Position numbers and translations under genes: made by a program. Of a stretch of DNA of 64,000 nucleotides, positions 1 to 64,000 are shown piece after piece. This stretch comes from an uncultured Rhodobiaceae bacterium. Lineage in GTDB: Bacteria > Pseudomonadota > Alphaproteobacteria > Parvibaculales > Parvibaculaceae. Each line of letters opens with the position of its first letter. Within the stretch, counting starts at the first letter, position 1. The DNA lies in NCBI GenBank assembly GCA_913057645.1, contig CAJXOU010000005.1:5060-69059 (forward strand). The letters are read 5' to 3'. The notes below the pieces were generated by a model. It made no database searches. It saw nothing but the letters and a program-made list of their open reading frames with translations, and was not told the DNA's origin.

Positions 1-39
1 CTGAAACCATGCCCCAAAAGCAGTCAAGGAGGCTTCCCC

Positions 40-519
40 ATGAGCACCGATCTCACCCCCCGCATGAACCCCTACAAGGCCGCGCCCGCCGCCTACAAGC
101 CGCTGATCGAGCTTCAGGCGTATACGGATCAATGCGGCCTCGAGCCCTCGCTGCTGGAACTCGTGAAGACCCGCGCCTCGCAGATCAACGGCTGCGCCTT
201 CTGCCTCGAAATGCACACTCGCGAGGCCCGCGCCGCCGGCGAAAGCGAGGCGCGGCTCTATCTCCTGAACGCGTGGCATGAGTCGCCGCTCTACACGGAG
301 CGCGAGCGCGCGGCGCTGCAATGGACGGAAGCGGTGACGCGCGTCAGCGAAACCGGCGTGCCCGACGAGGTATGGAAGGCCGTCAGCGCGGCGTTTTCCG
401 AACAGGAAATCGCGAACCTCACCGTCGCCATCGGCATGATCAATGTCTGGAACAGGCTGGCCGTCTCGTTCCGCTCGCTTCATCCGGTCACGGAGGAACA
501 GCAGCGGAAAACCGCCTAA
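40..519 (+). CDS. Carboxymuconolactone decarboxylase (AhpD-like) family protein
   Basis: 159-aa ORF with a CMD/AhpD-type core: CxxC followed by His (INGCAFCLEMH) and a later WTEAVT segment. Confidence 0.8.
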   Translation: MSTDLTPRMNPYKAAPAAYKPLIELQAYTDQCGLEPSLLELVKTRASQINGCAFCLEMHTREARAAGESEARLYLLNAWHESPLYTERERAALQWTEAVTRVSETGVPDEVWKAVSAAFSEQEIANLTVAIGMINVWNRLAVSFRSLHPVTEEQQRKTA

Positions 520-1034
520 AGCAGCATGGATTTGCTCTTCGCCTTCACCACGCCATAGTCGAAGGTGAAGGCGGAGAGGATCATGTTCGCGGTCTCGCCA
601 TCCTCGGAAAGCGGCAGGAAAATGGAGTCGAACGTGTCGAAGCCGTCGGCAAGCCAGGCCGCGTCGCCATGTGCCCGCACCGGCAGCTTCAGTTCCGCCG
701 CCTGCCTGTGAACGGACTGCACGCTCCTAACCGCATCCGCGCCGAACGGCTCGAAGGCTTCCGTGATCGTCTTGCCGGTCGCGTCCGCGCCGAAATAATG
801 CGCCACCTTCGTCCCGATCAGCCGGTAGCGGAAATCGCTGAACCCCGTCAGCACATCGACAAGGATGATCCAGCCGAGCTGGTCGCGCAGCTCAAGCGGG
901 CTGATTTCCGCCCGCGTCGGCATCGTCCGTGTGCCCCGTTTCGCGTTCCAGTAGGCATGGATGTCGGCCAGAACCGGATGCTCGATGCGAGCAGGGTTCA
1001 CCTCCGCCAGGGTCCGCTCCCGAATATCGTTCAT
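516..1034 (-). CDS. PAS-domain protein (alphaproteobacterial PAS_5/DUF1457-like)
   Basis: The ORF resembles the small stand-alone PAS proteins common in alphaproteobacteria (HAYWNAKRG..MPTRAEISPLEL..LGWIILVDV). Start moved to ATG 1034, which has GAGGGGAGA upstream; the track start at 1061 is TTG. Confidence 0.65.
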   Translation of the reverse strand: MNDIRERTLAEVNPARIEHPVLADIHAYWNAKRGTRTMPTRAEISPLELRDQLGWIILVDVLTGFSDFRYRLIGTKVAHYFGADATGKTITEAFEPFGADAVRSVQSVHRQAAELKLPVRAHGDAAWLADGFDTFDSIFLPLSEDGETANMILSAFTFDYGVVKAKSKSMLL

Positions 1035-1111
1035 CGCCCCGCGTCTCCCCTCATTCCGCAACGGCAGTCTGTCCCGCGATCCTTAACGGGACCCTAAGGT
1101 AAAGTAACTTT

Positions 1112-1660
1112 ATGGAAATTGCCGTGCCGCTTGGCGCGCCCCGTGCCGCCGCGCTACAAACGCTCATGACTGCGGAAAACCTGAGCATTCTGGAGTTCGA
1201 GCTGGCCGATGAGGCGGCGACCCGCGCCCTTGGCGGCGCGCTTGCGGGCCGCCTCCGGCCGGGCGATCTGATCCTCCTCGAAGGCGATCTGGGCGCCGGA
1301 AAGACCGCGCTCGCCCGCGCCCTTGTGCAGGCCCATCTCGCCGCCCACGGCCTCGCCGAGGACGTGCCGTCGCCGACCTTCACCCTCGTTCAGACTTATG
1401 AAAGCCCGGCCCTTCTCATCGCCCATGTCGACCTCTACCGCATCGAGGACGCATCCGAATTGCGCGAGCTCGGCCTCGCCGAAACCATCGACGAAGGCGT
1501 CGTCATCGTCGAATGGCCGGAGCGCGCGGCGCGGGAAATCCGCCGCCTCTCGCGCGATTGTCTCGACATCTCGCTCGCTCTCATGCCAGAAGGCATACGT
1601 CGCGCGCGGCTTGAAGGCAGGGGAAGCTGGGCCGCGCGGCTCGAGGGGCTGACGATTTGA
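1112..1660 (+). CDS. tsaE: tRNA threonylcarbamoyladenosine biosynthesis ATPase TsaE
   Basis: P-loop LEGDLGAGKTALARAL and the conserved SPTFTLVQ..Y..HVDLYR motif of YjeE/TsaE. An alternative start at ATG 1166 is possible. Confidence 0.85.
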   Translation: MEIAVPLGAPRAAALQTLMTAENLSILEFELADEAATRALGGALAGRLRPGDLILLEGDLGAGKTALARALVQAHLAAHGLAEDVPSPTFTLVQTYESPALLIAHVDLYRIEDASELRELGLAETIDEGVVIVEWPERAAREIRRLSRDCLDISLALMPEGIRRARLEGRGSWAARLEGLTI

Positions 1661-2739
1661 CGACGCGCGAGGAAACGATCCGCGCCTTCCTCAAGGAAGC
1701 CGGCTGGGAAAAGGCGGAGCGCCGTCCGCTCGCGGGCGACGCCTCGACGCGCCGCTATGAGCGCCTCTCGCTCTCGGGCCGTCCCGCCGTGCTGATGGAC
1801 TGGCCCTCCGGTCCCGACGCCCCCGTCATTGAAGGCCGCGCCGCCTACAGCCGCATCGCGCATCTCGCGGAGGATTGCCGTCCCTTCGTCGCGGTCGGCG
1901 AGCATCTGCGCGGCCTCGGCCTCGCCGCACCGGAAATCTTCGCCCGCGATCTCGCGCATGGCCTGCTGCTGCTGGAAGATCTCGGCGACCACGTCTATGG
2001 CGAGTTGATCGAAAAGGGCGAGGGGCCCGCCGGCGAACCGCTCGACGACCTCTACCGCGCCGGCATGGAAACCATACTCCGCCTGCAATCCGTGCCCGCG
2101 CCCGCCGCGCTTCCCGTCGGCGACGGCACGGCGCATGAATTGCCCCGCTTCGACGACAGCGTCTTCCGCGCCGAGCTCGACGTGCTGCTCGACTGGTATT
2201 TCCCGGTGGTGCTGGAACGCGAGGCGACGGCGCAGATGCGCGCCGATTATCACGGGCTCTGGACGGCGCTGCGGCCGCATGTCGATGCCGGTGTTGAGAC
2301 GCTTTTCCTGCGCGACTACCACTCCCCCAACATGCTCTGGCTCGGGGATCGCGACGGCGCGGCCCGCGTCGGCCTCATCGACTTTCAGGATGCGCTGATC
2401 GGGTCGCGCGCCTATGACGTCGTTTCCTTCCTGCAGGACGCGCGGCGCGACGTGCCGCCGGCCCGCGAGCAAGCCATGCTCGCGCTTTACCTCGAACGCG
2501 CGAAGGCGGAACTTCCCGGTTTCGACGAAGAAGAATTCCGCGCTTCCTATGCCGTCCTCGGCGCGGAACGCGCGCTGCGTCTCATCGGCCTCTGGCCGCG
2601 TCTCCTGAAGCGCGACGGCAAACCGCACTACATGGCGCACATGCCGCGCACCATGGATTATCTCCGCCGCAATCTCGCGCATCCCGTACTGGGCGATCTC
2701 CGCGCCTGGCTCGATGCCCATGTCCTCGCAAAGGTTTGA
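1657..2739 (+). CDS. Aminoglycoside-phosphotransferase-fold kinase (AmgK-like anomeric MurNAc/GlcNAc kinase)
   Basis: APH-fold motifs (LRDYHSPNMLW, IDFQDA). TTGA overlap with the tsaE stop. Conserved tsaE-kinase-nucleotidyltransferase arrangement. Confidence 0.8.
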   Translation: MTTREETIRAFLKEAGWEKAERRPLAGDASTRRYERLSLSGRPAVLMDWPSGPDAPVIEGRAAYSRIAHLAEDCRPFVAVGEHLRGLGLAAPEIFARDLAHGLLLLEDLGDHVYGELIEKGEGPAGEPLDDLYRAGMETILRLQSVPAPAALPVGDGTAHELPRFDDSVFRAELDVLLDWYFPVVLEREATAQMRADYHGLWTALRPHVDAGVETLFLRDYHSPNMLWLGDRDGAARVGLIDFQDALIGSRAYDVVSFLQDARRDVPPAREQAMLALYLERAKAELPGFDEEEFRASYAVLGAERALRLIGLWPRLLKRDGKPHYMAHMPRTMDYLRRNLAHPVLGDLRAWLDAHVLAKV

Positions 2740-2740
2740 G

Positions 2741-3457
2741 ATGACGGGCCGCGTGCGCAGGGCGATGGTCATGGCGGCAGGCAAGGGCACGCGCATGCGC
2801 CCCCTGACCGACACCATGCCGAAACCGCTCGTGCCCTTCGGAGGGAAACCTCTGATCGATCATGTGCTCGACCGTCTGGAAGAAGCCGGTATCGAGGAAG
2901 CGGTGGTCAATGTCCACCACTTCGCGGACATGCTGGAAGCCCATCTCGCGGCGCGCAAGAGCCCGCGCATCGTGATCTCGGACGAGCGCGCCGAACTCCT
3001 CGACACGGGCGGCGGCACGAAGAAGGCGCTGCCGCTTCTGGGTGAGGAGCCGATCCTCACCTTCAATTCCGATTCCGTCTGGGCCGAAGAGCTCGGCTCG
3101 AATCTCGCGGAGCTGATCGCCGCCTGGGACCCGGAGCGCATGGACGCCCTGCTGATGATCGCCGAGGCGGCCCGCACCATCGGCTATGTCGGCCGCGGCG
3201 ATTTCAACATGGACGCAGCGGGCCTTCTCTCCCGCCGGGGGCCTTCCACGACCGCGCCCTTCATGTTCGCCGGCGTCCAGATCGTGAAGCCCGCCCTCTT
3301 CGCGGACGGCCCGGCGGGCCCCTTCTCGACCAACCTCGTCTGGGACCGCCTGATCGAAAAAGCCCGCCTTTTCGGCCACCGCATGACCGGCACCTGGATG
3401 CATGTCGGCGCCCCGGACGATCTCGCCGAGGCGGAAGCCTTCCTGCGGGATTTGTGA
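2741..3457 (+). CDS. Sugar-1-phosphate nucleotidyltransferase (MurU-like)
   Basis: N-terminal AAGKGTRMRPLT nucleotidyltransferase signature. Start set to ATG 2741, 2 nt after the kinase stop. Confidence 0.8.
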   Translation: MTGRVRRAMVMAAGKGTRMRPLTDTMPKPLVPFGGKPLIDHVLDRLEEAGIEEAVVNVHHFADMLEAHLAARKSPRIVISDERAELLDTGGGTKKALPLLGEEPILTFNSDSVWAEELGSNLAELIAAWDPERMDALLMIAEAARTIGYVGRGDFNMDAAGLLSRRGPSTTAPFMFAGVQIVKPALFADGPAGPFSTNLVWDRLIEKARLFGHRMTGTWMHVGAPDDLAEAEAFLRDL

Positions 3458-3485
3458 GCGGCATTATCGTTCGAGGGACGCTACG

Positions 3486-6400
3486 ATGGGCCCCATGAGG
3501 GCCGATTCCCCAACGCTTTTCACCATGCCGCCCGGCACGCCGTTTCTCGAGCGGCTGGCGGCGACGTTGCTCGAAGACCTGTCGCTCGGCGGCCGCTTCG
3601 AGGGCGATTTCGTGCTCGCCGACGCCACGATCCTGCTGCCCACCCGCCGCGCCGTCCGCGCGCTGGGCGATGCCTTCCTGCGGGCGGGCGAAGGCCGGGC
3701 GCTGATCCTGCCGTCGATCCGCGCGCTCGGCGATATCGACGAGGAAGAACTCGTTCTCGATCCCGTGGGCCTCGGCGCCGAGGCCCTGTCTCTGCCGCCC
3801 GCCATGCCCGCCCTCGAGCGCCAGCTCCGTCTGGCCCGCCTTATCGCGGACGAAGGCGGCGCGGACAAGGTGCGCGCGCTCGGTCTCGCCGCGGATCTCG
3901 GCCGTTTCCTCGACATGATCGTGACGGAAGGCGCCGATCTCTCCGCGCTCGCGAGCCTCGTGCCGCAGGAATTCGCGGACCACTGGCAGATCACGCTCGA
4001 CTTCCTGAAGGTCCTGACGGCGCGCTGGCCGGAGGAACTCGCGCGTCTCGGCTACATGGAACAGGCCGAACGCCGCAACCGTCTCCTGCGCGCGCAGGCG
4101 GAAGCCTGGACCGCGAAGCCGCCGGCCGGTCCGGTCATCGCGGCAGGCTCCACCGGCTCCATTCCCGCCACCGCCGATCTGCTGAAAATCGTCGCGCATC
4201 TCCCCTGCGGGGCGGTCGTGCTGCCGGGCCTCGATCTCGCTCTCGACGACGAGAGCTGGAAAACGATCGGCGAACCCGGCACCGCCTCGCACCCGCAATA
4301 CGGCATGAAGAAACTTCTCGCGCATCTGCGGGCGGAACGCGCCGATGTCGCGCTCTGGCCGGGCACCGGGATATCCCCGCGCCGTACCGCCCGTGCCAGT
4401 CTCCTGTCGGAAGCGCTGCGCCCCGCCGAGACGACCGACAAATGGCTGCAACGGCTCTCGGCGCTGAAAGGACAAGCGAAGGAGGGGCTGGCAGGCCTGT
4501 CGATGATCGAGGCGCCCGGCGAGCGGGACGAGGCCGGGGCGATTGCGCTCCTGATGCGCGAGGTGCTCGAAACGCCCGGCAAGACCGCCGCCCTGGTCAC
4601 ACCCGACCGGAAGCTCGCGCGCCGCGTCGCGATGGAGCTTCGCCGCTGGCAGGTGGAAGTGAACGATTCCGGCGGCGAGCCGCTCAAGAACACCGCGCCC
4701 GTTTCGTTTCTTCGGCTCGTCGCGGAAATGGTGACGGAGGAATTCGCGCCGGTTGCGCTGCTTGCCTGCCTGAAGCACCCATTGGCGGCCGCTGGCGAAG
4801 ACCCGGGAGCGTTTCGCACCGGGGTCCGCCGGCTGGAGGCATTGCTGCTGCGCGGGCCGCGCCCCGCCGCAGGCATTGCGGGCCTCCGCGCGGCGGTGAA
4901 GGAAGCCGGGAACGACGAAAGAAGGAGCCGCCATCTGCCGCGGCTCGCTGCGTTGATTGACCTGATCGAGCGATGCATGTCGCCGCTCGCCGATGCGATG
5001 CTGGAGCGGCGTGAAACGGCGGACATCGTGCGGGCTCATATCGCCGCCGCCGAGAATCTGGCGGAGACGGCAGGAGAAAAGGGAACAGGGCGGCTCTGGA
5101 AGGAAGAGGCGGGCGAGGCGGCGGCGAATTTCATCCGGGAGCTGATGGACGCGGCACCGGCGTTCGGAGATATCGATCCGCGGACCTATGCGCGCCTTTT
5201 CGCCGAACTTCTTGGCGGCCGGGTCCTTCGCCCCCGCTGGGGTCTCCATCCCCGGCTTTTCATCTGGGGTCCGCTCGAGGCTCGCCTTCAACACGCCGAT
5301 CGCATGATCCTCGGTGGCCTCAATGAAGGAAAATGGCCGGCAGAAGCGAATATCGATCCCTGGCTCAACAGGCCGATGCGGGCCGCCATGGGCCTCGAGC
5401 CACCGGAACGTCGCATCGGCCTCGCGGCGCATGATTTCGCGGAAGGCGCATCGGCCATTGAGTCCGTCTTGACCCGGTCGCTGAAGGTCGAGGGTGCCCC
5501 CGCCGTCGCCTCGCGATGGTGGCTCCGCCTCGAAACGGTCCGCAGCGGTGTCGGCGGCGAGGATCTGGCGGACGAAAAATGGTGGAAATGGGCGCAGAAG
5601 CTGGACCGGCCGGAAAAGCTGCTCGTTCCGGTTCGTCCGCGACCTGCTCCGCCGCTCGAGGCGCGCCCGGTCAGATTCTCCGTGACGGAAATCGAAACGC
5701 TGATCCGCGACCCTTACGCGATCTATGCGAAGAAGATCCTGAAGCTGCCCGTGCTCGATCCCGTCGACGCCGATATCGCCGCCGCCGAACGGGGCACCAT
5801 CGTGCATGAGGCGCTCGAGCGCTTCGTCGACGAGTATCCGGTGGAGCTTCCGGAGAATGCGCTGGAACGTCTTGTCGAAATCGGACAGGAGGTCTTCGCC
5901 CATGCGATTGGCCGGCCGGGCGTCGCCGCCTTCTGGTGGCCCCGCTTCCGGCGCATAGCGCGCTGGATCGTGGAGCATGAGCGTGAGGAGCGGGCGAACC
6001 TCCGCCGGGCCTATGCAGAAGCGCGCGGCGAAATCCTGATCGGCGATCTCGCGCGGCCCGTGACGCTTGTCGGCAAGGCGGACCGGATCGACCTGCGCGA
6101 AGACGGTACGGTCGACATCGTCGACTACAAGACAGGCATGTTGCCCAGCGCGCGCCAGGTCGAAATTGGTCTTGCACCGCAGCTGCCGCTCGAGGCCGCC
6201 ATCGCTGCGCGCGGCGGCTTCCGGGAAAAATCGGAAGGCAACGCGGAAATCCCCCCGGCAAGAACACGCCGCATGATTTACATGCGCCTGACAGGCGGAG
6301 AGACCGCGGGAGAGATGCGCGCCGTTTCCGACCCGGATGGCGAGCTCGCGGAGAACATCTTTGCTTCGCTGGTCGCGCTTCTCGGCCAGTATGAAGACGA

Positions 6401-6512
6401 AGAGACGCCGTATCTTTCCCGCCCGCGTCCGATGTTCTGGGGCCGCTATGCCGACTACGACCATCTTGCGCGCGTCAAGGAATGGTCTGCGGCGGGCGAG
6501 GACAGCGAATGA
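3486..6512 (+). CDS. addB: Double-strand break repair protein AddB
   Basis: About 1008 aa with a C-terminal RecB-type nuclease motif (GKADRIDL..DIVDYKTG). Sits immediately upstream of addA and overlaps it (ATGA). Start set to ATG 3486. Confidence 0.85.
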   Translation: MGPMRADSPTLFTMPPGTPFLERLAATLLEDLSLGGRFEGDFVLADATILLPTRRAVRALGDAFLRAGEGRALILPSIRALGDIDEEELVLDPVGLGAEALSLPPAMPALERQLRLARLIADEGGADKVRALGLAADLGRFLDMIVTEGADLSALASLVPQEFADHWQITLDFLKVLTARWPEELARLGYMEQAERRNRLLRAQAEAWTAKPPAGPVIAAGSTGSIPATADLLKIVAHLPCGAVVLPGLDLALDDESWKTIGEPGTASHPQYGMKKLLAHLRAERADVALWPGTGISPRRTARASLLSEALRPAETTDKWLQRLSALKGQAKEGLAGLSMIEAPGERDEAGAIALLMREVLETPGKTAALVTPDRKLARRVAMELRRWQVEVNDSGGEPLKNTAPVSFLRLVAEMVTEEFAPVALLACLKHPLAAAGEDPGAFRTGVRRLEALLLRGPRPAAGIAGLRAAVKEAGNDERRSRHLPRLAALIDLIERCMSPLADAMLERRETADIVRAHIAAAENLAETAGEKGTGRLWKEEAGEAAANFIRELMDAAPAFGDIDPRTYARLFAELLGGRVLRPRWGLHPRLFIWGPLEARLQHADRMILGGLNEGKWPAEANIDPWLNRPMRAAMGLEPPERRIGLAAHDFAEGASAIESVLTRSLKVEGAPAVASRWWLRLETVRSGVGGEDLADEKWWKWAQKLDRPEKLLVPVRPRPAPPLEARPVRFSVTEIETLIRDPYAIYAKKILKLPVLDPVDADIAAAERGTIVHEALERFVDEYPVELPENALERLVEIGQEVFAHAIGRPGVAAFWWPRFRRIARWIVEHEREERANLRRAYAEARGEILIGDLARPVTLVGKADRIDLREDGTVDIVDYKTGMLPSARQVEIGLAPQLPLEAAIAARGGFREKSEGNAEIPPARTRRMIYMRLTGGETAGEMRAVSDPDGELAENIFASLVALLGQYEDEETPYLSRPRPMFWGRYADYDHLARVKEWSAAGEDSE

Positions 6513-9500
6513 GCGGTGTCGCCCGGAAGGATATGGCCCCCGACGAAGCGCAGCGGCGCGCCTCGCATCCCGAAACCTCCGTCTGGGTGTCGGCCAATGC
6601 CGGGTCGGGCAAGACGCATGCCCTGACGACGCGGGTCGCACGATTGCTGCTCGCAGGCACCGAACCCGAGCGTATTCTCTGTCTCACTTTCACCAAGGCG
6701 GCGGCCGCCGAAATGTCGGCGCGTCTCTACAAGCGTCTCGGTGGCTGGGCGACAATGGCGGATGCCGAGCTGGCACCGGCCATCGCCGATATCGGCGGCA
6801 AGAAGCCCGGAGCGGGCGAGCTCGCGACCGCTCGCCGTCTCTTTGCGCGTGCGGTCGAAACGCCCGGTGGTTTGAAGATTCAGACGATCCACGCCTTCTG
6901 TGAGCGGCTTCTCGGCCGCTTCCCCCTTGAAGCCGATGTGCCGCCGCAGTTCGAGATTCTCGACGAGAGACGGGCACAGGAACTGATAGCCGAGGTGCGG
7001 GACGCGGTTTTGCGCCGCGCCAGCGAAGCGCCTGAAACGCCGATCGGCCTCTCGCTTGCGCATGTCGTCTCACGCGTCGACGAACTCACCTTCGGCAAGT
7101 TGCTGACGGAAGTAATCGGCCAGCGCGGCAATTTCGTGAAGATGCGCGAGCGTTTCGGTGGACTGGAAGGAATTTGTGCCGCTATTCGCGTGGCGCTGTC
7201 GGTCGAGGCCGGCGCCACTTCGGATGTTCTCCTCGCCGAGATAGCGGCCATCGCGGAAGAAGACATGCGCCAGGCGGCGACTGTTCTGATGGAGGGGACG
7301 AAGACGGATGCGGAGCGCGCGGCGGCTCTCCATGCCTTTCTCGCCGCACCCGAGCGGATAGACGCCGTCGACGACTATATCGGTGTGTTCCTCACAAAGG
7401 AGATGACGCCACGCAAGACCGTCATCACGAAGAAACTCGGCGAAGAGAATCCTCAAATTGCGCACGCGTTGGAGAAGGAACAAGAGCGTGTCCTGCACCT
7501 TGTCAGCCGGCTCAAGGCCGTTCGTGTCGCTGAAGCGACGGAGGCCGTCGTAACGATTGCCGTCACGATCCTCGATACTTTCGAGGAAGAGAAACGGGCA
7601 CGTGCTCTGCTCGACTATGACGACCTGATCGCGAAGGCGCGCGCACTGCTCACGAGAAGCGCCATGGCACCCTGGGTGCTCTACAAACTCGATGGCGGCA
7701 TCGACCATATTCTCGTGGACGAAGCACAGGACACCAGCCCCGAACAATGGGATGTAGTGGCGCGGATCGCCGATGAATTTCTGTCGGGGCACGGCGCCCG
7801 CGAGGTCGTGCGCACGATATTTGCCGTCGGTGACGAGAAACAATCGATCTTCTCGTTCCAGGGCGCTGATCCCACCCGCTTCGATGACATGAAGCGTTAC
7901 TTCGAAAAGCAGGTGAAGGGAGCCGAAAGGCGATGGGATTATGTCCCGCTTACCCGCTCCTTCCGCTCCGTTCCGGAAGTTCTGAGGACTGTCGATCGCG
8001 TCTTCGAACTCGAAAGGGCCCGCAACGGGTTGACTGCGTCGGGAGATGTTGATCCCCATATTGCGCATCGCGATCTGGATGCGGGCCTCGTCGAAATCTG
8101 GGATCTGGAAGAACCGGAGGAGGGAGAGGAGGCTGACCCCTGGGATGCGCCGCTCGACTATGTCGCGGGCGCGGCGCCCATGTCGCGCCTCGCCGCCCGC
8201 ATCGCGCAAACCATTCGCGGCTGGCTCGACGACGGAGAAGAACTCCCCGCAAAAGGCCGCCCCATTCGTCCGGGCGATATCCTTGTCCTCGTGCGCCGCC
8301 GCAATGCCTTTGTCGGCGAGATGGTGCGGCACCTGAAGGAACTCGATATTGCGGTTGCGGGCGCAGACCGCATGGTTCTGACCGAGCAGATGGCGGTGAT
8401 GGATCTCCTCGCGCTCGGTCATTTCGTTCTTCTGCCCGATGACGATCTTACCCTCGCGACCGTGCTGAAAAGTCCCTTCGTAGGCTTCACCGAGGACGAA
8501 CTCTTCGAGCTTGCCTGGCAACGAAAGGGCACGCTCTGGCAGGCGTTGAAAGACAAGGCGGCAGACCGCCGATACGGCGATGCGGCAGACTTTCTTTCCC
8601 GTCTGCTCGATCGTGCGGATTTCGAGCCGCCCTACGAATTCTTCGCGCATGTCCTGGCGGGCGAAGGGGGCCGCAAGCGTCTCCTGGAACGGCTCGGTCC
8701 CGATGCGGCGGACCCGATAGACGAGTTCCTCTCTCTTGCCCTCGAATTCGAGGAGGATCATGCGCCCTCCCTCGAAACCTTTCTGCACTGGCTGGAACAG
8801 GGTGCGGCCGAGATCAAGCGCGACATGGACCAGGGCCGCGACGAAGTCCGTGTGATGACAGTACATGGGGCGAAAGGGCTGGAGGCCGACATTGTATTCA
8901 TGCCTGATACCTGCGCTGCGCCGGGCGGCGCACACGATCCCGCTCTTCTTTCACTGCCGCCGCTGGGCGAGGATGGGCCGGAACTGCTTCTCTGGCCTGT
9001 TCGCAAGAAAGACGAAGACGCGCTGAGCGCAGAAGCGCGCGAGCGACTGAGAACATTGCGAGCGGCAGAGTACCGGCGCCTTCTCTACGTCGCGATGACG
9101 AGGGCCCGCGACCGCCTCTACATTGCGGGCTACCGGGGGATCAATCCGCCTGCCCCCGATTGCTGGTACGAGATGATCTGCGAAGCGCTCATCCCGGAGT
9201 CGGAGGAGATCGAATTCGAGGATGGACGAAAAGTCTGGCGGATCGAGGGAAAGCAGCGCGGGAAGGTCGAGGCGGACAAGAGACAGGAAACGCGTAGGTC
9301 CCCAGGTGTCCCTGCATGGAGCGGCCGGAACGCTCCTTCCGAGCCGACACCCTCGCGGCCATTGGCGCCGTCGCGCCTGCCGCCGGAAGACCTGGCCGAA
9401 CCGGCTGCCTCTTCGCCCGCAGCCGGCGACAGCACCGCGCGGTTCCGGCGCGGCAGTCTCATACACCGCCTTCTCCAGACCCTGCCGGATCTGCCTGTGG

Positions 9501-9967
9501 GAGAACGACCCGCGGCGGCGAGGAGATATCTTGCATTGTCTGTACACGGACTTGATGAAAACGAAAGGGCGGAAATAGAGCACGCTGTTTTCCATGTGCT
9601 CGAAAACCCGAAGTTCGCCGATGTTTTTGCGCCCGGGAGCCGCGCCGAAGTGCCGGTTGCCGGCATGATCCAGTTTCGCGGCCGCCCGCTCCTCGTCGGC
9701 GGCCAGATCGACCGGCTCTGCATTGCCGGTGACGAAGTCACCATTGTCGACTACAAGACAAACCGTTCGCCGCCGAAAACGGTCGCAGAGGTCGCTCCCG
9801 CCTACATCGCCCAGATGGCGGCCTATCGGGCGGTGCTCGCGGATATCTATCCTGACCGTGTGATTCGCTGTGCCCTGCTCTGGACCGAGGAGCCGGAACT
9901 CATGCTATTGCCCGCGGAAATGCTGGAGAATGCGCTTGCTGCGGCGGCGCCTGCGGCAATGAGGTAG
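6509..9967 (+). CDS. addA: Double-strand break repair helicase AddA (UvrD/Rep superfamily 1)
   Basis: Walker A SANAGSGKTHAL, helicase motifs (ILVDEAQDTS, VGDEKQSIFSFQGA, TVHGAKGLE) and a C-terminal nuclease motif (QIDRL..TIVDYKTN). Confidence 0.9.
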   Translation: MSGVARKDMAPDEAQRRASHPETSVWVSANAGSGKTHALTTRVARLLLAGTEPERILCLTFTKAAAAEMSARLYKRLGGWATMADAELAPAIADIGGKKPGAGELATARRLFARAVETPGGLKIQTIHAFCERLLGRFPLEADVPPQFEILDERRAQELIAEVRDAVLRRASEAPETPIGLSLAHVVSRVDELTFGKLLTEVIGQRGNFVKMRERFGGLEGICAAIRVALSVEAGATSDVLLAEIAAIAEEDMRQAATVLMEGTKTDAERAAALHAFLAAPERIDAVDDYIGVFLTKEMTPRKTVITKKLGEENPQIAHALEKEQERVLHLVSRLKAVRVAEATEAVVTIAVTILDTFEEEKRARALLDYDDLIAKARALLTRSAMAPWVLYKLDGGIDHILVDEAQDTSPEQWDVVARIADEFLSGHGAREVVRTIFAVGDEKQSIFSFQGADPTRFDDMKRYFEKQVKGAERRWDYVPLTRSFRSVPEVLRTVDRVFELERARNGLTASGDVDPHIAHRDLDAGLVEIWDLEEPEEGEEADPWDAPLDYVAGAAPMSRLAARIAQTIRGWLDDGEELPAKGRPIRPGDILVLVRRRNAFVGEMVRHLKELDIAVAGADRMVLTEQMAVMDLLALGHFVLLPDDDLTLATVLKSPFVGFTEDELFELAWQRKGTLWQALKDKAADRRYGDAADFLSRLLDRADFEPPYEFFAHVLAGEGGRKRLLERLGPDAADPIDEFLSLALEFEEDHAPSLETFLHWLEQGAAEIKRDMDQGRDEVRVMTVHGAKGLEADIVFMPDTCAAPGGAHDPALLSLPPLGEDGPELLLWPVRKKDEDALSAEARERLRTLRAAEYRRLLYVAMTRARDRLYIAGYRGINPPAPDCWYEMICEALIPESEEIEFEDGRKVWRIEGKQRGKVEADKRQETRRSPGVPAWSGRNAPSEPTPSRPLAPSRLPPEDLAEPAASSPAAGDSTARFRRGSLIHRLLQTLPDLPVGERPAAARRYLALSVHGLDENERAEIEHAVFHVLENPKFADVFAPGSRAEVPVAGMIQFRGRPLLVGGQIDRLCIAGDEVTIVDYKTNRSPPKTVAEVAPAYIAQMAAYRAVLADIYPDRVIRCALLWTEEPELMLLPAEMLENALAAAAPAAMR

Positions 9968-10090
9968 CCTTGACCTTGTTGAGGGGCGTTCCTAGATTCA
10001 AGCGAACGTGAACCCGTACCCTGTTTATAGCGCGTCACCGGCGCGCGCCTTGCCTCCGACATCCGGGGCCGGGCTGGAAAGGATAAAGAC

Positions 10091-10411
10091 ATGACAACCA
10101 GCAAAGTGACCGACTCCTCGTTTGAATCCGATGTGCTGGATGCGAGCGGACCGGTATTGGTCGATTTCTGGGCCGAGTGGTGCGGTCCCTGCAAACAGAT
10201 CGGTCCCGCGCTCGAAGAGATCGCCAAGGATTACGGCGGCAAGCTGACGATCGCGAAGCTCAATATCGATGAAAATCCGAACGTGCCGACCAAATACGGT
10301 GTGCGCGGTATTCCGACGCTGATGATCTTCAAGGACGGCCAGGTTTCGGCGACCAAGGTCGGCGCATTGCCGAAGGGCAAGATCGTCGAGTGGATCGACA
10401 GCTCGATCTGA
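10091..10411 (+). CDS. trxA: Thioredoxin
   Basis: 106 aa with the canonical WAEWCGPCK active site. Confidence 0.95.
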
Positions 10412-10434
10412 TCGATCGGATATATTTGTTGAAA

Positions 10435-10460
10435 GGCCGGTCTTGATGACCGGCCTTTTT
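10435..10460. terminator. Bidirectional intrinsic terminator between convergent trxA and folC
   Basis: Perfect 8-bp stem GGCCGGTC/GACCGGCC with loop TTGAT, flanked by an A-run upstream and TTTTT downstream. Confidence 0.7.
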
Positions 10461-11795
10461 CTATCCGTTGTCCTTGAGGATGTGGCCCGCAAGATAGAGC
10501 GATCCGCAAATGAGGACGCGCGGTGTCGCACGTCCCGCAGCAACGCCGAGCCTTGCCAACGCGTCATTCAGCGAGGAGGCGGCGCTTGCGCTCAAGCCGG
10601 CGCCCTCGGCGGCGGCCGCCAGGCTTTCGGCAGAAAGGCTGGCATCCGCGTCGGGAATCCGGATCGTTTCCACATGGGCGGCGAGCCCGCGGAACGCGGC
10701 GAAGAAACCGCCTGCGTCCTTCGTCTCCAGCATTCCCGACAGAAGCAGCAGCGGCCGCGCCTCGCCCGGCGCATCGTGCTGCGCGAGATCGGCGAGCGCC
10801 TCCGCGACGGCGCGCCCCGCAGCCGGGTTGTGTCCGCCGTCGAGCCAGACCTCCGTTCCTTCCGGCAGATACTGGAATATCGGTCCGCGTGTCAGGCGCT
10901 GCAGCCGGGCTGGCCACTCCGCATGCGCGAGACCTTGCGCGATTGCGTCCCGTTCGAGCGGCAGCGCGCCGGCTTGCCTTAGCGCGCATATGGCGACGCC
11001 CGCATTGTCGATCTGGTGCCGTCCGGGAAGGCGCGGCAGAGGGAGGTCGAGAAGCCCCGCCTCATCCTGATAGACGAGGGCGCCCGCCTCTTCATGTGCC
11101 GTGAAATCCTGCCCGTGAACGAAGAGCGGCGCTCCCGCCTTTGCGGCGGCTTTCTCGATCGCGGCGAGCGCTTCGTCGGGTTGCGGTCCGATGACCGCGG
11201 GCACGCCTCTTTTCAGAATGCCCGCCTTCTCCGTCGCGATGAGCGTGAGCGTGTCGCCGAGAAACGACTGGTGGTCGAGGTCGACAGGTGTGATGACGCT
11301 GACGGCCGGTTTGTCGACCACATTCGTCGTGTCGAGACGCCCGCCCATGCCGACTTCGAGAATGAGTGCGTCGGCGGGCGCCCGCGAAAAGGCGAGGAGG
11401 GCGGCACCCGTCGTTATCTCGAAGAAAGTGATCGGTTCGCCTGCATTTGCCCGTTCGCATTCGTCGAGAAGCCGCGAGAGATCGCTCTCCTCGATCGGCG
11501 CACTGTGCGGCTTGCCTGCAAGGCGGATTCGTTCGTGAAAGCGGACGAGATGGGGAGAGGTATAGCTGTGGACGGCGTAATCGCCCGCCTCGAGCATGGC
11601 GCGCAGCATCGCCGCGACAGAGCCCTTGCCGTTCGTTCCCGCGATGTGGAAGACCGGCGGCAATCTTCGTTCCGGGTTGCCGAGCGCGCCGAGCAGACGC
11701 CATGTCCGCTCGAGCGACAGATCGATCAGCTTCGGATGGAGTTTCGTCAGCCGTTGAAGAATGACATCGCTTTGGACGAGTGCGTCGTCGCTCAC
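10461..11795 (-). CDS. folC: Bifunctional folylpolyglutamate synthase / dihydrofolate synthase
   Basis: Mur-ligase family P-loop [10 protein letters not shown]. Classic accD-folC linkage with a 4-nt overlap. Confidence 0.9.
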
Positions 11796-12706
11796 GGGGC
11801 TGACGATGCGGCGACGGTCGCCGGAACATTGGCGCTCTGCTGCTTCGCACTGCGCGGCCGATGGGTCATCAGCCGGACGAGGCGGGCGAGCGTATCCTTC
11901 ATCTTGTGTCGATGGACGATCATGTCGACCATACCGTGCTCAAGCTGGAATTCGGCCGACTGGAAGTCGTCGGGCAGTTTCTCGCGGATCGTCTGCTCAA
12001 TGACGCGGCGTCCCGAAAAGCCGATCAGCGCCTTGGGTTCGGCGACATGGATGTCGCCCAGCATGGCGTAGGAGGCGAGAACGCCGCCGGTCGTCGGGTC
12101 GGTAAGAACCACGATGAAGGGAAGTCCCGCCTCGCGCAGCAGTTGCAGCGCAACCGTCGTGCGCGGCATCTGCATGAGCGAAAGAATGCCTTCCTGCATG
12201 CGCGCACCGCCGGCCGCCGTAAAGAGGATATAGGGTGCCTTCTTCTCGAGCGCGACTTCCGCGCCCTTGATGATGGCCTCGCCTGCGGCCATGCCGAGCG
12301 ATCCGCCCATGAAGGAGAAATCTTCGATTGCGATCACGGTCTCGACGCCGTCGAGCGGTCCGTGTGCCACTGTCACCGCGTCGTCGCGTCCGGTTTTGGT
12401 GCGCGCTTCCTTCAGGCGGTCGGGGTATTTCTTCTGGTCGCGAAATTTCAGGGGGTCGAGCGCGACGGCGTCCGTCGCGATGAGCTGGTAGTCGCTCTTG
12501 TCGAAGAGGGCAGCGAAGCGTTCCTTCGTGCCGAGACGCATGTGATGGTCGCAGTTCGGGCAGACGCGCATCGCCGCTTCGAGATCGCGATGGAAGATCA
12601 TCTCGCCGCACGAAGAGCACTTGTGCCAGAGATTGTCCGGCGTCTGCTGCTTCTTGTTGAAGACCCGCTGGATCTTCGGACGAACGACATTGTTGATCCA
12701 GTTCAT
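11792..12706 (-). CDS. accD: Acetyl-CoA carboxylase carboxyltransferase beta subunit
   Basis: N-terminus MNWINNV.., a Zn-ribbon CSSCGE..CPNCDHH, and a carboxyltransferase core. Start moved to ATG 12706. Confidence 0.9.
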
Positions 12707-12719
12707 CGCATGAACTCCC

Positions 12720-13559
12720 TTACTCGGCCGCCGCCGCCCGGGCGTGGTGAACGCCATCGGCAAGCGACCGGACAAAAGCCAGAACGCGCTCCGCGGCGCC
12801 GGACTTGATGGCGCCATTGGCATCTATCTCTCGCGCGATGGCATCGACGATGGCGGAGCCGACGACTGCCCCATCGGCGGCACGCGCAATATCGGCTGCC
12901 TGTTCCGGCGTCTTGATTCCGAAGCCAACGGCAACGGGAAGTGAGGTATGCCGTTTGATCCGCGCCACGGATTCCGCGACATTGCGCGCTTCCGGGCTCG
13001 CCGAGCCTGTGATGCCGGTGATCGAGACATAATAGACGAAGCCCGAGGTGTTCGCGAGAACGGCAGGCAGTCTCTTGTCGTCCGTCGTCGGCGTTGCGAG
13101 ACGGATGAAGTTGAGCCCGGCTTTCAGTGCCGGCACGCACAACTCGTCGTCTTCTTCCGGCGGCAGATCGACCACGATCAGCCCGTCGACGCCCGCTTCG
13201 CAGGCGCGCGTGAGAAAGGTTTCGACACCCATGTGGTATATCGGGTTGTAGTAACCCATGAGCACGATGGGCGTCTCGTTGTCGGTTTCGCGGAAACGGC
13301 GGACGAGCTCGAGCGTCTTCAGCATTGTTGCGCCGCTGCGAAGCGCACGCTGCGACGACGCCTGGATTGCGGGGCCGTCGGCCATCGGATCGGTAAACGG
13401 CATGCCGAGTTCGATCACGTCGGCCCCCGCGCCGGGCAGGCCTTTGAGCACGCTGAAGGACAACTCCGCGTCGGGATCGCCTGCCGTGATGAAGGTAACG
13501 AAGGCAGCGCGGCCTTCCGCCTTCAAGCGGGAGAAGCGTTTATCCAGCCGTGTCGTCAC
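12720..13559 (-). CDS. trpA: Tryptophan synthase alpha chain
   Basis: TrpA motifs ([18 protein letters not shown]). GTG start at 13559 forms a GTGA overlap with the trpB stop. Confidence 0.9.
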
Positions 13560-14773
13560 AACGTCACCCCCAGATGATCCGCGACGGCGAACACATCCTT
13601 GTCGCCGCGACCGCACATGTTCATCACCATGAGATGATCTTTCGGAAGCTTCGGGGCGATCTTGCTCACAAAGGCGAGCGCATGCGCGGGTTCGAGCGCG
13701 GGAATGATGCCTTCCAGACGCGAGCAGAGCTGGAAGGCGTCCAGCGCTTCCCGATCCGTCGCCGAGACATATTCGGCGCGCCCGGATTCATGGAGCCACG
13801 CATGCTCTGGTCCTATGCCGGGATAGTCGAGCCCGGCTGAAATCGAATGACCGTCCTTGATCTGTCCGTCGTCGTCCTGCAGCAGATAGGTGCGATTGCC
13901 ATGGAGAACGCCCGGCGCGCCGCCTTTGAGCGAAGCGCAATGCTCTCCCGTCTCGATCCCGCGGCCCGCCGCTTCGACGCCGTATATCTTCACGGATGGT
14001 TCGTCGAGGAAGGGATGGAAGAGGCCCATCGCATTCGAGCCGCCGCCGATGCAGGCGACGACGCTGTCCGGCAGGCGCCCTTCGCGCTCCATCATCTGCT
14101 GGCGCGTCTCCTGTCCGATGACGGACTGGAAGTCGCGCACCATCGCAGGATAGGGATGCGGGCCCGCGACCGTTCCGATCAGGTAATAGGTGCTCTCGAC
14201 ATTCGTCACCCAGTCGCGCAGCGCTTCGTTCATCGCATCTTTCAGCGTGCCGGTCCCCGATGTGACGGGAATGACTTCGGCGCCGAGCAGCTTCATCCGG
14301 AAGACGTTGGGCTTCTGCCGCTCGATGTCGGTGGTACCCATGTAGATCACGCAGGGAAGCCCGAACCGCGCACAGACCGTCGCCGTCGCAACGCCGTGCT
14401 GCCCCGCGCCCGTCTCCGCAATGATGCGCGTCTTGCCCATGCGCCGGGCGAGCAGAATCTGCCCGAGGCAATTGTTGATCTTGTGGCTGCCGGTATGGTT
14501 GAGCTCGTCGCGCTTCAGGTAAACCTTCGCGCCGTCGAAATGCTCGGTGAGGCGTTCGGCCAGATAGAGCGGGCTCGGCCTTCCGACGTAATCGCGTTGC
14601 ATGAAGTCGATTTCTGCCTGAAAGGCCGGGTCGGCTTTCGCGTCTGAATAGGCCTTCTCGAGATCGAGCACGAGCGGCATCAGCGTTTCGGCGACGAAGC
14701 GGCCGCCGAAAATGCCGAAACGTCCGCGTTCATCCGGTCCGCTTCTCAGTGAATTTGCTTTGGCCGCGCTCAA
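13556..14773 (-). CDS. trpB: Tryptophan synthase beta chain
   Basis: 405 aa with the PLP-lysine region [11 protein letters not shown] and GGGSNAMG. Confidence 0.95.
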
Positions 14774-14802
14774 GATAACTCTCTTTCAGTATCGCTTTTC
14801 TC

Positions 14803-15450
14803 TCAGGTCGCTTGCGCTGCCTTGATGAAAGCCTCGATCAGCTCAGGCGATTTGTGGCCGGGCGCGGTTTCGACGCCCGAGGATACGTCCACGGCTTCCG
14901 CGCCGGTTATCCTGACCGCCTCTCCGACATTCTCCGCGTTGAGCCCGCCCGAGAGCATCCAGGGCAGGCCCGGCCGGTGGCCGGCAATCAGCGACCAGTC
15001 GAAGACGAGACCGTTTCCGCCCGGCAGTGCGCCTGCCATAGATTTAGGTGGTTTGGCGTCGAACAGCAACAAATCGGCGGAATCGCGGTAAATATCCGCG
15101 CTTTCCGGGTCTCCGGGCTCCGATATGCCGATGGCTTTCATCAAGGGAAGCCCGTAGCGGGACTTGAGTTCCATGAGGCGCGCGGGCGTCTCCGCGCCGT
15201 GAAGCTGCAATATGTCGGGATCGAGCGCCGCGACCACGGCGTCGAGCGTCTCGTTGTCGGCGTCGAGTGTGAGTGCCACCTTCGCAACCGTCGATGGCAT
15301 GTCGGCGGCGAGCGTCGACGCCGTTTCACAGGACACATATCGCGAACTTCTCGCGATGAAGTTGAAACCGAGATAGTCGGCGCCGGCGCCGATTGCGGCT
15401 TCGACCGTTTCCCGGGTCGACAGGCCACAAATTTTGACGCGGGTTGTCAT
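14803..15450 (-). CDS. trpF: Phosphoribosylanthranilate isomerase
   Basis: Begins MTTRVKICGL, the typical TrpF N-terminus. Lies upstream of trpBA. Start moved to ATG 15450. Confidence 0.85.
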   Translation of the reverse strand: MTTRVKICGLSTRETVEAAIGAGADYLGFNFIARSSRYVSCETASTLAADMPSTVAKVALTLDADNETLDAVVAALDPDILQLHGAETPARLMELKSRYGLPLMKAIGISEPGDPESADIYRDSADLLLFDAKPPKSMAGALPGGNGLVFDWSLIAGHRPGLPWMLSGGLNAENVGEAVRITGAEAVDVSSGVETAPGHKSPELIEAFIKAAQAT

Positions 15451-15457
15451 GTCTCTC

Positions 15458-16159
15458 TCACGCTGCGAGCGATTTGCCGATTTCCTCGGCTGCCGCGCGG
15501 GGACTGCCTGCACCGGTGATGGGCCGGCCGATGACCAGTATGTCGGCCCCGAGCGACAGCGCTTCGGAGGGCGTCATCACGCGCTTTTGGTCGCCGATAT
15601 CGCTGCCTGCGGGACGGATGCCGGGTACGATGAGCGTGAAATCAGGACCGAGGTCGCGCCGCAGCATCTCGATCTCATGCGCGGAGCAGACGACGCCGTC
15701 GAGCCCTGCCGAAGCCGCAAGGCCCGCCAGACGGCGCACATGGTCCGACGGCGATCCCGAGACCCCGGTATCGGCGAGGTCTGCCTGGTCGAGGCTGGTC
15801 AGCATGGTGACGCCGATGATGAGCGGGCGTCCGGCGCCTGCTTCCCTCGCCGCGTCTGCCGCCGCCCGCATCATGGCGCTGCCGCCTGCCGTGTGCACGT
15901 TCACGATAGCGGGCTTGAGCGGCAGAACCGCGCGGATACCGCCCGCGACGGTGTTCGGGATGTCATGAAGCTTCAGGTCGAGAAAGATCGGAAGGCCGGT
16001 TTCCGCAACTGCCTGATAGCCGGCCGGGCCCTGCGCATTGAAGAATTCCATGCCGAGCTTGATGCCGCCGACGCGTCCTTCGAGATCGCGCGCAAGAGCG
16101 ATGGCGCGGCTGATCTCAGTTGTGTCGAGAGCGCAGAAAACGGGATTTTCGAGCTTCAT
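15458..16159 (-). CDS. pyrF: Orotidine 5'-phosphate decarboxylase
   Basis: Type-1 OMP decarboxylase motifs FLDLKLHDIPNT and an N-terminal ALD. Confidence 0.9.
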   Translation of the reverse strand: MKLENPVFCALDTTEISRAIALARDLEGRVGGIKLGMEFFNAQGPAGYQAVAETGLPIFLDLKLHDIPNTVAGGIRAVLPLKPAIVNVHTAGGSAMMRAAADAAREAGAGRPLIIGVTMLTSLDQADLADTGVSGSPSDHVRRLAGLAASAGLDGVVCSAHEIEMLRRDLGPDFTLIVPGIRPAGSDIGDQKRVMTPSEALSLGADILVIGRPITGAGSPRAAAEEIGKSLAA

Positions 16160-16234
16160 GCGGACTTGCCCCTTGGCTTGTGGGCGCGTGATTCCGGGCC
16201 TTATAGCAGATCGTGGAAGCGCGCGGGTGCTATT

Positions 16235-16522
16235 CTAGGCCTCGTCGCGCAGCGCTGGAAGAGCGCTGCCGGAGGGCGCCGTCCGGGCTGCCTGAGCGGC
16301 CTTCTTGCGGCGCGCCTGCGCCCAGGCACCGATTCCGCCGATCAGGATACCGAGAAAGACAGAGCCCAGAATGATCAGGAAAAGGGGCACTTCGATCCCG
16401 AGCGCCGGCGTTTCCGGATCGAAGGGGTCGAGGCCGAAGGTAACGGGGGCGCGGTTTGCGATCGCAATCGCCATCGCAAGAACGATAACAGGAGGCAGGA
16501 CGAGCCAGCGCAGGAGTTTCAA
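16235..16522 (-). CDS. LapA/DUF1049-family inner-membrane protein
   Basis: 95 aa with two predicted TM helices and a basic tail. Occupies the conserved position downstream of ihfB. Confidence 0.6.
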   Translation of the reverse strand: MKLLRWLVLPPVIVLAMAIAIANRAPVTFGLDPFDPETPALGIEVPLFLIILGSVFLGILIGGIGAWAQARRKKAAQAARTAPSGSALPALRDEA

Positions 16523-16575
16523 CGGGCGGATTCCTGTCCAGAGTGATCCAGCAAAGACGGTTCCGGCGGCGAGGG

Positions 16576-16911
16576 TCAGTCGTCGCTGTCGTCGTTGTCG
16601 TCGTGAGACATGAGCTTGTCGTCGGCGATGTCGGCATTGTTGAGCCGCTCGCGCAGTTCCTTGCCCGTCTTGAAGAAGGGCACCGACTTTTCCTCGACGT
16701 GAACGGGTTCTCCGGTCCGGGGATTGCGCCCCGTGCGGGCAGGCCGGTTCTTGACAGAAAAGGCACCGAAACCGCGCAGTTCCACCCGGTCTCCGCGGGC
16801 AAGGGCCGCGCTGATTTCATCGAAGATCGTGCTGACGATGCGTTCGACGTCGCGCTGGTAAAGATGAGGATTGGCTTGGGCGAGACGGGCGACGAGTTCC
16901 GATTTGATCAT
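16576..16911 (-). CDS. ihfB: Integration host factor beta subunit
   Basis: HU/IHF fold (MIKSELV.., [23 protein letters not shown]). Carries an unusual acidic C-terminal tail ([15 protein letters not shown]). Confidence 0.9.
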
Positions 16912-16983
16912 TTCCTTGCGTCCCCCGGCTTCGCCTCACCGCGCTTCCCCCGCTTGCCGGAAACGGCGGGAACCTGCTTTCAT

Positions 16984-17928
16984 TTACCGGTCAGGTTGCC
17001 AAAGGCTCGTCAGACCGTCAAGTGTAAGTCGTTTTGTTTGCTGTGTTTTTCCGGTCAGACCATCGGCGGCGACCACCGTCGCCTCGCCAAGTGCCTGGCC
17101 CACGAAGCCGGCGAACCCGAGTTCGGGATAGGCAGGCACCCAATCGGTCACCGGCAGGTCTTCATCGACGTCATGGGTTTCGGCGAGCCAGGCGATCGCG
17201 GCCTCTTCGCCGCCGAGTTCGTCCACCAGCCCGTTTTCGACCGCCTGCCAGCCCGTATAGATGCGCCCGTCTCCTACCCGCCGTGCGGTCGCTTCGTCCA
17301 TCTTGCGGCGCTCGGCAACCAGCCTGAGGAACCAGTCATAGGAGCTGTCGATCAGTTCCTGGGTGACCTTGATCGACCTGGGATCGGCCTTGTGAAAGGG
17401 GCTCGGTTCGGCCTTGAGCGGCGAGGATTTCACTTCGCGCATCTGGACGCCGATATTGTCGAGCAGATCCTCAAGCTGCGTCCACTGGAAGAGAACGCCG
17501 ATGGAGCCTGTGATGGTGTTGCCGCGGGCGACGATATGGTCCGCCGATATTGCAGCTATGTAGCCCCCGGAAGCGGCCACCGTGCCGAGAACGGCGACGA
17601 CGGGCTTCTTTTCCGAAAGATCGCGCACGGATTCGTACAGGGCTTCGGCGCCCGTCGTGGTGCCACCCGGGCTGTCGATCGAGAGAATGACGGCTTTGAC
17701 GCTGTCGTCCTCGCCGATCCGTTCCAGCATGTCCTGCTGATAACGGTCGTCGACGATCACGCCGCCGATCGTGACGCGCGCGATATGCGTCCGGTTGAAG
17801 CTCAGTCCACCTTCCGCAAGTACGACGACCACCGCCACGAGAACGGCGATGACGGCGCCGGCGCGCCAGAGGAACAGCCGCCGCTTGAGACGTCGCCTGT
17901 CTGCGAGTGTATCGGCGTCGAGTGACAA
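16984..17928 (-). CDS. sppA: Signal peptide peptidase SppA (36K type)
   Basis: N-terminal TM segment and a ClpP/crotonase-like S49 peptidase core (SPGGT.., AASGGY). Confidence 0.85.
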   Translation of the reverse strand: MSLDADTLADRRRLKRRLFLWRAGAVIAVLVAVVVVLAEGGLSFNRTHIARVTIGGVIVDDRYQQDMLERIGEDDSVKAVILSIDSPGGTTTGAEALYESVRDLSEKKPVVAVLGTVAASGGYIAAISADHIVARGNTITGSIGVLFQWTQLEDLLDNIGVQMREVKSSPLKAEPSPFHKADPRSIKVTQELIDSSYDWFLRLVAERRKMDEATARRVGDGRIYTGWQAVENGLVDELGGEEAAIAWLAETHDVDEDLPVTDWVPAYPELGFAGFVGQALGEATVVAADGLTGKTQQTKRLTLDGLTSLWQPDR

Positions 17929-18031
17929 GGGAGAGATCCTCCAGGTCAGAACATCCGGGACCCGGAGCTTAACGTGGCCTGCGAAAGAGTAAACGGTTTC
18001 GCTGCCGGATCGTTATGGCAGATGGGAAATG

Positions 18032-18060
18032 CCGGTGGCGCGGCAGTACCGCGCCACCGG
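18032..18060 (-). terminator. Stem-loop terminator downstream of rpsA
   Basis: Perfect 12-bp stem CCGGTGGCGCGG/CCGCGCCACCGG with a 5-nt loop, starting 7 nt after the rpsA stop. The U-tract is weak. Confidence 0.5.
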
Positions 18061-18066
18061 ATCGTC

Positions 18067-19776
18067 TTACTTGTCGTCGGTGCTGGCCTTGTTCAGGGCC
18101 GCTCCGAGAATGTCGCCGAGCGAGGCGCCCGAGTCGGACGAACCGTACTGGGCGACCGCTTCCTTCTCTTCCGCGATCTCCAGCGCCTTGACGGAAAGCT
18201 GGATCTTGCGGGCGGCGCGGTCGAACTGCGTCACGCGGGCATCGACCTTGTCGCCGACGGCGAAGCGCTCGGGGCGCTGATCACCGCGGTCGCGGGCGAG
18301 TTCTGCACGGCGGATGAAGGCCTGCATGCTGTCGTCGCCGACACTCACCTCAAGACCGTTGTCCGTGACGCTGGTCACCGTGCAGGTAACGACGGCGCCC
18401 TTGCGGATATCGCCGAGGCTTTCCATCGGATCGCCGCCGAGCTGCTTGATGCCGAGCGAGATGCGTTCCTTCTCGGTGTCGACGTCGAGCACCTGAGCCT
18501 TGACGACCTGGCCCTTCTGGTAGTCCTGCATGGCTTCTTCGCCGGCGCGGTTCCAGTCGAGATCCGACATGTGCACCATGCCGTCCACGTCGGCATCGAG
18601 ACCGATGAACAGACCGAACTCGGTGATGTTCTTGATCTCGCCCTCAACGACCGTGCCGGGCGGGAAGCGCTCGGCAAAAGTGGTCCAGGGGTTGTCCATG
18701 CAGTGCTTCAGGCCGAGCGAGATGCGGCGCTTCACCGGATCGACTTCCAGCACCATCACTTCCACTTCCTGCGAGGTGGAAACGATCTTGCCCGGATGCA
18801 CGTTCTTCTTCGTCCAGCTCATTTCGGAAACATGGACGAGGCCTTCGACGCCCGGCTCCAGTTCGACGAACGCGCCGTAGTCGGTGATGTTCGTCACGCG
18901 GCCCTTGAAGCGCGCGTTGAGCGGATACTTGGCTTCGACGCCTTCCCACGGATCGGCTTCGAGCTGCTTCATGCCAAGCGAGATGCGCTGCGTTTCGTGG
19001 TTCACCTTGATGACCTGGACCTTCACGGTCTGGCCGATCGAGAGAACTTCCGTCGGATGGTTCACGCGGCGCCATGCAATGTCGGTGACGTGCAGCAGGC
19101 CGTCCACACCGCCGAGATCGACGAACGCGCCGTAGTCGGTGATGTTCTTGACGACGCCCTCGAGCACCTGACCTTCCTTGAGGTTCTCGACGAGTTCCTG
19201 GCGCTGTTCGGCGCGGGTCTCTTCGAGGACGGCACGGCGCGAGACGACGATGTTGCCGCGGCGCTTGTCCATCTTCAGGATCTGGAAGGGCTGCGGGATG
19301 TTCATCAGCGGCGTCACGTCGCGCACCGGGCGGATATCGACCTGGCTGCCCGGAAGGAAGGCAACGGCGCCGTCGAGGTCGACGGTGAAGCCGCCCTTCA
19401 CGCGGCCGAAGATCTGGCCGTCGACGCGCTCCTGCTTTTCGAAAGCGACTTCCAGGCGGATCCAGCTTTCTTCGCGCTTCGCCTTCTCACGGCTCAGCAC
19501 GGCCTCGCCCGCGGCGTTCTCGATGCGCTCGAGATAGACCTCGACGGTGTCGCCGACATTGATATCGGACGGCTTGCCGGGGGTGGCGAATTCTTTCAGG
19601 GGAACGCGGCCTTCGGTCTTGAGGCCCACGTCGATGATCGCAAGATCGTTTTCAATGCCGACAACCGTCCCCTTGATGACGGAACCTTCCTGCATGTTGC
19701 TGTCCGAGAAGGACTGCTCGAGAAGGGCGGCGAAATCTTCGCGGCTCGGATTGAGCGCGCTGTCTGTGTTAGCCAA
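18067..19776 (-). CDS. rpsA: 30S ribosomal protein S1
   Basis: 569 aa with six S1 repeats (recurring ..G.V..IT.YGAFV.L). The apparent start is TTG, with AGGAGA 7 nt upstream. Confidence 0.95.
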   Translation of the reverse strand: MANTDSALNPSREDFAALLEQSFSDSNMQEGSVIKGTVVGIENDLAIIDVGLKTEGRVPLKEFATPGKPSDINVGDTVEVYLERIENAAGEAVLSREKAKREESWIRLEVAFEKQERVDGQIFGRVKGGFTVDLDGAVAFLPGSQVDIRPVRDVTPLMNIPQPFQILKMDKRRGNIVVSRRAVLEETRAEQRQELVENLKEGQVLEGVVKNITDYGAFVDLGGVDGLLHVTDIAWRRVNHPTEVLSIGQTVKVQVIKVNHETQRISLGMKQLEADPWEGVEAKYPLNARFKGRVTNITDYGAFVELEPGVEGLVHVSEMSWTKKNVHPGKIVSTSQEVEVMVLEVDPVKRRISLGLKHCMDNPWTTFAERFPPGTVVEGEIKNITEFGLFIGLDADVDGMVHMSDLDWNRAGEEAMQDYQKGQVVKAQVLDVDTEKERISLGIKQLGGDPMESLGDIRKGAVVTCTVTSVTDNGLEVSVGDDSMQAFIRRAELARDRGDQRPERFAVGDKVDARVTQFDRAARKIQLSVKALEIAEEKEAVAQYGSSDSGASLGDILGAALNKASTDDK

Positions 19777-19968
19777 TAGAAGTCTCCTGACGATGCTTTT
19801 ATTCCGGCCGACGGTTGGGTCCGTGGGTCTTCCCCCGAAATCGTGAGGTGTTCGGGAGCGTGTGGATTGGGCACTCGGTTAGGGGTTGCGGATATGTCCG
19901 GAGCCGGCCGCACGTCAGAGGCTTCGCCAATGCGAAAAAGCGCGCTCGCCCCATGAGCGAAAACGCAC

Positions 19969-22784
<2,816 letters not shown>

Positions 22785-23213
22785 TTAACCAGCGACCGGC
22801 ATAGCGGCTCCGGAAAGCGTGCGCCTTTGGGCTTGTCGATCGATCCTGCGTCGTCAGAGCACACAGAACTCTCCGTGTCTGTGGACAGATCCAGGTCCGG
22901 AGCAGGCATTCGAGTTGAATGGGATGGGCGTGAGTTCGACTCCGTTCCTTTTTCCTGTTGGCTTCGCAGAAATCTCGGAACAACACTCAGCCACTGCAAA
23001 AGCCTTGCATCGCGATAGAATCGCGCTTGAGCATCTGACGGGCGTTCAGGCATCGCGTGAGCGAAGGCGGACAACAGGCTGCATGCCTCCATGACGGTTT
23101 GAACGATGAGGAAAGTGCAGGAGTTGATGCTAGGCTGACCTGGGTTGCTGGTCGCATGGCGTGGGTCCCGCCGCTGCGCCGCACGACGATGACGAGAAGG
23201 GGGAGTCTGAGAA

Positions 23214-24917
23214 ATGGAAACATCCGGTCTTTCCGCCGGTCTTTCCCATGTGAGGGGAGCGTCGACGCCGCCTCTCCGCCGGGAAACCATCGGGGCGGCT
23301 CTTTCGGCGGCCGCCGAAACCTGGCCCGAAAGGGAAGCGCTCGTCTCCGTTCATCAGGGCATCCGCTGGACATATGGCGAGTTGAACGGGAAGGCGGAGG
23401 CGCTTGCCGCCGGGCTCTTCGCTCTGGGGCTGCGGCGTGGTGACCGGCTCGGCATATGGGCGCCGAACTGCGCGGAGTGGACGCTGACGCAGTTCGCGAC
23501 GGCAAAGGCGGGCATCGTTCTCGTCAACATCAACCCGGCGTACAGGCTCTCCGAGCTCGAGTACACGCTGAACAAGGTCGGTGTTGCAGCGCTCGTCACG
23601 CCGGAGCGTTTCAAGACCTCCGAATATGTTGCGATGGTGAACGAGCTGGCGCCGGAGATCGCGCGCTCTGCGGGAACCATAGCCTCCGCCCGTCTGCCCC
23701 ATCTGAAACACGCGATCCAGATCGGCGGCATACCGGCAAAGGGCTGGCTCGGTTTCGACGATATCGCCCGCCTCGCCACCGCGGAAAGCCGCCGCGCCAT
23801 TGAGGGAACGGCGGGTGAGCTTGATTGCCGCGACCCCATCAACATCCAGTTCACGAGCGGTACGACCGGTCTGCCCAAGGGTGCGACGCTGTCGCACTTC
23901 AACATTCTCAACAACGGCTTCTTCGTCGGCCGGTCGATCGGCTTGAAGGAAGGCGACCGCCTCTGCATTCCGGTGCCGCTCTATCACTGCTTCGGCATGG
24001 TCATGGGCAATCTCGGCTGTCTCACGCATGGCGCGACGATGGTCTATCCGGCCGATGCCTTCGACCCGCTGGCCGTCCTGCAGGCGGTGGAGAAGGAGCG
24101 GTGCACGGGACTCTACGGTGTGCCGACAATGTTCATCGCGGAGCTTGGTCATCCGGAGTTCGGCAAGTTCGATCTCTCCTCGCTCCGCACGGGCTGCATG
24201 GCGGGCTCGCCCTGTCCCGTGGAGGTGATGAAGCAGGTGATCTCCCGAATGCACATGAAGGACGTCACCATCGCCTATGGCATGACGGAGACGAGCCCGG
24301 TGAGCTTCCAGACCGGCGAGGACGATCCGCTGGAGCGCCGTGTCTCGACCATCGGACGCGTACAGCCGCACCTTGAATGCAAGGTGGTGGACCTTGACGG
24401 CAAGACGGTACCGAGCGGCGAACCCGGTGAGCTCTGCACGCGGGGTTATTCCGTGATGATCGGCTATTGGGACGATGACGAGAAGACCGCCGAGGCCATC
24501 GACGCCGAGGGCTGGATGCACACGGGCGACCTCGCGACCATCGACGCGGAAGGCTATGGCAACATCGTCGGACGCCTGAAGGACATGGTGATCCGGGGCG
24601 GCGAGAATGTCTATCCGCGCGAGATCGAGGAATACCTCTACCGCCATCCGAAGGTGGAAGATGTCGCCGTGGTCGGTGTGCCGGATGAGAAGTTCGGCGA
24701 GGAGATTTGCGCCTGGGTAAAGCTCAAGCCGGGTGAAACGGCGAGCGAGGATGAGATCAAGACCTTCTGCAAGGGGCAGATCGCACACTACAAGGTGCCG
24801 CGTTATGTGCGCTTCGTTGCCGAGTTCCCGATGACCGTCACGGGCAAGGTCCAGAAGTTCCAGATTCGCGACTCCATGATCGCGGAACTGAAGCTCGACA
24901 CCGCGAAGACGGCTTGA
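23214..24917 (+). CDS. AMP-dependent acyl-CoA synthetase/ligase
   Basis: AMP-binding signature [18 protein letters not shown] plus the later [12 protein letters not shown] and GKVQK motifs. AAGGGGGAG RBS upstream. Confidence 0.85.
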
Positions 24918-25776
24918 ACGTTGAATGCATGGCTATTGCTTGTCGCGATGCGCAATCGTTCCAGGATGGATAGATTTCGGCGACGTCCATGAGAGCCGCC
25001 ATGTCGAGGATGGTCAGCACGCCGCCGCGCACGCGCACGATGCCGTTTTCCCTCAGGTTTCGCATTACCCGGCTTACGTGAACCTGGGTCAGGCCAAGTG
25101 CATCCGCGATGCTTTGTTGGCGAAGCGGAAACGGAAACGAAGAGTCATCTGTCAGCTTCTTCATCGTCAATCGTTCGTGAAGATCAAGGATCAGTCGCGC
25201 CAGGCGTTGCTCTGCGTTGCGTCGGCCGAGGTCGACAAGGCGCGCCTCGCTGGCCTCCCGGCCTGAGAAACATATGTCGACGAAAGCCCAGACAAGGGCA
25301 GGATCGTCCTCGGCGATTTCCTTGAGATTGCTGACCTCAAAGGCGCAATAGTCGACCGGCGTCACGCTTTGTACCGGCGTGCGGACTTGATTGCGCATGA
25401 TCAACTCGCCGCCCGCAACGTCGCCCGGAAGTAGAATGGAGAGCACCTGGCGCCGCCCATCGGGCGTTACGACAGAGCGAAGCGCCCATCCCTGTCTCAG
25501 GACGATGATGCGTCCAGGTGCTTCGCCGGGTCTGTAGATGTGCTGACGTGCGCGAACGGAGCCTTCGGTCTTGCGCCCCCGCTTCACGTCCGGCGCGATC
25601 CCCATGACAGCACCGCAAAAGCCGACGTGCCGAAACGGACAAGCGTCGCATCCTTCGGATGAATCGGGTGCCGCTCTGTTTTCTGCGCTGCTGGACCCAG
25701 AGTGGGTAGTTTCGTTTCTTATACTCAAAGAACATTCACCGCCGAGCATGGCCCGGCCCGCCTCAGGGATAGGCAT
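24838..25776 (-). CDS. Crp/Fnr-family transcriptional regulator, FNR-type cysteine pattern
   Basis: cNMP-binding-like barrel plus a C-terminal HTH ([22 protein letters not shown]). N-terminal C43-x2-C46-x7-C54 plus C144 match the positions of the FNR cluster ligands. The start and the about 35-aa C-terminal extension are uncertain. Confidence 0.75.
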
Positions 25777-26061
25777 GTAAACTGTTTCACACGGGGTAGT
25801 TAGCGCGTCCGAACCAACTTTTCCAGATTGAACACGAATGAAATGTGGTTTCCTAACTTAAGTTATAAACATTATATATAAGTATTAGTTATAATAAATC
25901 TATGGCGAATACATGGTAATTAACCATTTATTCTACATCAACCAATAGACTCACAATTAGTAACTCCGATTCGGTGACAAAACGTCGCAATTACTGCGTT
26001 GTCATGGAGGGGTGAGAGGGAAGTGCCCGGCGAAGCCGGGTGGCTGTAAACGGGGGCCGTT

Positions 26062-27408
26062 ATGACGAAAGCCGAAATATCTACCGCGGACCGGGAGTCG
26101 CGCCTGAGCTTCATGGAAGTATCCGAGACGACAGGAACAGCGCTTCGCGACTTCTGGAAGGTTCTGGAGCCGCACCTGCCGCAAATTCTCGATGGTTTCT
26201 ATGCCCATATCGGCTCCGTGTCGGAGCTTTCGGCGCTGTTGGGCAATCAAGCGCCCCGTCTGAAGCAGGCGCAGGGCACGCATTGGGGCCGACTCTTTTC
26301 GGGCACCTTCGATGACGCCTATATGCACAGTGTGCACACAATCGGACTCACGCATAACAGGATCGGGCTGGAGCCGCGCTGGTACATCGGTGGCTACAAG
26401 TACGTGATGAACAGGTTGGTCGAGATCGCGGTGAAGAAGTATCGGTGGACGCCCGGCCAGCTTTCTGAAGTCCTTTGCGCTGTGAACACGGCCGTTTGCC
26501 TTGACATGGACCTCGCAATTTCGGCCTATCAGGATGCGATGGTCGAAGAACGGGCTGGACGGCAAAGGGCGCTGGAAGCGGCCATTTCCGATTTCGACGT
26601 TGCCGTCAACGAGATCATCAAATCGGTAGCTTCGGCCTCGACGGAACTGCAGGCCTCGGCGCAGGCCATGTCTGTTACAGCGGAGCAGACGAGCGCCAAG
26701 ACGACGACCGTCGCCGCTGCATCGGAAGAAGCCTCCACCAACGTGCAGACAGTTGCCTCCGCGAGTGAGCAGCTTTCGAGTTCGATTGCGGAAATCGGCA
26801 GGCAGGCGTCGATGTCGACCAAAATAGCTGGGCAGGCGGTGCAGGATGCTCATCGAACGGATGAGAAGGTACAGGGTCTTGCCGAGGCCGCTCAGAAGAT
26901 CGGCGACGTCGTGACCCTCATCAACGATATCGCCGCCCAGACAAATCTGCTCGCGCTGAACGCGACCATCGAGGGTGCGAGGGCCGGCGAGGCGGGCAAG
27001 GGCTTCGCCGTCGTTGCCTCGGAGGTAAAAAGCCTCGCCAACCAGACGGCCAAGGCGACCGAGGAAATTGCCGAGCAAATCAAGACGATGCAGGGCGCAA
27101 CGCAGGAATCGGTCGACGCGATCAAGTCGATAGAGCAGACCATCACCGAAATGAATCAGATCGCGACGTCGATTGCCGCCGCCGTGGATGAGCAGGACGC
27201 CGCGACGAACGAAATCGCCCGCAACGTCCAGGAAGCCGCACGCGGCACCCAGGATGTCTCCTCCAACATCGCTTCTGTTGCCGAGGCGGCGACGGAAACA
27301 GGCTCCGCAGCGGCGCAGATATCCGGCTCCTCCGACATTCTGGCACGTCAGGCAGAGACGCTCCGCCAGCAGGTCGATACGTTCCTGAGCCGTGCAAGGG
27401 CCGCCTGA
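26062..27408 (+). CDS. Globin-coupled methyl-accepting chemotaxis protein (HemAT-like, cytoplasmic)
   Basis: N-terminal protoglobin/globin-coupled-sensor pattern (..[21 protein letters not shown]..). C-terminal MCP signalling hairpin ([36 protein letters not shown]). No TM segment is seen. Confidence 0.85.
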
Positions 27409-27420
27409 CCAATACGACTG

Positions 27421-30135
27421 TTGGGGAGTATCGAAGTGGCGCGCCGCCAATCTGCCCCGTCGTCCTCGCCTGCAGTGTTCGTCTTCGATCCTGCGACGAG
27501 CCGACTCGCTTCGCGGAATGCCGTTGCGGGTGAGATGCTTTCCGCGCTCGGCTGGAAGGGTGGCGAGCTCCCCACTCTTTCAGCAGTGGAGCGACTCCTT
27601 GTTCAGGGAAGCAAGGTCTCCGCGGATCCGCAGACTGTCGTCGGTGATCAGGAGCCCAATTACGAACTGCGCAGGCGCTGCCATCGCCCGGATAGCAGTG
27701 AGTTGATCCTTACCCGCATCTGGACACCGGGATCCAGCACGACGCTGATCGTCACGGACATCACGCAGTCGGTACAGGAAGAGCGGCAACTTCGATTCGC
27801 GCAACTGATCATCGACCGCTTGATGAAATCCGAGTCGCTCTCGGTTGCGCTTGGCTCCATTTTGCATGCGGTCCTGCTCTATGGGGGCTGGCAGAAAGGT
27901 GTTGCCTGGATACCAAGCGGCGGGCGCCCTTCGATGCGCAAGAGTCTTGCCCGTGCCAGTGCCGAAGCGATGGCGGACGAGGAAAAGGCACTCGAGTTCG
28001 CCCGGACCATGGCGGAGACGTGCCAGATGACCGGGGAGACCTCCCATGCGTGGGACGAGTCTGGCGGTTGTGTCGCCCTCCCGCTCAAGGCGAACGACGA
28101 GGTCATCGCTGTTCTAACTTTTCATACAACACAACCGCGCCCGCGCGATCGGCTTGCACTCGAAGTGCTTGATGGCATTGCGGATCGAATCGGCATGGCG
28201 CTCAAATGCCGGATCAACGCCGAAGAAATGACTCATGCGCGCCGGCAGTTGGACGAGTTGCTCGACGCGGCGGGGGACGCCATCGTGGCGATGGATGGCG
28301 AGCATCGTATCCGCATCTTCAACAAGCAGGCAGAAGCGATCTTTGGTTATGGCGCCGAAGAAGCGATCGGCAAGAAGCTCGACATGCTCTTGCCACGGAG
28401 CACGAGAGCACGACATCGCACACATGTGGCCCGGTTTGCGCGCGAAGACGCCTCGACCCGGGTTATGGGCCGGCGGCCCGAAGTGAAGGGTCGACGCAAG
28501 GACGGCTCGGAATTTCCGGCCGAAGCGTCCGTCTCGCGCATTACACTTGATGGTGACATCATCTTTACTGCAGTAGTGCGCGACCTGACGGCGCTGCGTC
28601 AGGCAGAAGACGCAATCAGGGCGCGAGAGCGGCAGATGCGCATGATCATCGAAGCAATGCCTTTCGGGCTTGCGACCGTCCGCCAGGCGACGGGCGAGAT
28701 CATATTCGCCAACAGTGCCTTTGGCGTGCTGGTGGATTGCGAACGGCGAAAACTCGTTGGCCGCAATTTCGCGGAGTTTGCGGGTGCCGACCTGGCTGCG
28801 ACGCTCATGGCGAGCGAAGATATGGACGGGCGGCACCGCGAAGTTGAGGATTCCCTGACCACGGGAAGCGGTGACGAGCTTCGGTGCGTCGTCTCAGCCC
28901 TGTTGCTGAGCATGGGCGGCGAAGACGTGATCCTGATCGGCTGCTACGACGTTACCGACAGGCACCGTGCGGAGGAAGCCTTGCGCGAAAGCGCATTCAA
29001 TCTTGCGGCTGCAGAGCGCATCGCCCATCTCGGCAACTGGCAGCTCGATATCGGAACAGGTGAGATTGCCTGCTCCGACGAAGCTTTCCGCATCTTTGGC
29101 GGTGAGCCGCAAGACGCGCGGCTGAAGTTGCCTGAGGTCCTGGACCGCGTTCATTCTTCCGACCGTGCCCGGATACGCGATGCGGCGAACGATGCCATAA
29201 AACTCGGCACGCCTTTCCGCACGATGTACCGGATCATTCGCGCCGGCGGCGAAACTCGCTACGTCCGCTGTGAGGCAGAGGCGATTCGCGGTCCTGATGG
29301 TGGTGTCAAACAACTCATCGGTACCGTTCTCGACATTACAGACCTCCAGAAGGCGACCGAGGAACTCCGCGCTGCGCGAAACAGAGCCGAGTACGCCAAC
29401 CAATCAAAGTCACAATTCCTGGCAAATATGAGCCACGAACTTCGAACGCCTCTCAATGCCATCATAGGGTTCTCTGAATTGATGGCGACCGGTGTCATGG
29501 GGAGGTTGGAGACCGCGCAGTATCAGGCCTATGCGAAGGATATCAATGATAGCGGTCTGCATCTCCTTGCAATCGTGAACGACATTCTGGATCTCAGTCG
29601 AATCGAGGTGGGCGCGACCGAACTCGAAGAGACCGAAATCGACGTGGAAGAACTTGCCCGGTTCTGTGTGAGGACGGTGGAGGGACGCGCCCGTACGGCA
29701 AAGGTCAGGCTGTTCCGGCAGCCGATGCCGGAAATGCCGAAGCTGTTCGCAGACCAGAGGCTTGCGCGGCAAATTCTGCTTAATCTTCTTTCGAATGCGA
29801 TCAAGTTCACGCCTGCCGGCGGAAGTGTCAGCCTCGGTGCGGAACTTACCGCGGAAGGAGAGCTGGTATTCCTTGTGGAAGACACAGGCATCGGCATCGC
29901 GGCCGAGAACATTGACCGCGTCACCGAACCGTTCATGCAGGTGGAAAATCATCTCTCGCGTCGGTTTGAGGGGGTGGGGCTCGGGCTTGCGCTTACCAAA
30001 CAGTTCGCCGAGTTGCATGACGGTACGCTGTCCATCGATAGTGTCGAAGGAAAGGGAACCCGCGTTGAGATCCGGTTTCCTGCGGTGAGGATGCGTTCTG
30101 CCTCCGAATTTCGTGTCGCTGCGGCGGGTGAATAG
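27421..30135 (+). CDS. GAF / multi-PAS sensor histidine kinase (no receiver domain)
   Basis: H-box NMSHELRTPLNAIIGFSELM with N, G1 (DTGIGI) and G2 (GVGLGLAL) boxes. Upstream lie a GAF-like segment and at least three PAS modules (e.g. DAIVAMDGEHRIRIFNKQAEAIFGY, GNWQLDIGTGEIACSDEAFRIFG). The start is TTG in the track and is uncertain. Confidence 0.85.
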   Translation: MGSIEVARRQSAPSSSPAVFVFDPATSRLASRNAVAGEMLSALGWKGGELPTLSAVERLLVQGSKVSADPQTVVGDQEPNYELRRRCHRPDSSELILTRIWTPGSSTTLIVTDITQSVQEERQLRFAQLIIDRLMKSESLSVALGSILHAVLLYGGWQKGVAWIPSGGRPSMRKSLARASAEAMADEEKALEFARTMAETCQMTGETSHAWDESGGCVALPLKANDEVIAVLTFHTTQPRPRDRLALEVLDGIADRIGMALKCRINAEEMTHARRQLDELLDAAGDAIVAMDGEHRIRIFNKQAEAIFGYGAEEAIGKKLDMLLPRSTRARHRTHVARFAREDASTRVMGRRPEVKGRRKDGSEFPAEASVSRITLDGDIIFTAVVRDLTALRQAEDAIRARERQMRMIIEAMPFGLATVRQATGEIIFANSAFGVLVDCERRKLVGRNFAEFAGADLAATLMASEDMDGRHREVEDSLTTGSGDELRCVVSALLLSMGGEDVILIGCYDVTDRHRAEEALRESAFNLAAAERIAHLGNWQLDIGTGEIACSDEAFRIFGGEPQDARLKLPEVLDRVHSSDRARIRDAANDAIKLGTPFRTMYRIIRAGGETRYVRCEAEAIRGPDGGVKQLIGTVLDITDLQKATEELRAARNRAEYANQSKSQFLANMSHELRTPLNAIIGFSELMATGVMGRLETAQYQAYAKDINDSGLHLLAIVNDILDLSRIEVGATELEETEIDVEELARFCVRTVEGRARTAKVRLFRQPMPEMPKLFADQRLARQILLNLLSNAIKFTPAGGSVSLGAELTAEGELVFLVEDTGIGIAAENIDRVTEPFMQVENHLSRRFEGVGLGLALTKQFAELHDGTLSIDSVEGKGTRVEIRFPAVRMRSASEFRVAAAGE

Positions 30136-30219
30136 ACAGCTGCCGTACGGGGTCTCTCAAGTATTTATGATGTAATAATAACAATAATTCTCATTTTTAC
30201 GCAGAGTTAATCTTATAAA

Positions 30220-30258
30220 AATAGCCTTTTCTCAAGGTAAACTGAGAAACAGGCTATT
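30220..30258 (+). promoter_or_regulatory. Large hairpin in the AT-rich leader immediately 5' of the cheA start codon
   Basis: AATAGCCTTTTCTCA (30220-30234) pairs with TGAGAAACAGGCTATT (30243-30258). This gives 15 bp with one bulged G and an 8-nt loop AGGTAAAC, ending 4 nt before ATG 30263. Confidence 0.4.
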
Positions 30259-30262
30259 GAAG

Positions 30263-33190
30263 ATGGATGATCTTCTGAAGGATTTCCTCGCGGAAACCTC
30301 CGAGTCTCTTGACCTTCTGGACAGCGAGATCGTGGAGCTGGAGCAGCGGCCAGACGATCCGGCGCTTCTGGGCAGCATCTTTCGCGTGATGCATACGATC
30401 AAGGGGACCTGTGGCTTCCTGGGGCTTCCGCGGCTCGAGGCAGTGGCGCATGCGGCTGAGGACGTGCTCGGCCGCGTCCGCGACGGCGAGCTTTCCGTTT
30501 CGCATGACGTCATATCGCAGGTGTTGACCGCGCTCGACCGCATCAAGGAACTCGTCGCCTCACTTGGCGAGACGGGTAGCGAGCCGGAAGGCGAGGACAG
30601 CGGGATTATCGGCGCTCTGAGGCGCATAGCGAGTGGCGAGACTCAGGCAGCGCCTGCAAACACGGCACCGGCGAAGCAGGGAAAGCAGGGCTCGCTCTTT
30701 GAGCGCGCAGGAGGTGCCTCCGGCATCGATACTGCCTGCGAACTGGCCTGTGCGGGCTTCATGGCGAAATCCGGGGACTGCGCTGTTCTTGAGCCGGAGA
30801 TGCTGAAGCTGCAATTCGCGCTGGCCAGGGGATTCGAGGTTGCGCTCGAAAAGACACCGGGTATCGACGTTGCCGATGTATTGAGCTGCCTCACGGACAA
30901 TGGCTGGACCCAGCAGGACCTGGCGCTGCTCGAAGCAGAACTCGCAGCTGCCTTCCGATCTCTCGAAGTGGGCGAGGAGGATATCTCCGCGCTGCTCCTC
31001 AGTCTTTATCGCGGCAAGTCACCAGATGCGGAAGTTCCCGAAGAGGATGCGGTGCCGGCGAAGACTGCCTCAACGGAGAAGCCCCAGGTTAGCAACGACA
31101 AGCACGATGCTGGGCACGGTCAAACGCAGACGCTTCGCGTCAACATCAGCGTCCTCGAAGACCTGATGACGCTCGTCAGCGAGCTTGTTCTGACGCGCAA
31201 CCAGCTTCTGCAGATCATGCGCAGCCACGATGAGACTCCCTTCGCCGCGCCCCTTCAGCGCTTGAATCAGGTGACGACCGAACTGCAGGAAAGCGTGATG
31301 ATGACGCGCATGCAGCCGATCGGAAATGCCTGGGGAAAGCTCCCGCGTCTGGTACGTGACCTTGCGCAGGAACTGGGCAAGAAGATTGAACTGGTGATGA
31401 CCGGCGCCGACACCGAACTCGACCGCCAGATCCTCGAGTCGATCCGAGATCCGCTCACGCATATGGTTCGGAACTCCGCCGACCATGGTATCGAGTCTTC
31501 GGCCGATCGGGTCGCCTCTGGCAAGCTGGAGCACGGAACGATCAAACTTTCGGCGCGACACGAAGGCGGCCACATCGTCGTCGTTGTGTCAGATGACGGG
31601 CGCGGTCTGCCGACAGCCCGCATTCGCGAGAAGGTGGTGGCCAACGGGATTGCGACAGAGTCGCAGCTCGAAGGCATGAGTGAACAGCAGATACAGCAGT
31701 TCATATTCCGGCCCGGTTTCTCCACGGCAGCTGCAGTGACGAGCGTTTCGGGCCGAGGCGTCGGCATGGACGTCGTCCGGAACAACATCGAGAAGATCGG
31801 CGGGATCATTGAGTTCCAGTCGACAGAGGGTGTCGGCTCCAGCTTCATCATCAAGATCCCTCTCACGCTCGCGATCGTCTCCGCGCTCATCGTCGAATGC
31901 GAGGGCGAGCGGTTCGCGCTGCCGCAGAACAGTGTGGTTGAACTGGTCCGCATCAACCCCACCGCAAGCAAGGGACTCGAAAACATCAACGGCAGGCCGG
32001 TTTACCGTCTGCGAGACCGGCTTCTGCCGCTCGTCTCGCTGAGCGAGATACTGGGGCTGTCGGACTCCGCTGAAGCGCCCCCGGGAGATCGTGAGGTTGC
32101 GGACAGCACTTATGTTGTTGTCTCTCAGGTTGGTGCGCTCGTCTTCGGCATCATCGTGGACAAGGTGTTCGACACCGAGGAAATTGTTGTAAAGCCAGTG
32201 TCGCGCTGCATGCGTCACATCTCCTGCTTCTCCGGCACGACGATCCTGGGCGACGGGCGGGTGATCATGATCCTCGATCCTAACGGGCTCGCTTCGGCCG
32301 TCTCCGCCTCGCCGCATGCCGAAGCTGCGTCGCTCGCGGAGACCGGGCGCGGCTCACGCCGCAACGAAGCTGTTTCGATGTTGGTCTTCGAGGCTCGCGA
32401 CAAGGGGCCGAAGGCCGTGCCGCTTTCACTCGTTGCGCGACTTGAAGAGGCGGATCTCGGTACAACCGAGAGGGCCGGTTCCCGTACGGTGTTGCAGTAT
32501 CGCGGCGGATTGATGCCTCTGATCGACCTGGATGGCAATCCGGCGGCACAGGTGGGAAGGCATCCGATACTCGTCTTCGTGGACGGGAACCGCATGCTGG
32601 GCCTCGTAGTCGACCGCGTCGTCGACATTGTTGAAGCGCCGCTCGACCTTCATCTCGCAGGAGGTAGTCGCCCGGGAATCCTCGGTAGCGCAATCATCGC
32701 CGGCAACGCCACGGACATTATCGATACTGTCTATTATCTCCGTCAGAGCGACGCTGACTGGTTCGAGGTCAAAACGGAGAGCCCGTTCGGCATGGAGAGT
32801 GAGCGGCAGGTTCTGCTTGTCGAGGACAGTGCCTTCTTCCGCAATCTGCTGATCCCGATGCTCACCATTGCGGGCTATTCGGTGACAGTCGCCGAGCACG
32901 CTGAGGCGGCCATTTCGCTCTGCAAGGATGGTGCTCATTTCGACATCATCGTGTCGGACATCGAAATGCCGGGTCTTTCTGGTTTTGATCTGGTGAGAAC
33001 CCTGCGCGCTGACGAAAGGCTGGGCGAGGTGCCGATCGTCGCGCTCTCCTCACACGCGAATGCCAAAGACATCGAACGCGGGTTGGAAGCGGGCTTCACG
33101 GACTACGTTACGAAGCTCGATCCCAAGGCACTGCTTGGCGTTCTTTCCCGCACATCGTCCGACGAGTCCCGCAAGGAGATCGCAGTATGA
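30263..33190 (+). CDS. cheA: Hybrid chemotaxis histidine kinase CheA (Hpt, atypical module, dimerisation, HATPase, 2x CheW-like, receiver)
   Basis: Begins MDDLLKDFLAETSE with the phospho-His in RVMHTIKG. Kinase core is present (DPLTHMVRNSADHGIE, GRGVGMDVV). There are two CheW-like segments and a C-terminal REC (VLLVEDSAFF..IIVSDIEMPGLSG..K). ATGA overlap with cheW. Confidence 0.9.
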   Translation: MDDLLKDFLAETSESLDLLDSEIVELEQRPDDPALLGSIFRVMHTIKGTCGFLGLPRLEAVAHAAEDVLGRVRDGELSVSHDVISQVLTALDRIKELVASLGETGSEPEGEDSGIIGALRRIASGETQAAPANTAPAKQGKQGSLFERAGGASGIDTACELACAGFMAKSGDCAVLEPEMLKLQFALARGFEVALEKTPGIDVADVLSCLTDNGWTQQDLALLEAELAAAFRSLEVGEEDISALLLSLYRGKSPDAEVPEEDAVPAKTASTEKPQVSNDKHDAGHGQTQTLRVNISVLEDLMTLVSELVLTRNQLLQIMRSHDETPFAAPLQRLNQVTTELQESVMMTRMQPIGNAWGKLPRLVRDLAQELGKKIELVMTGADTELDRQILESIRDPLTHMVRNSADHGIESSADRVASGKLEHGTIKLSARHEGGHIVVVVSDDGRGLPTARIREKVVANGIATESQLEGMSEQQIQQFIFRPGFSTAAAVTSVSGRGVGMDVVRNNIEKIGGIIEFQSTEGVGSSFIIKIPLTLAIVSALIVECEGERFALPQNSVVELVRINPTASKGLENINGRPVYRLRDRLLPLVSLSEILGLSDSAEAPPGDREVADSTYVVVSQVGALVFGIIVDKVFDTEEIVVKPVSRCMRHISCFSGTTILGDGRVIMILDPNGLASAVSASPHAEAASLAETGRGSRRNEAVSMLVFEARDKGPKAVPLSLVARLEEADLGTTERAGSRTVLQYRGGLMPLIDLDGNPAAQVGRHPILVFVDGNRMLGLVVDRVVDIVEAPLDLHLAGGSRPGILGSAIIAGNATDIIDTVYYLRQSDADWFEVKTESPFGMESERQVLLVEDSAFFRNLLIPMLTIAGYSVTVAEHAEAAISLCKDGAHFDIIVSDIEMPGLSGFDLVRTLRADERLGEVPIVALSSHANAKDIERGLEAGFTDYVTKLDPKALLGVLSRTSSDESRKEIAV

Positions 33191-33675
33191 ATACGTCCTG
33201 TCAGACCAGCGCTGCTGCGGATGGCGTGGAGACGGCCACCGAGGATTACGTGACGATGACCGTCGCCGGGCAGGCGTTCGGCATTCCGGTGCTCAGCGTG
33301 CGCGACGTATTGAGCCCGCAGATCATCACTCGTATCCCCCTGGCGTCTCCCGAGATTGCGGGATCGTTGAACCTCAGGGGCCGCATCGTGACAGCGATCA
33401 ACATGCGCACAAGGCTTGGGCTGCCCGCGGATGGCTTCGTCGAGAGGGCGATGGCTGTCGTCGTCGAGCATGATGACGAGCCATTCAGCCTGCTCGTCGA
33501 TGAGGTGGGAGAAGTTCTGAGCCTGCCGATCGGCCAGCGGCAGGCTGTGCCGGCGACACTCGACGCGCGCTGGCGCGACGTCTCCCAGGGGATCTACCGG
33601 CTCGACGATCGGCTGCTGCTTGTTCTGAGTGTTACAAGCGTGCTCGGCACGATCGGATTCGACCCGGTTCACTGA
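33187..33675 (+). CDS. cheW: Chemotaxis coupling protein CheW
   Basis: 162-aa single CheW-like domain (..FGIPVLSVRDVL.., ..LLVDEVGEVL..), translationally coupled to cheA. Confidence 0.85.
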   Translation: MNTSCQTSAAADGVETATEDYVTMTVAGQAFGIPVLSVRDVLSPQIITRIPLASPEIAGSLNLRGRIVTAINMRTRLGLPADGFVERAMAVVVEHDDEPFSLLVDEVGEVLSLPIGQRQAVPATLDARWRDVSQGIYRLDDRLLLVLSVTSVLGTIGFDPVH

Positions 33676-33695
33676 ACGCAACGGAGGAAAGAACT

Positions 33696-34082
33696 ATGGC
33701 CGTTAACATGAAGATGCCGATTCTGATCGTGGACGACTACAAGACGATGCTGCGCATTGTCAGAAATCTGCTGACCAAGCTCGGCTTTTCCGACATCGAC
33801 GAAGCGACCGACGGCATGGATGCCTTGGCAAAGCTCAAGAATCGAAATTACGGCCTCGTCGTATCCGACTGGAACATGCAACCGATGACAGGCTACGAGT
33901 TGCTGCAGAAGGTGCGCGGGGATGACAGACTGAAGTCCCTCCCATTCGTCATGGTCACGGCCGAGTCGAAGGTCGAGAACGTGATCGCCGCGCGCCAGGC
34001 TGGCGTGAACAACTACATTATCAAGCCTTTTAGCGCCGAAGTGCTGAAGGCGAAGTTGAAGACGGTGCTGGGAGATTTCTGA
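33696..34082 (+). CDS. cheY: Chemotaxis response regulator CheY
   Basis: 128-aa stand-alone receiver (ILIVDD, VVSDWNMQPMTG, MVTA, K in IIKPF) with a GGAGGA RBS. Confidence 0.9.
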   Translation: MAVNMKMPILIVDDYKTMLRIVRNLLTKLGFSDIDEATDGMDALAKLKNRNYGLVVSDWNMQPMTGYELLQKVRGDDRLKSLPFVMVTAESKVENVIAARQAGVNNYIIKPFSAEVLKAKLKTVLGDF

Positions 34083-34588
34083 TGATGGGGAAGGGAAAAC
34101 TCGATCTCGTCGAACGTTTGACAAACGAATGCATCGACTTGTGCCAGACTGTATTGCGCGGACGCAAGCGACTTGAGCCGCTGCTCGATCCCGCTTTCCG
34201 CACACAAAAATTGCTGCGGGCCGTCAACGAACAGAAGACGGCGGTAAACGAGATGGAAGCAGCCGTTGATCGCATCATCGCAGCGGTCGAACGAATGTCG
34301 GAAATTGATTTTTCGGATGCCGCTGCGGCAGAACAGCAGCTTTCCGCTTGCTGCGACGAGATCATGGAGGCTTGTTGCTTCCAGGACCTGACCGGTCAAC
34401 GTATGTCGCAGGTGAACGATACCTTGAACGAAGTCGAGGCCGTGCTTGCCAGCATTGCCGATGGGCGAGCTTCGCCGCAGGTCTCCGTCGCGGGGGAAAG
34501 CCTGCTCAACGGTCCCGCCCTTCCCGGCAACGGCGTCGAACAGGACGTCGTGGACCGCCTTCTCGCAACAAGCGAAGGAAGGCGATAG
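34082..34588 (+). CDS. Short CheZ-like CheY-P phosphatase (tentative)
   Basis: Contains the CheZ catalytic signature FQDLTGQ (D-x3-Q) within a predicted long helix. The C-terminal ..QDVVDRLL.. resembles the CheZ CheY-binding peptide. 1-nt TGATG junction with cheY. Confidence 0.6.
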   Translation: MMGKGKLDLVERLTNECIDLCQTVLRGRKRLEPLLDPAFRTQKLLRAVNEQKTAVNEMEAAVDRIIAAVERMSEIDFSDAAAAEQQLSACCDEIMEACCFQDLTGQRMSQVNDTLNEVEAVLASIADGRASPQVSVAGESLLNGPALPGNGVEQDVVDRLLATSEGRR

Positions 34589-34595
34589 GAGGGAA

Positions 34596-35714
34596 ATGAA
34601 AAGTGGTTCAGAGAAGCTGACAGACAAGGAAGATCGATCTTGCCACGTGATGGTCGTTGACGACTCCGCCATCGCGAGGGGCATCGTCACCCGCACGCTG
34701 GAGGAGGAACAGGGCATCAAGGTTGTGGCCTCCGTGCCGAACGGACTCATGGCCCTGAAGGCGATCGGCAATCACGAGATCGACGTCGTGGTTCTGGATA
34801 TCGAGATGCCGCAACTCGATGGGCTCGCAGCACTTCCGCAATTGCTGGAGCGCCGTCCCGGTCTCAAGGTCATTATGGTCTCATCGGCGAGCCAGCGCGA
34901 TGCGGATATATCGTTGAAGACCATGGCCATGGGCGCTGCGGATTATGTCGCAAAGCCAATGGCCGGTTTGGGTGGCGCCGAAAGTTTTCGAGCGGAGCTT
35001 GTGCGCAAGGTGCGCGAACACGGCGCGCGCCGGACGGCGTCGGCAAGGAAGAAGCACACGCCGGCAAAATCCGCTGCTTCAACTGGAGTTCAGCCGGCCG
35101 CCTCGCGGAAGCCCGCTCGCAAGCTTGTCAAACCCGAGGTCATCGCAATCGGCTCTTCGACCGGCGGCCCGCAGGCGCTTGCCGAGGTGTTGCGGAACAT
35201 CGATCCGGCCTTCACGCAACCCATTCTGGTCACGCAGCACATGCCTGCCACCTTCACGGCGCTTCTCGCGGAACACATGACGCGCTATTCGGGCCGCCTC
35301 GCCGCGGAGGCCCGCGATGGCGAACCGCTTGAGCCCGGACGCATTTACATAGCGCCGGGCGGCAAGCACATGCTGGTCGAACAGCGCGCGGCGGGCGGAG
35401 CGATTATCCGGCTCGACGATGGCCCGCCGGAGAATTCCTGCAAGCCTGCCGTGGATCCTATGCTTCGAAGCCTTGCAAAGACCTTCGGCGAACGTTTGCT
35501 CGTCGTCATTCTGACGGGCATGGGGTGTGACGGACTGAAGGGGTCGCAGACTGTCATTGAGGAGGGCGGCCGCGTACTCGCACAGGATCGCGAGAGCAGT
35601 GTCGTATGGGGAATGCCTGGCGCGGTCGCTCAAGCTGGCCTGTGCGAGGAAATTCTGCCGTTGTGGCAGATAGGTGCAGCGATCGCTCGTATCGCCGGGG
35701 GAGAGGGAAAATGA
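34596..35714 (+). CDS. cheB: Protein-glutamate methylesterase/glutaminase CheB
   Basis: REC (VMVVDDSAIARG, VLDIEMPQLDG) plus a methylesterase domain (IGSSTGGPQAL, HMPATFT, GMGCDG). Start moved to ATG 34596, which has AGGAGGG upstream. Confidence 0.9.
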   Translation: MKSGSEKLTDKEDRSCHVMVVDDSAIARGIVTRTLEEEQGIKVVASVPNGLMALKAIGNHEIDVVVLDIEMPQLDGLAALPQLLERRPGLKVIMVSSASQRDADISLKTMAMGAADYVAKPMAGLGGAESFRAELVRKVREHGARRTASARKKHTPAKSAASTGVQPAASRKPARKLVKPEVIAIGSSTGGPQALAEVLRNIDPAFTQPILVTQHMPATFTALLAEHMTRYSGRLAAEARDGEPLEPGRIYIAPGGKHMLVEQRAAGGAIIRLDDGPPENSCKPAVDPMLRSLAKTFGERLLVVILTGMGCDGLKGSQTVIEEGGRVLAQDRESSVVWGMPGAVAQAGLCEEILPLWQIGAAIARIAGGEGK

Positions 35715-36529
35715 ACAATCTCGAATTCGACTATTTGAAGCAGGTTCTCTACGAACGCTCAGGTCTCGTCGTGACCCGGGAGAAGGGATACCTCATTGAG
35801 AGCCGGCTGGCGCCGCTTGCGCGGCGGAACGGCCTCGAAAGCGTCGATCGTTTCATCGAGGAAACTCGTCGCACGCGAAATGAAGCTGTGCTTACGCAGA
35901 TCATTGATGCGATGACGACGAACGAGACGCTTTTCTTTCGTGATGCCTGGCCATTTGAGCGTTTGAGCAAGACCTTGATGCCGGAGGTCATGGCGAAGAC
36001 GAAGACATCCCGGCGGATCAGGATATGGAGCGCCGCCTGTTCGAGCGGACAGGAGCCATATTCCCTCGCAATGACGCTGGCGGAAATGGCCCCAGCACTG
36101 GCTGGCTGGCAGGTTGAGATTGTCGCCACGGATATTTCGGATGCCATGCTTGCTCGAGCTGAGGCGGGCCGGTATTCGCTGTTCGAAGTATCGCGCGGTT
36201 TGCCCGAACACATGCTCCGCAAGTACCTGCTCCCTGAAAAGGATGGCTGGCGGGTCAAGGATAGTTTGCGCGAGATGATTGAGTTCCGGCGCTACAATCT
36301 GCTCGAAGATCCCTACCAGAGTGGTCTTGGACCTTTCGACATCGTCTTCTGTCGCAATGTGCTGATCTACTTCGATGAAGAAACGCGAAAGCGAGTCTTC
36401 ACGGGGCTTGCTCGTGTCATGCGCCCCTGGGGTTACCTCTGCCTCGGCGGAGCGGAAACGGTGGTTGGAATCTCGGATGCCTTCCGTGTACTGCCCGGGG
36501 AAAGAGGGCTTTTCGGACTCGCGCGATAG
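35711..36529 (+). CDS. cheR: Chemotaxis protein methyltransferase CheR
   Basis: CheR N-terminal helical domain plus a SAM MTase (IWSAACSSGQEPYSLAM, DIVFCRNVLIYFD). ATGA overlap with cheB. Confidence 0.9.
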   Translation: MNNLEFDYLKQVLYERSGLVVTREKGYLIESRLAPLARRNGLESVDRFIEETRRTRNEAVLTQIIDAMTTNETLFFRDAWPFERLSKTLMPEVMAKTKTSRRIRIWSAACSSGQEPYSLAMTLAEMAPALAGWQVEIVATDISDAMLARAEAGRYSLFEVSRGLPEHMLRKYLLPEKDGWRVKDSLREMIEFRRYNLLEDPYQSGLGPFDIVFCRNVLIYFDEETRKRVFTGLARVMRPWGYLCLGGAETVVGISDAFRVLPGERGLFGLAR

Positions 36530-36764
36530 ATCGTTTCATTGGAGGTGTCCAATGTGCGCGATGAGTTGAAGGAAAGCGCTCGGACTGGCTGGCTGGTTGA
36601 CAGTGTGCCGGTGATGGCCGGATTCAGGATGTTGATGAGATCGTCGGCGAGCCGTCCATAGCCACGGCGCGATGGGCACCTGGATTTGCGGTCAGTCGGC
36701 TCAATGCAGTTGACCTGCCCCGACGGACCTCGCATCGTGCTGTCGCACGGATGCGGGTAGCGGA

Positions 36765-37379
36765 ATGAACATCGATGGCGTGCTGATCGCCGGTGGCGGG
36801 GCATCACGGATGGGAGGAAGCGAAAAGCCGCTCGAGCTCCTTTGCGGAAGCCCGCTCATCGAGCATCTGATCGATATCGTGCGGCCGCAGGTTGCGACGC
36901 TGGCCCTCAACGTGAAGGAAGAAGCTGCTACGCTCTATGGCGGCACGGCGACTTCCGGTCTTCCGCTCATCTTCGACCGGTTCGGCGGCGATGCCGGCCC
37001 CTTGGGCGGCGTACTGGCGGGGCTCGAATGGGCCGCCGCGCGAGGCAGCGCATGGCTTGCAACATTTCCCGCCGACACCCCGTTCCTGCCTCGAGATCTT
37101 GTGGCGAGGCTCGCCGCGGAAGCGCACCGGGGCACGCCCGTGGTCGCCGTGACGGACCGGAAGGTGCAGGGCCTCTGTGCGCTGTGGCCCGTCAGCTGCC
37201 AAACCGTACTGGCCGAAGGCATCGAAGCGGGCCGGTATCGCAGCCTCTGGTGGACCCTCGACGACCTTGGCGCGGTGCGCTGTCCATTCGACGATACGCT
37301 GGCGTTCTTCAACGTGAACACGAAAGACGACCTTGCGACGGCCGAGGTCATGGCGCGGAACAGGGACGGCCGCGCATGA
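36765..37379 (+). CDS. mobA: Molybdenum cofactor guanylyltransferase
   Basis: MobA N-terminal signature GVLIAGGGASRMGG..K and its position next to a molybdoenzyme (nasA) regulon. Confidence 0.8.
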   Translation: MNIDGVLIAGGGASRMGGSEKPLELLCGSPLIEHLIDIVRPQVATLALNVKEEAATLYGGTATSGLPLIFDRFGGDAGPLGGVLAGLEWAAARGSAWLATFPADTPFLPRDLVARLAAEAHRGTPVVAVTDRKVQGLCALWPVSCQTVLAEGIEAGRYRSLWWTLDDLGAVRCPFDDTLAFFNVNTKDDLATAEVMARNRDGRA

Positions 37380-37451
37380 ATGTCGCGCATTTCCTTGCGA
37401 AACGCTTCGGGCTTTCTCTCCGACGGGACGCACGGGGCCGCCTGTGCTGTC

Positions 37452-37467
37452 TGGAACGGAACTTGCT
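37452..37467 (+). promoter_or_regulatory. Candidate sigma-54 (RpoN) -24/-12 promoter upstream of nasT
   Basis: TGGAACGGAACTTGCT against consensus TGGCACG-N4-TTGCW has correct GG/GC spacing and one mismatch in the -24 element. Lies about 70 nt upstream of the nasT GTG. Confidence 0.45.
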
Positions 37468-37537
37468 GTATATACCGCAGCCAGGCAACACGGGTTCTGC
37501 CTGAGCGGTACGTGACTCCGGAACGGCGGAGCGGTAA

Positions 37538-38131
37538 GTGGACAGCGTAAAACCCCTCAAGATCCTCATTATCGACAGCAACGACGAACGCGCCGCTGTG
37601 GTGGAGGCCGGCCTTGCGGGCTATGGCGACGCGCAGATTCTGCGTATGGGGTTGCTGGTCGATCTTGCGCGAAAGATCGAGGAAATCCAGCCCGACGTGA
37701 TCTTCGTCGATGTGGACTCACCGGACCGTGACACGCTGGAAAACATGCGCAGCGTTTCCGATGTGCTGCCGCGTCCCATCGTCATGTTCGTTGAGGAAAG
37801 TGGCGCTTCGCTTGCGGAAGAGGCGCTACGTGCGGGCGTCAGCGCCTATATCGTCGACGGGCTGAGCGAGAAACGCGTGAAGCCGATTCTCGACGTCGCC
37901 ATCCTGCGCTTCAAGGTTTTCCAGAAGATGCGGGAAGAACTCGACAAGGCGAAATCCGATCTCGCAAGCCGCAAGGTCGTGGAGCGCGCCAAGGGCCTGC
38001 TCATGGAGCAGCGCAGGCTCTCAGAGGAGGATGCCTACAGGCTCCTGCGCAATACGGCGATGAAGGAAGGAAAGTCGATTCTCGAGATCGCCGACAGTCT
38101 GATTTCGATCTCGAGATTGCTCAAGGGCTAG
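37538..38131 (+). CDS. nasT: ANTAR-domain antiterminator response regulator NasT
   Basis: N-terminal receiver-like domain plus a C-terminal ANTAR helix bundle (VVERAKGLLMEQRRLSEEDAYRLLRNTAMKEGKSILEIA). Sits at the head of the nitrate-assimilation genes. GTG start. Confidence 0.8.
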   Translation: MDSVKPLKILIIDSNDERAAVVEAGLAGYGDAQILRMGLLVDLARKIEEIQPDVIFVDVDSPDRDTLENMRSVSDVLPRPIVMFVEESGASLAEEALRAGVSAYIVDGLSEKRVKPILDVAILRFKVFQKMREELDKAKSDLASRKVVERAKGLLMEQRRLSEEDAYRLLRNTAMKEGKSILEIADSLISISRLLKG

Positions 38132-38319
38132 GCAAAAGCTGGTCGCGCCGTAATCACCTCGTTGAATTTTTGTGCAATGCAAACAAAAATTCCCCTTTAA
38201 AATCAAAACTCTATTGCGCTGCGGCGACGCTTACGTATTCTCGATGATAGATGAGCACGCGGATCGATCCGCGGCGCTCCCCGCCCAGGGATCAACGGCG
38301 ACCCTCCGCGGACATATCC

Positions 38320-38355
38320 GGGCCAATGGCGGCCCACCTCAGACAATGGCGTCTG
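38320..38355 (+). promoter_or_regulatory. ANTAR target: tandem hexaloop hairpins in the porin-nrt leader
   Basis: GGGCC-AATGGC-GGCCC (38320-38335) and CAGAC-AATGGC-GTCTG (38340-38355). Both have 5-bp stems and identical hexaloops with A at position 1 and G at position 4, separated by 4 nt. Confidence 0.65.
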
Positions 38356-38394
38356 TTTCGGCGAGCGATCGCTGGGCAGGCGCTTTTTTGTTTT
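38349..38394 (+). terminator. Leader intrinsic terminator overlapping the second ANTAR hairpin
   Basis: GCGTCTG (38349-38355) pairs with CAGGCGC (38377-38383), with one G-U pair. An inner AGC/GCT helix is present, followed by TTTTTTGTTTT. The 5' arm shares nucleotides with the 3' arm of hairpin 2. Confidence 0.65.
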
Positions 38395-38430
38395 CCGCGG
38401 CAGGACCGCGAAATGAAGGGTGGCTGGCAA

Positions 38431-39657
38431 ATGGCTTTGAAGCGAATGGAGATTGTTCCTGGTGTTCTTGCCGCGATGATCGCGGCAGCGGGACCTGTCC
38501 TCGCGGCGGAAGATTTCGGCGAGGCGCTGCTCGGCGGCAAGCCGATCATCGACCTGCGACTCCGCTATGAGCATGTCGAACAGGATGGTGTCGCGAACAA
38601 TGCCGACGCCTACACGGGCCGCGCACGCCTCGGCTACGAGACGGGCTCCTTCCACGGTTTCACGGCGCTGACGGATTTCGATCTCGTCGGTCATGTCGGT
38701 CCCGAGGACTACAACGACACCGTCAACGGACGCACGAGCTACCCCGTCGTCGCCGATCCGGATACGGCGGAACTGAACCGCTTGCAGATCGCCTATGACG
38801 GGCTGCCCGACACGGCCGTAACGCTTGGCCGTCAGCGCATCATCCTTGGCAATGCGCGTTTCGTCGGCAATGTCGGCTGGCGGCAGAACGAGCAGACCTT
38901 CGATGCGCTGCGCGTCGTCAATTCGAGCGTCGACGGGCTGTCGCTCGGCTACACCTATCTCAACCGCGTGAACCGCGTCTTCGGCGAGGACAGCCCCGTC
39001 GGCCGCTTCCGCGGCGATACGCATCTCGTCAACGCCGACTACACGGGCTTCGGCGGCGTGACGCTCGGCGCTTACGCCTATCTGCTGGATCTGAACGAGG
39101 CGCCGGCGCTGTCGACCGAGACCTATGGCGCGCGCCTCTCCCTGCCGCTCGAACTCGCCGAAAGGACGAAGCTTGCGCTGACGGGCGAATATGCGAACCA
39201 GACGGATTACGAAGGCAACCCGGCCTCCGTCGATCTCGACTACATGCTCGCCGAAGCGGCGTTCTCGCATGCCGCCTTCGGATTTACCGCAGGCTACGAA
39301 GTGCTGGAAGGCGACGGGGCGGTGGGCTTCTCGACGCCGCTCGCCACGCTGCACGCCTTCAACGGCTGGGCGGATGTGTTCCTGACGACACCGGCGGCGG
39401 GTCTCGAAGATTTCTATCTCGGCGCGACATATGCCCTGAACAACATTCCCGCCATCGAGAAGCTCGTGCTCGGCGTGACATGGCACGACTTCTCGGCCGA
39501 GCGCGGCGGCGCCGATTTCGGCGACGAGCTCGACATGGTCGCCAATTTCGTTCTCTCGAAGAACCTCTCGCTCAACCTGAAGTTTGCGAGCTTCGACGGC
39601 GAGAACGGCTTTGCGAGCCGCGACAAGACCTGGCTCTCCCTGACTTACGCCTATTGA
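38431..39657 (+). CDS. Outer-membrane beta-barrel porin (alginate-export/OprO-like family), first gene of the nitrate operon
   Basis: Signal peptide MALKRMEIVPGVLAAMIAAAGPVLAAEDF, alternating beta-strand pattern, and the terminal aromatic ..LSLTYAY. Start moved from 38251, because the upstream part of the track ORF covers the RNA leader. Confidence 0.6.
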   Translation: MALKRMEIVPGVLAAMIAAAGPVLAAEDFGEALLGGKPIIDLRLRYEHVEQDGVANNADAYTGRARLGYETGSFHGFTALTDFDLVGHVGPEDYNDTVNGRTSYPVVADPDTAELNRLQIAYDGLPDTAVTLGRQRIILGNARFVGNVGWRQNEQTFDALRVVNSSVDGLSLGYTYLNRVNRVFGEDSPVGRFRGDTHLVNADYTGFGGVTLGAYAYLLDLNEAPALSTETYGARLSLPLELAERTKLALTGEYANQTDYEGNPASVDLDYMLAEAAFSHAAFGFTAGYEVLEGDGAVGFSTPLATLHAFNGWADVFLTTPAAGLEDFYLGATYALNNIPAIEKLVLGVTWHDFSAERGGADFGDELDMVANFVLSKNLSLNLKFASFDGENGFASRDKTWLSLTYAY

Positions 39658-39683
39658 CCCGCCAATCCTGCAAGGAGTCCGAC

Positions 39684-41099
39684 ATGAAGGACAAGAGCGA
39701 CAAGGACATGAAGACCATCGACCGTCGCAGCGTGCTCAAGACCGGCGGAAAGCTGATCGGCGCGGCGGCGCTCATGAAAGCCGCGGGCGCGCTGGTGCCC
39801 GGCGGCGCCTGGGCGGCGGGAAGCGAGGGGATCGAGAAGACCGACCTTACCCTCGGCATCATTCCGCTCACCGATTGCGCGCCGCTCGTGATCGCGCATG
39901 AGAAGGGATACTTCTCGAAATACGGCATCAACAGCCAGATATCGAAGGAAGCCTCCTGGGCGAATATTCGCGACAAGGTGTCGATCGGCGCGCTCGATGC
40001 GGCGCATATGCTGGCCGGTATGCCGATCGCTTCCTCGCTCGGCGTCGGCGCCATCAAGAAGCCGACCATCACGTCCTATTCGATGGACCTCAACGGCAAC
40101 GGCATCACGGTTTCGAACGAACTTTACGACCGGATGGTGGAAGCCGACCCGGAGGCGATGGCCGAGCGGCCCGTTTCCGCCCGCGCGCTCAAGAAAGTGA
40201 TCGATGCGGACAAGGCGGCCGGCAGAAACCCCATGACCTTTGCCATGGTGTTCCCCGTGTCGACGCACAACTACGAGATCCGTTACTGGATGGCGGATGC
40301 CGGCATCGATCCGGACAAGGACGTTCGTCTCATCGTGATCCCGCCGCCGCAGATGGTGGCGAATCTGCGCGCCCAGAACATCGTCGGCTATTGCGTCGGC
40401 GAACCCTGGAACGAGCGCGCGGTCATCGCGGGAATGGGCAAGACGCTCATCACCAATCACGAGATCTGGAACAACAATCCGGAGAAAGTCGTCGGCGTCA
40501 ATCTCGACTGGGCCGAGAAGAACCCGAACACCCACATGGCGATGATCCGCGCGCTGGTGGAAGCCGCGCAATGGATGGACAAGCCGGAGAACAGGCTCGA
40601 AGTCGTCGAGATCATCTCGCGCAAGTCCTATGTCAACGCGCCTGTCGACGTCGTGAAGATGTCCATGACCGGCACCTTCCGCTATGCCATCGACGAGGAG
40701 CCCCGGCCGCTCCCCGATTTCAATGTCTTCTACCGTTACGCGGCGACGTTCCCCTGGAAGAGCCATGCGATGTGGTTCATCTCGCAGATGATCCGCTGGG
40801 GACAGATCGAACAGCCGCTCGATATCGCGAAGACCGCCGGCGAAATCTACCGGCCGGACATCTACCGTGAAGCGGTGAAGGGGATGGGCATTCCCGTTCC
40901 GGCCATCGACATGAAGACTGAAGGCACGCATGCCGGAGGCTGGACGCTCGAGGAGGCGAGCAAGCCCATCGCCATGGGCCCGGACCTCTTCTTCAACGGC
41001 GATGTCTACGACCCCGCAAGGATCCTTTCCTACATCGACGGCTTCGAGGTGAAGAACCTGGCATTCGCCATGGACGAACTCTCGAAGCTGAACTCGTGA
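39684..41099 (+). CDS. nrtA: Nitrate ABC transporter substrate-binding protein
   Basis: Tat-type signal (DRRSVLKTGG..AAALMKAAGA) and an NrtA/NMT1-like body. AAGGAG RBS before ATG 39684. Confidence 0.85.
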   Translation: MKDKSDKDMKTIDRRSVLKTGGKLIGAAALMKAAGALVPGGAWAAGSEGIEKTDLTLGIIPLTDCAPLVIAHEKGYFSKYGINSQISKEASWANIRDKVSIGALDAAHMLAGMPIASSLGVGAIKKPTITSYSMDLNGNGITVSNELYDRMVEADPEAMAERPVSARALKKVIDADKAAGRNPMTFAMVFPVSTHNYEIRYWMADAGIDPDKDVRLIVIPPPQMVANLRAQNIVGYCVGEPWNERAVIAGMGKTLITNHEIWNNNPEKVVGVNLDWAEKNPNTHMAMIRALVEAAQWMDKPENRLEVVEIISRKSYVNAPVDVVKMSMTGTFRYAIDEEPRPLPDFNVFYRYAATFPWKSHAMWFISQMIRWGQIEQPLDIAKTAGEIYRPDIYREAVKGMGIPVPAIDMKTEGTHAGGWTLEEASKPIAMGPDLFFNGDVYDPARILSYIDGFEVKNLAFAMDELSKLNS

Positions 41100-41110
41100 G
41101 GAGACGTCAG

Positions 41111-42007
41111 ATGAAGTCTGTGGCACTCACCATCGTCGAGCCGGCAGAGGCCCCGGACCCGGCCGGGCTCCAGCCCGCCCCCGCCCCCGATGCAACAACG
41201 GAGACAGCATCGCGCGAGCGCAAACCTCTCGAAGCGCTGGCGCGCGCGATTCTCCTTCCCGCCATCACCTTCGGGCTCGTCCTTCTCGGCTGGACAATCA
41301 TGCAGGCGGCCTTCGTGCCGTCCTTTCCGGATGTTCCTACCGTCTGGAACAAGGCGATCGAGATCTTCTCCGACCCCTTCTACGTCTACGGCCCCAACGA
41401 CATGGGCGTTGCCTGGCAGGTGATGTATTCGCTGGGCCGTGTTGTGGCGGGCTTCCTGCTTGCCGTTGCCGTCGGCATTCCCGCCGGGTTCCTGATCGGC
41501 GCCAACAAGACTTTCGAGCAGGCCTGGATGCCGCTCATCGCGATCCTCCGGCCGGTGAGCCCGCTTGCCTGGCTGCCGATCGGCCTTCTCATTTTCCGGG
41601 CGGTCGACCCCTCCGCGATCTTCGTCATCTTCATCACCAGCATCTGGCCGATGATCCTGAACACGGCGGCGGGCGTGAAGGCCATTCCGCAGGACTATCT
41701 GAACGTCGCCCGCGTGCTGAACTTCAACCGCCGCGAAATGGTCACGAAAATCTACGTGCCGGCAACGCTGCCCTACATGCTGACCGGCATGCAGCTCTCT
41801 CTCGGCACCGCCTGGATGGTGATCGTCGCCGCGGAGATGCTGACGGGCGGCATCGGCATCGGCTTCTACATCTGGGACGAATGGAACAACCTTTCGGTCC
41901 CCTCGATCATCGTTGCCATCGTCATCATCGGTTGCGTCGGCATTCTGCTCGAAGCGGGCATGAACCATATCCGCCGCCGCTACGACTATGCGTCAAAGCA
42001 GGAGTAA
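41111..42007 (+). CDS. nrtB: Nitrate ABC transporter permease
   Basis: BPD-type permease with multiple TM segments and an EAA-like loop. GAGGAGA RBS before ATG 41111 (the track start GTG 41096 remains possible). Confidence 0.85.
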   Translation: MKSVALTIVEPAEAPDPAGLQPAPAPDATTETASRERKPLEALARAILLPAITFGLVLLGWTIMQAAFVPSFPDVPTVWNKAIEIFSDPFYVYGPNDMGVAWQVMYSLGRVVAGFLLAVAVGIPAGFLIGANKTFEQAWMPLIAILRPVSPLAWLPIGLLIFRAVDPSAIFVIFITSIWPMILNTAAGVKAIPQDYLNVARVLNFNRREMVTKIYVPATLPYMLTGMQLSLGTAWMVIVAAEMLTGGIGIGFYIWDEWNNLSVPSIIVAIVIIGCVGILLEAGMNHIRRRYDYASKQE

Positions 42008-42011
42008 CGTC

Positions 42012-42812
42012 ATGCCGGAACGGTCTTCAATTCTCCAGATCAGCAAGGTCGGCAAGACCTTCGGCACGCGTTCGGGAAGCTTCGAGGCCCTGCGCGACGT
42101 CGATCTTGCGATCAGCGGGGGTGAATTCGTCTCGATCATCGGCCATTCGGGCTGCGGCAAGTCCACGCTGCTCAATCTCGTGGCGGGCCTCGAAACGCCG
42201 ACGCTTGGCGGCATATTTCTCGAAGGACAGCTTGTCGACGGGCCCGGACCGGAGCGGGCGGTCGTCTTCCAGAACCACTCCCTGCTGCCCTGGCTGACTG
42301 TCTACGGCAATGTGCGCCTCGCGGTGGACAAGGTTTTCGCGGGCAGGAAGTCTTCCGCCGAACGGGACGCATGGGCCCGGCAGATGCTCGACCTCGTCAA
42401 CATGTCGGACGCGGCGGAAAAACGGCCGGCCGAAATCTCGGGCGGCATGAAGCAGCGCGTCGGCATTGCCCGCGCGCTTGCGATGGAACCGAAAGTGCTG
42501 CTGCTCGACGAGCCCTTCGGTGCGCTCGATGCGCTGACGCGGGCGCAGCTTCAGGACAGCGTCATGGATATCCATGCGCGCCTCGGCAACACCGTCATCA
42601 TGATCACCCATGACGTGGACGAAGCGGTCCTGCTCTCCGACCGGATCGTGATGATGAGCAACGGACCGGCCGCGGGCATCGGCGAAATTCACGACCTTAC
42701 GCTGTCGCGGCCCCGGCGGCGGCTGGAGCTCGGCGAGAACCTGGACTACATCGCCGCCCGCTCGGCCGTGATGCGCTTTCTCACCCGGAACCGGACAGAC
42801 AAGGCGGCCTGA
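42012..42812 (+). CDS. nrtC: Nitrate ABC transporter ATP-binding protein
   Basis: Walker A GHSGCGKST, ABC signature ISGGMKQRVGIARAL and Walker B LLLDEPFGALD. Confidence 0.9.
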   Translation: MPERSSILQISKVGKTFGTRSGSFEALRDVDLAISGGEFVSIIGHSGCGKSTLLNLVAGLETPTLGGIFLEGQLVDGPGPERAVVFQNHSLLPWLTVYGNVRLAVDKVFAGRKSSAERDAWARQMLDLVNMSDAAEKRPAEISGGMKQRVGIARALAMEPKVLLLDEPFGALDALTRAQLQDSVMDIHARLGNTVIMITHDVDEAVLLSDRIVMMSNGPAAGIGEIHDLTLSRPRRRLELGENLDYIAARSAVMRFLTRNRTDKAA

Positions 42813-42814
42813 CC

Positions 42815-45271
42815 ATGACCGGGAAGCAGAAACTTGTGGTGATCGGCAATGGCATGGCGGGCTGCCGCGCCGTGGAGGAGCTTCTCGCGCGCGACCCGGA
42901 GCGCTATGAAATCACGATCTTCGGGGCCGAGCCGGAGGTGAACTACAACCGCATCATGCTCTCCCCCGTCCTCGCTGGCGAAACGAGCTTCGACGAGATC
43001 GTCATCAATGGCGCGGACTGGTACGCGGAGAACGGCATCGAACTGAGGAGCGGCGAAGAAGTCGTCGGGATCGACACGGTTTCCCGGATGGTCGCGACCG
43101 ACAAGGGAAATCGCTGCGGCTATGACCGGCTGCTGATTGCGACCGGGTCGCTTCCCTTCATCCTGCCCGTGCCCGGCGCGACGCTGGATGGCGTCATCGC
43201 TTTTCGCGACATTCAGGATGTTCGCCGGATGGTCTCGACGGCGGAAGGCGGCGGCCGGGCCGTGGTGATCGGCGGCGGTCTGCTCGGCCTCGAGGCGGCG
43301 AACGGTCTTCGCACGCTCGGCATGGACGTCACCGTCATTCACTTGATGGAAACGCTGATGGAGCGCCAGCTCGATGAGGCGGCGGGCTTTCTCCTGCGCC
43401 GCGAGCTGGAAGGACGCGGCATCGAGGTGCTGACCGGCGCGACGACGGAAGAGATCGTCGGCGACGAGGCCGTGAAGGGCGTGAAGCTGAAGGACGGTCG
43501 AACCGTTCCCGCCGATCTTGTCGTCATGGCGGCGGGCATCCGGCCCAATATCGCGCTCGCCCGCGACGCTGGCCTCGACTGCAATCGCGGCATCGTCGTC
43601 GACGACTTCATGCGCACCTCCGATCCCTCGATCCTCGCGGTCGGCGAATGCGTCGAGCATCGCGGGCAGGTTTATGGACTCGTCGCGCCGATATGGGAGA
43701 TGTGCCGCGCCGTGGGCGACACGCTGGCGGGCGCGGAGGGCGAAGGCTACCGGGGCTCCGTCACCAGCACGAAGCTCAAGGTAACGGGTGTCGACGTCTT
43801 CTCCGCCGGCGACTTCGCAGCGGGCGACGGCCGCGAGGACATCGTCTACCGGGACGCCGCGCGCGGCATCTACAAGCGCATCGTCATCTCGGAAGATCGT
43901 GTCATCGGCGCCGTTCTCTACGGCGACACGGAAGACGGTAACTGGTACTTCGGCCTCCTGAAGGCGGGCGAGGACATCGCGGCCAGCCGCGAGACGCTGG
44001 TCTTCGGGCCTGCCTTTGCGGGAGGCGCGCCCCAGGACCCTAATGCCGCCGTTGCCGCATTGCCCGACACGAGCGAGATCTGTGGCTGCAACGGCGTCTG
44101 CAAGGGCACGATCGTCACGGCGATCCAGGACAAGGGACTGGCGACGCTCGCCGATGTGCGTGCGCATACCAAGGCGTCCGCCTCCTGCGGCTCCTGCACC
44201 GGGCTTGTCGAGAAGCTGATGGCGCTGACGCTCGGCGAGGGCTACAACCCCGCCGCGGTGGAACCGATGTGCGGCTGCACGGAACTCGGGCATGACGACG
44301 TCCGCCGCCTGATCCGGGCGAAGGAACTGAAGACGATCCCCGCCGTCATGCAGGAACTCGAATGGAAGACTTCCTGCGGCTGCGCGAAGTGCCGCCCGGC
44401 GCTCAACTATTATCTCGTTTGCGACTGGCCCGGCGAATATGCCGACGACTACCAGTCGCGCTTCGTCAATGAGCGCGTGCACGCCAACATCCAGAAGGAC
44501 GGCACTTACTCCGTGGTGCCGCGCATGTGGGGCGGCGTCACCAGCGCCAAGGAGCTGCGCGCCATTGCCGACGTGGTCGAGAAGTTCGCCATTCCGGCGG
44601 TAAAGGTCACCGGCGGACAGCGGGTCGACATGCTGGGCGTGAAGAAGGAAGACCTGCCCGCCGTCTGGGCCGATCTCGGCAAGGCGGGGTTCGTGTCGGG
44701 ACACGCCTATGCGAAGGGCCTGCGCACCGTGAAGACATGTGTCGGCACGGACTGGTGCCGCTTCGGAACCCAGGATTCGACCGGCTTCGGTGTTCGCATC
44801 GAGAAATTCATGTGGGGCTCGTGGACGCCCGCCAAGGTGAAGATGGCGGTCTCGGGTTGCCCGCGGAACTGCGCAGAGGCGACCTGCAAGGATGTCGGCG
44901 TCGTCTGCGTCGACTCCGGCTACGAGATCCACTTCGCGGGCGCGGCCGGCCTCGACATCAAGGGCACGGAGAAACTCGGCACGGTGGCGACGGAGGACGA
45001 AGCGCTGGAGCACATCGTCGCGCTCGTCCAGATGTATCGCGAACAGGCGCGCTATCTCGAGCGCATCTACAAATGGGCGAAGCGCATCGGCTACGACGAA
45101 GTGCGCAGCCAGATCCTCGACGATGCGGAGAAGCGCCGGGCCTATTTCGACCGTTTCGTCTTCTCGCAGAAATTCGCGCAGGTGGACCCCTGGTCCGAGC
45201 GCGTATCGGGCAAGGACAAGCACGAGTTCAGGCCCATGGCGGAAATCGGTGTCCCTCAGGCAGCGGAGTAG
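42815..45271 (+). CDS. nirB: NAD(P)H-dependent assimilatory nitrite reductase large subunit
   Basis: FAD/NAD Rossmann folds (VVIGNGMAG, VVIGGGLLGLE), a BFD-like 2Fe-2S segment (CGCNGVCKG) and the siroheme/4Fe-4S region (..VSGCPRNCAEA..). Confidence 0.95.
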   Translation: MTGKQKLVVIGNGMAGCRAVEELLARDPERYEITIFGAEPEVNYNRIMLSPVLAGETSFDEIVINGADWYAENGIELRSGEEVVGIDTVSRMVATDKGNRCGYDRLLIATGSLPFILPVPGATLDGVIAFRDIQDVRRMVSTAEGGGRAVVIGGGLLGLEAANGLRTLGMDVTVIHLMETLMERQLDEAAGFLLRRELEGRGIEVLTGATTEEIVGDEAVKGVKLKDGRTVPADLVVMAAGIRPNIALARDAGLDCNRGIVVDDFMRTSDPSILAVGECVEHRGQVYGLVAPIWEMCRAVGDTLAGAEGEGYRGSVTSTKLKVTGVDVFSAGDFAAGDGREDIVYRDAARGIYKRIVISEDRVIGAVLYGDTEDGNWYFGLLKAGEDIAASRETLVFGPAFAGGAPQDPNAAVAALPDTSEICGCNGVCKGTIVTAIQDKGLATLADVRAHTKASASCGSCTGLVEKLMALTLGEGYNPAAVEPMCGCTELGHDDVRRLIRAKELKTIPAVMQELEWKTSCGCAKCRPALNYYLVCDWPGEYADDYQSRFVNERVHANIQKDGTYSVVPRMWGGVTSAKELRAIADVVEKFAIPAVKVTGGQRVDMLGVKKEDLPAVWADLGKAGFVSGHAYAKGLRTVKTCVGTDWCRFGTQDSTGFGVRIEKFMWGSWTPAKVKMAVSGCPRNCAEATCKDVGVVCVDSGYEIHFAGAAGLDIKGTEKLGTVATEDEALEHIVALVQMYREQARYLERIYKWAKRIGYDEVRSQILDDAEKRRAYFDRFVFSQKFAQVDPWSERVSGKDKHEFRPMAEIGVPQAAE

Positions 45272-45275
45272 GTCG

Positions 45276-45608
45276 ATGACGAACTGGGTCGAGATCGGGA
45301 GATTGTCGGACATTCCGAAGCGCGGCGCGCGCTGCGTGTCGACGCCGATGGGACGGGTCGCCGTCTTCCGCACGGCGGCGGACGAGATTTACACCATCGA
45401 GGACCGCTGTCCGCACAAGGGCGGGCCGCTGAGCCAGGGCATCGTTCACGGCTCCGCCGTCACCTGCCCGTTGCACAACTGGGTGCTGTCGCTCGAAACC
45501 GGAACGGCGCTCGGTGCGGATGAAGGGGAGGTGCGCCGCTTCGATATCAGGCTGGAAGGAGAAATGATTCTGCTGGACGTGGCGGTCATGGCCGTCGCCG
45601 CCGACTAG
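45276..45608 (+). CDS. nirD: Nitrite reductase small subunit (Rieske-like)
   Basis: 110 aa with CPHKGGPL..CPLHNW. Lies within the longer out-of-register track ORF 44892..45608. Confidence 0.9.
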   Translation: MTNWVEIGRLSDIPKRGARCVSTPMGRVAVFRTAADEIYTIEDRCPHKGGPLSQGIVHGSAVTCPLHNWVLSLETGTALGADEGEVRRFDIRLEGEMILLDVAVMAVAAD

Positions 45609-45625
45609 CGCTCCTGCCCACACAA

Positions 45626-48298
45626 ATGAACATGATGAAAAGCGCCACAGTGAAAACGACCTGCCCCTATTGCGGCGTGGGTTGCGGCGTGGCGGTGCCG
45701 GCGGCGGCACCGCGCAATGCGCGCGTTTCGGGCGATGCGGCGCATCCCGTGAACAGGGGCCGTCTGTGCTCCAAGGGATCGATGCTCGGCGAAACGACCG
45801 GGCTGGAAAACCGCCTTCTCCATCCGATGAAGAAGGGCGCGCGTATCGGCTGGGACGAGGCGCTGGACGAGGTGGCGGCGAGATTTTCTTCTGTCGTCGC
45901 GACGCATGGGCCGGATGCCGTCGCCTTCTATGTATCGGGACAGTTGCTGACCGAGGATTACTACGTCGCCAACAAGCTGATGAAAGGCTTTATCGGCAGT
46001 GGCAATATCGACACCAACTCCCGCCTCTGCATGTCGTCGGCGGTGGCGGCGCACAAGCGCGCCTTCGGCGAGGACCTCGTGCCCGGCAGCTACGAGGACT
46101 TCGAGGAAGCCGATCTCGTTGTGCTCGTCGGTTCGAACACGGCCTGGTGTCACCCGATCCTCTATCAACGCCTGCTTGCCGCGCGCGCGAAGCGGGGCAC
46201 AAGGATCGTCGTCATCGATCCGCGCCGCACCGCGACCTGCGACGAGGCGGACCTTCATCTTCCGATCGCGCCGGGACGGGACCTGAGGCTCTTCACGGCG
46301 CTTCTTTGCGAGCTTGCCGCCCGTGGTGCGGCGGATGAAGGTTTCATCGCGCGGAGCACGAAAGGTCGGGAAGGCGCACTCGCTGCGGCGAGGCGCGAGC
46401 ACCGCTCGCTTGAGGAGACGGCTGAAGCCTGCGGTCTCGATCCCTCGGCGCTTGAAACCTTCTTCTCCTGGTTTGCGGAAACGGAGCGAACGGTCACCGC
46501 CTTCTCGCAGGGTATCAACCAGTCGCAGCGCGGCGTCGACCAGGTCAACACGATCATCAACTGCCATCTTCTCACCGGGCGGATCGGCAAGCCGGGCGCG
46601 GGGCCTTTCTCGCTCACGGGTCAGCCGAACGCGATGGGCGGCAGGGAGGTGGGCGGCCTCGCGAACCAGCTCGCGGCACATCTCGAATTCGATGAGCCGG
46701 GGCGCGGCAAGCTTGCGCGCTTCTGGGGAACGGAGAATCTCGCCGCCGGGCCGGGACTCAAGGCCGTCGATCTTTTCGATGCGATGGCGGAGGGGCGCAT
46801 CAAGGCGCTCTGGATCATGGCGACCAACCCGGTGGTGAGCCTTCCCAATGCGGACTTCGTGCGCCACGCGCTGAAGACCTGCCCCTTCGTGGTTCTCTCC
46901 GACTGCGTTGCCGGTACCGACACGGCCGCCTTTGCCGATATGGTGCTGCCGGCCGCGGCCTGGGGAGAGAAGGACGGCACGGTGACGAATTCCGAGCGGC
47001 GCATCTCGCGGCAGCGCGCCTTCATGGCCCCGCCCGGCGAAGCGCAGCCCGACTGGCGGATCGTGAGCGAGGTCGCGCGGCGCATGGGATTCGCCGATGC
47101 CTTTACCTATCGGAACCCGGCGGAGATCTTCCGCGAGCATGCGGCGCTGTCGGGCTTCGAGAACGGAGGTGAACGGTTCTTCGACATCTCCGGTCTTTCC
47201 GGGTTGAGCGATGCCGCCTATGACGCGCTCGAACCCGTGCGGTGGCCCATGCGCGGAGCGGGCGGTACGCCGAGGCTCTTTTCAGACGGTGTCTTTGCGA
47301 CGCCGTCCGGACGTGCGCGCTTCGTTGCACCGGCATCCACAGTCGAACGGCTCGCGAATGAAAGCGCCTTCCCGCTGACGCTCAACAGCGGCCGTCTGCG
47401 CGACCAGTGGCACACCATGACGCGCACGGGTCTCTCGCCCGTGCTCGGCGCGAATGCCCCCGAACCCGTGGCGGAAATGCACGAGGAGGATGCGCGCGCC
47501 GCCGGGATCGCGGATGGCGGGCTGATGCGCGTCGTGACGGAATACGGTTCCGGCATTTTCCGTGCCTCCGTGACGCAGGCGCAGCAGCGCGGCTCGCTCT
47601 TCGTCCCGATCCACTGGTCGGATGTGAACAGCGCGATGAGCAGCGCGGGCCGCATGGTCCATCCCGAAGTCGATCCGATCTCGGGGCAGCCCGCTTTCAA
47701 GCACACCCCCGCCCGCGCCGAAGCCGTCATGCCGCTCTGGCGGGGTTTCTTTCTTTCGCGGCAGGAAATCGCGCCGCCCGGCTGCGGCTATTGGGCGAGC
47801 CGCCGCGTGGACGGCGGATGGATCTGCGAGATGGCGGGCCTGTCGGAAGGCGAGGCGCCGCCCGAGCTCGATCTCCTTGCGGGCGAAAGCGCCGGTGCTG
47901 CCGGTGGATATGAGGAGCTGGAGATGCGCGACGGTCACGCGGGCGCGCTTCGTCAGGCACGCCTCGGGAACGGACGCCTGACCGATTGCCTGATCCTCAC
48001 GCGCGGCGGGAAGCTGCCGCCGCGCGACTGGCTGGCCAGCCTCCTGCTCGCCGATGAGATCGACGAGACGACGCGGCGCGTCTTTCTTTCCGGACGGGCG
48101 GGCGAGGGCGCAGCGGATAGCCGCCTCGTCTGCGCCTGCATGGGCGTGCGGTCTGACGCCATTCTCGCCGCGATCGCGAAAGGGGCCTGCAACGCCGCCT
48201 CGGTCGGCGTGCAGACGGGCGCGGGCACGAATTGCGGATCATGCCGCTCGGAAATCCGCAGCCTGATCGAACGCGTGGAAACGGAGGAAGCAGCATGA
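45626..48298 (+). CDS. nasA: Assimilatory nitrate reductase catalytic subunit
   Basis: N-terminal 4Fe-4S motif CPYCGVGCG..(C), a molybdopterin oxidoreductase body, and a C-terminal BFD-like 2Fe-2S domain (CACMGV..CGSC). Confidence 0.9.
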   Translation: MNMMKSATVKTTCPYCGVGCGVAVPAAAPRNARVSGDAAHPVNRGRLCSKGSMLGETTGLENRLLHPMKKGARIGWDEALDEVAARFSSVVATHGPDAVAFYVSGQLLTEDYYVANKLMKGFIGSGNIDTNSRLCMSSAVAAHKRAFGEDLVPGSYEDFEEADLVVLVGSNTAWCHPILYQRLLAARAKRGTRIVVIDPRRTATCDEADLHLPIAPGRDLRLFTALLCELAARGAADEGFIARSTKGREGALAAARREHRSLEETAEACGLDPSALETFFSWFAETERTVTAFSQGINQSQRGVDQVNTIINCHLLTGRIGKPGAGPFSLTGQPNAMGGREVGGLANQLAAHLEFDEPGRGKLARFWGTENLAAGPGLKAVDLFDAMAEGRIKALWIMATNPVVSLPNADFVRHALKTCPFVVLSDCVAGTDTAAFADMVLPAAAWGEKDGTVTNSERRISRQRAFMAPPGEAQPDWRIVSEVARRMGFADAFTYRNPAEIFREHAALSGFENGGERFFDISGLSGLSDAAYDALEPVRWPMRGAGGTPRLFSDGVFATPSGRARFVAPASTVERLANESAFPLTLNSGRLRDQWHTMTRTGLSPVLGANAPEPVAEMHEEDARAAGIADGGLMRVVTEYGSGIFRASVTQAQQRGSLFVPIHWSDVNSAMSSAGRMVHPEVDPISGQPAFKHTPARAEAVMPLWRGFFLSRQEIAPPGCGYWASRRVDGGWICEMAGLSEGEAPPELDLLAGESAGAAGGYEELEMRDGHAGALRQARLGNGRLTDCLILTRGGKLPPRDWLASLLLADEIDETTRRVFLSGRAGEGAADSRLVCACMGVRSDAILAAIAKGACNAASVGVQTGAGTNCGSCRSEIRSLIERVETEEAA

Positions 48299-49173
48299 CC
48301 TTTCCCGAGCGGAAGGCGCCATTCGTTTCCTTCGTCGGCGCGGGGCCGGGCGACCCTGAACTTCTCACGATCCGCGCGCTGCGGCGCCTCGAGCAGGCGG
48401 ACATCGTGCTCCACGACGCGCTCGGCACGGCGGAAATTCTGAATCTCTTGCCCTCTTCCGCGCGCCGCGTGAATGTCGGCAAGCGCGCCGGACGGCACGC
48501 CATGCCGCAGGATGAGATCAATCGCCTGCTCGTCAATCTTGCGCAACGCGGAAAGCGCGTCGTGCGGTTGAAAGGCGGCGATCCCGTCATCTTCGGCCGT
48601 CTCGATGAGGAGACGGCGGCGCTCTCGGCCGCCGGCATCGGTTTCGAGGTTGTGCCCGGCATCACGGCCGCTTCCGCCGCCGCAGCATCCGCCGGACTAT
48701 CTCTCACCAGACGGGGCGACTCCCGGCGCGTTCAGTTCGTAACGGGCCACACGAAAGAGGGAGAGCCGTTCGACCCGGTTGCATCGGGCGTCGCCTCTCC
48801 GGGCGTCACCAGCGCGATCTACATGGCCCGCGGGGCCGTGAGACGGGTTCGGGCAGGGCTGATTGAAACCGGTTGGGCGAGACAAACGCCTGTTCTCATC
48901 GTCGCGGGCGCGAGCCAGTCCGGCGAGATCAGGATCGCAAGCCGTCTCGATGGTCTGGAACAGGCCGTCCTCTCGCTGCCGCGCGACCTGCCTCTGGTCC
49001 TGATCGTCGGGCCGGCTGTCGCTTCAACGCAAATGAACGGCAACGCGGATGCAGATGTCCCCCGTCGCCATCATCCAGGCCCCGGCGGCTGGACGATACC
49101 CGCCGAGGTGCCGGTCGATGCGCCGCCGATGCGATCTCCATCGGACTTCTCAGGGCGTCGCGGCGTTCGGTAG
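48295..49173 (+). CDS. cobA: Uroporphyrinogen-III C-methyltransferase (siroheme branch)
   Basis: SUMT signature FVGAGPGDPELLT and VVRLKGGDP. ATGA overlap with nasA. Carries a low-complexity C-terminal extension of about 40 aa. Confidence 0.85.
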   Translation: MTFPERKAPFVSFVGAGPGDPELLTIRALRRLEQADIVLHDALGTAEILNLLPSSARRVNVGKRAGRHAMPQDEINRLLVNLAQRGKRVVRLKGGDPVIFGRLDEETAALSAAGIGFEVVPGITAASAAAASAGLSLTRRGDSRRVQFVTGHTKEGEPFDPVASGVASPGVTSAIYMARGAVRRVRAGLIETGWARQTPVLIVAGASQSGEIRIASRLDGLEQAVLSLPRDLPLVLIVGPAVASTQMNGNADADVPRRHHPGPGGWTIPAEVPVDAPPMRSPSDFSGRRGVR

Positions 49174-49208
49174 GTGTCTTCCCGCTCTACCGGAAGCGCT
49201 CTTTACCC

Positions 49209-49823
49209 TCAGCGCGGCGCAAGCCCGTTCATCAGCAGGTTGATATATTCGTCAACGAGCTTCCTGTCCGCCGGCTGGCTTGGTCGCGGGTGCCATTGGC
49301 CGATGGAGTTGAGGGCACCGGCAAGCGCAAAGGCGGTGATCTTCGGGTCCGACGAGGCGATCGACCCGTCCGCGATTCCATCGGCGACGAGCTGCCTGAT
49401 CTTGCGGTCGATCTCGCTCTTGATCCGCCGCACTTTCTTCCGGCTTGCCTCCGACAGTTCGGCGTCGCTGATGCGCACGGCGCAGCGCCCGAAATCCGTC
49501 TCGATCACCGCGGCATAGCCCTCGAGATAGGCGACCAGGCGCGTCCTTCCGTTTCCTTCCGCCGCGCTGCCCGCCGCTTCCAGCATGTCGAGCCCGTGTT
49601 GCACGCAGGCAAAGAGCATCGCTTCCTTGTTCTTGAAATAATAATAGAGCGTGGGCTTCGTGACGTTCAGCGCCTGCGCCACCTCGTCGAGAGAGACGCG
49701 GTGATAACCCCTTTCCGAAAACACATGTGCCGCCGCCGCAAGCACCGCCTCGCGCTTCAGCGCGCGCTCGGTCTTGCGCTCGGTTTCGTTCTTCCAGGGC
49801 GATGCGATTGCGGCTTTGGCCAT
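49209..49823 (-). CDS. TetR/AcrR-family transcriptional regulator
   Basis: N-terminal TetR HTH (FSERGYHRVSLDEVAQALNVTKPTLYYYFKNKE). Divergent from the thiolase gene. Confidence 0.85.
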   Translation of the reverse strand: MAKAAIASPWKNETERKTERALKREAVLAAAAHVFSERGYHRVSLDEVAQALNVTKPTLYYYFKNKEAMLFACVQHGLDMLEAAGSAAEGNGRTRLVAYLEGYAAVIETDFGRCAVRISDAELSEASRKKVRRIKSEIDRKIRQLVADGIADGSIASSDPKITAFALAGALNSIGQWHPRPSQPADRKLVDEYINLLMNGLAPR

Positions 49824-49872
49824 GCGGGAATCTCCGGATTCGGGCGCGCCAGGGGCACGGGCCCACGCTGCT

Positions 49873-49901
49873 TTGACAGAATACTATATAGAAACTATGT
49901 T
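49873..49901 (+). promoter_or_regulatory. Candidate sigma-70-type promoter for the thiolase gene
   Basis: TTGACA-N17-TATGTT in a locally AT-rich spacer. It overlaps the small palindromes CTATATAG and TACTT-CA-AAGTA, which could be TetR operators. Confidence 0.3.
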
Positions 49902-49978
49902 ACTTCAAAGTAGAAAAGCCGGTAACTGCCGCGCCCGGCCGGGACGAGCAGGGCCGCGATGACAGAGGAGTGACGACG

Positions 49979-51166
49979 ATGGCGAATCGTGTGGTTGTGG
50001 CAGGCGTCGGAATGCTTCCCTTCGTGAAGCCCGGCGCCAGCGCCTCTTACGACGAGATGGGCGCGGAGGCTGCGCGTCTTGCGCTGAAGGACGCGGGCAT
50101 CGACTACGACAAGGTCGAGCAGGCCTATGTCGGCTGGGTCTACGGCGATTCGACCTCCGGTCAGGCCGCGCTCTACAAGGTCGGCCTCACGGGCATTCCC
50201 GTCGTCAATGTGAACAACAACTGCTCCACCGGCTCTTCCGCGCTCTTCCTCGCGCGCCAGGCCGTCGAGGCGGGCATCGTCGATTGCGCGATTGCGCTCG
50301 GCTTCGAGCAGATGACGCCGGGCGCGCTCGGCGCGGTGTTCGACGACCGCCCCAATCCGCTTGGCGACTTCCTGAAGATTGCCGATGACAGTTTCCAGGG
50401 GGCAGGCGAAGTGCCGATGGCGCTCCGCCTCTTCGGCGGCGCGGGCTACGAATATCAGGAGAAGTACGGCGCGAAGAGCGAGACCTTCGCCAGGGTGCGC
50501 GAAAAGGCGAGCCGCCACGCGGAACACAACGAACGCGCGATCTTCCGCACGCCGGTCAGCGTCGACGACGTCATGCAGTCGCCGAAGATGTTCCTGAACC
50601 TGACGCGCCTCCAGTGCTGCCCGCCAAGCTGCGGCGCCGCCGCCGCGATCCTGTGCTCCGAGGGTTTCGCGCGCAAGCACGGGCTCGATGCGAGCATCGT
50701 CATCGCCGGTCAGGCCATGACGACGGACTATCCCTCGACCTTCGCCGAGAAGAGCCTCATCAAGGTCGTCGGCGCCGACATGACGAAGGAAGCCGCCCGC
50801 CGCGTCTACGAGCAGGCAGGCATCGGCCCGGACGCCATCGATGTCGTCGAGCTGCACGACTGCTTCACGACGAACGAAGTCATCACCTATGAGGGCCTCG
50901 GCCTCTGCCCCGAAGGCGGTGCCGAGAAATTCGTCTGGGACGGCGACAACACCTATGGCGGCAAGGTCGTGACCAACCCGTCCGGCGGCCTTCTTTCCAA
51001 GGGCCATCCGCTTGGCGCAACCGGCCTCGGCCAGTGTGCGGAACTCACCTGGCAGTTGCGCGGCCAGTCCGGCAAGCGCCAGGTCGAGGGCGCGCGCGTC
51101 GCGCTCCAGCACAACCTCGGTCTTGGCGGCGCCTGCGTCGTTACTCTCTACGAACGCAGGGCGTGA
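49979..51166 (+). CDS. SCP-x/lipid-transfer-type thiolase
   Basis: Thiolase fold with active-site Cys in VNVNNNCSTGSSAL and the C-terminal GHPLGATG and NLGLGGA motifs. Start ATG 49979 (GTG 49970 possible). Confidence 0.85.
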   Translation: MANRVVVAGVGMLPFVKPGASASYDEMGAEAARLALKDAGIDYDKVEQAYVGWVYGDSTSGQAALYKVGLTGIPVVNVNNNCSTGSSALFLARQAVEAGIVDCAIALGFEQMTPGALGAVFDDRPNPLGDFLKIADDSFQGAGEVPMALRLFGGAGYEYQEKYGAKSETFARVREKASRHAEHNERAIFRTPVSVDDVMQSPKMFLNLTRLQCCPPSCGAAAAILCSEGFARKHGLDASIVIAGQAMTTDYPSTFAEKSLIKVVGADMTKEAARRVYEQAGIGPDAIDVVELHDCFTTNEVITYEGLGLCPEGGAEKFVWDGDNTYGGKVVTNPSGGLLSKGHPLGATGLGQCAELTWQLRGQSGKRQVEGARVALQHNLGLGGACVVTLYERRA

Positions 51167-51191
51167 GCTCCGTCCCAGCCCGGCATGGCAC

Positions 51192-52532
51192 TCAGCTCAT
51201 CGAACCGAGCTTCTTCGCAACGCGTTTCACCGCCGTCGTGATGACGACGAACGAGACGTAGAGCGTGACCGGAATGTTGAGGAGCCCGATCGCAAGGAAG
51301 ATAGCCGGGATCGAAAGGCCCTCGTCGGAAAGCCAGAAGATGAAGCCCGACGCGCCCACCATCGCGAGCGCGTTCAGCACATTGTTGACCGCGATCAGCC
51401 GCGCCCTGTAGTGCGGCTCGCTCCGCGCCTGCAGGATCGCATAAAGCGGCACGATGTAGAGCCCGCCGCAAATCGCGATGCCGAAAAGGTCGCCCACGAT
51501 GCGCCAGTTCTCGGGCAAGCTCAGAAAGGCCATGATGCCGATGAACTCGCCCGTCCTGGTGGCGAGCAGCGGTTCGCTCGCGAAGAAAAGATCGGCGGAG
51601 AAGATCGTGATGCCGAGCGCCCCCACCGGCACGTAATAGTCGCGCACCTTTCCGCCCAGCAGCTTGTCGCAGAGCAGCGAGCCGATGCCGATGCCGATCG
51701 AAAAGATGGTCAGCAGCATCGCGACGATCTGCTCGTTGCCGCTCAGTACACCGCGCGAGAAGACCGGGAACAGGATGATGAAGACCGATCCGACGAGCCA
51801 GAACCACGAAATCCCGATGATGGAACGGAAGATCGGCAGGTCGCGATATCCGAAACGGATCATGTGGAAGGTTTCGGACACGAAATTGTAGTTGATCTTC
51901 ATGCCCGGGCTCGCCGCCGGGCGATCGGGAATCTGCCGCGACGTCAGCCAGCCGAGTGCGGCGACGCCGATGCAGAGGATGGAAACAACCGTCAGCCCAT
52001 ACGCCCGCAGAACGATCAGGCTGCCGAGCAGCGTGCCTATCAGAATGACGAGGAAGGTTGCGGTTTCGATCAGCGCGTTGCCACCGACGAGTTCGTCTTC
52101 CTCGAGCAGTTCCGGCAGGATGCCGTATTTGAGCGGCCCGAAGATCGCCGATTGTGCGCCCATGAAGAAGAGCACTGTCAGCAGCATGACTGGCGCCTCC
52201 AGGGCGAAGCCCACGGCCGCCGCGATCATGATCAAGATTTCGAAAAGCTTCACCTTCCGGATAAGCCCCGCCTTGGGCAGCTTGTCGGCGAACTGGCCCG
52301 CCGTCGGCGAAAACAGGAAGAAGGGCAGGATGAAGATACCGCCCGCAAGCGCCACCAGCGTCTGCGTGTCGATGCCCTCGAGGTTCGCCGCCGCCGAATA
52401 GGTGATGAGGATCACCAGCGCGTTCTTGAAGATGTTGTCGTTGAACGCACCCAGCGCCTGCGTCACGAAGAGCGGCAGGAAGCGCGGTGAGATGAGCAGC
52501 CTGAACTGCGAGTGATGTTGCGTCTCGCTCAT
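51192..52532 (-). CDS. MFS transporter, LplT-like (lysophospholipid transporter family)
   Basis: 12-TM MFS pattern. The N-terminus (FLPLFVTQALGAFNDNIFKNAL) resembles the LplT/Aas-associated family. ATGA overlap with the upstream acyltransferase. Confidence 0.7.
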   Translation of the reverse strand: MSETQHHSQFRLLISPRFLPLFVTQALGAFNDNIFKNALVILITYSAAANLEGIDTQTLVALAGGIFILPFFLFSPTAGQFADKLPKAGLIRKVKLFEILIMIAAAVGFALEAPVMLLTVLFFMGAQSAIFGPLKYGILPELLEEDELVGGNALIETATFLVILIGTLLGSLIVLRAYGLTVVSILCIGVAALGWLTSRQIPDRPAASPGMKINYNFVSETFHMIRFGYRDLPIFRSIIGISWFWLVGSVFIILFPVFSRGVLSGNEQIVAMLLTIFSIGIGIGSLLCDKLLGGKVRDYYVPVGALGITIFSADLFFASEPLLATRTGEFIGIMAFLSLPENWRIVGDLFGIAICGGLYIVPLYAILQARSEPHYRARLIAVNNVLNALAMVGASGFIFWLSDEGLSIPAIFLAIGLLNIPVTLYVSFVVITTAVKRVAKKLGSMS

Positions 52533-53239
52533 GCTCTCTCTCCTACCAGCCGCGCCGTTTCCGCTTCGATCGTGTCTTCGAGCACGCGCATGAAGGTATC
52601 CTTGTCGAGTCCCGTGCGGATCGGTTCGAGGAAGGAAAGCACCACCTTGCCGGGCGTCTTGCGCCAGGCGCGGCACTGCCAGCAAAGCCCGACATTGGTC
52701 GCCACCGGCGTTACCGGCAGCTCGAGATCGGCATAGAGGTGATAGACGCCGACCTTGTAGCGTTCGCGGTCGCCGACCGGCACGAGCTGCCCCTCGGGAT
52801 AGATGAGGATGTGCCGGCCATTGTCGTAGGCGCGTTTCGCCGCCGTGCTCAGCGTGTTGCGTTCCGTGCCGCCGCCGCAGGTGTCGACCATGATCATGTC
52901 GAGCTTGGTGAGAATGCGGCCGACGGCCGGATAATCGAGCAGATCCTTCATCGCCACGGTCGCGATCTGCGGCAGCAGCGAGAGCACGAGAATGCCGTCG
53001 GAAAAACTCTGATGCTTCGAGGCGATCAGGCTCGGTCCTTCGACGGGAATGTTCTCGCGCCCGCGCACTTCCATGTGGATGCCGGCGACATGCCTGAGCA
53101 GCCACACGATCCCCTTCGCCCACCAGTGCAGCACCGCCGCCAGCGGCTTCGGCGAATGGAGGTAGGTAAGCGGCAGGCAGGCGATCGCGACGAGCGCCGT
53201 GAAGCCGTAAAAGGCGATGTTGAACAGAAAGGACCGCAT
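52529..53239 (-). CDS. 1-acyl-sn-glycerol-3-phosphate (lysophospholipid) acyltransferase family protein
   Basis: H-x4-D catalytic motif (SKHQSFSD), an N-terminal TM segment, and the IYPEG block. Confidence 0.8.
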   Translation of the reverse strand: MRSFLFNIAFYGFTALVAIACLPLTYLHSPKPLAAVLHWWAKGIVWLLRHVAGIHMEVRGRENIPVEGPSLIASKHQSFSDGILVLSLLPQIATVAMKDLLDYPAVGRILTKLDMIMVDTCGGGTERNTLSTAAKRAYDNGRHILIYPEGQLVPVGDRERYKVGVYHLYADLELPVTPVATNVGLCWQCRAWRKTPGKVVLSFLEPIRTGLDKDTFMRVLEDTIEAETARLVGERA

Positions 53240-53250
53240 GGGCGTTTCCC

Positions 53251-53832
53251 CTATTTGCCGGCCGGTTCGAGATGCAGGATGTCGATCACGCTTTTCGAGA
53301 ACAGGTCGCGATGCTTGATGAGCGGCCCCTTCAGTCGGCCGAACGCCTTGAAGGTGACGGCCTGCAGAACAATGCCGAGCGCCATCGCCGCGCGTACATT
53401 CGCATCGTCCTTCGGAATTTCCCTCCGCTTCATCGCTGCCTCGATGACCTCGACGACGACGCTCACGGGGTTCGGCAGCTTCGGGTCGAGATAGCGCAGC
53501 AATGTGTACTGGTTCACTTGGTGATAGCGGAACAGAAGCCAGTCCCCGTCTGCCATGTTGCAATAGACCTCGACGATGGCGCGCGCCTGCTCGTCGATAT
53601 GGTCGTATTTCGCCGCCGCCGTCTTGATCGCTTCGGCAAGGCTCGCATGCTGGCGCATGAAAAGTTCTCGGGCGAGCGCATCCTTGCTTTCGAAGTGCCG
53701 ATAGATCGTCCCCTCGGAAATCTTCACTGCCTCGGCGATCTGCTTTGTCCGCGTTTCCATGATCCCCTGGGAAACGAAAAGTTCCAGGGCAGCACGTTCG
53801 ATCTCGGTCTTGGTGTTGGGGCCGCGGGGCAT
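53251..53832 (-). CDS. TetR/AcrR-family transcriptional regulator
   Basis: TetR HTH (FVSQGIMETRTKQIAEAVKISEGTIYRHFESKD). Lies 11 nt upstream of the acyltransferase gene. Confidence 0.85.
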   Translation of the reverse strand: MPRGPNTKTEIERAALELFVSQGIMETRTKQIAEAVKISEGTIYRHFESKDALARELFMRQHASLAEAIKTAAAKYDHIDEQARAIVEVYCNMADGDWLLFRYHQVNQYTLLRYLDPKLPNPVSVVVEVIEAAMKRREIPKDDANVRAAMALGIVLQAVTFKAFGRLKGPLIKHRDLFSKSVIDILHLEPAGK

Positions 53833-53883
53833 TCGAGGCTCTCTTCTTTCTGGTCGCAATTGAGTCGGTTGGGTGAAAGCGTA

Positions 53884-54534
53884 TCAGGTTCCCTGCGAAA
53901 GAGGCGCACCCGCATGTGCGCCCGGCAGAAGCCGCATCTCGCCGCCCGCCATCTGGCGCCGCAACTGCGCCAGCGGTGCGGAAAGGTCCCGTCCGTCGTA
54001 GAGCAGGGCGCTTTTCGTCATCATCGCCGCCACGCGCTTGCGCTCGGCCGCCATCGCGCCTGTCAGTTTCTCGCTCATCCGGCGCACGGCCTCGGCCCAG
54101 GCCGGCCGCGCCCCGGCAAGTGCTTCGCGCAGCCACTGGCCGAGCTGCTTTGCGTCCTTTTCGATCTTTGCCCAACCGTGCCGCGCGGTGTTGATCCGCT
54201 TGCGGACAAGGTTGAGTTCCGCCTCGCAGGCACGCTTGCGGAGGGTCCATTGCGCCGTGGCCCTCGCGAGTTTCCCGATGGCGGCGTCTCCCGTCGCCTC
54301 CGCCGCGGCGAGGGCATCGGTCAGGCAGACGAGCCGTGCGTCGATCCTTGTCAGCGCCGCCTTGTAGCGGAGTTCGCTTTCGACATGGCAGTCCAGCATC
54401 TTCGCCTCGGCGGCGATCCGTTGATGCGCCCGCCGGATGTCCTCGAGCGCCCGGCTTGCGCGCGCTTTCAGCTCGGCGCGGCCTGCCGCGCTCGAAGTCC
54501 GGATCCGGTTGAGAAACGTGCGAAGGGTGAACAT
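53884..54534 (-). CDS. Hypothetical coiled-coil protein (weak PspA/IM30-like flavour)
   Basis: 216 aa from ATG 54534. Ala/Arg/Glu-rich helical heptad-like sequence with no enzymatic motif recognised. Lies 24 nt upstream of TetR. Confidence 0.45.
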   Translation of the reverse strand: MFTLRTFLNRIRTSSAAGRAELKARASRALEDIRRAHQRIAAEAKMLDCHVESELRYKAALTRIDARLVCLTDALAAAEATGDAAIGKLARATAQWTLRKRACEAELNLVRKRINTARHGWAKIEKDAKQLGQWLREALAGARPAWAEAVRRMSEKLTGAMAAERKRVAAMMTKSALLYDGRDLSAPLAQLRRQMAGGEMRLLPGAHAGAPLSQGT

Positions 54535-54583
54535 GGGTCCTGCTCCTTTTGCCGGGCGCCGGAGGCGTCCTGTTGCAATGAAA

Positions 54584-54603
54584 GTAAGTGAGTACACACT
54601 TCT
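54584..54603. promoter_or_regulatory. Operator-like imperfect palindrome upstream of the coiled-coil/TetR operon
   Basis: GTAAGTG-AGTACA-CACTTCT, related to the two palindromes at 57429-57481. Confidence 0.35.
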
Positions 54604-54647
54604 TGTCAAGGCCGTAATGCACCTCTGTCTGAATTTCGTGAGAAGCG

Positions 54648-55304
54648 TTAGTGAACTGTTTTCGTTGGATAAATGCGGGAAACAAGCCGCCGGGCCCTTG
54701 AGAAGGGGACCGGCCAGGCCCGCTCCGCCACGAGGAAAAGAAGCCCCGCCACGGCGCCGCCCGCATGGCCCTCGAAGGCTGCGGGCCAGGGCGTATAGAA
54801 GAAGAGCGTCTCCGCCGTCACCGCCTCGTAGACGATCTTCGCAAGTGACAGAAAGCCGATCAGCGCGATGAAGCCGCTCCGCTTCTGCCGCCATGCTTCC
54901 ACGATCATCACGGCCCAGAGCGCATTCAGCACGCCCGAGAAACCCGCATACTGGGAAAGCTGCGTCGGGCTCAGAAGGATCGCCGTGTCGATCGCGGCGA
55001 CGCCGGCGAAAATGATCGCGCCCTGCCGGGTGTAGGAAATGCCCTCGTCATGCCGCGCCATCACCGCGAGGACGAGATAGGCGAGCCCGTTCCAGATCAG
55101 GTGCTGGAAGTTGAGATGGACGAGATGTCCGGTGACAAGCCGCCACAGCTCTCCATCCATGATCTTCGCCCGGTCGAAGATGAGCATGTCGCTCGCAGCC
55201 GCGCCGATATGATGGATGAGCGCCATCGCACCGGTGAGGAGAAGGGGAAACCATGGCAGGGAGATCCCGCCATGGTTTCGTTCGCTCTGGCCCTCCGGCT
55301 GCAT
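54648..55304 (-). CDS. Rhomboid-family intramembrane serine protease, rhombosortase-like
   Basis: About 218 aa with six TM segments. Has the rhomboid TM2 motif WRLVTGHLVHLNFQHLIWN, catalytic GFSGV and HAGGAVAG. Starts 2 nt after the stop of a GlyGly-CTERM protein gene. Confidence 0.7.
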   Translation of the reverse strand: MQPEGQSERNHGGISLPWFPLLLTGAMALIHHIGAAASDMLIFDRAKIMDGELWRLVTGHLVHLNFQHLIWNGLAYLVLAVMARHDEGISYTRQGAIIFAGVAAIDTAILLSPTQLSQYAGFSGVLNALWAVMIVEAWRQKRSGFIALIGFLSLAKIVYEAVTAETLFFYTPWPAAFEGHAGGAVAGLLFLVAERAWPVPFSRARRLVSRIYPTKTVH

Positions 55305-55306
55305 GC

Positions 55307-57385
<2,079 letters not shown>

Positions 57386-57428
57386 GTTCGTCTCCTCTGG
57401 TTGAGCGGTGTCGGGTGGGGTGTCGAAT

Positions 57429-57481
57429 ATGTAAGTGGTTACACACTTACATCGGGGTAATGTAAGCGAGCACCCGCTTAC
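57429..57481. promoter_or_regulatory. Two tandem operator-like palindromes in the divergent VIT-VWA / OYE promoter region
   Basis: ATGTAAGTG-GTTACA-CACTTACAT (57429-57452) has perfect 9-bp arms. GTAAGCG-AGCACC-CGCTTAC (57462-57481) has perfect 7-bp arms. Both have 6-nt spacers and share GTAAG/CTTAC half-sites. Confidence 0.45.
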
Positions 57482-57669
57482 TTCAAGGGAAAAACCGCAT
57501 GCCGCGCGGAAACCGGGCCGGACCCCCCGGATTCCGTGGAAATCCGGGCCGGAAAATCTGAAAGGAGGGCGGCCTCCGGAACGGGCGAACCTTCCAGTGG
57601 ATGGATGAAATCTCCTCGACCGCCTATATAGGAGCCATCGCCATTCACTCTTCTTCTTCGAGGACAACA

Positions 57670-58757
57670 ATGCAGATGGACAAACTCGCCGCGCCGCTCG
57701 TGCTCGCCCGCGGCCCCGCCATGAAGAACCGCTTCATGCTGGCCCCGCTCACCAACACGCAGAGCCACCCCGATGGCCGTCTCTCCGACGAGGAGTTCCG
57801 CTGGCTCACCATGCGCGCCGAAGGCGGCTTCGGCTCACCATGACCTGCGCCGCCCATGTGCAGGCGGGCGGGCAGGGCTTTCCCGGCCAGCTCGGCGTCT
57901 GGGACGACAGGCATCTCGAAGGGCTGACGCGGCTCGCCGCCGCCATCAGGGCGCAGGACTCGGTCTCCTCCGTGCAGCTTCACCACGCCGGCATCCGCTC
58001 GCCGAAGGAGATCGTGGGCGATGTCGTCGGCCCCTCCGACGACAAGGACACGGGCGGCCGCGCGCTGACGACCGCCGAGGTCGAGAAACTCCGCGACGAT
58101 TTCATCGCCGCCGCGAAGCGCGCCGAAAAGGCCGGCTTCGACGGCGTCGAGGTCCACGGCGCACATGGCTACATCCTCGCGCAGTTCCTCTCGCCGGAGT
58201 TCAATCGCCGCGACGACGTTTACGGCGGCGCGCTCGAAAACCGCGCCCGCCTGATCTTCGAGATCGTGAACGGCATCCGCGCCGCCTGCCGCCCGGATTT
58301 CCAGCTCGGCATTCGTCTGTCGCCGGAACGTTTCGGCCTGAAACTCGCCGAGATCCGCGACGTCGCCGCCGAACTTCTCGCCGATGCGAAGATCGACTTT
58401 CTCGACATGTCGCTCTGGGATGTGAAGAAGGAACCGGTGGAAGAGGAATTCCATGGCCGCTCGCTGATGAGCGTCTTCACGGAATTGCCGCGCGGGCAGG
58501 TGCGCCTCGGCGCCGCGGGCAAGATCGCCAGTGCCGCGGACGCCGCCTGGGTCATCGAGGCCGGCTGCGACTTCGCCGTGATCGGCCGCGCCGCGATTCT
58601 CCGCCACGACTTCCCGCGCCGCGTGCTCGCCGATCCTTCCTACGTGTCGCCGCCGCTCCCGGTCACGGAGCAGCATTTGCGCGACGAAGGCCTCAGTCCC
58701 GCTTTCGTCACCTACATGCGCAACTGGAAGGGTTTCGTCGCGGAAGAAGCCGCCTGA
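57670..58757 (+). pseudogene. Old-yellow-enzyme-family NADH:flavin oxidoreductase, interrupted by a 1-nt frameshift
   Basis: The N-terminal 58 aa (..LTMRAEGGFGSP*) and the rest (TMTCAAHVQ..HGAHGYILAQFLSPEFNRRDDVYGG..) lie in different frames. Restoring one C in GGC(C)TCACC near 57833 would give the family-typical GGFGLTMTCAAH. Confidence 0.65.
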
Positions 58758-59138
58758 TCAGTTTCCCCGCGCCGCGATCTTCTGAAGCCAGGGGCGAATG
58801 GGCAGGAACAGCCGGTAGCCGAGCGCGAGCCCCCAGGAAAAAGGCGGAACACGGAAGATGATACCGGGAACACGAAGACCGGGCAGCGCCGCCCAGAGTT
58901 CCGCGAACGCCGCGCCGCCCGTGACGAGAACGCCGTCCGTCCGCATCACATGGAAGCGCTTCATCGCCGCCGCGCAGTCCGGGGCGCCGGCGCCGCCTCG
59001 ATAGGTTTCGATGCTCACATCGATCCATTCGATCTCGTCCGCTCCTTTGCGGCGGCGATAGAAATCGATCTCGCGGCGGCAAAGCGGGCAGGAGCCGTCG
59101 AAATAGACCTTGCAGGTCGGTTTCCCGTTCTGCGTCAC
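58758..59138 (-). CDS. DCC-family (DUF393) thiol-disulfide oxidoreductase
   Basis: VYFDGSCPLCRREIDFY motif. GTG start forms a GTGA overlap with the upstream SDR stop. Confidence 0.75.
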   Translation of the reverse strand: MTQNGKPTCKVYFDGSCPLCRREIDFYRRRKGADEIEWIDVSIETYRGGAGAPDCAAAMKRFHVMRTDGVLVTGGAAFAELWAALPGLRVPGIIFRVPPFSWGLALGYRLFLPIRPWLQKIAARGN

Positions 59139-59863
59139 CACGCTATGGCCTCGCCCTTGTGGTCGAAGAACCCGCCGCTGTCCGCGCTCGTCAGGCGATC
59201 CACGACGCTCGCGATATCGCTTGCGGCTTCCTCCGCCGGGCGCACATGGAGGCCGGTCTTCTCGAAGGGTGCCGATAGCGCGCTCGCCACCGTGCCGGGA
59301 TGAACAGAAAGACAAACGGCCTCGGGCTTGCGGCGTGCCGTTTCGATGGCAGCGGTGTGCAGAAGCTGGTTGAGCGCTGCCTTCGATGCCCGGTAGCTGA
59401 ACCAGCCGCCGAGCCTGTTGTCGCCGATGCTGCCGACTTTGGCGGAGAGGGTCGCAAGAACGGATTTTCCCTCGCGCGGCAGCAAAGGCAGAAAATGTTT
59501 CATCAGCAGCGCCGGACCTGTCGCATTCACGGCAAATGCGTGGGCCATGTGCTCGGGCGTGATGTCGCGCAGGCTTTTCTCGGGCATGAATCTGTCATCG
59601 TGAAGAAAACCTGTCGCGTCGAGAAACAGCCGCAGATCCCCGTTCATCGCGGCAATGGCGCGCGCGGCGCTGGCGACCGATCTCTCATCGAGAATATCGA
59701 GGGGGATCGTTCCGCGGCGCGACAGCCGAACCACCGCGCGAAAGCGCCCGCACGCCTCCGCCATATCGGCAAACGCGCCGCCGATGGCGCCGCTTTCCCC
59801 GGCAATCACGGCAATCCCGCCGCCGGGGAACGAGGTGAAGCCGGGTTGTGTGCTGTCGGTCAT
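59135..59863 (-). CDS. Short-chain dehydrogenase/reductase (SDR) family oxidoreductase
   Basis: Gly-rich cofactor motif (VIAGESGAIGGA) and catalytic YRASKAAL. Confidence 0.85.
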   Translation of the reverse strand: MTDSTQPGFTSFPGGGIAVIAGESGAIGGAFADMAEACGRFRAVVRLSRRGTIPLDILDERSVASAARAIAAMNGDLRLFLDATGFLHDDRFMPEKSLRDITPEHMAHAFAVNATGPALLMKHFLPLLPREGKSVLATLSAKVGSIGDNRLGGWFSYRASKAALNQLLHTAAIETARRKPEAVCLSVHPGTVASALSAPFEKTGLHVRPAEEAASDIASVVDRLTSADSGGFFDHKGEAIAW

Positions 59864-59939
59864 GAACCTTCGCCTGGCCGGGGATGCTCTTGAGAGTCAT
59901 ACGTCCCGGACCGCCCGGAGGTTCACTTGCCGTTCCGGT

Positions 59940-62900
59940 TCACCACGTATCGATGAAGGCGCGGGACGGTTTCGCTTCCATCGGCGGCAGCGATTTCAGC
60001 CCCCGCGTCACCCAGTGCCGCGTTTCCGCCGGATCGATCACCGCGTCGATTTCAAGGAACGACGCCATGTTGGTCGCCTTCCCGTTCTCGTAATAGCGGT
60101 CGACCATCTTGCGGTAGAAGGCGTCGCGCTCCTCCGGATCCTCGATGGCCTCCATCTCGCGGCGATAGCCGAGCCGGACCGCCCCTTCGAGCCCCATCCC
60201 GCCGAACTCGCCCGTCGGCCAGGAGATGTTGAAGAACGGCGCGTGGAAGCTCCCCGCCGTCATCGCCTGCGCGCCGAGCCCGTAGCCCTTGCGCAGCACC
60301 ACCGCGAACAGCGGCACGCTCATGTTCGCCGCCGTCACGAACATGCGGCTCACATGGCGCACCTGCGCCTCTTTCTCGATCTCCGGTCCGACCATGAAGC
60401 CCGGCGTATCGCAGAGCGACAGGATCGGCAGCCCGAACGCATCGCAGAGCTGCATGAAGCGCGCCGCCTTGTCCGCCGCCTCCGCGTCGATGGCGCCGCC
60501 GAGGTGATAGGGATTGTTCGCCATCAGCCCCATCGGCCGCCCTTCCATGCGAATGAGCGCCGTCTTGATGCCGATGCCGAATTCGCGCCTGAGTTCCAGC
60601 ACCGAGCCTTGGTCCGCCACGCCCTCGATCACCTTGTCGATGTCATAGGCGCGCAGCCGGTTCTCCGGGATCATGTGGCGCAGCAGCCGCTGGTCGCTCG
60701 CCTCCCAGTTCTCGATCGGCCCCTGGAAATAGGAGAGGTATTTCTGGCAGGCGTCGATCGCCTCTTCCTCGTCCTTCACGAAGATGTCTATGACGCCGTT
60801 CCTGCGGTGAACCTCCGCCGGGCCGACTTCCTCCGGCGTATAGACGCCGAGCCCGCCGCCCTCGATCATCGCCGGGCCACCCATGCCGATATTGGAATCC
60901 GCCGTCGCGATGATGACGTCGCAGCAGCCGAGCAGCGCCGCATTGCCCGCAAAGCACCGCCCTGCCGTCATGCCGACCAGAGGCACCTTGCCGGAAAGCG
61001 TCGCAAACGTGTGGAAGCTCGGCGTGTCGAGCCCGGCGACGCCTGCCGTGTCCGTGTCGCCCGGCCGTCCGCCGCCGCCTTCCGCCAGCAGCACGATCGG
61101 CAGCTTCTGGTCCCGCGCGAGAAACAGCATGCGGTCCATCTTCTTGTGGTTCATCGCGCCTTGCGTGCCCGCGAACACGGTGAAGTCGTAGCCCATCACC
61201 ATGGCGCGCGCCTTCTCCTCGCCGAAGAGCTGCGCGTTGACGGTTCCGATGCCGGAGACGAGCCCGTCCGCCGGGCTCATCTTCAGGAGTTCCTCCATCG
61301 AGCGGCGCCTGCGCTGCGCGGCAAGCGCCAGCGCGCCATATTCGATGAAGCTCCCCTCGTCGCAGAGCTGGTCGATATTCTCGCGCACGGTCCGCTGGTT
61401 GCGCTTGCGCCGGCGCGCGACCGCGTCGGGCCGGTTCTCGTCGAGTCCCAGCGCGTGCCGGTCGATCACATGTTGCAGGTCGGGCCGGATATAATCCGGA
61501 TCGACCGCTTCTTCCGTTACTGCCGCCGCGTCGCCGCCCGCGCTCTCCTCGATGAAGAGGATCGGCTCGCCTTCCATCAGCGTCGCGTTGCGAACGGCCG
61601 CCACTTTCCGCACCGTGCCGCCGAAGGGCGCCGCAATCGTGTGCTCCATCTTCATCGCTTCGAGCACCGCGATCTGCTGGCCCTTCGCGACCGTCGCGCC
61701 TTCCGCCACGTCGACGGAGATCACCTTGCCCTGCATCGACGAGGGAACCGGTGTCGTCCCCGCCGGCCCCTCCACATGTTTCGCCGCCGCCGCGCCCGCG
61801 CCGTTCCCGCCGGTGAAATAACGCCCCGGCATCGCTTCGGCTTTCGCAAGCTCGCCCGCATGTTCCGCAATGAAGCCTGTGCTCACCTCGTTCGCCTGCA
61901 CGTCGTCCCGCGCCATCAGCGCCTGCAGGAAGGAAAGGTTCGTCGTCACGCCCTCGATCTGGAATTCGCTGAGCGCGCGCCGCGCCCGCGCCACCGCATC
62001 GGCATAGGCGGGCGAGGGCGAATGCGCGATCAGCTTCGCCAGCAGCGAGTCGTAGTTCGGGCTGGTGCGGTATCCGGCATAGCCGAACGTGTCGACGCGG
62101 ATGCCCGGCCCCGAAGGCGGGTTGAACGTATTGAGCACGCCGCCCGTCGGCACCGCCGCGCCCGTTTCGTCCATCCGCTCCATGTTGACGCGGAGCTGGA
62201 TCGCGAAACCGCGTGGGACCGGCGTCTCCGTCAGCCCCACCTCCTTCAGCGTCGCGCCGCCCGCGATCCTGAGCTGCGTCTTCACGAGGTCGACGCCCGT
62301 CACTTCTTCGGTAACCGTGTGCTCCACCTGCAGCCGCGGGTTCGCCTCCATGAAGGCAATCGCGCTGTCGGCATTCTTCGCTTCCGTGTCGATCAGGAAT
62401 TCGAACGTGCCGAGCCCCTTGTAGCTCGCCGCGCCCGCGAGCTTCCGCGCCGCCTCCGTCAGGCGCTTGCGCATCGCATAGTCCAGCGTCGGGCTCGGCG
62501 CGATCTCCACCACCTTCTGGTGCCGCCGCTGCAGCGTGCATTCGCGCTCGCCGAGATCGATCACGGTCTTGCCGTCGCCCACGATCTGGATTTCGATGTG
62601 GCGCGCTTTCCGCACCAGCTTCTCGACATAGATGTCGCCGCTGCCGAACGCCGCCGTCGCTTCCGAGCGGCAGCGTTCGTAAGCCTCCGCCAGCTCCTTC
62701 GCGTCGCTCACCGCGCGCATGCCCCGGCCGCCGCCGCCCGCCAGCGCCTTCAGCATCACGGGCGCGTTCACCTTCTCCATGAAGGCGCGCGCCTCCTCGA
62801 GGCTTGTCGCCCCGTTCGTGCCCGGAAACAGCGGCACGCCTTCCTTCTCGGCCAGCGCCCGCGCCTGCGCCTTGTCGCCGAAGAGCCGCAGCGCTTCGGG

Positions 62901-63212
62901 CGAAGGCCCGACGAAAATAATGCCTTCCTTCGCGCATTCTTCCGCGAAACCGGCATTCTCGCTCAGGAACCCGTATCCCGGATGGATCGCGTCGCATCCC
63001 GCCTTCTTGGCTTCCGCCACGATCTGCGCAATTTCGAGATAAGCCGCCGCCCCCGTCCCCGTCAGCGGCAGCGCCTCGTCGGCGGCACGCACATGCAGCG
63101 ACAGCGCATCGTCTTCCGCATAGACGGCGACGGTCCGCAATCCGAGTTCGGAACCCGCGCGCGCAATGCGCACGGCAATCTCGCCGCGATTGGCGATCAA
63201 CAGGCTTTTCAT
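59940..63212 (-). CDS. Single-chain biotin-dependent acyl-CoA carboxylase (BC + BCCP + carboxyltransferase fusion)
   Basis: 1090 aa from ATG 63212 (GAGGGAGG RBS). Has a biotin carboxylase N-terminus (MKSLLIANRGEIAVRI), the biotinyl-lysine motif VLEAMKMEH, and a C-terminal two-lobed carboxyltransferase domain. Confidence 0.85.
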   Translation of the reverse strand: MKSLLIANRGEIAVRIARAGSELGLRTVAVYAEDDALSLHVRAADEALPLTGTGAAAYLEIAQIVAEAKKAGCDAIHPGYGFLSENAGFAEECAKEGIIFVGPSPEALRLFGDKAQARALAEKEGVPLFPGTNGATSLEEARAFMEKVNAPVMLKALAGGGGRGMRAVSDAKELAEAYERCRSEATAAFGSGDIYVEKLVRKARHIEIQIVGDGKTVIDLGERECTLQRRHQKVVEIAPSPTLDYAMRKRLTEAARKLAGAASYKGLGTFEFLIDTEAKNADSAIAFMEANPRLQVEHTVTEEVTGVDLVKTQLRIAGGATLKEVGLTETPVPRGFAIQLRVNMERMDETGAAVPTGGVLNTFNPPSGPGIRVDTFGYAGYRTSPNYDSLLAKLIAHSPSPAYADAVARARRALSEFQIEGVTTNLSFLQALMARDDVQANEVSTGFIAEHAGELAKAEAMPGRYFTGGNGAGAAAAKHVEGPAGTTPVPSSMQGKVISVDVAEGATVAKGQQIAVLEAMKMEHTIAAPFGGTVRKVAAVRNATLMEGEPILFIEESAGGDAAAVTEEAVDPDYIRPDLQHVIDRHALGLDENRPDAVARRRKRNQRTVRENIDQLCDEGSFIEYGALALAAQRRRRSMEELLKMSPADGLVSGIGTVNAQLFGEEKARAMVMGYDFTVFAGTQGAMNHKKMDRMLFLARDQKLPIVLLAEGGGGRPGDTDTAGVAGLDTPSFHTFATLSGKVPLVGMTAGRCFAGNAALLGCCDVIIATADSNIGMGGPAMIEGGGLGVYTPEEVGPAEVHRRNGVIDIFVKDEEEAIDACQKYLSYFQGPIENWEASDQRLLRHMIPENRLRAYDIDKVIEGVADQGSVLELRREFGIGIKTALIRMEGRPMGLMANNPYHLGGAIDAEAADKAARFMQLCDAFGLPILSLCDTPGFMVGPEIEKEAQVRHVSRMFVTAANMSVPLFAVVLRKGYGLGAQAMTAGSFHAPFFNISWPTGEFGGMGLEGAVRLGYRREMEAIEDPEERDAFYRKMVDRYYENGKATNMASFLEIDAVIDPAETRHWVTRGLKSLPPMEAKPSRAFIDTW

Positions 63213-63432
63213 GGGATAGGGCCTCCCTCGCCCTTCAATGGCTTTTGACAATTTGAGTAGGGAGGCGGGCCGCGCCTGTCAAACCTTCGCTCGCCCGCGC
63301 CCGGCTCCGTGAGAACAGACAGGAAACGGCTTGCCGCCCGCCGCTCCGGTGTGAAGCGGCTTCGGTTGACCTCGCTTCGCGCGGGCCTAGGTCGTTTCCG
63401 AGGCCACAAGGTCGCCGGGGAAGGGAGGACGT

Positions 63433-64000
63433 TTGTCCGCAAAGCCGATTGCGATTGCCGCTGCGGGCGCCGTGTGCTGCGCCCTCGCGGCGCTGCCCGT
63501 CCGCGCGGCAGAGAGCGAAGCCGCGCCTCCGGATGAAGCCGGGCCTTCCGAAGAAGCCGCGCCCGTTTTCGATCTCGGCGGTGCGCTCCGCGTCAACTTC
63601 TACAACAAGAGCTGGGAGGCGCGGCAGAAGCGCCGCAGCATTTCGCAGAATCTCCGCCTCGACACGGCGATGATCGACGCCTCTTTTGAATCCGGCCGCT
63701 GGGACGGCTCGGCGCAGTACCGCTTCTATTATTACAGCGACGGCGACCAGCTCACCCATTTCCCGCATCACGCCTGGGTTGGCTACAGGCTCGACAGTCG
63801 CCAGAAGCTCCAGGCCGGCATCCAGAAGGTGCCCTTCGGCCTGCTTCCCTTCGCCTCCAACAATTTCTTCTTCTCGCTCGCCTTTTATGCAGGCCTCGAA
63901 GACGACTACGATTTCGGCTTCCGCTACAGCCGCGACATGGGGCCTTGGACGCTCGACGCCGCCTGGTTCCCGATGGACGAGGGAAGCTGGTCGGGCGACA
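63433..64000 (+). CDS. Putative outer-membrane beta-barrel protein (5' partial, runs off the window)
   Basis: Hand-translated open frame not in the ORF track. It has a TTG start after AAGGGAGG and a signal peptide (SAKPIAIAAAGAVCCALAALPVRAAE). Tyr/Phe/Asp-rich strand-like segments follow (..AQYRFYYYSDGD.., ..DYDFGFRYSRD..). Confidence 0.45.
   Translation, partial: MSAKPIAIAAAGAVCCALAALPVRAAESEAAPPDEAGPSEEAAPVFDLGGALRVNFYNKSWEARQKRRSISQNLRLDTAMIDASFESGRWDGSAQYRFYYYSDGDQLTHFPHHAWVGYRLDSRQKLQAGIQKVPFGLLPFASNNFFFSLAFYAGLEDDYDFGFRYSRDMGPWTLDAAWFPMDEGSWSGD

Follow-up and report, generated by a model that had tools for sequence, protein, structure and literature searches.

The closest described relatives of the locus analyzed here are the F5 chemotaxis operons. 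Che1 of A. brasilense belongs to class F5 (PMC6759762), as does cheOp1 of M. gryphiswaldense, the deletion of which abolishes aerotaxis (PMC12442639). F5 CheAs have been reported to carry two CheW domains and a REC domain, and CheZ beside such a CheA-REC is atypical (PMC10542144). Here, we analyzed a 64-kb stretch of DNA (the window) from an uncultured Rhodobiaceae bacterium, which we assign to a marine Parvibaculum sp. Positions 24838-36529 probably represent a chromosomal F5 (Che1-like, flagellar) chemotaxis module that is conserved across Parvibaculum and specialized for oxygen, in other words an aerotaxis unit.

Gene content of the locus

Pfam and NCBIfam assignments reveal nine genes in this region, coding for an FNR-like regulator, a HemAT-like globin MCP, a sensor kinase and CheA-W-Y-Z-B-R. 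Both content and order match an earlier note made from the sequence alone, except that the note counted ten genes. The module and its surroundings contain the following features.

22697..22772, plus strand: tRNA-Ala(GGC) (ARAGORN, Rfam); the module is on its 3' side
23214..24917, plus strand: acyl-CoA ligase (AMP-binding domains)
24838..25776, minus strand: FNR-like Crp/Fnr regulator, probable start 25749 (Pfam cNMP_binding and HTH_Crp_2)
25777..26061, no strand: AT-rich divergent promoter region separating fnr from mcp, GC 0.42; conserved blocks in a nine-species alignment
26062..27408, plus strand: globin-coupled MCP, Protoglobin and MCPsignal (Pfam)
27421..30135, plus strand: sensor histidine kinase, GAF-PASx3-HisKA-HATPase (Pfam)
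30136..30262, no strand: second AT-rich spacer, GC 0.34
30263..33190, plus strand: CheA hybrid kinase, Hpt-dimerization-HATPase-CheW-CheW-REC (Pfam)
30683..31048, plus strand: degenerate group-I truncated-hemoglobin domain inside CheA (homology, AF2 model, Foldseek)
33187..33675, plus strand: CheW (Pfam); start overlaps the cheA stop (ATGA)
33696..34082, plus strand: CheY, E. coli type (NCBIfam PRK10610, 150 bits)
34082..34588, plus strand: short CheZ phosphatase (Pfam CheZ, E=9e-9); TGATG junction with cheY
34596..35714, plus strand: CheB methylesterase, REC and CheB_methylest (Pfam, NCBIfam)
35711..36529, plus strand: CheR methyltransferase (Pfam); ATGA junction with cheB
36572-49077: nitrate-assimilation (nas) cluster, neighbor of the module

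The earlier note had all the che genes joined by overlaps. This holds for three of the five junctions (A/W, Y/Z and B/R), but cheW/cheY and cheZ/cheB are separated by spacers of 20 nt and 7 nt with Shine-Dalgarno-like sequences. Its observation that no flagellar or pilus genes are adjacent agrees with our Pfam scan, which detected none among the ORFs scanned in the window (64 kb).

An F5-type CheA with a relic globin domain

CheA is composed of Hpt, a globin-derived domain, dimerization, HATPase, two CheW domains and REC (Pfam). It aligns with Azospirillum Che1-type CheA, the core being ~60% identical, and its nearest named relatives outside the family come from Azospirillum and related Rhodospirillales. 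The one operon that we looked up is a five-gene cheAWYBR unit beside fliI/fliJ. Judging by architecture and nearest relatives, we classify the protein as a predicted F5 (Che1-type, flagellar) CheA. Like the F5 operons (A. brasilense Che1, R. centenum Che1 and M. gryphiswaldense cheOp1), the locus codes for a CheA with two CheW domains and REC but without a canonical P2, and shares the gene order cheA-W-Y-B-R. In contrast to them, it has a cheZ following cheY, it encodes an E. coli-type CheY, a globin-derived domain lies between CheA P1 and P3, the FNR-like gene, globin MCP and heme-PAS kinase are part of the same conserved module, and the module does not adjoin fliI/fliJ, chpT or ctrA. The view that this is not a standard chemotaxis locus is justified for the self-contained multi-sensor module, but not for CheA, whose architecture is that of F5 and not of an exotic class.

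CheY carries the equivalents of DD, D57, T87, Y106 and K109. It is only 32-33% identical to CheY of Che1-like operons (32% to that of Che1 itself, to which it is not orthologous). CheZ is, like CheY, of the E. coli type; the catalytic motif FQDLTGQ is present, and its C-terminus resembles a CheY-binding peptide.

The Cys-rich CheA insert described in the earlier note indeed contains four Cys, and we identified it as a degenerate group-I truncated hemoglobin located between P1 and P3, in the usual place of P2. Homologous inserts of relatives are assigned to Pfam Bac_globin, and more distant relatives feature canonical globin-CheA fusions. A profile built only from the His-less clade matches cyanoglobin with E=6e-4; the mixed profile gives a match with E=3e-22. 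In a Foldseek search of PDB with the AF2 model of the domain (pLDDT 88), the top 36 matches were all truncated hemoglobins, and the top 27 (all group I) had TM ~0.6-0.7 and probability 1.0. The domain thus shares its fold and detectable sequence homology with group I truncated hemoglobins (trHbN, GlbN), and in CheA it occupies the Bac_globin position of the uncharacterized trHb-CheA fusions that we identified (P0064/65/68/79/96; loci L090 and L092). It differs from all of these in having Leu207 for the F8 His and an invariant Cys163 for the B10 Tyr, and the window domain is no longer recognized by Pfam; E7 Gln184 is retained. Because both the F8 His and the B10 Tyr are lost and Pfam fails to detect the domain, it is unlikely to bind heme.

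Putative oxygen sensors

The MCP consists of Protoglobin (E=1e-37) and MCPsignal (E=1e-32) domains; neither a membrane nor a HAMP domain was detected. Its globin is similar to the sensor domain of HemAT (1or4, E=5e-11). An N-terminal sensor globin retaining Tyr B10 and the proximal His motifs is common to this protein, HemAT of B. subtilis and H. salinarum, and A. tumefaciens Atu1027. The fusion of the globin to the signaling domain is likewise HemAT-like. Conservation of the globin region is very strong at nine orthologous loci, where whole-protein identity to the window copy is 84-92%, and extends to the FY and GLTHNRIGL motifs. In contrast to HemAT, the signaling domain has ~19-20 heptads per arm, with a one-heptad deletion in each arm relative to the 36H receptor Tsr, and the gene sits within a che module, where it is predicted to be co-transcribed with the sensor kinase.

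The kinase contains N-terminal PAS-like and GAF domains, a heme-type PAS (PAS1, nt 28222-28602), two further PAS domains, HisKA and HATPase. All top PDB matches of PAS1 are FixL or DosP heme domains (E=2.6e-20). The proximal His and the Arg that follows it are conserved, the His aligning with that of FixL/DosP and being kept in orthologs. We consider this domain a predicted FixL/DosP-type heme PAS. The kinase nevertheless differs from FixL and DosP in several respects: the alignment at the FixL Arg220 equivalent is inexact, the N-terminal PAS-like and GAF domains and the two additional PAS domains are extra, no cognate response regulator (FixJ partner) is encoded adjacent to the kinase gene, and the DHp/CA region scores best against PdhS/DivJ cell-cycle kinase models (NCBIfam). 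The N-terminal 275 residues are homologous to a stand-alone protein encoded upstream of cheA in L088 (E=1e-31). Among orthologous loci only L105 lacks the kinase, which is therefore dispensable. Together with the globin-derived CheA domain, the heme PAS strengthens the original proposal of several O2/redox-sensing parts.

FNR-like regulator and promoter regions

The regulator shares with FnrL, FnrN and AadR the Crp/Fnr fold, an N-terminal CxxCx7C motif and one central Cys. All four Cys are conserved in those orthologs whose sequence covers them, and the protein likely carries an O2-labile Fe-S cluster. However, its top NCBIfam match, FnrL, with 78 bits falls far short of the 300-bit cut-off. 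The FNR box is read by the Glu of the E--SR motif, but here the recognition helix reads TQVHVSR and lacks this Glu. Nor is the canonical FNR box (TTGAT-N4-ATCAA) present in either spacer of the module. The "dedicated FNR-type regulator" of the earlier note is right in that the FNR-like gene is always divergently linked to the module; with no canonical FNR box, gene linkage is what suggests FNR-like control. A C-terminal extension of ~40 residues overlaps the acyl-CoA ligase gene.

In the fnr/mcp spacer, the nine-species alignment revealed the conserved blocks TTAACCAT (25920-25927), which resembles a CtrA half-site, and AAGTATT (25880-25886), both unique or nearly so within the 64 kb. A sigma-70-like site placed by a promoter scan at 25866-25895 and a small GC hairpin in the 5' UTR are conserved as well. 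The spacer at 30136-30262, presumably the promoter of cheAWYZBR, holds an AAGTATT..TAATAA element that is kept in six other Parvibaculum loci and missing from L087, L103 and L105.

Conservation and origin of the module

All the Parvibaculum loci recovered contain the complete module in the same order, and among them CheA identity declines gradually from 100% to 74% (the cluster of 100%-identical CheA is named Parvibaculum sp.). Wherever the contig is long enough (about a dozen loci), fnr, mcp and cheA-R occur together. The left synteny rpsA-cmk-aroA-FYDLN-tRNA-Ala is common to the window and a species at 74% CheA identity, and L087 shares it. In L087, the acyl-CoA ligase is missing and the fnr stop follows the tRNA after 62 nt; the ligase was inserted between tRNA and module in a lineage-specific manner and is not an ancestral neighbor. 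The arrangement that the earlier note proposed to look for in relatives, the ligase directly beside mobA, was found in none. Near-identical strains lack the mobA-nas cluster, and what sets strains of 99.2% identity apart is the nas cluster and not the che module. The strain-variable DNA is the neighboring nitrate-assimilation cluster. We conclude that the marine genus Parvibaculum has long possessed this conserved module, which is not recently acquired DNA.

An ancient acquisition would still fit with the deviating composition and the linkage to a tRNA. It is possible, although we find it rather unlikely, that a Parvibaculum ancestor obtained the module from a lower-GC donor and that it has since moved as a mobile cassette between tRNA-linked hot spots without ever being fully ameliorated. 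In keeping with this, the module lies directly 3' of tRNA-Ala(GGC) in L087 and L103, as in the window (there with the ligase in between), and 3' of tRNA-Arg(CCG) in L097, L099 and L105. In L103 the flanks are identical but the entire 11.6-kb module between them is cleanly inverted, while homology of L100 to L099 stops just beyond the position of the L099 tRNA-Arg, giving way to an integrase/ArdC (ICE-like) segment. Related clusters occur at 52-55% GC in lower-GC Parvibaculaceae and other relatives, and the operon is a mosaic, because CheY and CheZ differ in type from those of Che1 operons. On the other hand, neither att repeats nor terminal inverted repeats were found at the module. The CheA tree needs only a single relocation, for which ordinary rearrangement at a tRNA gene could suffice, and for an offset that has lasted while CheA identity fell to 74%, selection or a weak codon bias of regulatory genes is a better explanation than incomplete amelioration. 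A cassette origin is compatible with the aerotaxis function proposed below.

Proposed function

P. lavamentivorans, an aerobe with a polar flagellum, has a GC content of 62.3% (PMC3368416). In an aerotaxis unit, the globin MCP would bind O2 through heme and, with CheW, modulate the hybrid CheA, which would phosphorylate CheY and thereby signal to the polar flagellar motor. CheZ, and possibly also the CheA REC, would quickly remove the signal, with CheB and CheR adapting the receptor. The co-transcribed heme-PAS kinase would probably provide a second O2-dependent phosphoryl input, directed at a receiver domain of the module (CheY, CheB or CheA-REC). The mcp-kinase and cheAWYZBR units are probably regulated by the divergent FNR-like protein, which would act at the two AT-rich, conserved promoter regions and recognize an operator other than the classical FNR box. 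The relic truncated hemoglobin, with its heme ligand lost and its Cys invariant, fills the gap between P1 and P3 of CheA and would still be under selection.

It might be argued that the module serves not flagellar aerotaxis but an alternative cellular function affecting, for example, biofilm, cell length or the cell cycle. The absence of adjacent flagellar genes, the hybrid nature of CheA with its REC, the PdhS/DivJ-like kinase core and the conserved CtrA-half-site-like block in the promoter would all be consistent with such a role, and A. brasilense Che1 also influences clumping and cell length (PMC8561660). We nevertheless deem it improbable. F5 is a flagellar architecture (PMC10542144), Che1-like relatives adjoin fliI/fliJ, and loss of the F5 cheOp1 abolishes aerotaxis in Magnetospirillum (PMC12442639). 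Moreover, a CheY of the E. coli type with all motor-signaling residues and a dedicated CheZ point to fast motor output.

Base composition

The block had been described as compositionally distinct, and most measures agree. Its GC is 0.594 versus 0.644 in the remainder of the window, mean GC3 is 0.71 versus 0.78 (Mann-Whitney p=0.001), and both dinucleotide and tetranucleotide distances peak over it (11.7-kb sliding segment, all window positions). Codon usage is shifted mildly (p=0.018), and for the three long genes it lies within the range of the flanks. The two spacers were rightly called extremely AT-rich: among all 100-nt stretches in the 64 kb, those of lowest GC lie in them, and GC drops to 0.23-0.32 in the core of the first. 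Across Parvibaculum loci, the module shows a GC deficit of ~4-5 points relative to most longer flanks, L100 being the exception.

The idea that horizontal transfer recently inserted a genomic island between the acyl-CoA ligase and mobA, for which one could cite this composition, the AT-rich spacers, the tRNA-Ala ~2 kb upstream and a congeneric MAG with no che genes beside its 87%-identical ligase, is largely refuted and highly improbable in view of the constant module order across Parvibaculum, the synteny with L087, the GC offset in most other species and AT-rich spacers in all, the nas-limited strain differences, the ordinary codon usage of the long genes, and the lack of any integrase, transposase or att-like repeat in the module or at its ends. 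What stands of the earlier "acquired island" is that the module adjoins a tRNA in a locus where neighboring DNA comes and goes. As for cheY, singled out for its low GC, the value is indeed low but stems from codon positions 1 and 2, whereas its GC3 (0.80) is the highest in the block.

Gene content and organization of the module

The genes at positions 24838-36529 of the window form an oxygen-centred, self-contained chemosensory module. This much of the interpretation in the earlier note stood, whereas neither a recent acquisition nor an unknown class was supported. Pfam and NCBIfam confirmed the chemosensory gene block as such, although it comprises nine genes and not the ten counted before.

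Features of the module and its surroundings, in window order
22697-22772: tRNA-Ala(GGC)
24838-36529: chemosensory module, consisting of
minus strand: Crp/Fnr regulator (fnr)
25777-26061: AT-rich spacer between fnr and mcp
plus strand: Protoglobin+MCPsignal receptor (mcp)
plus strand: GAF-PAS-PAS-PAS-HisKA-HATPase kinase, 904 aa, starting 13-28 nt past the receptor gene
30136-30262: AT-rich spacer of 127 nt
plus strand: cheA, cheW, cheY, cheZ, cheB, cheR
36572-49077: nas cluster (mobA, ANTAR/NasT, a porin-like gene, nrtABC encoding a nitrate ABC transporter, nirB, nasA and a tetrapyrrole methylase)

The cheA start was placed at 30263 because MDDLL begins every CheA homologue. The proposed joining of the che genes by overlaps holds for the A/W and B/R junctions (ATGA) and for Y/Z (TGATG), but not for W/Y and Z/B, where gaps of 20 and 7 nt each contain a Shine-Dalgarno-like sequence. 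According to the Pfam scan of the window ORFs, housekeeping genes (addAB, folC, accD, trpB, trpF and pyrF) lie 5' of the module; they are followed by rpsA, cmk, aroA, a small FYDLN gene and tRNA-Ala, the names being taken from the syntenic Parvibaculum locus L087. The nitrate-assimilation cluster and lipid-metabolism genes lie 3', and the scanned ORFs included no flagellar or pilus gene. The tRNA was the only match of Rfam in the window. The CheA cluster that is 100% identical to the window CheA carries the name Parvibaculum sp., and many marine metagenome contigs encode an identical CheW.

Chemosensory class

Pfam revealed two CheW domains and a C-terminal Response_reg in CheA, and no canonical P2. 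Two CheW domains together with REC have been reported for the F5 CheAs of A. brasilense, R. centenum, C. crescentus and A. caulinodans (PMC10542144). The closest named CheA relatives outside the family come from Azospirillum and related Rhodospirillales, and A. brasilense Che1 has been classified as F5 (PMC6759762). Among the operons of these relatives one was looked up, that of L091: it consists of five genes, a Che1-type cheAWYBR adjoining fliI/fliJ. From the architecture and the nearest relatives we infer that the module CheA probably belongs to the F5 class. Another F5 system, cheOp1 of M. gryphiswaldense, is needed for aerotaxis (PMC12442639).

The module keeps the cheA-W-Y-B-R order of F5/Che1 systems but departs from them in having cheZ and an E. 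coli-type CheY. The latter scores 150 bits to PRK10610 and is 32-33% identical to CheY of Che1-like operons. A genuine, if short, CheZ is encoded after cheY; it exceeds the Pfam gathering score (35.9 vs 30.7 bits) and has both the FQDLTGQ catalytic motif and a C-terminal EQDVVDRLL matching the CheY-binding peptide. Among genomes with a single CheA-REC, 93% are without such phosphatases (PMC10542144).

A globin-derived domain in CheA

In place of P2, between P1 and P3, the window CheA has an insert with four cysteines, which spans residues 141-262. Since Pfam was silent on this insert alone (no Bac_globin match), its globin homology was established through relatives, profiles and structure. CheA homologues at 52-55% identity have a Pfam Bac_globin domain at exactly the same place. 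The relatives fall into subgroups: in one both Tyr B10 and His F8 are kept, in a second F8 is Lys, and in a third, 62-63% identical, the His is retained. In the Parvibaculum clade (20 sequences, with identity down to 31%) F8 is Leu, while Cys at B10, Gln at E7 and a GW motif are invariant. A profile built exclusively from this His-less clade matches cyanoglobin over the full length (E=6e-4), and a mixed-profile search reached group-I truncated haemoglobins with E=3e-22. An AlphaFold model of the insert reached pLDDT 88, its input alignment having taken in canonical sequences as well. Of its PDB neighbours the first 36 are truncated haemoglobins without exception; the top 27 are all group I, with TM of about 0.6-0.7 and probability 1.0. 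Taken together, sequence and model predict a 2-on-2 globin fold homologous in sequence to group I truncated haemoglobins. The proximal His F8 and the B10 Tyr are replaced in the window insert, by Leu207 and Cys163, respectively. In Parvibaculum the domain is thus without its haem ligand, but it retains an invariant cysteine and continues to be under selection.

Canonical truncated-haemoglobin CheAs occur in Che1-like operons (chpT-cheAWYBR-ctrA-like-fliIJ in L092/L093), and the L090 cluster additionally contains a Crp-family gene and a PAS-MCP. Pfam-recognised truncated-haemoglobin domains between P1 and P3 were seen in the CheAs of L090 (10001-12985) and L092/L093 (10001-12961), and in CheA relatives P0064-P0070, P0077, P0079, P0083, P0096 and P0103; one of these, P0066 (1121 aa), carries a tandem pair of globin domains. 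A library-wide profile search with the globin insert was dominated by stand-alone and multi-domain truncated haemoglobins, among which CheA fusions could not be usefully counted.

Nowhere in the literature searched, a dedicated survey of CheA architectures included (PMC10542144), is a CheA with a globin domain described, and the same survey presents CheA as a histidine kinase without a sensor or input domain. It is conceivable, if rather improbable, that the globin-derived domain is a working sensor, haem-binding in the distant relatives and a redox switch through the Cys163 thiol in Parvibaculum. If so, CheA of the distant relatives would sense O2 or NO directly through a haem-binding truncated haemoglobin, and CheA itself would be a sensor kinase, against the textbook view.

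Receptor, sensor kinase and FNR-like regulator

The MCP matches the HemAT sensor domain, and both globin motifs are intact in it, FY (B10) and GLTHNRIGL (proximal His). Conservation of the globin region between species is very high, the whole protein being 84-92% identical to that of the window. With the B10 Tyr, the proximal His and an MCP signalling domain, it is predicted to be a globin-coupled sensor MCP (HemAT). Its signalling arms span about 19-20 heptads, as estimated from PDB alignments; 38H is the partner-receptor class of F5. Alignment with the 44H receptor TM1143 has no indels near the tip, whereas that with Tsr (36H) has one-heptad deletions.

For the kinase, the earlier description as a protein with multiple PAS/GAF domains could be sharpened to a specific haem-PAS prediction. 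The top PDB matches of PAS1 are exclusively FixL and DosP haem domains (E=2.6e-20), and the proximal His of FixL and the Arg after it align with PAS1. A pattern search recovered this His in five of eight kinase orthologues and missed those of L103 and L106/L107. Judging from these alignments, PAS1 would have a haem-PAS fold with a proximal His. It would resemble FixL in fold and proximal His, but differs in the column of Arg220 (BjFixL numbering), the O2-contacting residue: PAS1 has Pro in this column and two Arg just ahead of it. It also differs in the lack of a FixJ partner, as no response-regulator transcription factor is adjacent to the kinase.

The N-terminal 275 residues of the kinase (PAS-like and GAF) have a free-standing homologue of 314 aa (E=1e-31), encoded immediately ahead of cheAWYZBR in L088 (8936-9880), a Parvibaculaceae genome of 53% GC without fnr, mcp and kinase. 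Like the kinase as a whole, this N-terminal module therefore goes with the che operon. For the catalytic core, the best-scoring models are those of the PdhS and DivJ kinases. Single-domain receivers are the phosphorylation targets of DivJ-type kinases, which favours a receiver inside the module as the target.

The label "FNR-type" is justified for the sensor half of the regulator, but its DNA specificity is doubtful. CxxCx7C is present in nine of ten orthologues (L108 is truncated) and the central Cys in all ten. The recognition helix reads TQVHVSR rather than E--SR. A search for the FNR box TTGAT-N4-ATCAA with up to two mismatches yielded nothing convincing in the spacers, where the best match has two mismatches; in the entire window 21 matches were observed vs 13.5 expected, marginally over chance. 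The protein has the four cysteines of FNR, but not its recognition helix.

A single conserved unit with a complete che operon combines four chemically different candidates for O2/redox sensing, namely the Fe-S regulator, the globin receptor, the haem-PAS kinase and the relic globin. Parvibaculum thus offers a compact setting in which to study the integration of several oxygen inputs in aerotaxis, and also the role of a second kinase inside a chemotaxis pathway. We consider as new the globin-derived CheA domain, the presence of a FixL-type kinase within a che module, the mosaic of CheY and CheZ set in an F5 framework, and the fact that linkage with an atypical FNR-like regulator is conserved.

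Composition and inheritance of the locus

The lower GC and the AT-rich spacers noticed by eye were borne out. GC is 59.4% in the block vs 64.4% in the rest of the window, and mean GC3 is 0.71 vs 0.78 (p=0.001). No other 11.7-kb segment of the window deviates as much as the block, whether by dinucleotide or by tetranucleotide distance. Its codon shift, towards A/T-ending codons, is uniform (about 10 points) and mild in long genes; the low GC of cheY is due to amino-acid composition, because its GC3 is 0.80. Over stretches of 100 nt, GC reaches its minimum for the 64 kb inside the two spacers. The GC offset was seen again in most species compared and both AT-rich spacers in all, and the distant L090 cluster has AT-rich divergent spacers at equivalent positions.

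In every sufficiently long Parvibaculum contig (about a dozen loci, CheA at 74-85% identity) fnr, mcp and cheA-R occur together, and the kinase is missing in L105 only. Four loci 99.2% identical to the window (L001, L002, L094 and L095) retain the module but lack 36572-49077, cheR being joined to tetR by a clean 13-nt replacement. The region's strain-variable DNA is therefore the nas cluster (12.5 kb, GC 0.644), which is absent from these near-identical strains. On the other side, L087 has rpsA-cmk-aroA-FYDLN-tRNA-Ala with the fnr stop 62 nt further on. As this is the left context of the window minus the ligase, the acyl-CoA ligase is the insert. Within 22697-24973, the ligase segment that separates tRNA-Ala from the module apparently has its right boundary inside the last codons of fnr, so that the fnr product is extended by about 40 residues and the gene overlaps convergently with the ligase gene by 80 nt. 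In a genome scan with the ligase for the ligase-mobA junction, the sole close match, Parvibaculum MAG L007, had only the ligase in common.

The position of the module varies among species. In L103 the module, 11.6 kb in all, is flipped at its site (L087 4635-16369 vs L103 8889-20632). The flanks are identical, tRNA-Ala at one end and FMO-type monooxygenase genes at the other, and the breakpoints show no detectable inverted repeats. In L102 the right neighbour of the module is the window gene at 57.6 kb. In three further Parvibaculum loci the module lies 3' of a different tRNA gene.

tRNA-Arg(CCG) genes with the module on their 3' side
L099, 8101-8177
L105, 5660-5736
L097, 1353-1429

Between tRNA-Arg and the module these loci have variable inserts of 0.1-2.2 kb, one of which is a ZIP transporter. 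On the CheA tree a single Ala-to-Arg relocation suffices. The module of L100 is 94% identical to that of L099, and the homology ends just beyond the position of L099's tRNA-Arg. The adjoining 8 kb of L100 (1-8206) contains a weak phage-integrase match, ArdC and an AAA_13 protein, and no tRNA; the segment replacing the tRNA-Arg flank of L099 is consistent with an integrative element. No att-like repeats of tRNA 3' ends, integrase or terminal inverted repeats belonging to the module itself were found.

Of the features expected of a recently integrated genomic island, atypical composition and tRNA adjacency were observed, but mobility genes, att repeats and presence/absence among relatives were not. 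In our view the module has long resided, much like a cassette, at a variable locus linked to tRNA genes. It is possible that the ancestor of the genus acquired it in the distant past. A recent acquisition is excluded, as none of the strains and species recovered lacks the module and no mobility genes or repeats were found. Some caution is thus due, since an old, vertically maintained module can also show atypical composition, AT-rich spacers and tRNA adjacency.

Conserved motifs in the spacers

Across nine species, the fnr-mcp spacer has retained AT-rich blocks, the motif TTAACCAT and, ahead of the ribosome-binding site, a small GC hairpin. TTAACCAT, the half-site of Caulobacter CtrA, occurs a single time in the 64 kb (25920-25927) and in the fnr-mcp spacer of all species, in some with one or two substitutions (TTAACTAT, TTAACTGT). 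The full CtrA box TTAA-N7-TTAA is absent from the window and the related loci. AAGTATT occurs twice in the window, once per spacer (25880-25886 and 30159-30165), and is followed by TAATAA in most species. Such k-mers are bound to turn up in DNA this rich in A and T, and the motifs gain weight from their conservation only; on this basis TTAACCAT and AAGTATT are candidate operators. The GC-rich hairpin, CCCGGC-GAA-GCCGGG, lies at about 26025-26045, some 20 nt 5' of the mcp start codon, and is kept in the nine species with one compensatory pair.
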